DNA from: an uncultured Cytophagia bacterium | Lineage (GTDB): Bacteria > Zhuqueibacterota > Zhuqueibacteria > Residuimicrobiales > Oceaniaggregativiventaceae | DNA length: 32,000 bases | Reading direction: 5' to 3' | Assembly: GCA_964413725.1 (NCBI GenBank) | Contig: CAYPUH010000012.1 | Coordinates: forward strand, 1,389 to 33,388 | Shown here: piece by piece, positions 1 to 32,000 of the stretch | How the letters are laid out: the number at the start of each line of letters is the position of its first letter | Position numbering within the stretch: position 1 is the first letter of the stretch | Notes under the pieces: model-generated | Told to the model about the DNA's origin: nothing | The model's database searches: none | The model's input: only the letters and a program-made list of their open reading frames with translations | Made by a program: the position numbers and the translations under genes

Positions 1-545
1 AGTTCCAGCATGGCCAGTACATAGCCACGGGTCCCCACTAGATTGGACCCGCCAACGGGGATGATATAGGGCTGTTGTCCCTGGCTTTTCAGTTCCTCTG
101 CGAGCTCTTGCATTCGTTCGGATCGCCGGCTTGGTGAGATCCAGTGCAGGTGGGCACCCAGCAGGCGGTCCAGGATCAGATTGCCGTGTTCTGCCTCGGG
201 TGGGGAGCCCCCCAATACAAGATGGCATTCCATACCGGCCAGCGTGGCTGCCGCTGCCGTTTGACGGCAGTGATTGGACTGCGGCCCCCCTGCGGTGATC
301 AGGGTGTCGGCACCGGCTTTCAGCGCGTCGGCAATGAGAAATTCCAGTTTTCGGGCTTTATTGCCCCCCATTGCCAGTCCCGTGCGATCATCTCTCTTGA
401 TCCACAACTGAAAACCATCCAACGGTTTCGACAGATGGTCCAGGGGATGAATAACGGTTGGCAAATGGGTCATATGCTTACGGGGGTGATGGTTGATAGC
501 ATGATAGAGATCGTTCATGCGGGTTCGTTCAGAACGGGATATCAT
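1..545 (-). CDS. PLP-dependent D-cysteine desulfhydrase / ACC deaminase family protein (N-terminal part; the 3' end runs off the window)
   Basis: This is my own minus-strand translation; it is absent from the ORF track because no stop lies in the window. It reads ...MTHLPTVIHPLDHLSKPLDGFQLWIKRDDRTGLAMGGNKARKLEFLIADALKAGADTLITAGGPQSNHCRQTAAAATLAGMECHLVLGG... The IKRDD...GGNKxRKLEFL and ITxGxxQSNHxRQTA motifs are hallmarks of the DcyD/ACC-deaminase fold-type II PLP family. The start is ambiguous: ATG at 543-545 (GGAG 5 nt upstream), 516-518 or 471-473. Confidence 0.85.
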   Translation of the reverse strand, partial: MISRSERTRMNDLYHAINHHPRKHMTHLPTVIHPLDHLSKPLDGFQLWIKRDDRTGLAMGGNKARKLEFLIADALKAGADTLITAGGPQSNHCRQTAAAATLAGMECHLVLGGSPPEAEHGNLILDRLLGAHLHWISPSRRSERMQELAEELKSQGQQPYIIPVGGSNLVGTRGYVLAMLE

Positions 546-566
546 ATTGACTCCATTGAAATCTGG

Positions 567-1805
567 TTAACTCAGCAACAGAACGGGAATATGCAGCACC
601 GCCCATACGGAATAGCGCCAGAGCGTGCTCGAATTGTGCCTTTGAGTGAGGACGCTGAAATAGATTCCTTTGACCCAGGTGTTGCTCATCATCGCGATGA
701 GGACGGCGGCCACAAGTGTGGAGATGGCCTGATCTCCACCCTCGGCCAGGGAGAGGACAAAGGGATCGATGTCGGTGACACCCACGATGGCGGCGAGAGC
801 ATAGAGTCCCCCGATGCCAAAGGCGTTGGTGACCACAGTGGTCAGGACGGTTACGATGGTGAACAAAAGTGCAAAGAGCACAGCCGGTTTGATTTCAAAC
901 GGATTTTGATGTGTCTCGATGGCTCGAGGAGGATCACTGCTTTTTTCTTTGATGCCCAACGAGAGTGCACCACCAATCGCCGCGAGCACAATGGTCTGCC
1001 AGGCCAGATGAGGGACGAGAGAGGTGTTGAGTATGGCAACAAGCCCCAGAATCCGCAGATACATGACGCTGCTGGCCAGGATAGAACTCTGCAAGGCGAG
1101 TGGGGTATGATCCGGATTGCGCTGTGCGATGCGTCCGCTGGCCACAGCCACCGCTGTACTGGAAATCAAGCCTCCCAGAATGCCGGATACGCGTAACCCG
1201 GTTTTGCTGCCAAATCGTTTGGAGAGAATATATCCCACGAACCCGATACTCGAGACCAGGATTACGATTTTCCAGATCTGGCGTGGGTTGAGGTCATAGA
1301 TGGTATAGTCCTGATCCGGAAGGACGGGCAGAATGATCAGGGTGACGATCAAAAACCTCAAAACGGCGAGAAAATCGGTTTTATCCAAACGCTCCACCAG
1401 TTTCTCCAGATGGGTTTTCTCGGACAGCAGTACGGTATTGATAATACCCAATGCCAGCGCCAGCCAGACATCCGCCAGCAACGCCATCACTCCGACGAGA
1501 AAGGTAAGCAATGCGGCGATTTCGCTGGTCCAGCCCACATGGCCGACACCGGTTTTGGTATAATAGCCGGCGACGATCAGGATGGCCAGAGCCACCAGTC
1601 CGGCCGGAATCGCTATCTCCATGCCAAGACGGGACAGCCAGGCGCACGCAAAGCCGAACAGGCTGATGATGGTAAAGGTACGGACACCCGCGTAAATTTT
1701 TTTCTGTTCCCGCAACGCGGACTGTTCCCGTTCCAGCCCCACGAGGAAACCGAGGGCCAGTGCCAGCAACAGCCGAAGTTGTAATGTCCATTCAAATTCT
1801 GACAT
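567..1805 (-). CDS. MgtC/SapB-family membrane protein with DUF4010-type C-terminal half
   Basis: ORF track 567..1835. The N-terminus MSEFEWTLQLRLLLALALGFLVGLEREQ carries the MgtC signature (LGxLVGLERE). The rest is multi-helix hydrophobic, and the ~410-aa size fits the MgtC+DUF4010 architecture. The track start at 1835 is a GTG overlapping the GNAT gene, so I chose the first ATG (1803-1805). Stop is TAA at 567-569. Confidence 0.85.
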   Translation of the reverse strand: MSEFEWTLQLRLLLALALGFLVGLEREQSALREQKKIYAGVRTFTIISLFGFACAWLSRLGMEIAIPAGLVALAILIVAGYYTKTGVGHVGWTSEIAALLTFLVGVMALLADVWLALALGIINTVLLSEKTHLEKLVERLDKTDFLAVLRFLIVTLIILPVLPDQDYTIYDLNPRQIWKIVILVSSIGFVGYILSKRFGSKTGLRVSGILGGLISSTAVAVASGRIAQRNPDHTPLALQSSILASSVMYLRILGLVAILNTSLVPHLAWQTIVLAAIGGALSLGIKEKSSDPPRAIETHQNPFEIKPAVLFALLFTIVTVLTTVVTNAFGIGGLYALAAIVGVTDIDPFVLSLAEGGDQAISTLVAAVLIAMMSNTWVKGIYFSVLTQRHNSSTLWRYSVWAVLHIPVLLLS

Positions 1806-1822
1806 AATTGGATTCCGATGGG

Positions 1823-2287
1823 TTATGGCGACCACTCTGTTTCAAACAGATGATAGGAGGTACGTTTCATGCCCAGGGCTGTATAGGTTTGCTGTGCTGT
1901 ATGATTTTCAGTTTCCACATAGAGTCGCAATCCACATACCTGCGCGTGTTCACGGGCCCGCCGCTCTACCTCCTGATAGAGCACTTTAAAGATTCCCTGT
2001 CGCCGCCATTCCGGACGTACGTATACGCTTTGAATCCACCAGAAATCGCCATCGCGCCAGTCACTCCATTCGGTGGTGATCATAAGGCTGGCCACGGTCT
2101 GCCGATCCACTCTGGCGACAAGATAAAAGCCTCGTTCCGGTCGATCGAACAGATGGGTCACTCCCTTTTTAACCCGTTCCGGGTCCAGTGCTTTGTTTTC
2201 TGTCTCCAGCGCCATTGCACAATTAAAGTCCACCAGTGTATCGATGTCGGAACGCTGGCCCTCGCGGATATGCGGGGAAAGGGACAT
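1823..2287 (-). CDS. GNAT-family N-acetyltransferase
   Basis: 154 aa. WWIQSVYVRPEWRRQGIFKVLYQEVERRARE matches GNAT motif A (the R/Q-x-x-G-x-G/A acetyl-CoA loop). The size is that of a single-domain GNAT. ATG at 2285-2287. Confidence 0.85.
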   Translation of the reverse strand: MSLSPHIREGQRSDIDTLVDFNCAMALETENKALDPERVKKGVTHLFDRPERGFYLVARVDRQTVASLMITTEWSDWRDGDFWWIQSVYVRPEWRRQGIFKVLYQEVERRAREHAQVCGLRLYVETENHTAQQTYTALGMKRTSYHLFETEWSP

Positions 2288-2371
2288 GTCGCCTCCAATA
2301 CATTTAACGTGTCATCCGGATGCTCTCACAGAACCGACGTGCCGCCGGAGTTCGAGTCGCATTGTCAGGAC

Positions 2372-3160
2372 TCAGGATGGGAGCTGGATGCGGTCCAGGA
2401 TCTCCAGCGCATTTTCCGATATCAGGCGCCGTTTCGATGTGTCGGGGATGTTGGCGCCGATCACCTTGCCCAACTGATGGGCCTGATTGATAAAAATGGC
2501 ATCCGATCCCCAGATCACCTTGTGATCTCCTACGGAGGAGACGAGTGTGTCCACCAATCCGATGTATGAGCCACTGAAAGCCAGTTCCAGGTAGATGTTG
2601 GGCTGTTGCTGGGCGGTGTCGATATAGCCCTCGATCTGTTTGCTTCCGGCGTGAGCCATGAGGACGGAGGTGTTGGGATGGCTGGCTGCGACATCCGAGA
2701 GAATTTGAAATTCGTGATCGGCTCCCCACGTATGAAACAGCATGGGCAGATGGTATCGATCGGCCAGGGCATAGGCCGGTTCGTATGCCGGGTCGTCATA
2801 GCGAAATCCGTTATTGTCATGAAATTTGAGGCCGATCATCCCCTGCTGCAGCCAGTATTCGGTGTTTTCCTTGACGTATTGTCTGGAATCCGGATAGACG
2901 ATGATATATCCCAGGATTCGGCCGGGATGAGCGTGCATCATATCCACCAGTTGTGCGTTACCCCATTCCGTATCCCGGGTCATGCAGCGATGATGACTGC
3001 ACACAATGGATCGGATCCCCAGCCGGTCCATTGAGTCCACCAGACTGCCGGGCGACAGCGAGGGGACGGTGAATCCGATCCGGCCAAGATGACCATGCAT
3101 GTCGATAATCTCCAGGCCCAGAGGGTCTCCCTGACGGGCCGTTTCGAACAGTGTTTTCAT
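2372..3160 (-). CDS. TIM-barrel metal-dependent hydrolase (amidohydrolase-2 family)
   Basis: 262 aa. It shows IIDMHGHLG (the HxH metal site after strand 1), LFHTWG, VLMAHAG, and the C-terminal VIWGSD aspartate. The ATG overlaps the stop of the upstream paralogue (ATGA at 3157-3160). Confidence 0.8.
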   Translation of the reverse strand: MKTLFETARQGDPLGLEIIDMHGHLGRIGFTVPSLSPGSLVDSMDRLGIRSIVCSHHRCMTRDTEWGNAQLVDMMHAHPGRILGYIIVYPDSRQYVKENTEYWLQQGMIGLKFHDNNGFRYDDPAYEPAYALADRYHLPMLFHTWGADHEFQILSDVAASHPNTSVLMAHAGSKQIEGYIDTAQQQPNIYLELAFSGSYIGLVDTLVSSVGDHKVIWGSDAIFINQAHQLGKVIGANIPDTSKRRLISENALEILDRIQLPS

Positions 3161-3909
3161 TTGATGATGGCCTCCAAAAGGTGCATCGCGTTTTCTGTAC
3201 CGATTTTTTGTTTTGCGGTTTCGGGGAGTTCCGCATAGATCAGTTGCATGGCCGCTCCCATGGGTTCGCTGTCGGGAAACCCGGTTCCGAACACCAGCCG
3301 TTCGGCACCGAACCGATGAACCAGCTGTTCGATGCCTCCATGAACCGTAAACCGGGTTCCAATGGACAGCCGGATATTGGGTGCATGTTCCAGCAACGCG
3401 GCATACATCCGATGTTCACGATAGTTGACATCGGCCAGGATAACGGGCAGGTCGGGGAAACGTCCGGCCACTCGAGCGGCGGTTTCCAGAGAAACCCGTT
3501 CGTGGCTGAGGTACAGGGGGAGACGTCGATCCTGCATGGCCTGGAACAGTTGGTCGCTAATCCAGGGGGTCACAAACCAATAGTCGGTTTCTGGACGAAT
3601 CCATGCCGCCCCTGACCGGTTTCGAATGGCCAGATCCACCTGCTCTTCTTCATCCAGCCAGTCATTTCCGGTATTGGGCATCACCACCGGACAGGGAATC
3701 CATTGATCATGTTTTTCACATGCCGTATACAATTTGTTGTTTGTCAATTCGATATCGGTCTCCATCTCCACCGGTGCAATTCGGATCAGGCCGCCATCAA
3801 TGTCGAGGCGTTTATAGTGCGTTGCCAGATCGGAATCGGTCGGGATATGCCGCGATCCGGAAGTGGTTCCACCGAATCCTGCCTGGCAGTCAAAGAGGTG
3901 TAGGGACAT
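3157..3909 (-). CDS. Amidohydrolase-2-like paralogue lacking the HxH metal motif
   Basis: The ORF track gives 3157..3930, starting at a TTG. I prefer the ATG at 3907-3909 (MSLHLFDCQAGFGG...), which has GGAG 6 nt upstream. Size and the C-terminal RLVFGTGFPD parallel the downstream hydrolase. However, LFDCQAG sits where the partner has IDMHGHLG. Confidence 0.7.
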   Translation of the reverse strand: MSLHLFDCQAGFGGTTSGSRHIPTDSDLATHYKRLDIDGGLIRIAPVEMETDIELTNNKLYTACEKHDQWIPCPVVMPNTGNDWLDEEEQVDLAIRNRSGAAWIRPETDYWFVTPWISDQLFQAMQDRRLPLYLSHERVSLETAARVAGRFPDLPVILADVNYREHRMYAALLEHAPNIRLSIGTRFTVHGGIEQLVHRFGAERLVFGTGFPDSEPMGAAMQLIYAELPETAKQKIGTENAMHLLEAIIK

Positions 3910-4236
3910 GAGAACTCCAGGGATATACAATCGTCAGCATATTGAAAAACCGTCGCGACAAGTGGTGACAGGGATTGACCGAATGAGGACATCCTGCCAT
4001 CAGAACGCTAATCTCGTCTGGCACCCTTTGGCAACGGCCTTTGATTTTATACAATATAGTCAGAAACAGTGGGGAAAGCAAGCTGTGAACGGTGCAAACC
4101 CTCCAGGCGTCGGGACTGCAGTTGCTACCTGTTTTGTTTTGCAGATGTGCTGTGAAGACATGTGAAGTGAATGACACCGAAAAAATGATAAACACAGCAG
4201 AAATGTGATATATCTCAATAAAGCACATTACAAGAA

Positions 4237-4255
4237 TGTGTATGTTTCATACACA
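4237..4255. promoter_or_regulatory. Perfect 8-bp-arm palindrome (TGTGTATG ttt CATACACA) 24 nt upstream of the 4279 start; possible operator
   Basis: Read directly from the sequence. It lies in the divergent intergenic region 3910-4278. AATGTG/CACATT half-site-like words recur at about 4199-4240. No regulator family is assigned. Confidence 0.25.
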
Positions 4256-4278
4256 AGGCAACCATACAGGAGGACATC

Positions 4279-5277
4279 ATGGAGATTCGCATCAGCATAT
4301 TGTGTTTAATCATCCTGATCGCGGCACAGGCACCTGCGCAAGTTACTGTCGATCTGATCGAGGCCCCTGAAGGACAGTCCGATCCAAACATTGTGGTCTA
4401 TAATGATGTGGTGGATCGCCCCAACAACAAATCGGGTTGGATCTATGATCCCACGAGTCCCTTCGATCCCCCCTATCGTGATCTGGGCCAGAGTTTCAGG
4501 GTGTCTGAAGCGTTTACGCTGGACAAAATCATCGTCGAGATTTCCGGTTATTCCACGCAGGAGGATCTCGATGCCTGTGCCGGAGCGCCGTTTCATCTGG
4601 ATGTGTATACGTTTCCAAACGTAGACGGGATGACCGTTCCGGATGATACTGTAAGCAGTCAGGGTGGACGGTTGCCGGCAGTAATGAAGGATGGCGAAGC
4701 TGTCTACCTCCAGTTTGATGTCGAAAACATAGAGATAAAAGCGAACCGGTTTTATGGATTTTTATTAAAGTTTGATTCTTTAAAGACAAATCGGTATCTC
4801 GAAATTGTCAAGACCGAGGATTCTGATTTTTATCCGGATGGACGGATGATCTATACAGAATTCAATGGAGATGATGGTCGACAAAATATAACTGTTTATA
4901 AATTAAAACATGCAGGAGGCAACCCCAAGCGGGATCTTCACTTTTGGCTGGTTCAGCCGTCAGTTACAGCTGTTAGCCAACGGCGATATAAAAGACCTCA
5001 GACCGTATCACTGGTGGACAATTATCCCAATCCATTCAATCCATCCACAACGATAGAGTTCAGTTTGGATCGGGGACAGAATGTTCATGTCGATATTTTC
5101 ACATCCAATGGCCGGTTGATCAGGCGATTAGTAGATGAATGGATGTCGGCCGGGACCCATACCTGCACCTGGATGGGACGGTCGGACGACGGATCCTCTA
5201 TTGCCAGTGGCGTGTATTACTACCGTCTGCGAGGTGAGGAGGAACAGGTGTGGGACAAAATGGTGTATCTCAAATAG
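4279..5277 (+). CDS. Secreted protein with a FlgD-Ig/T9SS-type C-terminal sorting domain
   Basis: 332 aa. AGGAGG sits 6 nt upstream of the ATG. The signal peptide is MEIRISILCLIILIAAQAPAQV. The last ~85 aa (NYPNPFNPSTTIEFSLDRGQNVHVDIF...GVYYYRLRG...) form the typical C-terminal sorting/Ig-like domain of FCB-group secreted proteins. The N-terminal domain is unassigned. Confidence 0.85.
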   Translation: MEIRISILCLIILIAAQAPAQVTVDLIEAPEGQSDPNIVVYNDVVDRPNNKSGWIYDPTSPFDPPYRDLGQSFRVSEAFTLDKIIVEISGYSTQEDLDACAGAPFHLDVYTFPNVDGMTVPDDTVSSQGGRLPAVMKDGEAVYLQFDVENIEIKANRFYGFLLKFDSLKTNRYLEIVKTEDSDFYPDGRMIYTEFNGDDGRQNITVYKLKHAGGNPKRDLHFWLVQPSVTAVSQRRYKRPQTVSLVDNYPNPFNPSTTIEFSLDRGQNVHVDIFTSNGRLIRRLVDEWMSAGTHTCTWMGRSDDGSSIASGVYYYRLRGEEEQVWDKMVYLK

Positions 5278-5487
5278 AGAAAGGGACGTGTGAGGTGTAG
5301 ACACGTCTGGAACCTTTGAGTTGATCTAGAGGTTCTAAGTATAGATAACGATTGTCGGGAGGTCGATCAGGCGGTTCCCTTGCCCCCGGCGGGGCGGTGT
5401 CAGGGTGAGGGGGGGCAAGGGTGCCGTACATTCCGAATGTTTTCCTGCCGTTGCAAACAGGCTGTACCGGTCATTGATCCGGTCCTG

Positions 5488-6873
5488 CTACCAGACGTCA
5501 TCGATGGTGGCTCTTTCCCGTTCCACTTTTTCAAACCATGTCTCCAGTTCCGCAAGCAGTTTGTGAACCCGGTTGGGATACCGGTCTGCCAGATTGGTTT
5601 TTTCCAAGGGGTCTGTGGCAATATTGTACAGCTCGGGGGGTGGCGGGTCGGGAACAGGTCCTCTCGGGTCGGGGCCCCGAACGAGTCCACCCGCGATGAG
5701 TTTTTCCGGGGTATACATGGAGATCTGCAACCAGGGATCGCTGCAGGGGGCTGTCATCGCCTCCCGTATGGCCGGCCGGACCAGCTTCCAGTCGCCATCC
5801 CGCACGGCGGCATTGCTGGTGGCGAGGGGGGTATACCGATTCCATTGCCAGAATCGTTTGGTACACACCTTGCCGTTTTCACCACGGATCACGGGCAGCA
5901 TATTGATACCATCGATTTTTAGATGCTGTGGCAGGGGTATGTCTGCCATGGCCAGAAGCGTCGGGAACCAGTCGCTGAAATGAACCATATCCCGGATGAC
6001 GCGGTTTCCTTCCAGACCATCCGGCCATCGCAACAACAAGGGTACCCGAATCCCGCCTTCATAGACGAGCATTTTGGCTCCATGCAGTCCACAATTGTAT
6101 CGATCGAGGCACTCGTCGCCGTCTCCCCCAAATTGAGGACCGTTGTCACTGGTAAACATGACGATGGTATTGTCCTCCAGCCCGCATTCTTTGAGGGCCT
6201 GCAGAATGTTGGCGATTCCCGTATCCATGCGATGCAACATACCATAGAGTGTACTGACACCCCGGGTAAAGGTGCCGGTATCGAGAAAGGGTTTGATCTC
6301 CTCTTCGGGAGCCTGTAGGGGGGTGTGGGGAGCGTTGTAGGTGACGTGCAGGAAAAAGGGTTCTTTTTGATGGCGATGAATAAAATCGACCGCCTCCTCC
6401 GTCCACACATCGGTGAGATACCGTCCATCGGTCCGAACGACCCTACTGTCATATTCCAGCCGCCAGTCATAATAGTCGTGCATGCCATTGCGAAAGCACA
6501 CCGTTTCGTCGAATCCGCGATTCATGGGATGGTATCGCAGGTCATAGGCACCGAGATGCCATTTCCCCACCAGCCCTGTGGTGTACCCGTTGTCCCGGAG
6601 AACGTCTGCCAGTGTGGTCTCCCGTAAGGCCAAACGTTCCAGCCCCCGCCATTCCAGCGTATCGATGGATCCCGTCCGGTGGGGATACCGTCCCGTCATC
6701 AGACAGGCTCTGGATGGATTGCAGACGGGAGAGGCGGTGTATTGCTGCGTAAAGCAGACACTCTCCGCCATCAGTTGATCCAAAGCCGGTGTGTCGGACA
6801 GTCCCTTGTTGACGGCGCTGAAATCACCATATCCCATGTCGTCGGCAAGGATGAATACGATATTGGGTTTCAT
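5488..6873 (-). CDS. Cys-type (formylglycine) sulfatase / arylsulfatase family
   Basis: 461 aa. GGAGG lies 4-5 nt upstream of the ATG at 6871-6873. IVFILADDMGYGD and the sulfatase signature CNPSRACLMTGRYPHRTG (C-x-P-S-R) are present. No N-terminal signal peptide is visible. Confidence 0.95.
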   Translation of the reverse strand: MKPNIVFILADDMGYGDFSAVNKGLSDTPALDQLMAESVCFTQQYTASPVCNPSRACLMTGRYPHRTGSIDTLEWRGLERLALRETTLADVLRDNGYTTGLVGKWHLGAYDLRYHPMNRGFDETVCFRNGMHDYYDWRLEYDSRVVRTDGRYLTDVWTEEAVDFIHRHQKEPFFLHVTYNAPHTPLQAPEEEIKPFLDTGTFTRGVSTLYGMLHRMDTGIANILQALKECGLEDNTIVMFTSDNGPQFGGDGDECLDRYNCGLHGAKMLVYEGGIRVPLLLRWPDGLEGNRVIRDMVHFSDWFPTLLAMADIPLPQHLKIDGINMLPVIRGENGKVCTKRFWQWNRYTPLATSNAAVRDGDWKLVRPAIREAMTAPCSDPWLQISMYTPEKLIAGGLVRGPDPRGPVPDPPPPELYNIATDPLEKTNLADRYPNRVHKLLAELETWFEKVERERATIDDVW

Positions 6874-6995
6874 GTGACCTCCGGGAGATTCATGTGAGAA
6901 CGGGCAGGGAAATCCGCTTCGTTCAATCGGGGTGGAATCCGAACAGAGCGGAACGTAACAGATAGCCGGTAAAGGCGGCTATGGTATGGGCGGGC

Positions 6996-7049
6996 AAAAA
7001 GACAAAAACCGGCAACTCGCTCGCTACTGTTAGCCATTTGCCGGCTTTT
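6996..7049 (-). terminator. Possible intrinsic terminator downstream of the 7187..8476 gene
   Basis: Inverted repeat CCGGCAA (7009-7015) / TTGCCGG (7038-7044). On the minus strand it is followed by TTTTTGTCTTTTT. The loop is long (22 nt, with an inner GCTA/TAGC pair), so this is atypical. Confidence 0.4.
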
Positions 7050-7186
7050 GACCGGTCATCCAATCCTCCGATTCGACTGATTGCCTTTTTAAACCATAAT
7101 TATTATGAATGTATCATGCAAGTATAATGTGATACTGACAGAAAAGGGGGGGATATAAAACACTCGGTCCGCTGATAACATCGGGT

Positions 7187-8476
7187 TTATTTGTTTCTGT
7201 TGATCTGTGTCTGAAAAAAGGTATGATCAAATCGCGGCGAGAGCCGCGTGGCCTGTTCGACAATGCCTGCAACTCCGGGTTTGATAATGTTGACAAACTC
7301 CCAGACGATACGTCCGGAACGATCGATTTCAAATACACGTCCCCGCATGGATTCAGTGATCAACAGATTGCCGTTTTCGAGCCACTGATGCTTTCCCATG
7401 ATTTCGGTAAAAAACGGCTCCTCTGCGGTACCGGAATAATAGGTGCTATCGACGCGGCCATTTACTCCCTTTATAACGATCCTGCTCTGTGGCGGCTCCG
7501 GTCCCAGACGGATGTTGTTGTTGTCGAATACAGACAGGGTGTATCCGTCGATAAAATCGGGATCATGCTGCCGGGCAACGTCACCCGTGGTTTTGTATTT
7601 CACCGTCAAATTCTCTGCATCCAGAACGAGCACGGTATTGATATTACGAAGGGAAACCAGCAGGTCACCGGTTTTAAAACTGCCCTCGGGCAATGTGGCG
7701 GGAAAGGATTCGACATCGTTCAAATGCAAAAGATCGCCGGTGACGCGGGTGTTTTCGTTCAAAAGGGTAGATAGGATCAACAGTCCGTTAAGGTGGTTCT
7801 TTTTGAGGATATCAAAGAGTCTGATTTCCCTGAGGACTTTGCCGTCCGGAGAGACGTTTAAAAGAGTCGGTTCATAAACCGGTGGGATTAGGCTTTTGAA
7901 TTGTGGAAGATCGTGCTGATGAACGAGTTCACCACAAATCCACATGTTACCGGATGCATCTGTGGTAACTGAATGATGGGTGAGACAGGGCAAGCGCCAT
8001 CGGACCTCCCCGCATACGTCCACCCGGACCAGACCCAGTTGTTCGAAATTAAACACCAGATCTCCATTGTCCATGAGCAGGCAGCCATGAATATGTGTTC
8101 CCGGTTTTGACTTGGGCACCCGCTCTTCCGGAAGATGACTGCAGTCGGGCCAGAGTTCGAACCAGTCCGGATTCCATTCATGGATCACGTTACCGGACGG
8201 GGTGAACACCCTGACCGAGAGTTCATGATTCGCTGCCATAGAGGTGATCAGGGTTGGACCCGGTTGCATTCGTTCCGGATGGTGGGTGGGAATGTGCCGG
8301 GTAAAAGATGTATCGCGGTAATACCACTCGTTGTTTTCAGCAGAGCGAAAGATCTTGCCCGCCTCCTGTAACACCTCGTTGATCGCCGGATACGGAAAAA
8401 GATTAAATTTCGCACTGAACATTCCGTACAGAAGCACACTGAATCCGGTTGAAATAAAAAAGAGGATTTTGGGCAA
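7187..8476 (-). CDS. Arylsulfotransferase (ASST)-like beta-propeller protein, N-terminally membrane anchored
   Basis: 429 aa. The hydrophobic N-terminus is ILFFISTGFSVLLYGMF. The motifs DLLHLNDVES, LVSLRNINTVLVLD, ARQHDPDFIDG and LSVFDNNN resemble the conserved D-x-x-H-x-N / QHD / FDN blocks of ASST-type sulfotransferases. The track start is a TTG, so the start is uncertain. Confidence 0.6.
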   Translation of the reverse strand: MPKILFFISTGFSVLLYGMFSAKFNLFPYPAINEVLQEAGKIFRSAENNEWYYRDTSFTRHIPTHHPERMQPGPTLITSMAANHELSVRVFTPSGNVIHEWNPDWFELWPDCSHLPEERVPKSKPGTHIHGCLLMDNGDLVFNFEQLGLVRVDVCGEVRWRLPCLTHHSVTTDASGNMWICGELVHQHDLPQFKSLIPPVYEPTLLNVSPDGKVLREIRLFDILKKNHLNGLLILSTLLNENTRVTGDLLHLNDVESFPATLPEGSFKTGDLLVSLRNINTVLVLDAENLTVKYKTTGDVARQHDPDFIDGYTLSVFDNNNIRLGPEPPQSRIVIKGVNGRVDSTYYSGTAEEPFFTEIMGKHQWLENGNLLITESMRGRVFEIDRSGRIVWEFVNIIKPGVAGIVEQATRLSPRFDHTFFQTQINRNK

Positions 8477-8857
8477 GGTTTGGGTCCACTTTATGAGTCT
8501 GATCTGTTCCGGCTTGTTTTACCTTATTCCGATCTATTCTGCAGACGGGGGGGCTGTTTCACCGGGTCTGTGATATGGTTATCTACAGGCTTTACCCTTT
8601 TGATGCGGAACGAAAACCCTGTTTGTCTGCCGACCGATTGTTTAGATTAGAGAATTATTTTGTTTGAAAGTCTATTTTAGAATTCGGATATTATAATAAC
8701 AGCGTGGGAAAGGTCAAGTCCCACCACGGTTTCAATGTTTCTGCACAACCGAGAGCCCCATACGATCTTTCCAGAGCCAAAAGAATAACTTTGCCAATCG
8801 GCATGAGTCTTGTAGCCCAAGCCTGTCATAACCACTCATGGAATAAGGGGACCCACC

Positions 8858-11800
8858 ATGTTCAGAAAACCCATCACCTGGATTGTCTTTGTCCTTCTTG
8901 CTGCGTTGAGTACGTTTGTCGCCGTGATCTTTTTTCCTCAGGCGTTTCCGATTGTCAGCATGGATTTGCAGATGGACCGGGAAGCGGCCCTGCAAAAAGC
9001 GGATGAACTGGCGGGTCGCTATCAGTGGGGCCCGGAGGAGTACGATCAGGCCGCGTCTTTTTCAGGGGACCAGCAGGTCCAGTATTATGTGGAGTTGGAG
9101 GCGGGCGGCAACGAGGCGTTGAGAGAGATGATGCAAAGCGGACTCTATCATCCGTATATCTGGACAGTTCGTCACTACCGTTCGGGAGAATCTCTCGAGA
9201 CACTTGTCATGTTCAAACCCAATGGGGATCCCTATGGCTTTTCATCCCGGCTCCCTGAGGATGATCCGGGAGCCTCCATTCCGGCGGATTCCGCCCGCAC
9301 CATCGCCGAGGACCTGGCGCGATCTGAATGGCAGGTCGACTTTTCGCCGTATCAGTTGGTCGAGAGCTCGGAAGATGTGCGTCTCGGCGGTCGGACGGAT
9401 CATACCTTTGTCTATGAACGCACCGATGAGCAGATAGGCCAGGCCTTTTATCGATTGCAGCTCACCGTGGCTGGGGATCAGCTGACGGGATTGCAGCGGC
9501 TGGTCAAGGTGCCGGACGCCTTTGACCGACGCTATGAAGAGATGCGGTCTCGCAATGAGATGCTGTCGATGTTCGGCATGGGCATTATCGTTCTGCTCTA
9601 TGGGGTGGTGGGGATTCTCATCGGTTTGTTTTATCTGTTGAAACAGCGGTATCTTTTGTGGCGAAAACCTCTGATCTGGGCAGCGTTTATCGCTTTGCTG
9701 CAAGTGTTCATGCTCGTCAATCGCTGGCCACTCATGTGGATGAATTATGATACGGCATTATCGCCCACCAACTTTTATCTGCAACGGTTCCTGTTGTTTA
9801 TCGGTGTGTTCATCGGCGAAACTCTGCTTCTGGCCGTGACGTTTATGGTGGCAGAGAGTCTATCCCGCAAGGCGTTTCCCCACCACGCCCAGTTCTGGAA
9901 ACTGTGGCGCAAGGAACCGGCCTCGACTCCACATGTCTGGGGACTGACTCTGGGAGGATATCTGTGGGTGCCCTTGACGTTTGCCTATGTCATCGGTTTT
10001 TACTGGGTTGCCAGTCGGGTTTTGGGGTGGTGGTCTCCCTCGGACGTGTTGTTTCAACCGGACCTCCTGGCCACCTATTTCCCCTGGCTCTCTTCCATTG
10101 CCATTTCATTGCATGCCGGATTTTGGGAAGAGACGCTGTTCAGAGCCATCCCTCTCGCCGGTGCGGTTCTGTTGGGCCGCCGGTTTGGAAAAACAGGCGT
10201 GTGGCTGGTTGGCGCCCTGATTCTGCAGGCACTGGTCTTTGGTGCCGGTCATGCCAATTATCCGCAACAACCGGCATATGCACGTATCGCCGAGTTGTTT
10301 GTACCGTTTCTGTTTTACGGGGTCATCTATCTGGTTTTTGGACTCTTGCCGGTGATTATCGCTCATTTTACCGTCGATGTGGTCTGGATTGCCTTGCCTT
10401 TGTTCGTCTCTACTGCCGACGGCATATGGGTGGACCGTGCCCTGGTGATCGTTCTTACCCTGGTACCCCTTTGGGTGATTCTCGTCTCCCGTTTGCGCAC
10501 CGGGAAATGGCTGTCGATTAAACCCTTTCTCAATCGAACATGGTCTCCACCCCTTCCAAAGACAATCGACGAATCAATGGATCAACCGGTCTCCACCTCC
10601 ATTTCCACCGGGTGCAGGAGAGCTCTTTGGGGAGTGGGACTCGCCGGAATTGTACTGTGGCTGGTATTCACATCATTTGATCAACAGACCATCCCCTTGC
10701 ATTTGCGCAAAACCGAGGCAATCGACTATGCCCAAACCGAGCTGACTCGGAGGGGTATTGAACTCCCCGAATCTTATCGCACGCTTACCCGGGTCAGTCA
10801 GCCTCTGGGAACCGATGACCGTTTTGTGTGGCAAACCGGAGGAATTCCGGCCTATGACTCGTTGATGGATGACTATCTCTCTCCGCCGAGATGGTTGGTG
10901 CGATATGCGACCTTTGAAGGAGATGTGGAGGAACGAGCGGAGGAATACCTCTTTTTCCTGGGAAATGAAGGCGAGTTGTTTCGTTATACACACAAACTGC
11001 CCGAATCACAGGTCGGTGCCCGATTGGTGGAAGATGACGCCAGAGACCTTGCCATTCAGCATATCAAGACCCGCTACAATCTGAATGCCGACACCCTGAT
11101 GGAAGTATCGGCTGAACCGTCAAAATTACCGGAGCGCACGGACTGGACATTCGCCTTTGCCGACACCAGTCGTTATCCCTTGTCAACCGGACAGGCCCGT
11201 ATCTGGGTGCGAATCGGAGGGGATCAGATCACCGACACCTATACCGAAATCTATGTTCCAGAGGAATGGACACGTGAGGAGCGCAATCGAACCCATGTTC
11301 TGGATATACTCAACACCACAGCCGGTGGATTGTTGCTGGGTGTTGTGTGTGCCGGTTTCATCTCAGGCATCATTTTCTGGAGCCGCAAAAGATTTTCAGT
11401 CAGGCTCTTTTTGAGTGTGGCCGGTGTGGTGCTGCTGGTGCGAATCGTCCTGTCGGCCAATTCCTGGCCCTCCATTGTCGCCCGGTTTGCCACGGCTCAA
11501 CCCTGGGATATTCAAACTCTGATTGTGCTCATCAGCATTGCCATCGGTGCTGTGGTGGCGTCCCTGGCTCTGGGAATCGTGATCGGATTTCTCCGTACCT
11601 GGATTCCCCACCAAGGTTTACAAAAACAGGGTGTGGTATTGGCGGTTTTGGCTGCCCTGGGGACACAGGGGTTCGCATCTGTTGTCCTGCACGCGAGTCC
11701 GTCTCTGGAGCCATACTGGTCTGACTATACGGTATTGGGGAATATGGCACCATTTATCTCCCTGACCCTGGGATCCGTCATGCATTTTCTGATGATGGCG

Positions 11801-12181
11801 GCTTTTTTCCTGCTTACGTTTCGATATATCAGTGCCCTCACGCATTTTGGCGGGAAACGACTCATCCTGCTGGTCCTGTTGAGTCTTGTTGCCGGATTTA
11901 TCATTGCCGGCGAGTATAACGTTCCCACGGTTTGGGCGTTTTTACTGGCCACAGTGGTACTGGGGGGACTGTTGTTGTTTCTCTATCTCTGTCTGTTCCG
12001 GCATCAGTTGAATCTGGTCTGGATCTTTACCGCCACGTTTGTTGTTCTGGAAAAACTGGCACAGGCTGTAGCATTCACACAGCCCTTTTTCTGGCTGGGA
12101 ATCGGCAGTTCTGTTGTGGTTGTGGCTGTGCTGGGTATTTTGTTTTTTCTGATGTTTTCTCGACCTCAAACGGATGCTTGA
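8858..12181 (+). CDS. Large polytopic membrane protein with a CPBP (CAAX/Abi-type) intramembrane protease core
   Basis: 1107 aa. ATG at 8858. The CPBP motifs occur in order: FWEETLFRAIPL (EExxxR), FGAGHANYP (FxxxH) and IAHFTVDVVW (HxxxD/N). Two homologous ~200-aa soluble modules are each followed by a multi-TM block. Confidence 0.85.
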   Translation: MFRKPITWIVFVLLAALSTFVAVIFFPQAFPIVSMDLQMDREAALQKADELAGRYQWGPEEYDQAASFSGDQQVQYYVELEAGGNEALREMMQSGLYHPYIWTVRHYRSGESLETLVMFKPNGDPYGFSSRLPEDDPGASIPADSARTIAEDLARSEWQVDFSPYQLVESSEDVRLGGRTDHTFVYERTDEQIGQAFYRLQLTVAGDQLTGLQRLVKVPDAFDRRYEEMRSRNEMLSMFGMGIIVLLYGVVGILIGLFYLLKQRYLLWRKPLIWAAFIALLQVFMLVNRWPLMWMNYDTALSPTNFYLQRFLLFIGVFIGETLLLAVTFMVAESLSRKAFPHHAQFWKLWRKEPASTPHVWGLTLGGYLWVPLTFAYVIGFYWVASRVLGWWSPSDVLFQPDLLATYFPWLSSIAISLHAGFWEETLFRAIPLAGAVLLGRRFGKTGVWLVGALILQALVFGAGHANYPQQPAYARIAELFVPFLFYGVIYLVFGLLPVIIAHFTVDVVWIALPLFVSTADGIWVDRALVIVLTLVPLWVILVSRLRTGKWLSIKPFLNRTWSPPLPKTIDESMDQPVSTSISTGCRRALWGVGLAGIVLWLVFTSFDQQTIPLHLRKTEAIDYAQTELTRRGIELPESYRTLTRVSQPLGTDDRFVWQTGGIPAYDSLMDDYLSPPRWLVRYATFEGDVEERAEEYLFFLGNEGELFRYTHKLPESQVGARLVEDDARDLAIQHIKTRYNLNADTLMEVSAEPSKLPERTDWTFAFADTSRYPLSTGQARIWVRIGGDQITDTYTEIYVPEEWTREERNRTHVLDILNTTAGGLLLGVVCAGFISGIIFWSRKRFSVRLFLSVAGVVLLVRIVLSANSWPSIVARFATAQPWDIQTLIVLISIAIGAVVASLALGIVIGFLRTWIPHQGLQKQGVVLAVLAALGTQGFASVVLHASPSLEPYWSDYTVLGNMAPFISLTLGSVMHFLMMAAFFLLTFRYISALTHFGGKRLILLVLLSLVAGFIIAGEYNVPTVWAFLLATVVLGGLLLFLYLCLFRHQLNLVWIFTATFVVLEKLAQAVAFTQPFFWLGIGSSVVVVAVLGILFFLMFSRPQTDA

Positions 12182-12532
12182 AGCCTGTGGGGGTGTCATA
12201 AAAAAGTAAAAGTTGAGGCAGGGGATCCAGAGTACCCGGTTTCAATGAAACACGGGCCGGACTTGTGTCGGCGGGTCTTTAAAGGGCCTCGGCAATTTCT
12301 GCTATTTTTTTTTGTCAAAAGGTTCATCTCTAATCGAGTGGACTCGTCGGCCAGCTTTTCCGGATGGATTGCCAGCACGGTTTTTTCGGGACCGGTGGGG
12401 ATCACGCGGATTGGCAGGATGGAATGGGCCTGTCAGTGCGGCAGCTGCCATCGCATCCGCAGATGAGAGTGCCGGACGAGGGTGGCAAGAGTGTAGCGGA
12501 TGTGTGTCTCACCCTCACGTTTCTGTTGATGA

Positions 12533-13843
12533 CTATCGTAATCCGGGCATCTGGTTCCTGTCCCCATCCGGCCGGGCCGATGCCGTTATGGGGGGCAGAT
12601 TGGCCAGCTCTTCGGCATGATCGGTGACCTTTTTGAATGCCGTCACATATTGATCGATCAATTCTCTCGAGGCCTGGGGAAAGGTGGGCAGGGAGAGAAG
12701 TTGCTCGTGCAGGGCTTCGGTCGCCGGCAGGTGTCTGTCCGGGGGTACGATGGGTCCTTGTACGCTCCAGGGGAATCCTCTCTTTGCCGGGTCTGTTGCC
12801 GTAAAGACCGGTTGCCTGTGCAACAGTGCATACCGCTCGGGCCCCACCTCTGCGCCTTCCGCCTGCAAAGCCGCCATAAAGGTGTTCTTGTTCAGGTGAT
12901 TCATCTCGTCTGGATGGTATTTGATCCGATAACAATAATAGTTGCGCCGGATGTCGGGCGGAGTTTTTATCGTAGATATGCCGGGTATCCGATCCAGTTC
13001 CTGGTTCAGATATTCGAGATTCTCTTCCCGCCTTCGGTTTTGATCCTCCACAGCATGAAACTGGACCCGCAGCATGGCGGCGGAAAGAGGGTGGATGCGG
13101 TATTTATATCCGAATCCCGTGTGCCGGTATTGTTTGTATGTCGAGGTGTCCGGCAGGCCGGACAACCGCTCATAGTGTCCCAGGGCCAGGGCCCGTTCAT
13201 ACAGATCTGTGTGGTTGGTGATCAGCATACCGCCTTCGATGCCCGGCAACAACTTTGTGGCCTGATAGCTAAAGCAGGCCACATCGCTGAGGTGGCCCGG
13301 CAGGTTTTCCTTGTAGGTGGCGTCGTGAACATGCGCGGCATCTTCGATGATGCGGAGATCGTGTTTGTCGGCAACGGACCGGATCGCGTCCATATCGCAG
13401 GGCAGACCGCAGATATGGACGACCACGATCGCCCGGGTTCGGGAGGTGATGTGGTTCCCGATATCGTTGGGATCGATGTTCAGGGTGTCCGGGTCGGATT
13501 CGGCAAACACCGGTGTGGCATTGCAGCTGAGTATCGGCATCGCCGATGCCCAGTAGGTGAACGAGGGGACGATCACTTCATCTCCGGATCCGATCCCCAG
13601 GGCAAAGAGAGCGGCGTGCAGGGCTGCCGTGCCGTTGACGTGTGCCAGGGCATGGTTGACCCCATAAAATGCTTTGATCTCGTCCTCGAACTGATAGGCT
13701 TCTTTATAAAACGTATAGTCGGGCAGGTCGAGAACCCGCTGGACCGCGTTTTTGCTGTCGCCGGTCAGCTGCGGCCAGCTCAACGCGTCTGTGGGATCAG
13801 CAGTGATGGTGCGAGGTCCCCCTTGTAATGCCAACGTGGCCAT
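12533..13843 (-). CDS. DegT/DnrJ/EryC1/StrS-family PLP aminotransferase (sugar aminotransferase type)
   Basis: The motifs are HVNGTAALHAALFALGIGSGDEVIVPSFTY, RIIEDAAHVHDATY and CFSYQATKLLPGIEGGMLITN (the PLP lysine context). The track start at 13948 lies inside the upstream gene. I chose the ATG at 13841-13843 (MATLALQGGP), with GGAG 6 nt upstream. An ATG at 13853-13855 is also possible. Confidence 0.85.
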   Translation of the reverse strand: MATLALQGGPRTITADPTDALSWPQLTGDSKNAVQRVLDLPDYTFYKEAYQFEDEIKAFYGVNHALAHVNGTAALHAALFALGIGSGDEVIVPSFTYWASAMPILSCNATPVFAESDPDTLNIDPNDIGNHITSRTRAIVVVHICGLPCDMDAIRSVADKHDLRIIEDAAHVHDATYKENLPGHLSDVACFSYQATKLLPGIEGGMLITNHTDLYERALALGHYERLSGLPDTSTYKQYRHTGFGYKYRIHPLSAAMLRVQFHAVEDQNRRREENLEYLNQELDRIPGISTIKTPPDIRRNYYCYRIKYHPDEMNHLNKNTFMAALQAEGAEVGPERYALLHRQPVFTATDPAKRGFPWSVQGPIVPPDRHLPATEALHEQLLSLPTFPQASRELIDQYVTAFKKVTDHAEELANLPPITASARPDGDRNQMPGLR

Positions 13844-13862
13844 GCGTGTCTCCATTTTTGTA

Positions 13863-16529
13863 TTATTTTTGCTGTTTTTTAAATTCCAACCGGTAGAGAT
13901 GATTCCAAGGTAGCTCCAGGTCATCGGGCAGGAGCTCACCAGTGCCATCCAGGGAATAGCCGGCCCCGATCAGGCGGTCGAGGGTGAGTCGGACGGTGCC
14001 GGCAGCGGTGTCGGGATTGGGTGTCTGGATCCACAAGGTCCCCGCCATACCAGAGTCATCGATGTCGAGTTTGATGGACGCCGGGCCAAAAAAGGTTGGC
14101 AGCGACAGGACAGAGAGTCGTGCACCGGCACGTAGCCAGCTTTTCGGCAGGCCTGCCAGCAGATGAAGATCGGTGTCGCGTTCCAGCAGCAGCATGTTAC
14201 GCGTGACGCGCACCATCTGGATATTTCCCACAATGTGCGGGATATCTCCGGTCACACGGGTTCCCTCCCCTTTGGGAGACTGTTCCTCCCCATAGAGAAG
14301 CGTTGGTGTCGCGTGATTGGCAACGGCATAGAGCAATTCCTCCGCCTTGTCGGCGTTGCCTCGCCAGAGGCAGGCTAGGGCGCGATGACCGTCAAAGATG
14401 GGCCATACGCCGTCATCGAGCCAGCCGACGCTGTGCGTCAGTCCCTGGACTGTATGCCGATCCAGCAAATTCAGGGTTCCGTCGATCAGCGATTCTGTGG
14501 GAGAAAAAAGTTGACCCACATAGAGCGCATGTAACATGGCCCACTGCCCACGTTGTGGCACATCGGTTGCCGGATCATAGTCCATCTTTATCGGCAGGAA
14601 CCAGTTTCCGTATTCATCGCGTCGCTTGTCGCGCTCAACGGCACGCCGAAAGGATATGATAAAGTCTTGATATTCGTTCTTCCAGGCCTCGGCTTCGGGT
14701 CGTCGCATCACCTGGGCGGTCTGAACCGCCTCACCCAGCGCGATAAGGCTCCAGATGACGCTTCCATATGAGGTACCGATGCCGGCGATACCGCCGTCGG
14801 TCAGCCCGGCGGGCATAAGTCCATAGTTGAGTGCCGCGGGATCGGCAAGGGTTTGTTGCCGGAGCTCGATGACGTATTGAACCGCGCGTTCCAGTTGGGA
14901 CCAGTGCCTGTCGAGCCAGGCCCAGTCCTGAAACAGGCGGGCATAGCGGCACATGCTATAGATCAGATGGCCGGTTTCCCGATGCAGCAGGGCGGGTTTC
15001 ATCACGCCGGCCCGGCCATCGGGATCTTGATATTCCAGCATAGCCTGTATGGTTTGTCTGGCGGCCTCTTTATCGTCCAGCCAGGTGGCGACATCGAGCC
15101 CCCAGCCGGCATCACCGTACCAGAGTCCGCGATAGAGGGTTGGCCCGGGTTGAAATTGATAATGACCATCCACGTTTTCCCGGACTTGATACAGGGTGCG
15201 GATTCCCCCGTCGATCAGAGCCTGGATGCCCGCGTCCGGAACGGTCAACCGGTCCCAGGGCAGGGAGACGTGTTGCCAGTAGTCTATGGCCCGGTTTTGT
15301 TCATCATCCAGGTCAGGGAACGTGACCGGCCCCTCCGCAACACCATGGGTCACCAGAACATCGACCTGTCTGCAGGTGTCGGCAAAGGACAGCACCCAGT
15401 CGCTTTCCATCCGCTTGGCCTGTGTAAACGCGGGTCGGGTGGTGAGAAAGGGGGCATCATCAAAGAGCAGGGTTGCTGTGGCCGTATCGACGGTCAGGGG
15501 GCGCAGGGTATTGAGCCGCAACTGAAGGGTTCCTTCGGAACCGCTTATCTCGGTACGAAGCATATCCCGGCGCACCAGACCGGCATCGAGGAGCTCCATG
15601 CCGGCATCGATATGCCTTTCCGCGTTGGGTGTCGCGGCACCACTGATGACCTGGTTTTTTGTGACGACCTTTTCTGGCTGAAACAACCAGATGCCACAGA
15701 GGAGTACGTTGGGATCCTGACCGCGTGGCGAGGCGGTCACTTCCACAGATAGCCACCCGTCATCATCTATATCCTGACCCGCAAAAAAGAAGACCTGGGG
15801 AACATCCTGTCCGCCTGCCTCGATCAGGTCGACGGTCTGTTTTTCAGCACCTTCTACCAGCAGATCCATCAGCCGGACGATCTGGCCGTGGCGATAGACC
15901 TCGATAAAGCCGAGGGCCACTTTGCGTCTGGAGCCGGCCGGCACCTGCACATCGTAGCGGATGGATCGTCCCGTTCCCCAGGCCACGCTTTGAAACGCCG
16001 GGTCCCGATCCGGATGCGATTCCACCCAGGCGGGTGAGCCTGTCAGGCCCTCGTAACGCCGAAAAGAACTGTCGGGTGACATCGCTCCGGGCAGCCGTAT
16101 GGTGTCCGGTATCATGGCAAATGCTGACTGGCGCCAGCGGAGATCGTTTTCGCTGTGCTCTGTCAGGATCACCGGAATGCGAGGATCCAGGAGAGTCTGT
16201 GAAGTGCTGGCATCGGTCGCTTCTTTCACCTCCACTGCCACGGTGGTTTTGGGACGGGCATAGGGTCCGGGACCAAAGTCGTACACCAGGCGTCCCTCGT
16301 CATCCACCAGGGATTTCTGCCAGTCGTCTACCAGACAGATGGGCGTGGCCCAGCGGGCGGGTGGATACTCGTGCGTGACGGAATAATCCGCACGGATCGG
16401 ATCAGATCCCAACAACAGTACCCCCACGGTTATTATGATTATGGCCCTGGTGATACCGCTCCTGGAATCCTGAATAGCTGCTGATGGTGTTGTAAAAAAT
16501 GATCTCGCAAATCGTGATATCGGCAACAT
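13863..16529 (-). CDS. Secreted or anchored 888-aa protein, possibly an (alpha/alpha)6 six-hairpin glycosidase-like fold
   Basis: GGAG lies 4 nt upstream of the ATG at 16527-16529. An N-terminal hydrophobic segment (AIIIITVGVLLLGS) is present. The C-terminal half has the motifs GLWYGDAGWGLD, LEYQDPDGRAGV, GLMPAGLTDGGIAG and GWLDDGVWPIFDGH, reminiscent of six-hairpin glycosidases. The functional call is by eye only. Confidence 0.5.
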   Translation of the reverse strand: MLPISRFARSFFTTPSAAIQDSRSGITRAIIIITVGVLLLGSDPIRADYSVTHEYPPARWATPICLVDDWQKSLVDDEGRLVYDFGPGPYARPKTTVAVEVKEATDASTSQTLLDPRIPVILTEHSENDLRWRQSAFAMIPDTIRLPGAMSPDSSFRRYEGLTGSPAWVESHPDRDPAFQSVAWGTGRSIRYDVQVPAGSRRKVALGFIEVYRHGQIVRLMDLLVEGAEKQTVDLIEAGGQDVPQVFFFAGQDIDDDGWLSVEVTASPRGQDPNVLLCGIWLFQPEKVVTKNQVISGAATPNAERHIDAGMELLDAGLVRRDMLRTEISGSEGTLQLRLNTLRPLTVDTATATLLFDDAPFLTTRPAFTQAKRMESDWVLSFADTCRQVDVLVTHGVAEGPVTFPDLDDEQNRAIDYWQHVSLPWDRLTVPDAGIQALIDGGIRTLYQVRENVDGHYQFQPGPTLYRGLWYGDAGWGLDVATWLDDKEAARQTIQAMLEYQDPDGRAGVMKPALLHRETGHLIYSMCRYARLFQDWAWLDRHWSQLERAVQYVIELRQQTLADPAALNYGLMPAGLTDGGIAGIGTSYGSVIWSLIALGEAVQTAQVMRRPEAEAWKNEYQDFIISFRRAVERDKRRDEYGNWFLPIKMDYDPATDVPQRGQWAMLHALYVGQLFSPTESLIDGTLNLLDRHTVQGLTHSVGWLDDGVWPIFDGHRALACLWRGNADKAEELLYAVANHATPTLLYGEEQSPKGEGTRVTGDIPHIVGNIQMVRVTRNMLLLERDTDLHLLAGLPKSWLRAGARLSVLSLPTFFGPASIKLDIDDSGMAGTLWIQTPNPDTAAGTVRLTLDRLIGAGYSLDGTGELLPDDLELPWNHLYRLEFKKQQK

Positions 16530-16999
16530 GATACTCCTTTTTGAGGGTACAATGGAAATGGTTTTTAGAGTATAGTCAAAATATCAAAAAAAACCAAAAA
16601 AAAGAAAATCTATGTAGATCTACCGACATGGAAAGAGGTGACCCGGTCTGGTTTTGGTGTTTATGCGTGGTCTGAGCAGGTTCGATCCGGTTCGCGCTCT
16701 GGACAGAATGATAAATCGGATGAACCGATCGTGTCTTGGCGTTTTATGTAAATGTCGTCTAAATAGTGTGACAGGATTTTGGACGATCATAATATTCCAT
16801 AGATGATAATCCGTGGCGACCGGATTGATTTGTGTCCCACCCCTACTATAGAGAATATCAAGTGTGAGAGTACCTTCTTGATCCCGTTCCAAAGCCGAAA
16901 AAAAAATTATTGTCAGCAGGAATTGAAGCCTGATTTCACGTACGATTCACTCCGGCTGTATTTGCATTTAGAACGTCATGAGAGAAGACGAATGTGGCT

Positions 17000-18064
17000 T
17001 CAGTGCGTACCACCGTCGTTCAGGTCTGTGTGTTGTAACTGATCGAGTGGTTGCATATCGAGTGTCATCATGGTATCGATAACGCTGGCGCTCTGTGCCA
17101 TATGGTCAAAGACCCGAGCGTAATGTGTCCGGTCGCCAAACTCGAGCAGGGAATCCATTTGTCCAGCCAGCGTTTCCAGTCGGGGCAGATCCGGCGGTTT
17201 CCCGGCTTGCCGACAACAGGCAACATAGAGTGATGCCAGGGTATTGAAAAGCATCTTGTCCTGAACGAGAGTGACAGTGATAAAGCGATCGATTTCAGAA
17301 TAGGATGAATCTGATAACATGGCCTGGCAGGCGTCGAGTCGTTGATGATCCTGGATGCCTCCCAGTTCGTCTTGGTCGATGAGCCGGACCGTTCGTGCAT
17401 AGAACCACAGGGCATCGATAAGGTGACGTTGTGCTGCTGCCGTCAGGAGCATCGTAGTTGCGGATTCAGTATGAGCGTTTATCCGGTCGAATTCGACTTT
17501 GAGTGTTTTCAAATGTCGGGATCGTTCCAGCAATGCTCGTGGTATCTGTAGCGTATCTGCATCGGTATCGGTATGGATCTGAATCCCCGCAGGTAAGTCT
17601 TGCCGATGCAGTGAGATCCAGTCATCGGGCCGGGAGTCGGTCGCCAGTGTCATAATGATGGGCACATAGGTCGACGAGACCATCAGGCGTGCGGCTGCCA
17701 CATAGCCGGTGGCCAGAGCTGTAAAAGCCGGATTCCGATCCGGATCCATGCTGTTTATGATATCGAGAACCTGGTTATAGGTGTCGACGACGGCTTCATC
17801 CCGGTGCTGTTGTGAGGTGGTGGTGATGAGCGTTTTCAGGGTCTGATAGCGCGTCCGCATATAGGGCTGAATCCATTCCTTGCGATCATTTTTGGCCTTA
17901 TCCTCTCTGACGTATAGTCCGAGACCGATACTGGCACCGATCACGGCTATTCCCACCACTGCGATAATCCATCGCTCCCGTACGGAAAAATCCTCGCAAA
18001 TTCGTTTCTTGAGCCGCTTCCAGTTCGGAAACGGATCTGAGATGTTGGGATCGTCGGAAGGCAT
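17000..18064 (-). CDS. Hypothetical single-pass membrane protein (354 aa), largely helical; possible fifth gene of the TIR/SLOG/RyR cluster
   Basis: ATG at 18062-18064 with GAGGTGG just upstream. There is one TM segment (WIIAVVGIAVIGASIGLGLYV) after a short basic N-terminus. I recognise no motif. It is co-directional with, and 156 nt downstream of, the RyR membrane protein gene. Confidence 0.6.
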   Translation of the reverse strand: MPSDDPNISDPFPNWKRLKKRICEDFSVRERWIIAVVGIAVIGASIGLGLYVREDKAKNDRKEWIQPYMRTRYQTLKTLITTTSQQHRDEAVVDTYNQVLDIINSMDPDRNPAFTALATGYVAAARLMVSSTYVPIIMTLATDSRPDDWISLHRQDLPAGIQIHTDTDADTLQIPRALLERSRHLKTLKVEFDRINAHTESATTMLLTAAAQRHLIDALWFYARTVRLIDQDELGGIQDHQRLDACQAMLSDSSYSEIDRFITVTLVQDKMLFNTLASLYVACCRQAGKPPDLPRLETLAGQMDSLLEFGDRTHYARVFDHMAQSASVIDTMMTLDMQPLDQLQHTDLNDGGTH

Positions 18065-18220
18065 ACCACCTCGTCTGGTTTTCGGGACGTCCTGTATGGG
18101 TATCCCGTGTGATCGTCAAGACTCTGGATCTACAGAATGAATTTTGAATGGATCTTGGATGAATCGATCGAATCCCGCCGGACAGCGCCAAAAGGCGGTC
18201 GTGTCCCTGGAGGCAAAGTA

Positions 18221-19993
18221 TTATTTCGTATGAGTATTATAGAGTATCCGTTTACCCACCTCTGCCAGAATGACCGGGATATCGCGGATCGCATTGCGGT
18301 CATAGTTTCTGGTATCCTCATCCAGATCTGACCAGGGAACCAGGTTGGGATGAAGTTTATAGGCATCGTCACGTTCTCCGTATTCCCAGCCATGGATCCA
18401 TTTTTCCGCATTCCAGCGGTTGTGTTCAGCTTTTGCCAGAGACTCGATCATCGCCGCACCAAGATGTCGTTCCATTTCGTCCCCGTCAGGTTCGGGATCG
18501 CCTGTGGTGCGGTCGATGATTTCCGCTCCGGCACAACGCAGCTTTACCTTCAGGTGATCGGCCTGGCTTCGGTTACTCGCCTTATACTCTTCCGGCAAAA
18601 TCGACCAGGGTACGGCTGCCGGTTTGAGCGGGATTCCTTTCTCTTTGAGTTTTTTGAGCTCTCCCTCCAGATAGCGGGCGTGGATATGCCTGGCCATGTG
18701 ATCGAGTTCTTCATCGATCACGTACAGAGGCGAAGCGGATTCTCTTTCGGGGTCGAGGAAGAACAGACGGTTCCGGTCCTCCCGCATTGTTTTATTCGGG
18801 ATAAAACCCGAGTTGCAGGACGCGATGATCCTGAACGGTGTTTCGGTCTTGATCAGCTGCAGCCAGGAGATCAGAGAAAAGAGAACCGTGTCGTTATCGA
18901 CAAAGAGATAGACAACGTCATAACGGTTCCGCACCAGCCGGTCTGATAATTCCGGTTTGGTGAGGCTCTCCAACTCTCTGTCGATCCACTCGATTTCGAG
19001 GAGATTCTGAATGTGATGAGTCCGCCCGATATACTTTTGAAAGCCATTCGAGCGGTTGCTATCGATCACTGTGACACGGGCTTTTTCTGTGTTGATATAC
19101 TGTCCCAGCAAGGCATGCTGGGTCAGAAATGACCGGGCGAGAGTGTTGAATCCGAGGATGAGGATGCCGGGGGGTGGGGTCGTATTTTGGGTGACCGGTT
19201 TAAAGACATCCGGTGCGACTTTTTTATACAGCAGCCGGGCGCTGTTCTCGTAGGGGTTGAACACGCGGGCATCAAAATTGTCGGTGTTTTGGATAAAAAC
19301 CTCGTGGTGCTGGAGCTCCCGTTTGAGAGCCGGATCCGTGATCATGGCATAGGCGGTGAGGAAACGACTTTGTTTATGGTCCTCCTTGATGTGGAACAGC
19401 CCTTTGATGATCGACACATTGATAAAATCGTTGTCGGTTACGGCAAAGATATAGCGAGCGTGCTCGGCTTTAATCTGTCTAAAGACATCGGCGTCTGTGG
19501 GATTGTGTTTCAGAAACAGGACTTTCGAGGTTTTGAGTGAGGTGATCCAGGCGTTACCCGGATGTTCCGTGACGACCAGGATTTTGTTGTGCTGTCCTCC
19601 GGAAGGCGTTTTCATGTGGACACGGCTAAAGTTATCGATCATGGGGGCCAGAGAGTCATTATACCCCAAAAAGACAATGTGGTCACGCAGACGGATCATT
19701 CTGATGCGATAGAGATCGTCCGCGACAAAGGAGAGCGCAGTCTTGATGGCGGTCGTGGCCAGCAACAGAGGGGATAACCAGCGCGCAACATTGAGTAGAG
19801 AGAAAAACGCGACATCGTCCTCAACGGCTCCGGATTCGAGGATGAACAACTGGATCGAGAGATAGAGCGATTTGAGAACATCCCCGGCACCGGCATCGGT
19901 ACGATAAAAACCGATGGTTCCGGCCACGGTCAGGAGTACCGCACAGGCGCCGAGGAGATACCATTCGTAGCGTTTGATAACCTGGTTGAACAT
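18221..19993 (-). CDS. Membrane protein: 2-TM pore-loop-like N-terminus + two degenerate TrkA_N/RCK Rossmann domains + C-terminal bipartite RyR-repeat module
   Basis: 590 aa. TM1 is WYLLGACAVLLTVAGTIGFY. A P-loop-like stretch follows (SLYLSIQLFILESGAVEDD), then TM2 (FFSLLNVARWLSPLLLATTAI). The RCK-like blocks are HIVFLGYNDSLAPMI...VLFLKHNPTDADVFRQIKAEHARYIFAVTDNDFINVSII and GILILGFNTLARSFL. The C-terminus (SLAKAEHNRWNAEKWIHGWEYGERDDAYKLHPNLVPWSDLDEDTRNYDRNAIRDIPVIL) closely matches the RyR-domain consensus. A second RyR-like repeat (MARHIHARYLEG...VPWSILPEEYKASNRSQADHLKVKL) precedes it. Confidence 0.8.
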   Translation of the reverse strand: MFNQVIKRYEWYLLGACAVLLTVAGTIGFYRTDAGAGDVLKSLYLSIQLFILESGAVEDDVAFFSLLNVARWLSPLLLATTAIKTALSFVADDLYRIRMIRLRDHIVFLGYNDSLAPMIDNFSRVHMKTPSGGQHNKILVVTEHPGNAWITSLKTSKVLFLKHNPTDADVFRQIKAEHARYIFAVTDNDFINVSIIKGLFHIKEDHKQSRFLTAYAMITDPALKRELQHHEVFIQNTDNFDARVFNPYENSARLLYKKVAPDVFKPVTQNTTPPPGILILGFNTLARSFLTQHALLGQYINTEKARVTVIDSNRSNGFQKYIGRTHHIQNLLEIEWIDRELESLTKPELSDRLVRNRYDVVYLFVDNDTVLFSLISWLQLIKTETPFRIIASCNSGFIPNKTMREDRNRLFFLDPERESASPLYVIDEELDHMARHIHARYLEGELKKLKEKGIPLKPAAVPWSILPEEYKASNRSQADHLKVKLRCAGAEIIDRTTGDPEPDGDEMERHLGAAMIESLAKAEHNRWNAEKWIHGWEYGERDDAYKLHPNLVPWSDLDEDTRNYDRNAIRDIPVILAEVGKRILYNTHTK

Positions 19994-20095
19994 GGGATTC
20001 CCGCTTTTTCATTACCAGGGGTCATCAGACCCAAATATTTTTAATATCTTTGGATGGATCGATGCATGCATTATTCATATTTTGACATGCCGGGA

Positions 20096-22372
20096 TCAGG
20101 CATCGAAAAATTGAATAGATCGAAGACAATTGCCGTCAAGAGCTCGGGTGATATAACCGGACCGGAATCGCAGATCAAATTTCACCAGCCCGCACACGCG
20201 AATATGCTGTTGATCGGTGGGGGGCGCTGACATATAGAGAGATCGGCTCTGACCATCCTTCATCACAAGATCGATTCTTCTCCAGATACACTCGCGCTTG
20301 ACATGATGTTTGTCGAGCCTGCTAAACCGGATGGTTTGATCATCGATGGTGATTTCTGTAACGTCTCGAAGATCGATTCGGATTTTTTGCGGTTCAATTC
20401 CCGGATCTTCCGGAGCCCCCTCGAGTGCCGTGAGTGCCAGTGATTTGATTCCTTTAAATTCGATTTTCTTGCCGGTGTGATACACAAACTCGCCTTTAAG
20501 CGCATTCCAGTCCACAGAGTCTGCAAAGGGAACAGCCCGGGTCTGTAACCGAACCGAGTCCACGCTTTCCACCGGCACGGCTCGCATTCTGCCATCTACG
20601 GCAATATTGATCGATGAAACCTGTTCACCACAGCCCGCTCCCCGGGATACCGCCAGGAGCACATCATGACGTGTATCATCGATGAGGCTGACCGCTACCT
20701 GCCTCCAGACACACTGAACGGGTCTGTTCTCTTTGTGTGCGGAAAAATAGATGGTTTTTGTTGCCTCGATTGTTTCTCCAAATACCAGGGACTTTATATA
20801 TTGCAGATTGATCCTGATTTTGGTGGGACGGATCTGATCATCATCGGAGGGTTCTTCAGTAAAATCCAGATGGTCGCCGCTCATGTCGGTATGTCTGGCG
20901 ATTTGGGTGAAGGTGGTTTTCTCTCCGTTTATGAGCGTCAGTTCGCCCGGAATGTGGTTGTCATAGTTGCTTTTGGGTTGATAGAATGTACGCCATTCAC
21001 CGGCATCGACAGGATGGCTTCCGGACTTTACAGTGGGTCTCTCAACATTCTGCGGGCTGTTCTTTTTTTCCAGCTCTTGAATCAATTTGTCCAGAGCTTG
21101 TTTTTTGCCCCGCACACTTTGTGTGACGAGTTTTCTGATCCGGTACAATTCTTCCCGGCCGTTTAATTTTTTTACCGCCGCAATCGCCGAACCGTAAAAA
21201 GAGTCCTCGTCGATATCTTCCAATAGATCGAGAATACGGCTGAGGGTTTTCTCACGTTTCGAATCGCCGGTGTACTCCAGTAGGGTCTCTATGATTTTGC
21301 TGTTTGTTGTCCCCCTACTCTCATCCAACAAATCATAGAGATAATTCCATTTTTCAGAATCGGAGAGTGTCGAGATACGAACAGCATCCAGTCCGGGACC
21401 CTGGGTGCTAAAACTCGCTTTGATAGAATATTTGAGAGCCTCGAGTATGGGGTGGGGGTTTTTCTCGCCCTCCGGAGTCGTCAGGCTATAGAACAAGAGT
21501 TTTGCAAGTTTAACCGTCTCACAATGGCCCTTGTGAGTCGACAATCTGAACCGCTCATCGCTGCTCAACCGGCAAAACAAGTCGATCTCTTTTCCCTGCC
21601 ATTTTGAATGAATTTCTCGCCAGATTTGCTTTGAATTTTTGTCCTCAATTCCTCCTACACCAAATGTCTGCAGCTCTATTTTTGAAATGGCGTCAAGAAT
21701 ATATTGTTTGACCTCCTTTTGTGAGACCTGTGGATCCAAAGAGTCATTTTTTGGGGGATTTACTTTAGTTGATTCTGGCTGAGACTCCTGACCCGGGGAT
21801 AGAGTCTGCTGCTTTTTATGTGTAGGCTCCGGAGGTTGGGCACTCGGCCCAGCAGGAGATGTATCTGCGGTTTCAGCGGCATATTTTATTCTTTCGAGAG
21901 TTCTCTCCACAGACTGGAGGATATTCTCCCGTGCACCGAGAAAGTTTTTTCGAGAGTCCGTATAATCGACCAGTGGTGTGACATCACCGGGAATGATTTG
22001 CATCCTGACCAGCCATGAAGCCGGATGGTGGGGTGGAACCGACCAGGGTTCGACCAGGATGGGGACGATCTCGAGGGTTTCACGGCTTTTCTCCTGGATT
22101 CTGGGCAACTCTTTGGTTATGATAAACTCGGAATTGAGGAAATCCCGACTCAATAAAAGAATGGCAATATCCGCCCGATCGATTTCGGCGGCAATTTTCC
22201 GTTCGTATTCGATGCCCGGCAGGGTTTTCAGATCGTGATCGTACCAGACCTTTACGCCCTGCCAGCGAAGGCTGTCCTCCAGAAACGGTATGATCTGAAA
22301 CGGATCGTTTCTATCCACCCAGGAGGAATTTTTATGCGCGTAACTCACGAAAATATTGATTTGTCGATCCAT
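20096..22372 (-). CDS. TIR-domain protein (ThsB-like candidate NADase/signal synthase) with a helical middle region and tandemly duplicated C-terminal domain
   Basis: 758 aa. GAGG lies 5 nt upstream of the ATG at 22370-22372. The N-terminus reads INIFVSYAHKNSSW...GVKVWYDHDLKTLPGIEYERKIAAEIDRADIAILLLSRDFLNSEFIITKELPRI. This matches the TIR_2 pattern (FxSYxxxD/N, w.D, pG, the hhhhS block, then the conserved Glu). A low-complexity P/Q/S linker spans aa 165-220. Two homologous ~140-aa C-terminal repeats follow. Confidence 0.88.
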   Translation of the reverse strand: MDRQINIFVSYAHKNSSWVDRNDPFQIIPFLEDSLRWQGVKVWYDHDLKTLPGIEYERKIAAEIDRADIAILLLSRDFLNSEFIITKELPRIQEKSRETLEIVPILVEPWSVPPHHPASWLVRMQIIPGDVTPLVDYTDSRKNFLGARENILQSVERTLERIKYAAETADTSPAGPSAQPPEPTHKKQQTLSPGQESQPESTKVNPPKNDSLDPQVSQKEVKQYILDAISKIELQTFGVGGIEDKNSKQIWREIHSKWQGKEIDLFCRLSSDERFRLSTHKGHCETVKLAKLLFYSLTTPEGEKNPHPILEALKYSIKASFSTQGPGLDAVRISTLSDSEKWNYLYDLLDESRGTTNSKIIETLLEYTGDSKREKTLSRILDLLEDIDEDSFYGSAIAAVKKLNGREELYRIRKLVTQSVRGKKQALDKLIQELEKKNSPQNVERPTVKSGSHPVDAGEWRTFYQPKSNYDNHIPGELTLINGEKTTFTQIARHTDMSGDHLDFTEEPSDDDQIRPTKIRINLQYIKSLVFGETIEATKTIYFSAHKENRPVQCVWRQVAVSLIDDTRHDVLLAVSRGAGCGEQVSSINIAVDGRMRAVPVESVDSVRLQTRAVPFADSVDWNALKGEFVYHTGKKIEFKGIKSLALTALEGAPEDPGIEPQKIRIDLRDVTEITIDDQTIRFSRLDKHHVKRECIWRRIDLVMKDGQSRSLYMSAPPTDQQHIRVCGLVKFDLRFRSGYITRALDGNCLRSIQFFDA

Positions 22373-22540
22373 ATCACCCTCAATCCTGCCACCCGGATTC
22401 TATGTCAACAGAATTTAATGAAAACGATTTTCCCGAGACGATAGTGCTTAAGGATATGAATTGCCTGTTCAAAAGCGTTACGATATCCCGTTGCATTTTA
22501 AAAGGATCCGGTACCTTGCACCGAACCCGGGTATCGGTTC

Positions 22541-23497
22541 CTAATAGCCATGGAGAAATGCGTTGATGGCATTTTCGTCATTATCGAGAACGATCAGGTT
22601 ATCGTGCTCTCTCCACTCGTGGTCCAGACTCAACGCATCCGCTGCCCGGCCACTGCCGGCGACGACACCCACTCGTGCTCCCAGGGCCAGTGCCAGCCGG
22701 TATTCAAAGGCGGCGATTGTACCGCCATTGATCCCCAGGAGGTGCACCTGTGTCGGCCTGACACCTTGCGCGAGGAGATCGGTCCAGATCTGCAAGGGCT
22801 CCAGATTGGAAAACGTGGACCCTGTGGTATACACCAACCGATCGTAGCGAGGATCAGTTCGAGTGGTGTCCGGGACGTGTTGTGGCAGATAGCCGAACAG
22901 ATGGAACTCTGGAGCAGAGTTGTTGTTGCGAAGGGAGACGGTTGCCTGTCCCACCAGGCCGGGGATGCCGGAGAGGGTTCCTCCGGAGATCACTGTCCCT
23001 GTGCAGTGTTTGAAAACATGGTTCAAGAGTTCGAGATTCTGTGCCTCTTGGGTGTCCGGCATCTGTTCGGCACCCCCTGCGATGATCGTGACGGGTTGGG
23101 AAAAGTGCTCTGTATGAAGAGCGCGATCTTGAAGATATCGGATGGTCTCATCACCGAAATGAACGACTTGTGCCAACATTAAAAGAGTGTCGACACGAGA
23201 GAGAATCGGGGACAGAACAGGATCATCGCCATTCAGCCCGACCAGTCTGTCCCGTTCGAGCTCAACATCTTTGACAGAAAGACGTGTCTGACCTGAAATC
23301 AAAAGATTCACTGCCTTGAGATAGGTGTGTTCGCTCTCCTCCGGCGATTGCTGCAATAACCATCGGCCCAGATTCAGATAGTCTCGGGCCGAACTCCCGT
23401 TCAGACAAGTCTGATTGCGACACGCCGGCATGTCATGATGTTGAGCATTGGCGACGGATTCTTTATTCTGTTTTTGGTTGTCTGCGTTGGGTTTCAC
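22541..23497 (-). CDS. SLOG/LOG-like Rossmannoid protein (candidate nucleotide-signal sensor or processor) with an N-terminal helical extension
   Basis: 318 aa. Three Gly-rich loops occur in LOG/SLOG order: PVTIIAGGAE, GTVISGGTLSGIPGLVGQA and HLLGINGGTIAAFEYRLALALGARVGVVAGSGRAAD. The last is comparable to the LOG PGGxGTxxE motif. The track start is a GTG at 23497, overlapping the upstream gene by 35 nt. The first ATG is at 23429-23431. Confidence 0.65.
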   Translation of the reverse strand: MKPNADNQKQNKESVANAQHHDMPACRNQTCLNGSSARDYLNLGRWLLQQSPEESEHTYLKAVNLLISGQTRLSVKDVELERDRLVGLNGDDPVLSPILSRVDTLLMLAQVVHFGDETIRYLQDRALHTEHFSQPVTIIAGGAEQMPDTQEAQNLELLNHVFKHCTGTVISGGTLSGIPGLVGQATVSLRNNNSAPEFHLFGYLPQHVPDTTRTDPRYDRLVYTTGSTFSNLEPLQIWTDLLAQGVRPTQVHLLGINGGTIAAFEYRLALALGARVGVVAGSGRAADALSLDHEWREHDNLIVLDNDENAINAFLHGY

Positions 23498-26153
23498 GAC
23501 TCGATCCGCTCTGTTCTACAATCACATAACCCGCCAGTGCCAACATGTCGGGATATTTTTTAATGGTGTCGCGATCTTTGTCCTGTTCACCGGAAGACAG
23601 GTCTGAATACATTACCATCGATGGGTGGTGTTTGCGATAATCATTGCGGATCTCTGCAGGTGTCCAGCCCTGGTTTCTTCTGAATTTCATCCAGCCCTCG
23701 TGTTCCTTTTCTGCCAGGACTTCCAGTTGGGATGTGCCGGTGTCCGCATTTTTTTGTTTTAGAAAGGTTGGAAAATTGATCACGGTTTCCGAGGTCAGCT
23801 CAGTTTTGTGGCGGAGTTCCAGTCCCACCGCATTTAGGTTGGTTTGAATACGCCTGGCCGCTTCGATGTTGTCCAATTTGGCATCCATGGGCAGCAAATT
23901 AAAGGCGCGGTCATAGGCATCGGGTTTGATACGGCTGCCGAGCCATGATGCATGAATCCTGGGTGCGAGAATGTCGGCAATCCGATCCTGTTCGCTTTTG
24001 CTGTCGACCACCATAAGCGTTTTAAAATCATCCAGGGGCACACACAGGGACAGCACTGGAGTGGAAGGCAAGCTGGATTGGATGATCCCACCGGGTACGT
24101 CTGATTTGAGATAGGAGAGCAATTTGCTCATGGACCGTGACCCGTTGAGATAATCTGGAATGGAAATCAGGGCATTGAGCACACCCCAATCAATGTGCAG
24201 GGCTTTATTCCCGGTGAGTCTGAGCAATCCACGAATAAACAGAGCTCTTCGGACCGGAAAGCTATAATCTTCCTCGTCTTTTTCCCAGCACCGGGATTCA
24301 AGATTATAAAGCAATCTCGGATTGGGGCCCAGAACATTCAGATATCCATGCAGTCGGCTTTTAAAATCTGGTCCTTTTTTAAAGACAAAATCGTTAAACT
24401 CTTTCAGTTCCCGCTCATGTTTGGTGATCTCTGCGTCGGTTGGGGAAGCGACAAGGGTGGGTTCTTTCGGCCCGAATTGCTCCAATGTATAGCTGGTGGC
24501 ACCGGCAAAGAAAAAGATGCACTTGCCAATGGGGTGGGTCATCTGACCTTCCTGGAACTGTCCGTCCTGCATAGGTGCGAGCAGGTATTGCAGCCATCGG
24601 TATTCCTGGGCATCAAACTCGTCCCAGAACACAAAAGGAGTGTTCCCTCTTAGGGCGGAATCGCGTACCTGATGGAACGCGCCGATCAGATCGTTCGGAT
24701 CGGAAAACTGGGACAAATTAAAGACGAGATAATCAAAGGATTTACCGTTTATGCCCTCTTTTGCCAGTTGTTTGACTGCAAACGATTTTCCGGCACCCGG
24801 AGGACCAAAGATCGCGATAGAAAGGGGTTGCTCCGCATCGCCCTCGCGTACATAGTCAAAGACAAGGTTGCGGATATTTCGCAGGTTTTCAATCTCGGTT
24901 CGATCGACGGTGACATAGTTTTTGATTTTTAATGACGGAACATTAAAGAGTTCCGTTTCTCCATGCTGGACAATGCGCCGGGCCAATACTGCCAGAGGTG
25001 TACGGTTGTGAAGAAAGCCATAGTTGTTTTCGAGCAGCGTCCAGGATTCTATTCTGTGTTCAAAATCCTGATGATCGGGATTGGGGACAAATGATCTGGG
25101 GATGTCTTCCTGCTGTGTAGCGAGTGTTTGGGCTATTGTTTCAGCGGGAAAGGCAGGGGGGTGGGAGCCCTTTTGCAGATGACCGGTGTCCACCAACTGT
25201 TGGTTGGCCCGAATTCCCGTGATGACAGCCTTTTCAAAGTGAGAAACCCGTTTGTCGTGATGTTCAAGGCAGTCTAGGTCGCTGGTCAATCCATAGACAA
25301 AGCCGGCTGTAAATGTGAGTTGATTGCCAATGACGGTTTTGCCTTGACTTTGTGCCCGCTCTCCTTCCATATAGAGTGCGTCAAAAAAGAGGCGGTACTG
25401 GGTAGCGTCCCGTTCGTTTGAGTCGTGAATACAAAAGGTACCTTCCTGACCGATGGTGACGATGATATGGCGGCAGAGTCGACGCAGGTGTTGAAATGGA
25501 CCGTTTGAACGCAGTGCGTAGGCAAGATCGCCGGCAGTGCGTTCCCAGGAGAGCCCTTTGCTGATCATCGCATTTTCGCGCCGCAAATCATTGATAGAAA
25601 TGACAAGGATCAATCTGTTGGTGTTGAGGCGGGTGACTGTATCCCACAACGCGCCGGTACCCAGGGGGCGAGCCATCTTGAGCACCACCCAGGGAGATGG
25701 ATCGGTGGATTCCAGCAACGCGGTTGGCCAGGCCGGTTTGGATGTTTCATTGCGGAATCCCAGATATCCATCGTCGAGAACGACGACGTTTGCCCGGTCA
25801 GGTGCCGTTTCGATCTTGAGAGCGGAATAGTCACACCGGTTGTAGCAGGCATCATTGTATCCCAGCAGGGTTTTGACATGCCAGTGTATGCCATCGTCAT
25901 CGACAGAGGATCTTTGCCATTCGGCGTAGGCTTGTTGTTGAATGGACCGGCGCAAACGGGTGTTCAGACCATAGGATACGGACCGTCCGGATTGCTTCAG
26001 GATAGTGTGGAGCAGCCGTGACCCACCTACAGAGTCTTCGATTCGGGTACCGCTTTTTACTCTGGAACTGGTCTGTTGCCGCTTGCCTTTGTAAATGTTG
26101 TTGTCGATAACCACATCGCCGGTGACATGGATATGGGGAGGGGACGACATCAT
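23463..26153 (-). CDS. Multidomain ATPase: ribokinase/pfkB-like N-domain (degenerate) + classical AAA+ core + C-terminal bipartite RyR-repeat module
   Basis: 896 aa. The Walker A is SIAIFGPPGAGKSFAVKQLAKE, the Walker B is PFVFWDEFDA, and the sensor-1 region is CIFFFAGATS. The C-terminus (LEVLAEKEHEGWMKFRRNQGWTPAEIRNDYRKHHPSMVMYSDLSSGEQDKDRDTIKKYPDML) is an RyR domain, preceded by an RyR-like repeat (ILAPRIHASWLGS...FNLLPMDAKLDNIEAARRIQTNL). The N-terminal ~320 aa show the pfkB motif order: HVTGDVVIDNN, SVGGSRLLHTILKQSG, VVVLDDGYLG, LILVISINDLRRE, IIVTIGQEGTFCI, and VIGNQLTFTAGFVYGL in place of the GAGD block. Confidence 0.8.
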   Translation of the reverse strand: MMSSPPHIHVTGDVVIDNNIYKGKRQQTSSRVKSGTRIEDSVGGSRLLHTILKQSGRSVSYGLNTRLRRSIQQQAYAEWQRSSVDDDGIHWHVKTLLGYNDACYNRCDYSALKIETAPDRANVVVLDDGYLGFRNETSKPAWPTALLESTDPSPWVVLKMARPLGTGALWDTVTRLNTNRLILVISINDLRRENAMISKGLSWERTAGDLAYALRSNGPFQHLRRLCRHIIVTIGQEGTFCIHDSNERDATQYRLFFDALYMEGERAQSQGKTVIGNQLTFTAGFVYGLTSDLDCLEHHDKRVSHFEKAVITGIRANQQLVDTGHLQKGSHPPAFPAETIAQTLATQQEDIPRSFVPNPDHQDFEHRIESWTLLENNYGFLHNRTPLAVLARRIVQHGETELFNVPSLKIKNYVTVDRTEIENLRNIRNLVFDYVREGDAEQPLSIAIFGPPGAGKSFAVKQLAKEGINGKSFDYLVFNLSQFSDPNDLIGAFHQVRDSALRGNTPFVFWDEFDAQEYRWLQYLLAPMQDGQFQEGQMTHPIGKCIFFFAGATSYTLEQFGPKEPTLVASPTDAEITKHERELKEFNDFVFKKGPDFKSRLHGYLNVLGPNPRLLYNLESRCWEKDEEDYSFPVRRALFIRGLLRLTGNKALHIDWGVLNALISIPDYLNGSRSMSKLLSYLKSDVPGGIIQSSLPSTPVLSLCVPLDDFKTLMVVDSKSEQDRIADILAPRIHASWLGSRIKPDAYDRAFNLLPMDAKLDNIEAARRIQTNLNAVGLELRHKTELTSETVINFPTFLKQKNADTGTSQLEVLAEKEHEGWMKFRRNQGWTPAEIRNDYRKHHPSMVMYSDLSSGEQDKDRDTIKKYPDMLALAGYVIVEQSGSSRETQRRQPKTE

Positions 26154-26330
26154 GGGGGTCCTTTCGTCATCATATGTTTTTTTATCGGACAGGAGTGAAA
26201 ACAGGGTGGAGCAGGATCCCGACTCTGCCCGACCCGAAAAATATACGAGAATGAGGAGTTAAACACAACAGGATTGTGGTTTTCCTGACATGTTCAGCAA
26301 TGACAATACGGATTGCACGGTATGACAGGT

Positions 26331-27527
26331 TCACTCATTATGATGTTGTCTGCGTTCGAGCATGGTTTTGATGCCATCCAGGGGAAGCGCGGCGCTGGCC
26401 AGATAGTTGGGCAACCGGTGCTCTTTGCCAAAGATCCATTCACATGCTCCGTGCTGCTGAAAATGATGCACCATGTCGATAACGGTCTGATCGGCCAGAT
26501 CTGAATCCACCAAATCCAGGGTATAGACGAACCATCCCGTGGGTGTGGCCCAGTAGGCGCCGTTCTGGTACTCATCGCGGGTCCAGGCCTTTTCCCAGTA
26601 GACACCTCCTGGCAGATGGCGAATCTGGCCGTGTCGAACGATTTCCCCATAGTGATTTTTGAAATAGGTTGCGATGGTCTGCGATTGCACCGTATCGGCC
26701 ACGCCCAGATAGACCGCAAAGGCCGAACCCCAAATGTCGTGTTCTTTGCAGAGCGCGGTTGCAGCCCGGAACAATCCCGTCTGCGGATCCCAAAATACCT
26801 CCCGAATGCGATCGGCAACCCGGCCGCCTTTTTGTCGCCAGTGGTGGGCATCGCTGTCGCGTCCATCCCGTTGTAACAAATCCGACAGTTGCCGGCAAGC
26901 TTGAACAAACAGCAATGAACTGAACAGCACATCACCCTGTTTGCTCACCGTATCGGTAAAGCCATAGGGACACCGGTCCCGTTCCGGACCGGGTACGATA
27001 TGTATCAGGCCGGTTTCGGCGTTTCTGGGCGCGGCGTTCATTGCCCGGATCAGGGCGGGCAGGATTTCCCCGAGTACGTCCTCATCTCCGGTTTTTTGGA
27101 TGGTATGCCACGCCATATCCACGGTAAATTGCGATCCGTCGGCGGTCGGGTGTTTACCCATTTTGCCGAAATTGGGTTTGTAAATGGGAGTGCCGTCGAA
27201 TGTCACACAATCCACTCCGGCGCCGTCGGAGCGAATGCTGCGGACGAACAGCCGGCAGGCGTCAATCAATTCACGGTCGGAATAGGACTCGATAGAGCCT
27301 TCCAGGGTATAGGCATAGTCGCGCAGCCAGAACGCTTCATAGCCCAATCCCACTTGTGGCGGAAAGGCCGCCGTGCTGTCGTTCATGGTCCGTCGGGAGG
27401 CCCGGATCAGACGGTTCGCTTCAGTTTTAAGCCAGGTGACGGCGTCTGAAAGTGCAAGTACGGATTCGTTTTGAGGTCTGGTAGTCATAGCACTTGTAAA
27501 AAGAGTACCCAATATCAGGACAAGCAT
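26331..27527 (-). CDS. Secreted six-hairpin (alpha/alpha)6 glycoside-hydrolase-like protein
   Basis: 398 aa. The N-terminus is signal-like (MLVLILGTLFTSAM). The motifs EAFWLRDYAY, CPYGFTDTV and EYQNGAYWATPTGWFVYTL resemble GH63/GDE/trehalase-clan toroid enzymes. The family is not resolved by eye. Confidence 0.55.
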   Translation of the reverse strand: MLVLILGTLFTSAMTTRPQNESVLALSDAVTWLKTEANRLIRASRRTMNDSTAAFPPQVGLGYEAFWLRDYAYTLEGSIESYSDRELIDACRLFVRSIRSDGAGVDCVTFDGTPIYKPNFGKMGKHPTADGSQFTVDMAWHTIQKTGDEDVLGEILPALIRAMNAAPRNAETGLIHIVPGPERDRCPYGFTDTVSKQGDVLFSSLLFVQACRQLSDLLQRDGRDSDAHHWRQKGGRVADRIREVFWDPQTGLFRAATALCKEHDIWGSAFAVYLGVADTVQSQTIATYFKNHYGEIVRHGQIRHLPGGVYWEKAWTRDEYQNGAYWATPTGWFVYTLDLVDSDLADQTVIDMVHHFQQHGACEWIFGKEHRLPNYLASAALPLDGIKTMLERRQHHNE

Positions 27528-28157
27528 CAGGTGTCGTTGTATGGTGGACTCTCGGTTTTCCCTTTCGATTTGCGTGTTTGATGGTCATCAAGGGGTTTTG
27601 AGTCACATTCGTCCCGAGTCGATTTGTATCACATTACATGTTTACAATAGCTGGTTTCCATGGGAATTGCAAGGGAAAAGAGGAAAACAACCGGAGATAT
27701 TGTGCTTCCGGATCATTACGACGCATGAGTGACAGCAATTGATACCTGTGGTACCCGCTTCTGTGCCGCTCCGGCTCTGGCGTTCGCCTATATATTGAAG
27801 GATAGGAGTTTTTTCAATGTCCTGCACACGTTGTGGCCCATTCTTGTTTAAAAGTGAACGCCAGGATCCTGCGCGGGCTGCGCGCACTCTCCCGCGGCAT
27901 CCGTTGGAAGATGTGCGCTCTGGTCTCTATAAGCAGGTGATGTATCCATAGCCTTTCCGGCAGGCGGGAGGATCGCGCTCCGCAAGAGTTGTTCATGTTT
28001 CCGGACAACAGGTGTGTCAATCAGGTGTCGGCAGTCAATTGTAACTTTGGCGAGCCACACCACGCCCTCACGTGTCACCGTTTTTATCCCGGATTCAATG
28101 TGTATGTATCCCGATTTGATCAACGCTTTCAAACAGGGTGTGGGGATGGTGAACCTT

Positions 28158-28736
28158 TTAGGTGTCCATTGCCTCTGCGAATCTGGCGTGTTCCGGAAAT
28201 GTGTCCTGAGGAAGTCCTGAAGCCTTTTCAAGGCGTCCCGTCATGTTAAAATACGAGATGAGAGCCGAGGCCTCATAGATGCCGTTTTCATCCCAGCCTG
28301 CCGTGCGGAGTGCTTCCACATCAGTATCCTCGATCATTTCGGGTTGTTGTGTGAGTTTTTTGCTATAGGTCAACAAGGCACGGGTTTTTGGATCCAGATC
28401 GTATTCCGGCCATGTGGTTGCAAATTCTGCATCCAGATGTTCATCTCCTGTAAGACGGCGAACTGCCGTCACATGCATTGCCAGTCATGGCGCCCCTCCC
28501 ACCAGACCGTTTACCACTGTGGCCATCATTTCTCGTTGGAGCCGGCTCAGGGGAGATGTTTTGCGCAGGTGCAAATGTTGATATATTTGACCCAATCTGA
28601 ATCCCAGCTTGAGGTCGACCATAGCGATTTTGAAAATGCCTGGAAGGGTACCCCCATACTTTTTTTTGAACATGTTCAACAGAAATTTTCGGATTCCACG
28701 AGCAGATTCCAGAGTTACAATTTTGATTCTGGCCAT
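28158..28736 (-). CDS. AhpD/carboxymuconolactone-decarboxylase (CMD)-family peroxidase-related protein, probable selenoprotein (in-frame TGA at 28485-28487)
   Basis: ORF-track entries 28485..28838 and 28158..28478 are in the same frame, separated only by TGA-CTG-GCA. Joined, they read ...REMMATVVNGLVGGAP-U-LAMHVTAVRRLTGDEHLD... The TGA sits exactly where CMD/AhpD proteins have the redox Cys (C-x-x-x-H). The ATG at 28734-28736 (MARIKIV) has GGAGGAGG 6 nt upstream. The joined length of 192 aa is typical for the family. Confidence 0.7.
28450..28472 (-). promoter_or_regulatory. Candidate bacterial SECIS hairpin downstream of the in-frame UGA
   Basis: The mRNA reads UGA CUGGCAAUGCAU GU-GACGGC-AGUUC-GCCGUC-uu-AC. 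It forms a perfect 6-bp stem (28454-28459 / 28465-28470) that can be extended by 2 bp across a UU bulge. The 5-nt apical loop contains GU. The stem starts 12-14 nt after the UGA. Confidence 0.55.
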
Positions 28737-29194
28737 CTTGTACCTCCTCCATGCTCTGTTTGATACAATATGTCTTGTGAAATGAAATGAGACCGGTGAA
28801 GAGGTTTGTTTTCGTATCAAAGGACTATGATACACCATAAAGTTTCAAGACAGCCTTCAACACCGGCGTTGACAGATCCAGACGATAGACTCGATGTCGA
28901 TCGGTACGTCCTCAACGGTTTACCTGCCCGATTGTCACCGGCATCTTTGGTTACATCATCGGGACATGGAGACCGCGTCGTAATAGTTGTGATACAGCAA
29001 GTGCGAAGGCTTTTATTCCATCGGCAGGTCGATTAGAGGGCGTGAGACGTTCTCTGTCGTATTTTTCGTACCCCCGGACAGATGCCGTCGCGGTGTTTGA
29101 CCTTGTTTGGGTATATTGGCTACCGGTGATTTTTCATCCATTTTTTATTTCAGTAATTAATGATGGACAGGTTCAAGGGCTGTTAAGGATGGCA

Positions 29195-29875
29195 TCAGGG
29201 CAGGAAGAGAAGACTCAGAACCACAATGACAAGCAAGGCGGGTAATATGTTCAGTACTTTGATTGTGGTGATTTCCAGCAGATTCAATCCCAATGCCAGC
29301 AGCAGGATACCCCCAACACCTGTCAGTTGGTTCAGGAGATGTGTTGTGAGCACCGGTTCCAAAAGTCCGGCAAATAGCGTCAATCCTCCCTGATAGAGGA
29401 GGAGCGGAAGGGCGGAGAGGATGACACCGGCTCCCATTCCCGCAGCGAGAGCTATGGATGAGAATCCGTCGAGAACCGATTTTGCCATGAGCAGATTGGG
29501 ATCGTCTCTCAAACCCTCTTCTATGGCTCCCAATATAGCCATAGACCCCACGCAGAACAAAAGGGTGGCCGTCATCCATCCCTCGGAAAATCGACTGTGA
29601 GATACCCGGAGTCGGCGTTGGATGATGTCACTGAGGGTTTGAACCCGTTCATCCAATCGCAATCCCTCACCCATGATCGCTCCCAGGACCAGACTGAATA
29701 TGACCAACAGGGTTTCATCGGTTTTTAGAGCCATGGACAGACCGAGGGCGAGGGTGAAAAGTCCGATGGCCTGGAAAACGATCCGGGTTATGCGCTGCGG
29801 GAGGTTCCGGTGTAACAGCAGACCGATACTGCCCCCGATGAGGATCGCGAGTGTGTTGATAAGGGTTCCAAGCAT
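29195..29875 (-). CDS. DUF554-family membrane protein (YqgA/YdfK-like)
   Basis: MLGTLINTLAILIGGSIGLLLHRNLPQRI...GLFTLALGLSMAL...LGAIMGEGLRLDERV matches the conserved N-terminus of DUF554 proteins. The track start (GTG at 29890) touches the upstream stop. The ATG at 29873-29875 is preferred. Confidence 0.85.
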   Translation of the reverse strand: MLGTLINTLAILIGGSIGLLLHRNLPQRITRIVFQAIGLFTLALGLSMALKTDETLLVIFSLVLGAIMGEGLRLDERVQTLSDIIQRRLRVSHSRFSEGWMTATLLFCVGSMAILGAIEEGLRDDPNLLMAKSVLDGFSSIALAAGMGAGVILSALPLLLYQGGLTLFAGLLEPVLTTHLLNQLTGVGGILLLALGLNLLEITTIKVLNILPALLVIVVLSLLFLP

Positions 29876-29889
29876 AGACGTGTCCGACA

Positions 29890-30522
29890 CTAGTCGAATA
29901 CCGCAGGTGTATCCGGATGGTCAAAAGCTGTTTGGATATCTACCAGGTGTCGTTCATTTGTTCGGTTTGAGGACAGGGGAGGGAGGCTGGACCAGTTAAA
30001 AAAGTTCACCTCTGAGGTCTCGATGCTGGGTTTTGCAGATCCGCCGGTGAGATGAGAGAGAAACACGAGTTTAAAGGCGTGATACAGCTCCATGGGTCGT
30101 CCGGAGCGATTGGCATCATACACACCCACCAGCCGGTCCACGGCAACGTCATAGCCGCTCTCTTCTTTGGTTTCGCGGACTGCGACCTGGGACGGCCGAT
30201 TGCCCACGTCTGCCCATCCGCCCGGCAGACTCCAGCGGCCATCGGAACGCTCACGCACCAGCAGGATTTTATCGTCGTGGATGACCGCGCTTCGGACGTC
30301 GATTTTGGGGGTCGCATATCCCTGTTGAGACTGAAAAGAGAGCAGAGCGTCGGATTCTTGCAGGGTACTGTGATGAGCGATGATTTCGGCAGCAATATGA
30401 AGAAGACGCTGATACCGTTCCGTGTCATAGTCGCTCAGACTAAAGTTCAGACCGGTCTGCCCCAGGGCCTGCAATTCTCTTGCCCACGTTAACCAGCAAC
30501 TGTTGTGTCCGGAGGCGGTCAT
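29890..30522 (-). CDS. NUDIX hydrolase with a Nudix_N_2-type N-terminal domain (ADP-ribose pyrophosphatase-like)
   Basis: 210 aa. The N-terminal block is WLTWARELQALGQTGLNFSLSDYDTERYQRLLHIAAEII. The Nudix box is GGWADVGNRPSQVAVRETKEESG. The ATG overlaps the PlsC stop (ATGA at 30519-30522). Confidence 0.9.
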   Translation of the reverse strand: MTASGHNSCWLTWARELQALGQTGLNFSLSDYDTERYQRLLHIAAEIIAHHSTLQESDALLSFQSQQGYATPKIDVRSAVIHDDKILLVRERSDGRWSLPGGWADVGNRPSQVAVRETKEESGYDVAVDRLVGVYDANRSGRPMELYHAFKLVFLSHLTGGSAKPSIETSEVNFFNWSSLPPLSSNRTNERHLVDIQTAFDHPDTPAVFD

Positions 30523-31286
30523 GACGGTTCTGAATGATGTTTTTTAGGGTACTTTGTGTTCGGTTCGAGTTGTTGTTGCATGGTCTGAAGCCGGTCGATC
30601 ACCTTATCTATGGCCGCCTGAGCGGTTTCTTTGTTTTTGGGCTTGTCCTTAAATTCGGACAGGTCGATGGGTTCGCCAAATTCGACGGTGATTTTTTTGA
30701 ATAGTTTGGGAAAATGGGTGCCGATGGGAAGGACCTTGTTCATTCCGGAGATGCAGACCGGGACCACGGTTGGCCATGTTTCCAGCATGAGGTAGCCGGT
30801 GCCGGCACGGCCGCGGCCGATCCTGCCGGAACGGGTGCGGGTACCTTCCGGAAAAAGCAGCAATGGGCTGAATCTCAGGGCTTCTGCCATACGAAAGATG
30901 GCCCCCATATCCTTGCGACCGCGTTTGATGGGAAAGCTTTTAAAGTTATTGGACAGCCAGGCGAGAATGGGAGTGTTGAAAAAATTCTCTTCTGCTGCGG
31001 GATTCCATGGGATCAGCGATGGGCGCCAGTACGCTTGAGGAAAATAAGCGCAGATTCCCACCAGAAAGCTGTCAATCATGCTTTGATGGTTGGACAACAG
31101 CAGGGTGTTGGGTTTGTTGGGAACGTTTTGACGACCCCGTACCCGTGTCCGATTGAGAACCCAGAACAAAATCAATCCCAGGAAAACGGCGGTCTGGGTA
31201 ACCACATAGTGAGTGACGGGCCAGAAAAATTGAAAGATACGGCCACGATCGGCATAAAATGAAGCAGGCCCTTTTCGTTTTGACAT
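30519..31286 (-). CDS. plsC: 1-acyl-sn-glycerol-3-phosphate acyltransferase family (LPLAT/PlsC)
   Basis: It carries the acyltransferase motif I (LLLSNHQSMIDSF, H-x4-D) and motif III (LLFPEGTRTRSG). The track ORF extends to 31478, but that extension looks non-coding. I chose the ATG at 31284-31286 (MSKRKGPASFY...), giving 255 aa. Confidence 0.85.
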   Translation of the reverse strand: MSKRKGPASFYADRGRIFQFFWPVTHYVVTQTAVFLGLILFWVLNRTRVRGRQNVPNKPNTLLLSNHQSMIDSFLVGICAYFPQAYWRPSLIPWNPAAEENFFNTPILAWLSNNFKSFPIKRGRKDMGAIFRMAEALRFSPLLLFPEGTRTRSGRIGRGRAGTGYLMLETWPTVVPVCISGMNKVLPIGTHFPKLFKKITVEFGEPIDLSEFKDKPKNKETAQAAIDKVIDRLQTMQQQLEPNTKYPKKHHSEPS

Positions 31287-31613
31287 GGATACAACCTCTG
31301 TGTTTGGCAATGACAGTGGGTCCCGGACCCATGGGTCAGCAGCGTGGCAACTTCCGGTATTGGAAGAGGTGACCCAAGGCATTTTGGACATTGTAAAGCG
31401 CCAAATCCCCAGGATATTCAATATAATATCACACCTGCTTGGGTGGAACCAGCAATGTTCGCAGAAAAATGGTTTCAAACGGATACATTTGATCAGCTTC
31501 CCTCAGCACAGAATCCGAATTGAAAGATAATAAATAGAATGATCATAAGAAACAGTAAATTTCCTTATACAAGACCTGTAAAAGCCGGGACTGGTTAGAG
31601 TGTTTGAGCTGGC

Positions 31614-32000
31614 TTAGGAGTTTTCAAGTTCATTCAGAATGGTTCTGATGTGGTCTGACTCTTCGTCCTCCGGTGCAATTTCCAGAAAACGCTCAAAATG
31701 GTGCCGGGCTTTGTCATCGCTGTCTCCGTCCTCATAGTAGAGATGACCGAGATGCAGATGGGCGATGGCATCCTGAGGTTGAATATTCAGGATGTTGTGA
31801 TAGAGGTCTTTGATGAATGTGGGTTCTGCTCCTCGTTTGACGCCGAGGTTGGCCCGGGCATGCATGATAGAGGTGTCGTCGGTGAGATGGTTTTGAATGA
31901 CCTGCAGGTATTCTTCTGCAGCTTCACTGATTTCTTCATCATGCCCTCTGAATGCTGCCTCGATAAAAGCGTCGGCCGCGTCTTTGTGTCGTTTCAGTTC
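31614..32000 (-). CDS. TPR-repeat protein, C-terminal part (the 5' end runs off the window)
   Basis: The frame stays open from the TAA stop (31614-16) to the window edge. ...AIAHLHLGHLYYEDGDSDDKARHHFERFLEIAPEDEE... is a TPR-like helix pair. The track lists only the 83-aa part after an internal Met. Confidence 0.7.
   Translation of the reverse strand, partial: ELKRHKDAADAFIEAAFRGHDEEISEAAEEYLQVIQNHLTDDTSIMHARANLGVKRGAEPTFIKDLYHNILNIQPQDAIAHLHLGHLYYEDGDSDDKARHHFERFLEIAPEDEESDHIRTILNELENS

Follow-up and report, generated by a model that had tools for sequence, protein, structure and literature searches.

A putative Thoeris-like signaling locus encoding TIR, SLOG, and RyR domains in an uncultured Cytophagia bacterium

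Do the neighboring genes for TIR, SLOG, and RyR domains in the genome of an uncultured Cytophagia bacterium form one nucleotide-signaling defense system, and which domain would receive the signal? The genes lie in a window of 32,000 nt, the whole stretch of DNA analyzed (contig CAYPUH010000012.1 of assembly GCA_964413725.1). A first-pass annotation had placed five co-directional minus-strand genes, A to E, in this region, and their open reading frames (ORFs) were confirmed at the following coordinates.

23463-26153, minus strand: gene A, ORF of 896 aa
24999..26153, minus strand: A, ribokinase/pfkB-fold domain, residues ~1-385 (Foldseek)
24204..24941, minus strand: A, AAA+ core, residues ~405-650 (Pfam bpMoxR, AAA)
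23514..24011, minus strand: A, two-repeat RyR (Repeat1-2-like), residues ~715-880 (Pfam RyR, profile, Foldseek)
22541-23497, minus strand: gene B, ORF of 318 aa; GTG start, alternative ATG at codon 23
22616-23095, minus strand: B, SLOG core, residues 135-294 (Pfam LSDAT_prok)
20096-22372, minus strand: gene C, ORF of 758 aa
21863-22372, minus strand: C, TIR_2, residues ~1-170 (Pfam TIR_2)
20678-20959 and 20255-20506, minus strand: C, duplicated C-terminal domain, residues 472-565 and 623-706 (self-comparison)
18221-19993, minus strand: gene D, ORF of 590 aa
19694-19993, minus strand: D, TM1, short pore-helix-like helix, loop, and TM2, residues 1-100 (AF2)
within D, minus strand: Rossmann/RCK 1, residues 104-262 (AF2, Foldseek)
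within D, minus strand: RCK 2, residues 275-425 (AF2, Foldseek)
18239-18712, minus strand: D, two-repeat RyR, residues 428-585 (Pfam, Foldseek)
17000-18064, minus strand: gene E, ORF of 354 aa

Domain architecture of the encoded proteins

By the ORF coordinates, A and B share 35 nt, and the B-C, C-D, and D-E gaps are 168, 102, and 156 nt, respectively. Promoter and terminator scans of the locus gave no signal above shuffled expectation. Pfam profile searches backed the TIR, SLOG, and RyR assignments alike. The defense-system library PADLOC-DB 2023 yielded no call for A, B, D, or E, and no known named system in the window beyond a lone ThsB-like TIR. The flanks within the window carry housekeeping-type and metabolic genes, with no mobile elements and no other defense genes; these flanks are not a defense island.

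Gene A encodes a ribokinase-fold N-domain, a MoxR-like AAA+ ATPase, and a C-terminal two-repeat RyR domain. Its family is large and conserved over the whole length of the protein, with at least 477 homologs (35-59% identity, ~98% coverage) and members in at least 247 species-representative genomes. The family is host-borne, and only two partial relatives were found in IMG/VR. A homolog on a Clostridium plasmid sits among chemotaxis and histidine-kinase genes. The AF2 model of A (pLDDT 87.7) gave ketohexokinase, HldA, and ribokinase as best Foldseek matches (E~5e-8, ~350-390 columns), and the N-domain matched ketohexokinase 3nbv, HldA 4e8w, ribokinase 5bye, and MjNK 2c49 with E of 5e-8 to 1e-6 and target-normalized TM of 0.44-0.58. 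The earlier description of the N-terminus as pfkB-like was thereby borne out at the fold level; Pfam PfkB was not matched in A. In the family alignment, G12-D13 and G43-G44 are invariant, and since no GAGD catalytic motif is recognizable in the ribokinase-fold domain, this domain is probably ligand-binding and not a kinase. The ATPase core matched Pfam bpMoxR (7.6e-9, above the curated cut-off) and AAA (8e-5), and 30 family members share, without variation, its Walker A motif (GPPGAGKS, 450-457) and its Walker B motif (WDEFD, 510-514). The RyR domain matched Pfam RyR at 4.2e-12 (46.6 bits, cut-off 27.4), the A-family profile matched RyR R12 at 4e-40, and Foldseek aligned the model with RyR3 R12 bound to ADP (9l9b) over 194 columns.

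Gene B matched the LSDAT_prok SLOG family (5.3e-11, 42.6 bits, cut-off 25.4) behind an N-terminal helical extension, which, with the 35-nt overlap, agrees with its description as a stand-alone SLOG protein overlapping the end of A. Gene C matched TIR_2 (3.6e-11, 44 bits, cut-off 28) and the PADLOC ThsB1 model (5.9e-11). Its TIR domain is followed by a low-complexity linker, a helical middle, and two C-terminal repeats with 27% identity to each other (E = 5e-7), as the annotated duplication implied. At the column where 49 of 52 related TIRs have Glu, C has K87, and E88 lies one residue further. No homologs of the middle and C-terminal parts of C were found across 80 related loci.

Gene D matched Pfam RyR (2.5e-14) and, just below the cut-off of 23.8, TrkA_N (7e-5, 23.6 bits). 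Its AF2 model (pLDDT 79.6) had GsuK (4gx0) as best Foldseek match along the entire chain (7e-8, 602 columns), with the TrkA ring, MthK, Slo1, and RyR3 R12 next. The model and the GsuK match agree with the proposed 2TM pore-loop protein with two RCK domains, and the paired RyR repeats proposed for A and D hold, both models aligning with human RyR3 Repeat1-2 over ~194 columns. As in the RCK-regulated 2TM K+ channels and gating rings GsuK, MthK, and TrkA, the order is TM1, pore helix, TM2, and two RCK-type Rossmann modules; unlike them, D has no TVGYG filter (its family has LQLFxLxSG instead), the D of the window has two degenerate GxGxxG motifs, and an extra RyR domain is present at the C-terminus. 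An exhaustive search gave a D family of 150 representatives, each covering nearly the whole profile with E<1e-153.

Gene E had been offered as a possible fifth member. It encodes a single-pass membrane protein, as annotated, with one TM helix at residues 32-50. It had no match in Pfam, PADLOC, or NCBIfam and no homolog in the 80 related loci, and a close relative from which A-C are gone still carries it, at 82% amino-acid identity. E is a co-directional neighbor whose membership in the system is not supported. In that relative (~85% nt identity), the region corresponding to window ~20036-25947 is deleted, and the scar left behind matches residues 2-69 of A; the locus is accessory. The shortened D of the relative has a dN/dS of 0.20, similar to the flanks, although the adjacent TIR gene is gone, so D may be independent of C, or the deletion may be recent.

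Recurrence of the gene families

In 80 species-representative genomes from many phyla, the neighborhoods of A-family genes were examined for linkage. Genes of the TIR-like, D-like, SLOG, and RyR kinds clustered within 1-3 genes of the A-family genes. TIR-like genes accounted for 13% of the genes at ±1 from A and for 0-3% from position five outward (OR 6.3, p=9e-7), and the D-like and SLATT-linked families had ORs of 11.5 (p=0.004) and 32 (p=3e-8) near A-family genes, respectively. The enriched neighbors mostly ran in the same direction as A. Pfam searches on 63 of the A neighbors gave TIR_2 (25), DUF4062 (13), STAND NTPases (9-15), RyR (10), and TrkA_N (9); the neighborhoods were rich in STAND-TPR/WD40 and TIR genes, and SLATT-bearing proteins were frequent. 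About 30 of the 80 A loci had no partner genes within three genes, many of these contigs being short.

Homologs proved to be syntenic in unrelated genomes: the A, SLOG, D, and TIR families recur across distant phyla in varying order, with full sets in a Bacteroidales MAG, where integrases lie alongside, and in a Verrucomicrobiota MAG. A-related loci adjoin integrases, a type I R-M system, and transposases. Fusions were also found, namely TIR_2-NACHT-wHTH-RyR, an archaeal TIR_2-P-loop-RyR, RelA_SpoT-TPR-SLOG-RyR, and NUDIX-RelA_SpoT-RyR, and B shares 38-44% identity with the SLOG module in the RelA_SpoT-TPR-SLOG-RyR proteins. Loci anchored on D showed a minimal module of TIR_2, an 82-aa RyR protein, and a D-like protein without A on 21 contigs, and also an arrangement of D-like, A-like, RyR-only, and DUF4062-STAND genes. 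The RyR-only proteins encoded by host loci were 82-116 aa long.

The RyR domain as a candidate sensor

We consider it most probable, at about 0.6, that A-D form a Thoeris-like TIR nucleotide-signaling conflict system, probably anti-phage, in which RyR Repeat1-2 is the receiver; none of the refutation tests that were run contradicted the TIR/SLOG/RyR signaling reading. Against it weigh K87 in C, the missing TVGYG filter and degenerate GxGxxG motifs of D, the poor conservation of the H843 equivalent among D-like proteins, the housekeeping-type flanks of the locus, the A loci that have no partners, and the dN/dS of D in the relative whose TIR gene is gone. The phage RyR-domain (PF02026) protein RyDEP cleaves 2'/3'cADPR, and six of eight tested homologs bound it, with nanomolar affinity measured for two; its ligand residues are H75, W78, H100, and D117, and H75/D117 form the catalytic dyad (PMC13232231). 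RyR Tad binds 1''-3' gcADPR with a KD of 43 nM via H129/W132, K147/H154, and K170/D171 (bioRxiv 10.64898/2026.06.04.730250). Both are anti-Thoeris phage proteins (PMC13232231; bioRxiv 10.64898/2026.06.04.730250). In the second RyR repeat of A, H818, W821, R836, H843, K859, and D860 have spacing identical to these ligand residues, and the equivalents in D are H524, W527, H548, and D565. The H/W/D triad occurs in 70/67/72 of 76 A-family proteins, 11/10/9 of 11 D-like proteins, and 7/7/7 SLOG-RyR fusions, and an H843 equivalent in 2 of 11 D-like proteins. RyR stood at the extreme C-terminus in every architecture seen. Since phage RyR domains bind 2'/3'cADPR, the ligand residues are kept in A and D, and the C-terminal position is that of a sensor, the RyR module, which had been regarded as a shared tag, is probably the signal-binding sensor itself. 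The phage proteins differ from those of the locus in serving counter-defense as single-repeat homodimers, although their size resembles that of the host RyR-only proteins; the RyR domains of the locus are host-encoded tandem pseudo-dimers at the C-termini of large effector-type proteins beside a TIR.

The same residues could instead mark signal-quenching sponges or glycosidases, with A, D, and the small RyR-only proteins setting a threshold or switching the response off, and with B or an unlinked protein as effector. Both A and D keep the RyDEP dyad (as H818/D860 and H524/D565, respectively), the RyR-only host proteins look like phage sponges, and SLOG is the established type I Thoeris sensor (bioRxiv 10.64898/2025.12.03.692087). 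However, the dyad also occurs in non-catalytic sponge homologs and so does not discriminate between quenching and sensing. With RyR in the sensor position on outputs (channel, RelA_SpoT head, TIR-STAND) and the minimal TIR, RyR, and D-like module offering no other candidate effector, we judge quenching unlikely.

NAD regulates RCK domains. ATP and ADP are bound by animal RyR R12 domains as well (PDB 6uhh, 9l9b), so the ligand at A and D could be an ordinary adenine nucleotide, which counts against the preferred reading. A and D might accordingly be housekeeping or stress sensors of adenine-nucleotide/NAD status, the nearby TIR and STAND genes being independent, loosely co-localized NADase-type defense genes. 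The regulation of GsuK and TrkA by adenine nucleotides (PDB entry descriptions of GsuK bound to ADP and the TrkA ring bound to ATP-gamma-S), the metabolic genes flanking the window locus, the setting of the Clostridium plasmid homolog, and the partnerless A loci are in line with this. It is slightly less probable than quenching, as enrichment falls steeply with distance and partners are mostly co-directional, TIR and RyR are fused in single polypeptides, loci adjoin integrases, restriction-modification genes, and transposases, and A-C are deleted in a close relative.

Relation to known systems and proposed mechanism

As in type I Thoeris (ThsB TIR and ThsA SIR2-SLOG), the TIR adjoins nucleotide-sensor proteins, a SLOG is present, and C matches ThsB1; the logic is also shared, a TIR making an ADPR-derived signal that a sensor domain reads before an effector fires. 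The locus differs in having no ThsA, in its stand-alone LSDAT_prok SLOG not fused to SIR2, in its candidate RyR sensors with channel and AAA+ outputs, and in having four genes instead of two. Types VII (SLATT) and X (ThsK) likewise pair a TIR with a membrane-permeabilizing effector, and SLATT proteins are frequent beside A-family genes.

The locus had been put forward as a candidate undescribed system. Type X Thoeris, validated in a December 2025 survey (bioRxiv 10.64898/2025.12.03.692087), already pairs a TIR with an "ion channel". It is improbable, more so than the readings above, that the cluster is essentially this published system (TIR and ThsK) plus accessory genes. D is indeed channel-like and adjoins a TIR, and Yirmiya et al. 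2025 (bioRxiv 10.64898/2025.12.03.692087) validated a TIR paired with an "ion channel" and name SLATT, SLOG, and "ATPase" among their categories of effector. In the text of that paper and the supplements examined, however, the words RyR, PF02026, and TrkA are absent, the systems are two-gene operons with neither A nor B (no AAA+-RyR or stand-alone SLOG partner) described, and the TIRs of type X fall in a cluster of short ThsB-type proteins from Bacillus and Vibrio that type II Thoeris shares, whereas C is a 758-aa TIR_2 protein; ThsK, labeled there an "ion channel," may still be a member of the D family. The one exact example examined from the "ATPase" category is a ParA-like plus nSTAND1 protein with no RyR and no A-profile match, and the RyDEP paper cites the survey yet links nothing to host RyR effectors (PMC13232231). 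That type X TIRs produced none of the known signals (bioRxiv 10.64898/2025.12.03.692087) speaks against the preferred reading; it also leaves room for a new sensor.

Least probable is that the four genes represent at least two independent systems lying side by side (e.g., a lone A, a lone TIR NADase, and a separate channel), which the 100-170 nt gaps with uninformative promoter/terminator scans, the frequent lack of partners of A, and the persistence of D without A-C would allow, but against which stand the joint recurrence of the four families in distant phyla in varying order, the shared RyR and SLOG modules and fusions joining families, and the A/B overlap.

Animal RyR (Repeat1-2) and TRPM2 (LSDAT SLOG) channels are reported as cADPR- or ADPR-regulated, and the SLOG-like region of TRPM2 binds ADPR. 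Prokaryotic counterparts of both modules stand next to each other here, adjoining a TIR; the proteins that carry them in the bacterium are small, either cytoplasmic or 2TM, the homology is confined to modules, and the sequence search gave no match to TRPM structures. The ATPase core of A and its STAND-TPR/WD40- and TIR-rich neighborhoods resemble MoxR-type AAA+ NTP-dependent conflict systems (bpMoxR, PF20030), but the ribokinase-fold and RyR domains are unique to A, and the window locus showed neither a vWA nor a beta-propeller partner.

In the preferred Thoeris-like reading, C would sense infection via its unique duplicated C-terminal region, and its TIR, judging from homology, would use NAD+ to make an ADPR-derived signal, for which a cADPR isomer is the simplest candidate. 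D and A would bind this signal in their C-terminal RyR pockets, where the residues are present. D would be a GsuK-like tetrameric 2TM channel on which the ligand acts through the tandem-RCK ring, and opening of its non-K+-selective pore would collapse the membrane potential and lead to growth arrest or abortive infection. The ligand may also switch the MoxR-like AAA+ motor of A, in which the ribokinase-fold domain is probably a binding site for a ribose-containing ligand. More speculatively, A would regulate or amplify the response rather than kill the cell, because it is the most conserved hub and is paired with interchangeable effectors. B might be a second ligand-binding or processing module alongside A and D, its SLOG family being RyR-fused in RelA_SpoT effectors. 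The defense function of A-D is putative; since two 2026 preprints showed that the RyR domain binds TIR-made signals, the locus probably represents an unrecognized host side of a bacterial immune pathway.

Composition of the locus

Five co-directional ORFs were called on the minus strand, exactly where the first-pass annotation had placed them:

23463-26153, minus strand, gene A, encoding an 896-aa protein with ribokinase-fold, AAA+ and RyR domains
22541-23497, minus strand, gene B, encoding a 318-aa stand-alone SLOG protein
20096-22372, minus strand, gene C, encoding a 758-aa TIR protein
18221-19993, minus strand, gene D, encoding a 590-aa protein with predicted 2TM, RCK-like and RyR regions
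17000-18064, minus strand, gene E, encoding a 354-aa single-pass membrane protein

A shares 35 nt with B, and the other gaps between the genes measure 102–168 nt. Promoter and terminator scans gave no excess over shuffled expectation, and searches of the window for Rfam families and tRNAs found nothing. The locus is flanked by genes for a sulfatase, an arylsulfotransferase, a glycosidase-like protein, DegT, NUDIX, and DUF554 proteins; no mobile elements or other defence genes were found in these flanks. Two flanking ORFs, 13863-16529 (minus strand, 888 aa) and 8858-12181 (plus strand, 1107 aa), had no Pfam match at E ≤ 0.001. The window, which also carries the sulfatase and arylsulfotransferase genes, encodes a protein with a Por_Secre_tail domain (type IX secretion sorting) at 4279-5277 on the plus strand, a gene content that hints at an origin in the FCB group.

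The TIR, SLOG, and RyR assignments made earlier from the sequence were checked by Pfam profile search, and all scored above the curated cut-offs. C matched TIR_2 at 3.6e-11 and the PADLOC ThsB1 profile at 5.9e-11, and the duplication of its C-terminal domain was recovered as an internal match between residues 472-565 and 623-706 (E=5e-7). Glutamate occupies the TIR Glu column in 49 of 52 related TIRs in the alignment; C has K87 there and E88 as the next residue, so that its catalytic Glu is offset by one. B matched LSDAT_prok (PF18171) at 5.3e-11 with 42.6 bits (cut-off, 25.4), consistent with a stand-alone SLOG protein, and its family conserves the SLOG motifs PVxIIAGGA, GTVISGGT, and GGxxAxxEYR. 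The RyR domain was detected in A at 4.2e-12 (46.6 bits) and in D at 2.5e-14 (53.7 bits), against a cut-off of 27.4 bits.

A also matched AAA and bpMoxR (PF20030; 35.4 bits, cut-off 27), and its Walker A (GPPGAGKS) and Walker B (WDEFD) motifs are invariant in the alignment of the A family, in line with its description as an AAA+ protein. The pfkB-like call on A and the pore call on D were examined by structure prediction, as sequence profiles are unable to test them. The predicted structure of A (pLDDT 87.7, pTM 0.87) has an N-terminal domain with a ribokinase/pfkB fold, and Foldseek matched the model to ketohexokinase, HldA, ribokinase, and an archaeal nucleoside kinase (E, 5e-8 to 1e-6; target-normalised TM, 0.44–0.58), in support of the call; Pfam PfkB gave no match in A at E ≤ 0.1. 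This domain keeps G12-D13 and G43-G44 and shows no recognisable GAGD-type motif, the equivalent stretch, whose position was judged by eye, being 'GNQLTFTAGFVYGL' in A and 'GxxSCFTAA' in the family consensus, without the Asp. We read the domain as probably a binder of a ribose-containing ligand and not a kinase.

D scored 7e-5 against TrkA_N, its 23.6 bits falling 0.2 bits under the cut-off of 23.8, and other D-family members were clearly over it. Its predicted structure (pLDDT 79.6) starts with two long helices that have a short helix and then a loop between them; two Rossmann modules come next, and the RyR domain comes last. The best Foldseek match was GsuK (7e-8, 602 columns), a 2TM K+ channel with tandem RCK domains, followed by the TrkA ring, MthK, Slo1, and the R12 repeats of RyR3. 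The predicted topology and the top structural match thus agree with the proposed pore-loop protein with two RCK-like domains. D resembles the RCK-gated K+ channels GsuK and MthK in having 2TM and a pore helix ahead of RCK domains and differs from them in lacking the T-V-G-Y-G selectivity filter, in whose place the family has LYLxLQLFxLxSG and the window protein LSIQLFILESG; D should therefore not be classed as a K+ channel. Both glycine-rich dinucleotide-binding motifs are degenerate in D, at residues ~104-115 (19660-19690) and ~276-288 (19130-19170), where LGYNDS and LGFNTLA, respectively, replace the GLGxxG of the rest of the family; the same was seen in a relative with 54% identity.

Both families are large. 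By exhaustive profile search, the D family comprised at least 150 representatives at 50% identity, each of those listed being matched over nearly the whole profile at E<1e-153; a word-index homologue search returned only 7–14 matches and was an undercount by comparison. The A family comprised at least 477 clusters with 35–59% identity and ~98% coverage, with full-length conservation, in at least 247 species-representative genomes, and its taxa include Planctomycetota, Bacteroidota, Chloroflexota, Acidobacteriota, Actinomycetota, Chlorobi, Verrucomicrobiota, Desulfobacterota, and Euryarchaeota. It was essentially absent from IMG/VR.

Conserved pocket residues of the RyR domain

The two-repeat RyR domains were corroborated by structure. 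The A profile matched RyR R12 in the PDB at 4e-40, and ~194 columns of both the A and D models were aligned by Foldseek to Repeat1-2 of human RyR3, in the case of A to a structure bound to ADP and dantrolene. RyR R12 in the structures matched by these models also binds ATP/ADP.

Two phage anti-Thoeris proteins, described in two independent preprints of 2026, are built on the same domain. RyDEP (PF02026) cleaves 2'/3'cADPR through a site with contact residues H75, W78, H100, and D117, and six of eight tested homologues bound these signals, two of them with measured nanomolar affinity (PMC13232231). RyR Tad binds 1''-3' gcADPR with a KD of 43 nM, as well as 1''-2' gcADPR and cADPR, by means of H129/W132, K147/H154, and K170/D171 (bioRxiv 10.64898/2026.06.04.730250). 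The finding surprised the authors of both preprints, and neither identified a host counterpart (PMC13232231; bioRxiv 10.64898/2026.06.04.730250).

The pocket residues are conserved in the host proteins. A carries H818, W821, R836, H843, K859, and D860 at exactly the spacing of RyDEP and RyR Tad, and D carries H524, W527, H548, and D565, its loop being shorter by one residue. In alignment-based counts, the H/W/D triad was present in 70/67/72 of 76 A-family proteins; in D-like proteins it was found in 11/11 for H, 10/11 for W, and 9/11 for D, in SLOG-RyR fusions in 7/7/7, and in other RyR proteins in 7/8/7 of 8. From these residues we infer that the pockets of A and D may bind cADPR isomers. The RyR domain lay at the extreme C-terminus in every architecture seen, and the C-terminal end is where STAND and other effector proteins carry their sensor domain. 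The first-pass annotation had treated RyR as a module shared by the output proteins; its presence on A and D stands, and with the pocket residues kept it is better described as a probable sensor.

Host proteins of 82–116 aa consisting of RyR only, similar in size to RyDEP and RyR Tad, were encoded directly beside TIR, D-like, or A-like genes on the following contigs:

L089:2215-2463, RyR-only protein
L012:13554-13838, RyR-only protein
L086:8273-8623, RyR-only protein
L058:1356-1646, RyR-only protein
L077:9932-10219, RyR-only protein
L081:9932-10216, RyR-only protein

These proteins could be threshold-setting buffers, or could have been the source of the phage sponges by capture.

Genomic association of A and D relatives with TIR genes

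ORFs were called in 80 loci and searched iteratively with the window proteins. TIR-like genes made up 13% of genes at ±1 from A, 10% at ±2, 5% at ±3, and 0–3% at ≥5 (OR 6.3, p=9e-7). The same decay with distance was observed for D-like genes (OR 11.5, p=0.004) and for an unnamed family often carrying a C-terminal SLATT_1 pore domain (OR 32, p=3e-8), and the neighbours of all three kinds were mostly oriented as A. Pfam matches among 63 neighbours of A-family genes were TIR_2 (25), DUF4062 (13), RyR (10), TrkA_N (9), and STAND NTPases with TPR or WD40 (9–15). Full sets of A, SLOG, D, and TIR genes were found in a Bacteroidales MAG, adjoining two integrases, and in a Verrucomicrobiota MAG. The expected synteny in unrelated genomes was thus observed. 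Among D-anchored loci, a minimal module of TIR_2 (4e-24), an 82-aa RyR-only protein, and a D-like protein was found (21 contigs), and a second layout consisted of D-like, A-like, RyR-only, and DUF4062-NACHT-TPR genes.

An unnamed family of ~170–200 aa was encoded directly downstream of A in 24 loci (L035:7061-7648 and 23 others), with the motifs GVTGHR, SPLAEGADR, and GGT and with SLATT_1 fusions in 7 of 25 members. It had no match to the family of B by hhalign or in a PDB sequence search, and its Pfam matches (YpsA, YAcAr, and Nuc_deoxyrib_tr) were all sub-threshold; on its motifs we tentatively regard it as SLOG-like. One member (L101:5807-6358) has patatin and TPR-S genes as neighbours and adjoins a published 'ATPase'-type TIR locus.

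RyR is also found fused to other domains near A-family genes. The SLOG core of B is 38–44% identical to that of RelA_SpoT-TPR-LSDAT_prok-RyR fusions, which are ~850 aa long and occur in three phyla, and a NUDIX-RelA_SpoT-RyR fusion of 971 aa was also found. The RelA_SpoT-containing RyR fusions near A-family genes were located as follows:

L011:3448-6018, RelA_SpoT-containing RyR fusion
L023:1807-4356, RelA_SpoT-containing RyR fusion
L069:3256-5829, RelA_SpoT-containing RyR fusion
L031:3710-6622, RelA_SpoT-containing RyR fusion

These fusions may be toxins of the alarmone-synthetase type that are controlled by SLOG and RyR. TIR and RyR were joined in single proteins in an NLR-like TIR_2-NACHT-wHTH-RyR fusion of 813 aa, with RyR in the C-terminal sensor position (L058:13545-15983), and in a TIR_2-P-loop-RyR fusion of 660 aa from a Methanobacteriaceae archaeon (L065:12586-14565).

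The closest A homologue (59% identity among the matches listed) is at L002:4341-7322 and is not followed by B, C, and D. Weakly BNR_2-like and inosine-uridine nucleoside-hydrolase-like genes, both under Pfam cut-offs, come after it, which hints at a different, nucleoside-processing partner set.

A JGI metagenome contig (L001) with ~85% nucleotide identity to the window is colinear with it and lacks window positions ~20036-25947. This 5.9-kb deletion took out B and C entirely and the greater part of A. The deletion scar is an ORF that matches residues 2-69 of A, runs on into junction sequence, and ends at a stop. D carries a separate in-frame internal deletion of 555 nt (window 18681-19235), by which the second RCK module was lost; L001:9691-11230 is the counterpart of this segment and of the 20036-25947 deletion region. 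The dN/dS of the shortened D was 0.20, close to that of flanking genes, so that D is not evidently decaying; decay of D in L001 was accordingly dropped as evidence that D depends on A–C. E, which had been proposed as a possible fifth member, is kept in L001 and had no match in Pfam, PADLOC, or NCBIfam, and we do not count it as a member.

Relatives were also found on plasmids. Plasmid pA of Methylobacterium sp. FF17 (record 1567-11944) carries an A-family gene with 33% identity and 96% coverage, adjoining a transposase gene, an HTH gene, and a very large SIR2-family gene, SIR2 being a further domain that consumes NAD. The Arcobacter plasmid CP146529.1 (record 46178-49901), from a cultured organism, encodes a split D-like pair (a 325-aa NAD-binding protein and a 167-aa RyR-domain protein) followed by a DUF4062 protein, the whole flanked by type I R-M, integrase, recombinase, and transposase genes. 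This context is mobile and defence-island-like; a Clostridium plasmid example lacked such a context.

Relation to described Thoeris systems and proposed signalling

With PADLOC-DB 2023, only C was matched in the window, through domain-level TIR profiles, and A, B, D, and E had no match; 63 neighbours of A-family genes likewise gave domain-level TIR matches only. No already named system was thereby called. The locus resembles Thoeris types I–II in that C is a ThsB-type TIR protein and differs from them in that no PADLOC ThsA profile matched A, B, D, or E and that none of these has a SIR2 or Macro domain. In full-text searches, no paper came up that ties host RyR proteins to TIR or SLOG. [quoted passage not shown] 2025; bioRxiv 10.64898/2025.12.03.692087). 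RyR, PF02026, and TrkA are absent from its text and from the supplements searched. The RyDEP paper cites the survey and draws no link to host RyR effectors (PMC13232231).

For the 'ATPase' category predicted in the survey, identity with the A family was rejected in one example. The TIR listed for it was located, with 100% identity, on contig JAESFP010000002.1, and its partner there is a ParA-like and nSTAND1 NTPase without RyR and without a match to the A profile. By BLAST, the TIRs of this category showed only generic TIR similarity to the present loci. Plasmid homologues of the type X TIR, searched for the 'ion channel' effector, yielded only type II (Macro) loci. The description of the system as new carries a caveat for type X, whose effector ThsK may correspond to D. 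The results support a system that follows known TIR-signal logic, with a sensor domain and effector architectures undescribed for host systems, subject to the same caveat.

In the mechanism that we consider most likely, the C-terminal repeats of C, which are unique to it, would sense infection, and its TIR domain would turn NAD+ into an ADPR-derived signal. Its receivers would be the RyR domains on D and A, probably joined by the SLOG of B. D, as a GsuK-like channel with the non-K+ motif LQLFxLxSG, would open and depolarise the cell, and A would act as a ligand-switched AAA+ motor. As A is the most conserved component and the outputs are interchangeable (SLATT, D-like, and RelA_SpoT-SLOG-RyR), we speculate that A regulates or amplifies the response and does not kill the cell. 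The Thoeris-like reading of the first-pass annotation is supported overall, with three refinements: RyR as a probable sensor, the exclusion of E, and the caveat on type X.

More broadly, RyR Repeat1-2 may be an ancestral and widespread receptor with which bacterial and archaeal hosts read TIR-made ADPR-type signals in immunity. In this view it has been attached to channels, AAA+ ATPases, RelA_SpoT toxins, and TIR-STAND proteins and often works with an LSDAT SLOG domain; we give this reading as a whole a chance of roughly two in five. If it is true, RyDEP and RyR Tad would be copies of this receptor that phages captured from their hosts, and a single prokaryotic immune pathway would be the origin of the ligand-binding modules found in animal RyR and TRPM channels. 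RyR R12 would then be a concrete candidate for the site at which cADPR acts on RyR, an action long disputed.

Current estimates put TIR-based signalling of the Thoeris kind in at least 8% of prokaryotic genomes, and several types lack known signals and sensors. The locus and its relatives supply a host counterpart to the phage RyR proteins, in two large families with the same domain and the same pocket residues. These families, AAA+-RyR (A) and channel-RCK-RyR (D), are tied to TIR by genomic linkage and fusion in many phyla and some archaea. If confirmed, the findings would give TIR immunity one new sensor domain and two new classes of effector and would explain the origin of the phage sponges. 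They would also connect bacterial immunity, in evolution and in mechanism, with the ligand-binding modules that animal RyR and TRPM channels carry, and this connection could be tested.

Follow-up and report, generated by a model that had tools for sequence, protein, structure and literature searches.

A central question raised by this locus is why two proteins of a single gene cluster should end in the same ryanodine receptor (RyR) module, and what that module might sense. The locus lies within a window of 32,000 nucleotides (contig CAYPUH010000012.1, assembly GCA_964413725.1) from an uncultured Cytophagia bacterium. It comprises five genes – all co-directional, on the minus strand – in the order A-B-C-D(-E):

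Gene A, 23463..26153 (-): 896 aa; ribokinase/PfkB-like N-domain, AAA+ ATPase and tandem RyR (R12-type) module.
Gene B, 22541..23497 (-): 318 aa; stand-alone SLOG protein (LSDAT_prok).
Gene C, 20096..22372 (-): 758 aa; TIR domain at the N-terminus and a locus-specific C-terminal region.
Gene D, 18221..19993 (-): 590 aa; 2-TM pore-like region, two RCK/TrkA_N-like Rossmann domains and tandem RyR module.
Gene E, 17000..18064 (-): 354 aa; one predicted TM helix, N-terminal.

As the initial annotation had it, a TIR gene sits between the two RyR proteins: C, together with the SLOG gene B (Pfam PF18171, E=5e-11, residues 135-294), separates A from D. The start of gene B overlaps the end of gene A by 35 nt. 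Promoter and terminator scans across the cluster gave matches no commoner than in shuffled sequence, so the operon boundaries are drawn from gene spacing only. NCBIfam holds no model for any of the five proteins. Gene E has no known domain in Pfam, PADLOC or NCBIfam and no homologue in related loci, and it is uncertain whether it belongs to the system.

Evidence that the two ends are indeed the same module came from one BLASTP alignment of 163 columns, which runs through both repeats at 29% identity (E=2e-14). The module makes up the last ~160 residues of each protein – the initial annotation had placed it at residues 722-880 of A and 426-585 of D – and all four peptide stretches quoted there are present in the translations of the two minus-strand ORFs. 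Outside the C-terminal modules the best match between A and D has E=2.1, and the description of the two proteins as otherwise unrelated therefore stands. Repeat 2 is a canonical RyR repeat, recognized by Pfam PF02026 at residues 810-878 of A (46.6 bits, E=4e-12) and 514-580 of D (53.7 bits, E=2.5e-14), against a gathering cut-off of 27.4 bits. The pattern proposed for repeat 1 (H, LP, K, N, A, L) likewise falls on columns that are invariant or at least 90% conserved (H21, L49, K54, N57, A61 and L68 when 30 modules of the A and D types are aligned together). Where the earlier description needs amendment is in its division of the module into two different parts: both repeats are real, but the first is no separate element. 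Profiles of the two repeats are homologous (hhalign probability 98%, E=9e-14), and Pfam itself reports a second RyR stretch in the C-terminus of D. Repeat 1 is a divergent RyR repeat, and the bipartite module is thus a tandem-repeat RyR domain of the Repeat12 type.

The predicted structure points the same way. An AF2 model of D residues 418-590 (pLDDT 91.8) matches the whole of human RyR3 Repeat12 in Foldseek searches (E=2.8e-8, ~190 columns, TM 0.63-0.67), the matched structures including ATP-, ADP-, AMP-PCP- and dantrolene-bound forms; it also matches phage RyR-domain proteins. The A module should adopt the same tandem fold, to judge from its 163-column alignment with D. The model suggests a complete Repeat12-type domain in which the two repeats of one chain are predicted to pair. 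Single-repeat RyR proteins form homodimers through helices 1 and 4, and the predicted pairing within the chain would be the same one.

A critical issue is whether the module retains a ligand pocket, and here the individual repeats differ:

A repeat 1, 23802..23975 (-): aa 727-784; shortened RyR repeat, H734 and N762 conserved.
A repeat 2, 23514..23732 (-): aa 808-880; canonical RyR repeat; H818, W821, R836, H843, K859, D860.
D repeat 1, 18515..18703 (-): aa 431-493; full-length, divergent RyR repeat; H438, Y441, N474.
D repeat 2, 18245..18451 (-): aa 515-583; canonical RyR repeat; H524, W527, R541, H548, D565.

In A as in D, repeat 2 has the pocket residues (His-x-x-Trp, a loop His and Lys-Asp), and its pocket appears intact: helix 1 contributes His and Trp, the loop Arg/Lys and His, and helix 3 Lys-Asp. 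Among 90 A-type modules the second repeat keeps the His in all 90, the Trp in 85, His(+25) in 70, the Lys in 68 and the Asp in 87. The 71 D-type modules have the His throughout, Trp in 58 (Phe in 12) and Asp in 45 (Asn in 24), with the phosphate His in only 24. These differences in D-type repeat 2 mean that pocket chemistry is not the same in A and D, and the two modules may bind different molecules. Repeat 1 keeps only the His and an aromatic residue of the pocket. Asn replaces the Asp in 88 of 90 A-type and 67 of 71 D-type modules, as well as in all ten of a further set. Profile comparison with repeat 2 shows that repeat 1 of A has an 11-residue deletion of the loop bearing R/K(+18) and H(+25), while repeat 1 of D is matched by the repeat 1 HMM at E=3e-6. 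Repeat 1 is accordingly a conserved variant, lacking the phosphate-binding His and carrying Asn for the catalytic Asp.

A precedent for what such a pocket might bind is provided by two 2026 preprints, which report phage proteins with an RyR domain that either bind the cADPR-type signals of Thoeris or destroy them. RyDEP (PDB 35TM) binds and cleaves 2'/3'cADPR via H75, W78, H100 and D117; of eight homologues from phages, six bind 2'/3'cADPR signals, and most of those that share the RyDEP residues bind without cleaving. RyR Tad binds 3'cADPR (KD 43 nM), 2'cADPR and cADPR through H129/W132, K147/H154 and K170/D171. The ligand residues of both proteins recur in repeat 2 of A at identical spacings (+3, +18, +25, +41, +42). 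A tblastn search of phage genomes with repeat 2 of D returned five records, phage DyoEdafos not among them, and the mapping of residues to RyDEP is consequently taken from a direct, ungapped phmmer match between A repeat 2 and 35TM, in which a one-residue index offset is attributed to a tag. The parallel with cADPR, speculative when the initial annotation drew it, can now appeal to experimental precedent in phage proteins, and by homology to these the cellular A and D modules may bind ligands of this kind.

The likeness to RyDEP and RyR Tad extends over Pfam family, ligand-contact residues with their spacing, and structure. The phage proteins, however, are small single-repeat homodimers that act in counter-defence as sponge or glycosidase, whereas in A and D a fused two-repeat pseudo-dimer, with one repeat systematically altered (Asp to Asn; the A type without its loop), ends cellular proteins of 896 and 590 aa that adjoin a TIR enzyme. 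Unlike the phage form, the modules are encoded in bacterial and archaeal genome contexts.

Further insight comes from the distribution of the module. In 160 related loci it is found at the C-terminus of RelA_SpoT-TPR-SLOG, TIR-NACHT-wHTH and DSP-phosphatase proteins, and also alone, in small proteins that are either single repeats of ~95 aa or tandems of 154-186 aa. In the TIR-NACHT-wHTH protein its place is that of the sensor in a STAND NTPase. Both ancient and mobile, the module lies at the C-terminus of many signalling and effector architectures that are otherwise unrelated, much like a sensor domain.

A survey of TIR and SLOG neighbours, proposed in the initial annotation, revealed strong, distance-dependent enrichment beside both A-type and D-type genes. 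Of the 76 genome loci anchored on A, 47 contain a TIR or DUF4062 protein, as do 33 of the 76 metagenome loci anchored on D (15 of 26 when the loci have at least eight ORFs); SLOG-like genes are present in 32 of the 76 A-anchored loci. The share of ORFs that are TIR-like falls from 17% within 2 kb of A to 2% beyond 8 kb, and from 12% to 0% over the same distances from D. The large neighbours, 75 in number, begin with TIR_2 in 36 cases and with DUF4062 in 24. Many of the neighbouring TIR proteins are of the TIR-STAND-repeat type, whose TIR may be an NAD+-depleting effector and not the maker of a signal. At 29 of the 76 A-type loci there is no TIR within 10 kb, and some of these lie among housekeeping genes with a SLOG-like partner only. 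The SLOG-like designation itself includes a ~195-aa protein that follows A in 27 loci and that we name so tentatively: Pfam scans gave weak matches to the SLOG superfamily (YpsA, DprA, YAcAr; E=0.003-0.06) for three of 20 members, profile-profile comparison with the SLOG protein B gave nothing, and its profile found chance matches only among PDB sequences. Domain identities, fold, residue conservation and these gene associations are established here.

The two proteins that carry the module differ greatly in the remainder of their sequence. A, with at least 477 full-length homologues, has two further domains:

A N-domain, 24954..26153 (-): residues 1-400; ribokinase/PfkB fold, AF2 pLDDT 86.
A AAA+ (MoxR-like), 24009..24893 (-): residues ~421-715; Pfam bpMoxR E=7.6e-9, AAA E=8e-5.

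By sequence the N-domain matched nothing in Pfam, and its profile matched nothing in the PDB, so that the ribokinase fold came from the predicted structure alone: Foldseek returned 242 PDB matches at E<1e-3 (best E=2.6e-9, TM 0.44-0.57), the best 50 of which are all ribokinase-family sugar or nucleoside kinases. The family consensus reads G-x-V-x-G-x-x-S-C-x-T-A-A, with the catalytic DTxGAGD motif not visible there, and the domain is probably a non-catalytic ribokinase/PfkB fold. The AAA+ core, with its invariant Walker A (GPPGAGKS, G450-S457) and Walker B (D511 E512), matches PF20030 (bpMoxR) as do the ATPases of MoxR-vWA-beta-propeller ternary systems. A differs from these in bearing a ribokinase-fold N-domain and an RyR C-domain. 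Nor are the vWA and propeller partner genes of such systems found: the window contains no vWA partner, no vWA family is among the recurrent neighbour families scanned, and the propeller repeats near A-type genes belong to TIR proteins.

D belongs to a family of 619 representative clusters at E<=1e-30; a word-indexed search recovered only seven relatives. The family profile matches residues 12-216 of GsuK (E=7e-15) and 23-204 of MthK (E=4e-11) in an alignment that spans TM1, pore helix, TM2 and RCK, so that both the 2-TM region and the RCK domain are represented. With TrkA_N the window's D scores 23.6 bits, just under the cut-off of 23.8, and the glycine motif of its first Rossmann domain is degenerate; another family member (L042) matches at E=3.5e-19. 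Pfam ion-channel models found no match in D. The selectivity filter T-x-G-[YF]-G-D is absent, its place taken in the family by L-E-S-G-x-V and in the window's own D by ILESGAV. D therefore resembles MthK and GsuK channels, and TrkA/KtrA gating rings, in its 2-TM pore and its two Rossmann-type RCK domains, but departs from them in lacking the canonical filter and in the R12-type RyR domain appended to it. We regard it as a putative channel relative of the 2-TM RCK type without a K+ selectivity filter.

The comparison with animal ryanodine receptors is instructive in this regard. Their Repeat12 (RY1&2) shares with the D module the tandem architecture and the fold (~22% identity over ~190 columns), and in both cases the domain – a nucleotide- and drug-binding one in animals – is joined to an ion-channel or channel-like protein. 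In the animal receptors, however, Repeat12 is a peripheral cytosolic part of a ~5000-residue 6-TM Ca2+ release channel, whereas D is a 590-residue protein of the 2-TM RCK type with no other RyR/IP3R domains.

The candidate source of a signal is C. Its TIR domain matches Pfam TIR_2 (E=3.6e-11) and the PADLOC model of ThsB (E=5.9e-11), and E88 aligns as the catalytic Glu with PdTIR and plant TIR across the KEL motif. The C-terminal region contains an internal duplication of ~140 aa (E=4e-7) and has no homologue in 80 A-anchored genome loci. In having a TIR with catalytic Glu and a ThsB match, the locus resembles Thoeris (types I-XI), in which the signal maker ThsB is paired with a signal-activated effector. 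The resemblance continues with the operon's SLOG protein B (ThsA senses 3'cADPR through SLOG), and with D as a membrane or channel-like candidate effector, the type X effector being an 'ion channel'. The differences are nonetheless considerable: no described effector (ThsA, ThsC-L) adjoins the TIR gene, and A, B, D and E have no significant PADLOC effector match, the SLOG domain class alone being held in common; two proteins, possibly three, carry sensor-type domains in place of one effector; and the most conserved component is a large ribokinase-fold AAA+ ATPase. A 2025 survey of Thoeris predicts 29 effector types, and an RyR domain is mentioned neither in its main text nor in the supplement text searched. 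Our search of the literature that can be searched found no description of such host systems, though a 2015 comparative-genomics paper on SLOG and TIR may mention RyR-TIR-SLOG neighbourhoods.

Taken as a whole, we think the chances somewhat favour A-B-C-D(-E) being a TIR nucleotide-signalling conflict system of the Thoeris kind, with the shared C-terminal module as its signal receptor. It is probably an undescribed immune system with an RyR domain in that role. Infection would be detected by the TIR protein C, via its variable C-terminal region, and C would turn NAD+ into an ADP-ribose-derived signal. The signal would be bound simultaneously by the RyR modules of D and A. D would then open or disrupt the membrane, and A, either activated or shut off, would serve as a second output or as a regulator, while the SLOG protein B would bind or process the same class of nucleotide. 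What we infer is the identity of the ligand, the direction in which it regulates, the outputs of A, B and D, and a role against phage.

Other functions for the module have to be weighed against that of receptor. Given its presence on two proteins of one locus, the initial annotation offered homotypic docking or the sensing of a common ligand; residues, distribution and gene enrichment have since lent support to sensing, but nothing comparable has accrued to docking. Were the A and D modules to bind each other – in the manner of effector-associated or Death-like adaptor domains – the ATPase would be brought to the membrane protein. Single-repeat RyR proteins do homodimerise, and 23 of the 76 loci anchored on A, like 33 of the 76 anchored on D, contain at least two RyR proteins. 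Yet in the remaining 53 A-type loci the A module is kept with no second RyR protein, and pairs from the same locus are barely more alike than pairs from different loci (mean 71.5 versus 64.1 bits). Nor did the window's A and D modules prove especially alike: at 54 bits the pair ranks 8 of 22 and 52 of 73, no closer mutually than to modules of other loci. These two facts, the absence of closer likeness within a locus and the lack of a second RyR protein at most A loci, argue against homotypic docking. Furthermore, A-type and D-type modules form separate old lineages (A-A 76, D-D 100, A-D 64 bits), the dimer interface is predicted to form between the tandem repeats of a single chain, and the conserved residues are those of the pocket. 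An adaptor function is on this evidence very improbable. The same comparison of same-locus with cross-locus scores rejects recent exchange or homogenisation of the A and D modules within a locus.

More closely allied to sensing is the possibility that the modules degrade or sequester the TIR product, so setting a threshold or ending the signal. Hydrolysis is possible in that the catalytic dyad of RyDEP is kept in A-type repeat 2 (His in all 90 modules, Asp in 87), and the small stand-alone RyR proteins of these loci look like buffers. But most phage homologues with the same residues bind signals and do not cleave them; Asn stands for the catalytic Asp nearly always in repeat 1 and in a third of D-type repeat 2; and a domain fused to the C-terminus of proteins as varied as channels, STAND NTPases, phosphatases and RelA/SpoT enzymes has the distribution of a regulatory sensor. 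We consider a built-in hydrolase or buffer quite unlikely. A module that binds ATP, ADP or AMP, and so reports the depletion of nucleotides or NAD+ by TIR NADases with no dedicated second messenger, would also account for some of the data: animal R12 domains bind ATP and ADP, the best structural matches include RyR3 R12 with ATP, ADP and AMP-PCP, and the pocket may recognise ordinary adenine nucleotides. Many neighbours are TIR-STAND-repeat proteins, a kind that often depletes NAD+, and RCK/TrkA_N domains such as those of D commonly bind NAD(H), ATP or ADP. Against this, repeat 2 conserves the equivalents of RyDEP H75 and D117, which hold the terminal ribose of ADPR and would be superfluous for binding plain adenine nucleotides, and the RyR proteins of phages, members of the same Pfam family, bind cADPR isomers specifically and with nanomolar affinity. 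Sensing of the energy state is in our view unlikely.

If the module is instead the receptor for a TIR-made signal, a broader proposal can be entertained, which we advance tentatively and would put, all parts taken together, at somewhat less than an even chance. Cellular Repeat12-type RyR domains would be the primary receptor for TIR-made cADPR-type signals in bacteria and archaea, and several outputs tagged with RyR (channel, AAA+ ATPase, RelA/SpoT enzyme, phosphatase and TIR-NACHT amplifier) would all read one such signal in parallel. D-type proteins would be RyR-gated membrane channels, the prokaryotic counterpart – and possible ancestor – of cADPR-modulated gating in ryanodine receptors, and the RyR sponges and glycosidases of phages would derive from copies captured from the host receptor.

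The 2026 phage preprints left open why a 'ryanodine receptor' domain recognises cADPR-type signals. The locus described here, together with its roughly 150 relatives, offers a testable answer from the side of the host: a widespread, TIR-linked family in which tandem RyR modules end candidate effectors. If true, TIR immune signalling would gain a new sensor domain and a multi-output architecture, and the phage sponges would have their origin explained. There would also be a tractable bacterial model – a module of 170 residues on a channel-like protein of 590 – for the long dispute over whether, and in what way, cADPR acts on animal R12.

The locus holds five co-directional open reading frames, with spacings of 102-168 nt between B, C, D and E.

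Open reading frames of the cluster
23463-26153, minus strand: gene A, 896 aa, an AAA+ ATPase
22541-23497, minus strand: gene B, 318 aa, a SLOG protein; its first 35 nt are shared with the end of gene A
20096-22372, minus strand: gene C, 758 aa, a TIR protein
18221-19993, minus strand: gene D, 590 aa, a channel-like protein
17000-18064, minus strand: gene E, 354 aa

Pfam assigns to A an AAA+ core (bpMoxR, E=7.6e-9) followed by a RyR domain (residues 810-878), to B a prokaryotic LSDAT SLOG domain (E=5e-11), to C an N-terminal TIR_2 domain (E=3.6e-11), and to D a RyR domain at 514-580 together with a near-threshold TrkA_N match; E gave no Pfam match. PADLOC, applied to A-E, recognised C alone (as ThsB-like, the signal maker of the TIR-based anti-phage Thoeris systems; E=5.9e-11), and NCBIfam holds no model for any of the five. 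A near-identical counterpart carrying the same cluster is NCBI contig JBUDUK010000030.1 (GCA_054922275.1). When window positions 16345-32000 are set against the contig of locus L001, a few substitutions turn up in the cluster (T698N in A is one of them), and the two sequences part upstream of about position 26297; the window therefore derives from a strain or assembly that is closely related. Genes for a NUDIX hydrolase and an MBL-fold protein lie some kb upstream of A and share its strand (29890-30522, minus strand, in the window; further upstream in L001), the Pfam matches of the latter including the anti-Pycsar Apyc1 family. Enzymes of either class can have ADP-ribose or cyclic nucleotides as substrates.

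The initial annotation proposed that A and D, otherwise unrelated, end in the same two-part module, and both halves of that statement are borne out: the C-terminal regions form one 163-column alignment across both repeats (29% identity, E=2e-14), and the remaining 715 residues of A and 420 of D share no similarity (best E=2.1). The motif originally ascribed to repeat 1 likewise corresponds to invariant or near-invariant columns (H, L(P), K, N, A, L) in a 30-sequence alignment of A-type and D-type modules, the modules of homologues of A and D. Pfam reports a second RyR stretch in D, and there is a weak alignment between D repeat 1 and RyR2 repeat 4. In the A family the profile of repeat 1 aligns end to end with that of repeat 2 (hhalign probability 98%, E=9e-14), with one 11-residue deletion that removes the loop bearing Arg/Lys(+18) and His(+25), counted from the first pocket His; by profile, then, repeat 1 is itself a RyR repeat. 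Residues 418-590 of D were modelled with AlphaFold2 from 30 aligned sequences, drawn from the window and from database homologues (mean pLDDT 91.8, pTM 0.82); the model finds its best PDB matches in the complete Repeat12 domain of human RyR3 – apo or bound to ATP, ADP, AMP-PCP, dantrolene or azumolene – at E=2.8e-8 to 1e-6, with 186-200 aligned columns and TM 0.6-0.67. Next come Repeat12 domains within full-length RyR1, RyR2 and RyR3, and in a viral structure library phage 'RyR domain-containing' proteins rank first. The model supports a single two-repeat domain in D 418-590 which, taken with the homology of the repeats, makes the bipartite module one domain.

Clues to what this domain binds come from two preprints of May-June 2026, which report that phage PF02026 proteins bind cADPR-type Thoeris signals. 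In RyDEP, captured with 3'cADPR in a post-cleavage complex (PDB 35TM), H75 and D117 engage the terminal ribose, with W78 stacked against adenine and H100 binding the phosphates; 6/8 homologues bind 2'/3'cADPR, mostly without cleavage. RyR Tad binds 3'cADPR with a KD of 43 nM, and 2'cADPR and cADPR too, through H129/W132, K147/H154 and K170/D171. Repeat 2 of A carries H818, W821, R836, H843, K859 and D860 at exactly the spacings of these two proteins, and aligns with 35TM over 47 residues without a gap; repeat 2 of D has H524, W527, R541, H548 and D565, with Tyr where Lys is expected. Across non-redundant modules, repeat 2 retains in A-type proteins (n=90) H in 90, W in 85, H(+25) in 70, K in 68 and D in 87, and in D-type proteins (n=71) H in 71, W in 58 (F in 12), H(+25) in 24 and D in 45 (N in 24). 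Pocket residues thus differ between A-type and D-type modules; the animal Repeat12 domain binds ATP/ADP. That A repeat 2 is a hydrolase would fit its intact His/Asp dyad. Repeat 1 keeps the His and the aromatic, while Asn replaces the Asp in 88/90, 67/71 and 10/10 modules; because this substitution is conserved, it points to a specialised, putatively non-hydrolytic half-site and not to decay.

Two explanations had been offered for the shared terminus, homotypic docking or sensing of a common ligand, and it is the second that is favoured. A and non-A modules score barely higher within a locus (mean 71.5 bits) than across loci (64.1). The window's own A-D pair reaches 54 bits, which places D 8th among the 22 partners of A, and A 52nd among the 73 of D. 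Most A homologues, moreover, keep the module with no second RyR protein nearby. In the model both repeats pair within one chain, like two protomers of single-repeat RyR proteins, a pairing predicted to use the surface that the latter dimerise through. We therefore regard docking as improbable; oligomerisation of the whole proteins is possible. Scores, missing partners and intrachain pairing together favour sensing of a small nucleotide ligand by the RyR modules. The greater likeness of A-A (76 bits) and D-D (100) pairs over A-D pairs (64) indicates that the two module types are old, vertically inherited lineages.

The proteins to which the modules are attached differ. A 16-sequence profile of the first 420 residues of D matches TrkA, GsuK (query 11-202, E=7e-15) and MthK (query 21-204, E=4e-11), the last two across TM1, pore helix, TM2 and the first RCK domain. 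The layout is shared, but opposite the GsuK filter TTLGFGD the D family has L-E-S-G-x-V; D is thus a predicted RCK-type 2-TM channel relative without the K+ filter. This architecture is common (619 clusters at 50% identity and E<=1e-30, mostly full length and of 560-620 residues). Most family members keep the first Rossmann/RCK GxGxxG; in the window's D (18221-19993, minus strand) residues 100-115 have lost it, FLGYNDS replacing ICGLGxxG. In A, residues 1-405 lack any sequence-level match, and their ribokinase/PfkB fold is detectable solely through structure prediction (24954-26153, minus strand, for residues 1-400; pLDDT 86, a confident model). Foldseek returned 242 matches at E<1e-3 (best E=2.6e-9), the 50 listed all being sugar or nucleoside kinases of the ribokinase family. 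In the consensus of the A family the N-terminal GG motif is retained and no DTxGAGD catalytic motif is seen; the domain is likely a ligand-binding pseudo-kinase, and could give A a further site for a ribose or nucleotide ligand. Both Walker motifs, A (GPPGAGKS) and B (DE), are invariant in the family, which numbers at least 477 full-length matches (the best 120 covering 84-99% of A) and spans many bacterial phyla and archaea.

Neighbourhoods were surveyed by calling ORFs and applying purpose-built HMMs to two sets of 80 loci, one from genomes and anchored on A, the other from metagenomes and anchored on D; counts cover 76 of each, 26 of the D-anchored loci having at least 8 ORFs.

Features of A-anchored and D-anchored loci
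TIR or DUF4062-type protein: 47/76 A-anchored; 33/76 D-anchored (15/26 with at least 8 ORFs)
SLOG-like gene: 32/76 A-anchored; 14/76 D-anchored
Second RyR protein: 23/76 A-anchored; 33/76 D-anchored (20/26 with at least 8 ORFs)
D-type protein: 13/76 A-anchored; anchor in D-anchored
A-type protein: anchor in A-anchored; 16/76 D-anchored

The suggested association of RyR genes with TIR and SLOG genes emerges as enrichment near A and D that fades with distance: the TIR-like share of ORFs around A falls from 17% within 2 kb to 6% at 2-4 kb and 2% past 8 kb, and around D from 12% within 2 kb to 0% past 6 kb, with the same drop for RyR and SLOG-like ORFs. Among 75 large recurrent neighbours, Pfam finds TIR_2 in 36 and DUF4062 in 24, usually followed by a STAND NTPase and TPR, WD40 or Kelch repeats. 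Directly after A comes either a B-type SLOG gene or, in 27 related loci (L032:7061-7651 and L052:12675-13277 among them), a gene for a protein of ~195 aa marked by GxTGHR...LAEGADR...GGT. This protein has no Pfam family of its own and at most weak SLOG-superfamily matches; some forms are fusions with a SLATT membrane domain (L013:12657-14399). In 29/76 A-type loci no TIR lies within 10 kb, a number of them being surrounded by housekeeping genes or having STAND-TPR proteins with no detected TIR. The window's C keeps the catalytic Glu (E88). Its locus-specific C-terminal part (20099-20980, minus strand; residues ~465-758) contains a ~140-aa module twice in tandem (27% identity, E=4e-7), with no Pfam match and no homologue among the 80 A-anchored genome loci, and looks like a fast-evolving sensor region.

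The module also ends a DSP-type phosphatase, an uncharacterised protein of 603 aa whose gene lies immediately upstream of D, ~850-aa RelA_SpoT-TPR-LSDAT SLOG proteins (L007:3448-6021, L067:3030-5579, L104:6993-9548), and, in the sensor position of a STAND NTPase, a TIR_2-NACHT-wHTH protein (L054:13545-15986). The RelA/SpoT proteins unite two different candidate nucleotide-sensor domains on one enzyme; in the NACHT protein feed-forward amplification is possible, if RyR senses a TIR product. Tandem RyR proteins of 154-186 aa stand alone (L087:334-894, L100:10043-10507), as do single-repeat proteins of ~95 aa (L008:13554-13838, L054:1356-1646, L074:9932-10219, L078:9932-10216); by analogy with phage sponges, these might serve the host as signal buffers or regulators. 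The RyR module is a mobile C-terminal unit, and its attachment to so many unrelated enzymes and pore-forming proteins matches the distribution of established nucleotide-sensor domains (SLOG, SAVED, CARF and Macro).

In the mechanism we propose, C would sense infection and make an ADPR-derived signal, which the RyR modules of D and A would read; D would then perturb the membrane, the ATPase of A would be regulated, and B would bind or process nucleotide. Several points weaken this scheme: the differing pockets of A-type and D-type modules, ATP/ADP binding by the animal Repeat12 domain, the hydrolase-like dyad of A repeat 2, and the A-type loci with no TIR nearby. Many neighbouring TIRs, moreover, are STAND-linked, a type that may deplete NAD+ and not signal. 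Our literature search, which recovered the phage RyR papers and a 2025 Thoeris survey and did not extend to a 2015 SLOG/TIR comparative-genomics paper, found cellular RyR proteins described as partners of TIR enzymes in none; neither RyR nor PF02026 occurs in the survey's text or in four supplement files, and prior mention of the partnership in the 2015 paper is possible. We rate the cluster as a putative Thoeris-like TIR system, one that has a sensor domain new to such systems and more than one output tagged with a sensor.

Follow-up and report, generated by a model that had tools for sequence, protein, structure and literature searches.

GsuK, the Slo channels (BK and Slo2.2) and CASTOR/POLLUX share one order of elements, in which a first transmembrane helix, a pore helix, a loop and an inner helix are followed by tandem RCK domains. 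GsuK, Slo and CASTOR have two RCK domains per chain, and four chains form an eight-RCK gating ring. The filter of the CASTOR/POLLUX/DMI1 channels is of the ADxGNHA type, and the N-terminal SLOG/LSDAT-type domain of TRPM2 binds ADPR. TrkA is gated by ATP/ADP (PMC6987127).

Among TIR-based immune systems, type X Thoeris consists of a ThsB TIR protein and a ThsK ion-channel effector, and phage defense has been shown for the system of Bacillus sp. BH32, as described in a Thoeris survey, a preprint of the Sorek laboratory (10.64898/2025.12.03.692087). The same source indicates that the SLOG domain of ThsA, the SLOG-SIR2 protein of type I Thoeris, binds 3'cADPR. Phage RyR-domain proteins, in turn, bind or cleave 2'cADPR and 3'cADPR, isomers that are products of bacterial TIR immune proteins (2026 preprints: PMC13232231; 10.64898/2026.06.04.730250). 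The text and available supplements of the Thoeris survey make no mention of RyR or TrkA, and neither is mentioned in two papers of the Aravind laboratory on NAD/ADPr- and NTP-dependent conflict systems.

Here, we describe a channel-like gene that comes last among the conserved genes of an operon with AAA+-RyR, SLOG and TIR genes, found in a window of 32,000 nucleotides (the whole stretch of DNA that was analyzed). The operon probably encodes an antiviral, TIR-based signaling system, and we consider it likely, though well short of certain, that the channel-like protein is a Thoeris-like effector, a channel whose gate responds to a nucleotide made by the TIR protein.

RESULTS

An operon of TIR, SLOG, AAA+-RyR and channel-like genes

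In common with type X Thoeris, the window operon (Table 1) pairs a TIR gene with a predicted pore-loop ion-channel effector. Gene C ends 102 bp upstream of the channel-like gene on the same strand, and its TIR protein, the putative signal generator, matches Pfam TIR_2 (E 3.6e-11) and the ThsB-like model of PADLOC (E 5.9e-11). A Glu in its ...IITKEL... segment aligns with a Glu conserved across the TIR genes adjoining members of the channel-like family, which we take to be the position of the catalytic Glu of TIR NADases. In contrast with type X Thoeris, where the TIR domain is of the ThsB_TIR (PF08937) type, the window system consists of four genes, among them AAA-RyR and SLOG partners, and no relative of the PF08937 type was found in the window or the related loci. 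ThsK of Vibrio sp. JCM 19052 was considered as a member of the same family and rejected, given that this membrane protein of 208 aa carries a TLTYGGF motif and has neither RCK nor RyR domains, that hhalign against the family pore profile was not significant, and that its type of TIR is absent. More generally, no PADLOC effector model matches the channel-like protein, and it was not assigned to any of the described Thoeris effector types (ThsA, ThsC to ThsL).

The Pfam model matching gene B is entitled 'SLOG in TRPM, prokaryote', and its domain can be compared with both the N-terminal domain of TRPM2 and type I Thoeris, in which a SLOG domain likewise accompanies a TIR gene. Unlike that of ThsA, the SLOG domain of the window is on a separate protein without a recognizable effector domain, and in related loci the fusion partners of SLOG are RelA_SpoT and RyR domains rather than SIR2 (homologues of gene B were found in 8 related loci, mostly as such fusions). 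The product of gene A matches Pfam RyR (E 4.2e-12) and bpMoxR/AAA, the family profile aligns to the whole of RyR3 Repeat12, and full-length homologues adjoin the channel gene in 21 related loci. The ORF downstream of the channel-like gene matches nothing in Pfam, PADLOC or NCBIfam, and its only homologue among the related loci is in the close relative L001; because it is not conserved with the family, it was not counted as part of the system. A promoter and terminator scan gave background-level results and was uninformative.

Table 1. Features of the operon and of the channel-like protein. Positions are those of the window; residue numbers are in parentheses.
Feature	Positions	Strand	Basis
Channel-like gene, 590 aa	18221..19993	-	Pore-loop module, tandem RCK-like Rossmann domains and probable two-repeat RyR (Repeat12-like) domain
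TM1 (11-30; near-invariant G25, G28)	19904..19963	-	Hydropathy, AF2 helix 10-30, conservation
Putative pore helix (39-51) and filter-position loop LESGAV (52-57)	19823..19879	-	AF2, hhalign, conservation
TM2/inner helix (66-90; near-invariant L67, A70, R71, P75)	19724..19798	-	AF2 helix 66-100, conservation
First RCK/TrkA_N-like Rossmann domain (~105-270)	19184..19681	-	Pfam TrkA_N, family profile, column counts
Second Rossmann/RCK-like domain (~277-420)	18734..19165	-	AF2 strand/helix pattern, Foldseek, column counts
Divergent first RyR-like repeat (428-487; H438, Y441, W463, N474, R475)	18533..18712	-	Invariant or near-invariant columns, alignments, Foldseek
Canonical RyR repeat (506-585; H524, W527, R541, H548, D565)	18239..18478	-	Pfam PF02026, PDB matches, residue mapping
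Gene A, 896 aa: uncharacterized N-terminal domain, MoxR-like AAA+ ATPase, C-terminal two-repeat RyR	23463..26153	-	
Gene B, 318 aa: SLOG domain (LSDAT_prok)	22541..23497	-	Pfam PF18171, E 5.3e-11
Gene C, 758 aa: TIR_2 (7-114, nt 22031-22354) and long uncharacterized C-terminal region	20096..22372	-	
Downstream ORF, 354 aa; membership in the system doubtful	17000..18064	-	No family match

The channel-like protein belongs to a large prokaryotic family

The ORF list contains the channel-like gene as an ATG-initiated frame at these positions, and a string check located in its translation every motif quoted in a first-pass annotation made from the sequence alone: SLYLSIQLFILESGAVEDD (residues 42-60), GYNDSL (110-115), GFNTLA (281-286), VLFLKHNPTDADVF (158-171) and ARYIFAVTDNDFINVSII (179-196). 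That annotation had interpreted the protein as a channel-like effector with a non-potassium pore loop and degenerate RCK domains, whose ligand-gated pore would depolarize the membrane in abortive infection. The pore-like fold, the non-TVGYG filter, the RCK folds and the conflict setting hold up, whereas no member matches Ion_trans_2 at the sequence level.

The domain architecture and predicted fold of the protein are shown here, as is the family-wide conservation given below. The full-length AF2 model, computed as a single chain, has a pLDDT of 92.6 and a pTM of 0.88. At least 150 clusters at 50% identity match over the full length, and the best 150 listed representatives have E values of 4e-123 or lower, nearly all spanning the whole family profile. 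This architecture defines a large, uncharacterized prokaryotic family of channel-like proteins, which profile searches indicate to be taxonomically broad and very large. Conservation was counted over 101 homologues with ~25% identity, and Pfam domains over 80 full-length members, all of which match both TrkA_N and RyR, with 15 matching Slo-like_RCK as well. Against the PDB, the family profile matched RyR (1e-38), TrkA (9e-21) and GsuK (4e-14). The protein itself matches no PADLOC or NCBIfam model. A profile scan of genome contigs recovered only 4 loci of the family, no relative was found among IMG/VR viral contigs, and a plasmid search returned nine matches, all weak or partial.

The N-terminal module is predicted to fold like a channel pore

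Hydropathy indicated membrane helices at residues 11-30 and ~62-90 with a shorter hydrophobic stretch in between, and in the AF2 model the N-terminus consists of helix 10-30, a 13-residue helix at 39-51, a loop at 52-65 and helix 66-100, with a pLDDT of at least 90 across the pore module except for ~75 in the loop. Both results bear out the TM1, short helix/loop, TM2 layout that had been read from the sequence. Net charge is negative between the two helices and positive in the segment that follows TM2, a distribution that fits an N-in/C-in topology with cytoplasmic Rossmann domains.

When residues 1-100 were folded alone, the pLDDT was 90.4, and each of the 50 best listed Foldseek matches of this isolated module in the PDB, NaK, KcsA, KvAP and Slo2.2 among them, was the pore module of a pore-loop cation channel (nearly all with a TM of 0.5-0.57, probability mostly 0.8-0.96, E 0.13-0.6). 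The models therefore support a predicted fold like that of a K+/NaK-type channel pore. Alignment of the family by hhalign to a small K+/NaK pore alignment entered by hand covered 91 columns and placed LESG in register over the filter, at a P of 5e-4 but a probability of 31%, in agreement with the earlier placement of SLYLSIQLFILESGAVEDD over the pore helix and filter of K+ channels. ILESGA occupies the filter position in this alignment and a T-V-G-Y/F-G filter is absent, so that the reported replacement of TVGYG is correct. We infer, rather than observe, the tetrameric assembly, conduction and ion preference of the channel-like protein.

The family pore motif is Y44-x3-Q48 L49 F50-x-L52 E53 S54 G55, and the short helix (2.34 bits) and TM2 (2.42 bits) are more conserved than the protein as a whole (1.85 bits), with Y44, L49, R71 and P75 near-invariant and Q48 and F50 kept in 86/101 and 87/101 homologues, respectively. 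At the filter position, the consensus vLESGa is less uniform (E53 58%, S54 66%, G55 65% of the 101 homologues), and LESG is only moderately conserved, unlike true selectivity filters. The window protein does not have the P-x-P-W that follows the loop in the family, and carries a two-residue insertion there.

Membership of Pfam Ion_trans_2 (PF07885), which the first-pass annotation had put forward as a check, was not borne out at the sequence level: none of 45 N-terminal fragments and none of 80 full-length members matched. Likewise, a profile of the N-terminal region found nothing significant among PDB sequences, with K+ pore domains at E 2-4 only. Since no member matches Ion_trans_2, we do not claim membership of the K+-channel family. 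As a separate matter, LESG is reminiscent of TLESW, the filter of the sodium channels of bacteria (BacNaV), a likeness that we note as no more than a remark; hhalign yielded only an 18-column local match (P 0.038).

Tandem RCK domains have lost their glycine loops in the window protein

Pfam TrkA_N (PF02254) falls on residues 134-199 of the window protein marginally below the cutoff (E 7e-5, 23.6 bits versus 23.8), and its matches among the 80 relatives reach 1e-24. In Foldseek searches of the PDB with the full-length model, the TrkA ring (7e-8; the alignment to this tandem-RCK protein spans ~410 columns), the full GsuK channel (1.3e-7 over 617 columns) and the LjCASTOR gating ring (4e-7) were matched, as were Slo2.2, BK, MthK and RyR3 Repeat12. 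GsuK, Slo and CASTOR are thus among the best whole-chain matches, and the RCK domains of GsuK and TrkA are also matched by the family profile. These results substantiate the proposed RCK-like Rossmann domains, whose layout is like that of the TrkA, GsuK, CASTOR and Slo gating rings. A relationship to the Castor/Pollux family, raised in the first-pass annotation, was not recovered, as Castor_Poll_mid is absent from the 25 most frequent Pfam matches of the 80 members and the sole link is the structural likeness to the LjCASTOR gating ring; the ADxGNHA-type filter is also missing.

The reported loss of both GxGxxG loops is true of the window protein, which has LGYNDSL in the first domain where the family has CGLGxKG, and LGFNTLA in the second where the family has VGxGxMG, but it is not a family trait, since 81/101 homologues keep the first loop and 73/101 the second. 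The acidic position of strand 2, E/D in the family, is T142 in the first domain, while D311 of the second domain is kept. Judging from these alignments, degenerate RCK domains are peculiar to the window protein and its closest homologue, P0003. With both glycine loops lost, ligand sensing in the window protein is most likely performed by the RyR domain alone.

The window protein thus differs from GsuK, Slo and CASTOR in its LESG in place of TVGYG, its additional C-terminal RyR Repeat12-like domain and the loss of both glycine loops, its family in having neither Ion_trans_2 nor, among the listed Pfam matches, Castor_Poll_mid, and its setting in being a TIR/SLOG conflict system and not ion homeostasis.

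The RyR domain keeps the ligand-site residues of phage RyR proteins

The likeliest ligand sensor, a C-terminal, probably two-repeat domain like RyR Repeat12, had been overlooked in the first-pass annotation. It matches Pfam RyR (PF02026) with an E value of 2.5e-14 and 53.7 bits against a cutoff of 27.4, and phmmer matches in the PDB comprise RyR1/2/3 and 3NRT of B. thetaiotaomicron. Pfam detects the second repeat only; residues 428-487 align with the second repeat and with the phage protein RyR Tad. By Foldseek, the match to RyR3 Repeat12 extends over ~190 columns with a TM of 0.54.

The phage proteins RyR Tad and RyDEP share this Pfam family, the H, W, K/R, H and D residues of the ligand site and, probably, the construction of a Repeat12-like unit from two repeats. 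By alignment, H129/W132/K147/H154/D171 of RyR Tad correspond to H524/W527/R541/H548/D565 of the channel-like protein, and five of the six residues that bind 3'cADPR in the phage RyR protein are demonstrably kept, Y564 replacing K170. Family counts, which cover H524, W527, K/R541, position 564 and D565, gave H524 in all 101 homologues, W527 in 94, K/R541 in 94 and D565 in 83 (with Asn in a further 14). The RyR domain is the most likely ligand sensor of the channel-like protein. In contrast with the phage proteins, the window RyR domain is host-encoded and occurs once as the tail of a channel-like body and once in fusion with an AAA+ ATPase; as a TIR gene shares its operon, it would be a signal receptor and not a viral countermeasure. 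H524 and D565 also correspond to the catalytic dyad H75/D117 of the phage glycosidase RyDEP, however, so that signal degradation, in place of sensing, could be the function of the domain. Structures of RyR3 Repeat12 with ATP, ADP and AMP-PCP bound are recorded in PDB entry titles.

Conflict-system genes recur around family members

For 46 related metagenomic loci, each with 3 kb or more of flanking sequence, the gene neighborhood was scored within 6 kb. AAA-RyR genes were found in 18, TIR genes in 16, DUF4062-STAND genes in 9 and SLOG genes in 8, with any of the four in 32/46 and none of them in 14/46. The TIR gene is often immediately adjoining and co-directional. Fusions of the RelA_SpoT-TPR-SLOG-RyR and NUDIX-RelA_SpoT-SLOG-RyR types adjoin family members, and ClpB-like ATPases occur in 4 loci. 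The conflict-system setting proposed from the TIR_2, SLOG and AAA-RyR genes upstream in the window is therefore both borne out and recurrent. On an Arcobacter plasmid, a split NAD-binding and RyR gene pair is followed by a DUF4062 gene, with type I restriction and integrase genes beside them, and a close relative has lost genes A-C by deletion, together with a portion of the channel gene.

DISCUSSION

Were the channel-like protein a Thoeris-like effector, infection or stress would cause the TIR protein to turn NAD+ into an ADP-ribose-derived signal. This signal would bind the channel-like protein at its RyR domain and, in parallel, would be bound by the SLOG domain and by the RyR domain of the AAA+ protein. 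The resulting change in the RyR domain may be relayed via the RCK ring to the inner helices, opening a poorly selective cation pore, so that the membrane potential would dissipate and growth would stop. In this scheme, we infer what the ligand is, the direction in which the signal travels and the role in defense.

Alternatively, the protein could be a housekeeping cation channel for ion homeostasis that responds to ATP/ADP at its RyR domain and NAD(H)/ATP at its RCK domains, the proximity of TIR and SLOG genes being incidental or regulatory. We consider this unlikely. The very large size and taxonomic breadth of the family and the 14/46 loci with no scored conflict-gene class nearby would be consistent with such a role, as would the GxGxxG loops that most members keep, like nucleotide-binding KTN/RCK domains, the nucleotide-bound RyR3 Repeat12 entries, and the gating of TrkA by ATP/ADP (PMC6987127). 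However, incidental proximity does not readily accommodate TIR, DUF4062-STAND, SLOG or AAA-RyR genes in 32/46 loci, often as same-strand neighbors, nor the defense-island setting on the Arcobacter plasmid or the presence/absence variation and decay of the system in the close relative. The filter is also non-K+-type and loosely conserved, and both RCK nucleotide loops are gone in the window protein.

Slightly less likely still is a channel effector whose ligand is not TIR-made, with gating either by the product of another enzyme of the network, for instance a RelA_SpoT-like nucleotidyltransferase, or by contact with the AAA+-RyR partner. The window operon contains a TIR gene and no RelA_SpoT gene, the RyR ligand-site residues match the TIR-product-binding residues of phage proteins, and the conserved, presumably catalytic, Glu is kept in the neighboring TIR proteins, all of which argue against this possibility, even though RelA_SpoT-TPR-SLOG-RyR and NUDIX-RelA_SpoT-SLOG-RyR fusions lie beside family members, AAA-RyR is the commonest single neighbor, ClpB-like ATPases are present in 4 loci, and the TIR domains that STAND proteins of clusters c1 and c3 contain could act as effectors and not as signal generators.

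Least likely of the three is a membrane-anchored regulator with no pore, in which the helices are a tether and the RyR domain sequesters or hydrolyzes the TIR signal as a threshold or off-switch, for while H524 and D565 match the RyDEP dyad, phage RyR proteins work as sponges or glycosidases and pore homology falls short of significance at the sequence level, one would not expect a simple anchor to conserve, across 101 homologues, a short re-entrant helix, near-invariant Y44, L49, R71 and P75 and highly conserved Q48 and F50, the best listed PDB matches of the module are all channel pores, the pore and tandem-RCK layout matches whole GsuK, Slo and CASTOR channels, and ~320 residues of RCK-like domains have no evident use in a sponge.

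Compared with the described systems, what is new here is a RyR domain that the host encodes, joined to a channel-like body in one protein and to an AAA+ ATPase in another, in an operon with TIR and SLOG genes. Linkage of this RyR-TIR/SLOG type is found again in roughly two thirds of the related loci. If a TIR product does gate the pore, the family would constitute a new and widespread class of Thoeris-like effectors, and host RyR domains would have a receptor role. Channel control by an ADP-ribose-derived messenger could then also be studied in a small and tractable bacterial model, with a bearing on the long-debated action of cADPR at RyR channels and on whether the modules with which RyR and TRPM channels sense their ligands arose in bacteria. 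A broader proposal, which we advance tentatively as a possibility, is that RyR Repeat12 domains encoded by hosts serve as receptor modules in a widespread TIR-based signaling network that has so far gone undescribed, and that the protein is a bacterial cation channel gated by a cyclic-ADP-ribose-type nucleotide. It would then be the prokaryotic equivalent of the modules that sense nucleotides in the animal RyR and TRPM2 channels, and perhaps the source from which they evolved. Annotation could also be revised for thousands of proteins that currently go by the name 'NAD-binding protein' or 'RyR domain-containing protein'. In the loci themselves, the proteins that would make up a receptor network are of three kinds, channel-RyR, AAA-RyR and SLOG-RyR, and adjoin TIR or DUF4062 genes.

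Domain architecture of the channel protein family

The strings quoted in the first-pass annotation were all located in the channel protein, namely SLYLSIQLFILESGAVEDD at residues 42-60, GYNDSL at 110-115, GFNTLA at 281-286, VLFLKHNPTDADVF at 158-171 and ARYIFAVTDNDFINVSII at 179-196, and the observation itself is confirmed. Absent from that description was a C-terminal RyR domain, detected by Pfam (PF02026, residues 514-580, E 2.5e-14) along with a TrkA_N match marginally below threshold (residues 134-199, 23.6 bits vs 23.8). A phmmer search of the PDB recovered only RyR repeats (RyR1/2/3) and a Bacteroides thetaiotaomicron 'putative ryanodine receptor'.

Searching 1.84 billion representatives with a family profile returned 23,194 matches at E <=1e-3 and 4,258 at <=1e-30. 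The 150 matches listed had E <=4e-123, nearly all spanned the full profile and most were 570-630 aa; with at least 150 such matches, the complete architecture therefore marks a large family. Among 80 members scanned with Pfam, all contained TrkA_N (best 1e-24) and RyR, 15 contained Slo-like_RCK and none matched Ion_trans_2. In the PDB, the profile matched RyR Repeat12 (1e-38), TrkA (9e-21) and GsuK (4e-14).

Table. Features of the system and its surroundings, in window positions
Feature	Position	Strand	Description
Channel gene	18221-19993	minus	590 aa, ATG start
Gene A	23463-26153	minus	896 aa, MoxR-like AAA+ with C-terminal RyR
Gene B	22541-23497	minus	318 aa, LSDAT_prok SLOG
Gene C	20096-22372	minus	758 aa, N-terminal TIR_2; ThsB-like in PADLOC
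ORF inside channel gene	18350-18946	plus	198 aa
ORF between DegT-type aminotransferase gene and system	13863-16529	minus	888 aa, no Pfam match
ORF with many hydrophobic stretches	8858-12181	plus	1107 aa, no Pfam match at 1e-3
Glycoside-hydrolase-like gene	26331-27527		Other side of system

Predicted structure and pore module

A full-length AlphaFold2 model built with 101 homologues (pLDDT 92.6, pTM 0.88) consists of helices 10-30 and 39-51, a loop at 52-65 (pLDDT ~75) and a helix at 66-100, followed by two Rossmann-type domains and helical repeats at 428-487 and 506-585. Whole-chain Foldseek comparison with the PDB matched the TrkA gating ring (7e-8) and the full GsuK channel (1.3e-7, 617 aligned columns), as well as the LjCASTOR gating ring, Slo2.2, BK and MthK, while the tail matched RyR3 Repeat12 (3.5e-6, ~190 columns). 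When residues 1-100 were modelled alone (pLDDT 90.4), the best 50 listed of 350,542 PDB chains were all tetrameric cation-channel pore modules, including the Slo2.2 pore, NaK and its mutants, KcsA and KvAP, with TM scores of 0.50-0.57 for nearly all, probabilities mostly of 0.8-0.96 and identity of ~20%. The E values were weak (0.13-0.6) because the query is short.

When the N-termini of 45 family members were compared, profile against profile, with a small alignment of K+/NaK pores, 91 columns matched in register (P 5e-4, probability 31%), with TM1 over TM1, S-L-Y where the pore helix begins, ILESGA over TVGYGD and TM2 over the inner helix, in agreement with the proposal that the TVGYG filter is replaced. 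The N-terminal profile found nothing significant among PDB sequences. The pore-loop channel layout suggested by the first-pass annotation is thus well supported by the predicted fold, but homology to K+/NaK pores, although likely, is not demonstrated by sequence.

Hydropathy indicated membrane helices at 11-30 and ~62-90 with a shorter hydrophobic stretch in between. Between the helices the sequence is acidic (2 K/R vs 6 D/E; mean net charge in the family, -1.5), and past TM2 it becomes basic (mean in the family, +2.4). Both termini and the Rossmann domains are therefore predicted to be cytoplasmic. The opposite-strand ORF lying entirely within the channel gene is most likely spurious, because the minus-strand frame is strongly conserved.

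Conservation of the pore and the dinucleotide loops

Eight residues (G25, G28, Y44, L49, L67, A70, R71 and P75) reach 90% conservation or more across 101 homologues that are ~25% identical to the window protein, and Q48 and F50 are kept in 86 and 87, respectively. Information content is raised in the pore helix (2.34 bits) and TM2 (2.42) relative to the filter loop (1.99) and the protein average (1.85), a pattern that would not be expected of a mere membrane anchor and argues against one. The filter-position residues are looser (L52 71/101, E53 58/101 with Q, N or D as alternatives, S54 66/101, G55 65/101), which argues against tight ion selectivity. Bacterial sodium channels have a TLESW filter; the similarity of the LES string to it is local and not significant.

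The claim that the RCK domains are degenerate is true of the window protein, but not of the family. The loop 1 consensus CGLGxKG, with E/D ending strand 2, is complete in 81/101 homologues and the loop 2 consensus VGxGxMG in 73/101, while the window protein has lost both loops, as has P0003, the homologue closest to it (53% identity). Degeneracy is therefore a feature of this lineage.

Retained ligand-site residues in the RyR tail

Six residues of RyR Tad, a phage RyR-domain sponge, are reported to bind 3'cADPR (10.64898/2026.06.04.730250). In an alignment with the RyR Tad sequence of phage vB_PatP_CB1 (gp68, from NC_048653), H129, W132, K147, H154, K170 and D171 correspond to H524, W527, R541, H548, Y564 and D565 of the channel protein. 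Within the family, H524 is invariant (101/101), W527 and K/R541 are each kept in 94/101, and D565 in 83 with Asn in 14. A divergent first repeat upstream of the canonical one contains H438, Y441, W463, N474 and R475, all invariant or nearly so. The gene A protein agrees in residue type at all six positions, and its family profile spans the entire two-repeat RyR3 Repeat12 domain. Phage RyR-domain proteins bind 2'cADPR, 3'cADPR and cADPR with affinities ranging from nanomolar to sub-micromolar, or use an H/D dyad for their cleavage (PMC13232231; 10.64898/2026.06.04.730250).

Genomic neighbourhood of the channel family

Gene C is separated from the channel gene by 102 bp. Scanning metagenomes with a sub-alignment of the family gave 412 confirmed relatives; 80 loci were retrieved, and their neighbours were typed by our own ORF calls, phmmer with the window neighbours, clustering and Pfam. 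Flanks of 3 kb or more were available for 46 loci. Within 6 kb in these 46, the most frequent neighbour was an AAA-RyR homologue (18), followed by TIR_2 (16), DUF4062-STAND-TPR (9), SLOG (8) and ClpB-like ATPase (4) proteins; 32/46 had at least one of TIR, DUF4062-STAND, AAA-RyR and SLOG, and 24/46 had TIR or DUF4062. The TIR gene is often the immediate co-directional neighbour (e.g., L046, L052, L036, L030-L032, L076, L004), and its TIR domain shares with that of the window an aligned Glu that we take to be catalytic. SLOG proteins of related loci are mostly RelA_SpoT-TPR-SLOG-RyR or NUDIX-RelA_SpoT-SLOG-RyR fusions (e.g., L032:3266-5755, L078:3772-6819; NUDIX present once), and these fusions, with their alarmone-synthetase-like RelA_SpoT domain, suggest a second nucleotide-making or -processing arm of the network. 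On an Arcobacter plasmid, a split gene pair (NAD-binding plus RyR) is followed by a DUF4062 gene, with type I restriction and integrase genes alongside, and one more relative adjoins a gene for a DUF4062/AAA_22 protein. A search of IMG/VR viral contigs yielded no relative.

A collinear contig of ~85% DNA identity (L001:8172-12386 vs window 27755-17041) lacks window positions 25948-20035 (5.9 kb), a deletion that takes out genes B and C completely and gene A for the most part, and its channel gene carries an internal 555-bp deletion that leaves a 409-aa product. The system is therefore dispensable and decays as a unit.

Several further features of these genes were apparent. The gene A family is conserved at ~900 aa, with an uncharacterised ~400-aa N-terminal domain, MoxR-like AAA+ and a complete two-repeat RyR Repeat12-like tail (also L078:6956-9769). 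Genes A and B as called share 35 bp (23463-23497), which may reflect a GTG start for gene B further downstream or translational coupling. Residues ~480-758 of the gene C protein look, by eye, like two copies of a ~100-residue unit (KIRINLQYIKSL... and KIRIDLRDVTEI...); this C-terminal part, a possible sensing region, matches nothing in Pfam or the PDB. In ~12 related loci (e.g., L010, L029, L077, L079), 137-225-aa ORFs beside the channel gene cluster with RyR-containing proteins. They may be either independent proteins made of a RyR domain or fragments of genes, and no such ORF occurs in the window.

Proposed mechanism and relation to known systems

The best-supported reading, which we consider probable, is a Thoeris-like signalling system with the channel protein as its membrane effector. 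The TIR protein would produce an NAD+-derived nucleotide, received by the RyR and SLOG domains; ligand binding at the RyR tail of the channel protein would be relayed via a tandem-RCK ring, as in GsuK or Slo, opening a poorly selective cation pore and dissipating membrane potential. The earlier interpretation as a ligand-gated pore effector is supported by structure and context, and the function is putative. The analysis shows the architecture, the predicted fold, the conservation, the neighbourhood and the kept ligand-site residues; a tetramer, conduction, the ion preferred, the nature of the ligand and a role in defence are inferred. An ordinary homeostatic channel regulated by nucleotides is unlikely, and about equally unlikely is a channel gated by its AAA-RyR partner, the most frequent neighbour, or by a nucleotide of non-TIR origin. 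A membrane-tethered sponge or glycosidase damping the signal is also unlikely; the H/D dyad of the phage glycosidase RyDEP is kept in the channel protein.

RCK-gated pore-loop channels are well known, and none is known to have a RyR domain or a LESG-type filter. The locus would bring together three elements of kinds already known, namely such a channel, a TIR system resembling Thoeris and a nucleotide sensor of the RyR type, in a combination not described in the literature reached. Type X Thoeris is a TIR and ion-channel defence system (10.64898/2025.12.03.692087). Its channel ThsK, located in Vibrio sp. JCM 19052 (L090:3369-3995), appears to be a 208-aa membrane protein flanked by two ThsB_TIR genes, with a K+-filter-like TLTYGGF motif, no Pfam match and, unlike the channel protein, no RCK or RyR domain. 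It is unrelated to the channel protein by hhalign (not significant), and the ThsB-type TIR of type X is absent from the window and related loci. In the searchable literature, phages and animals are the only described sources of nucleotide binders with a RyR domain, RyR or TrkA effectors are not mentioned in the accessible portion of the TIR survey (10.64898/2025.12.03.692087) or in two Aravind-lab surveys, and PADLOC has no model for the channel protein.

Flanking genes

Downstream of the channel gene, on the same strand, is a 354-aa ORF that is not conserved. The flanks code for acyltransferase, NUDIX and DUF554 proteins as well as for enzymes of glycoside-hydrolase-like type. The 1107-aa ORF contains the motifs WEETLFR and HANYP, typical of CPBP/CAAX-type intramembrane proteases.
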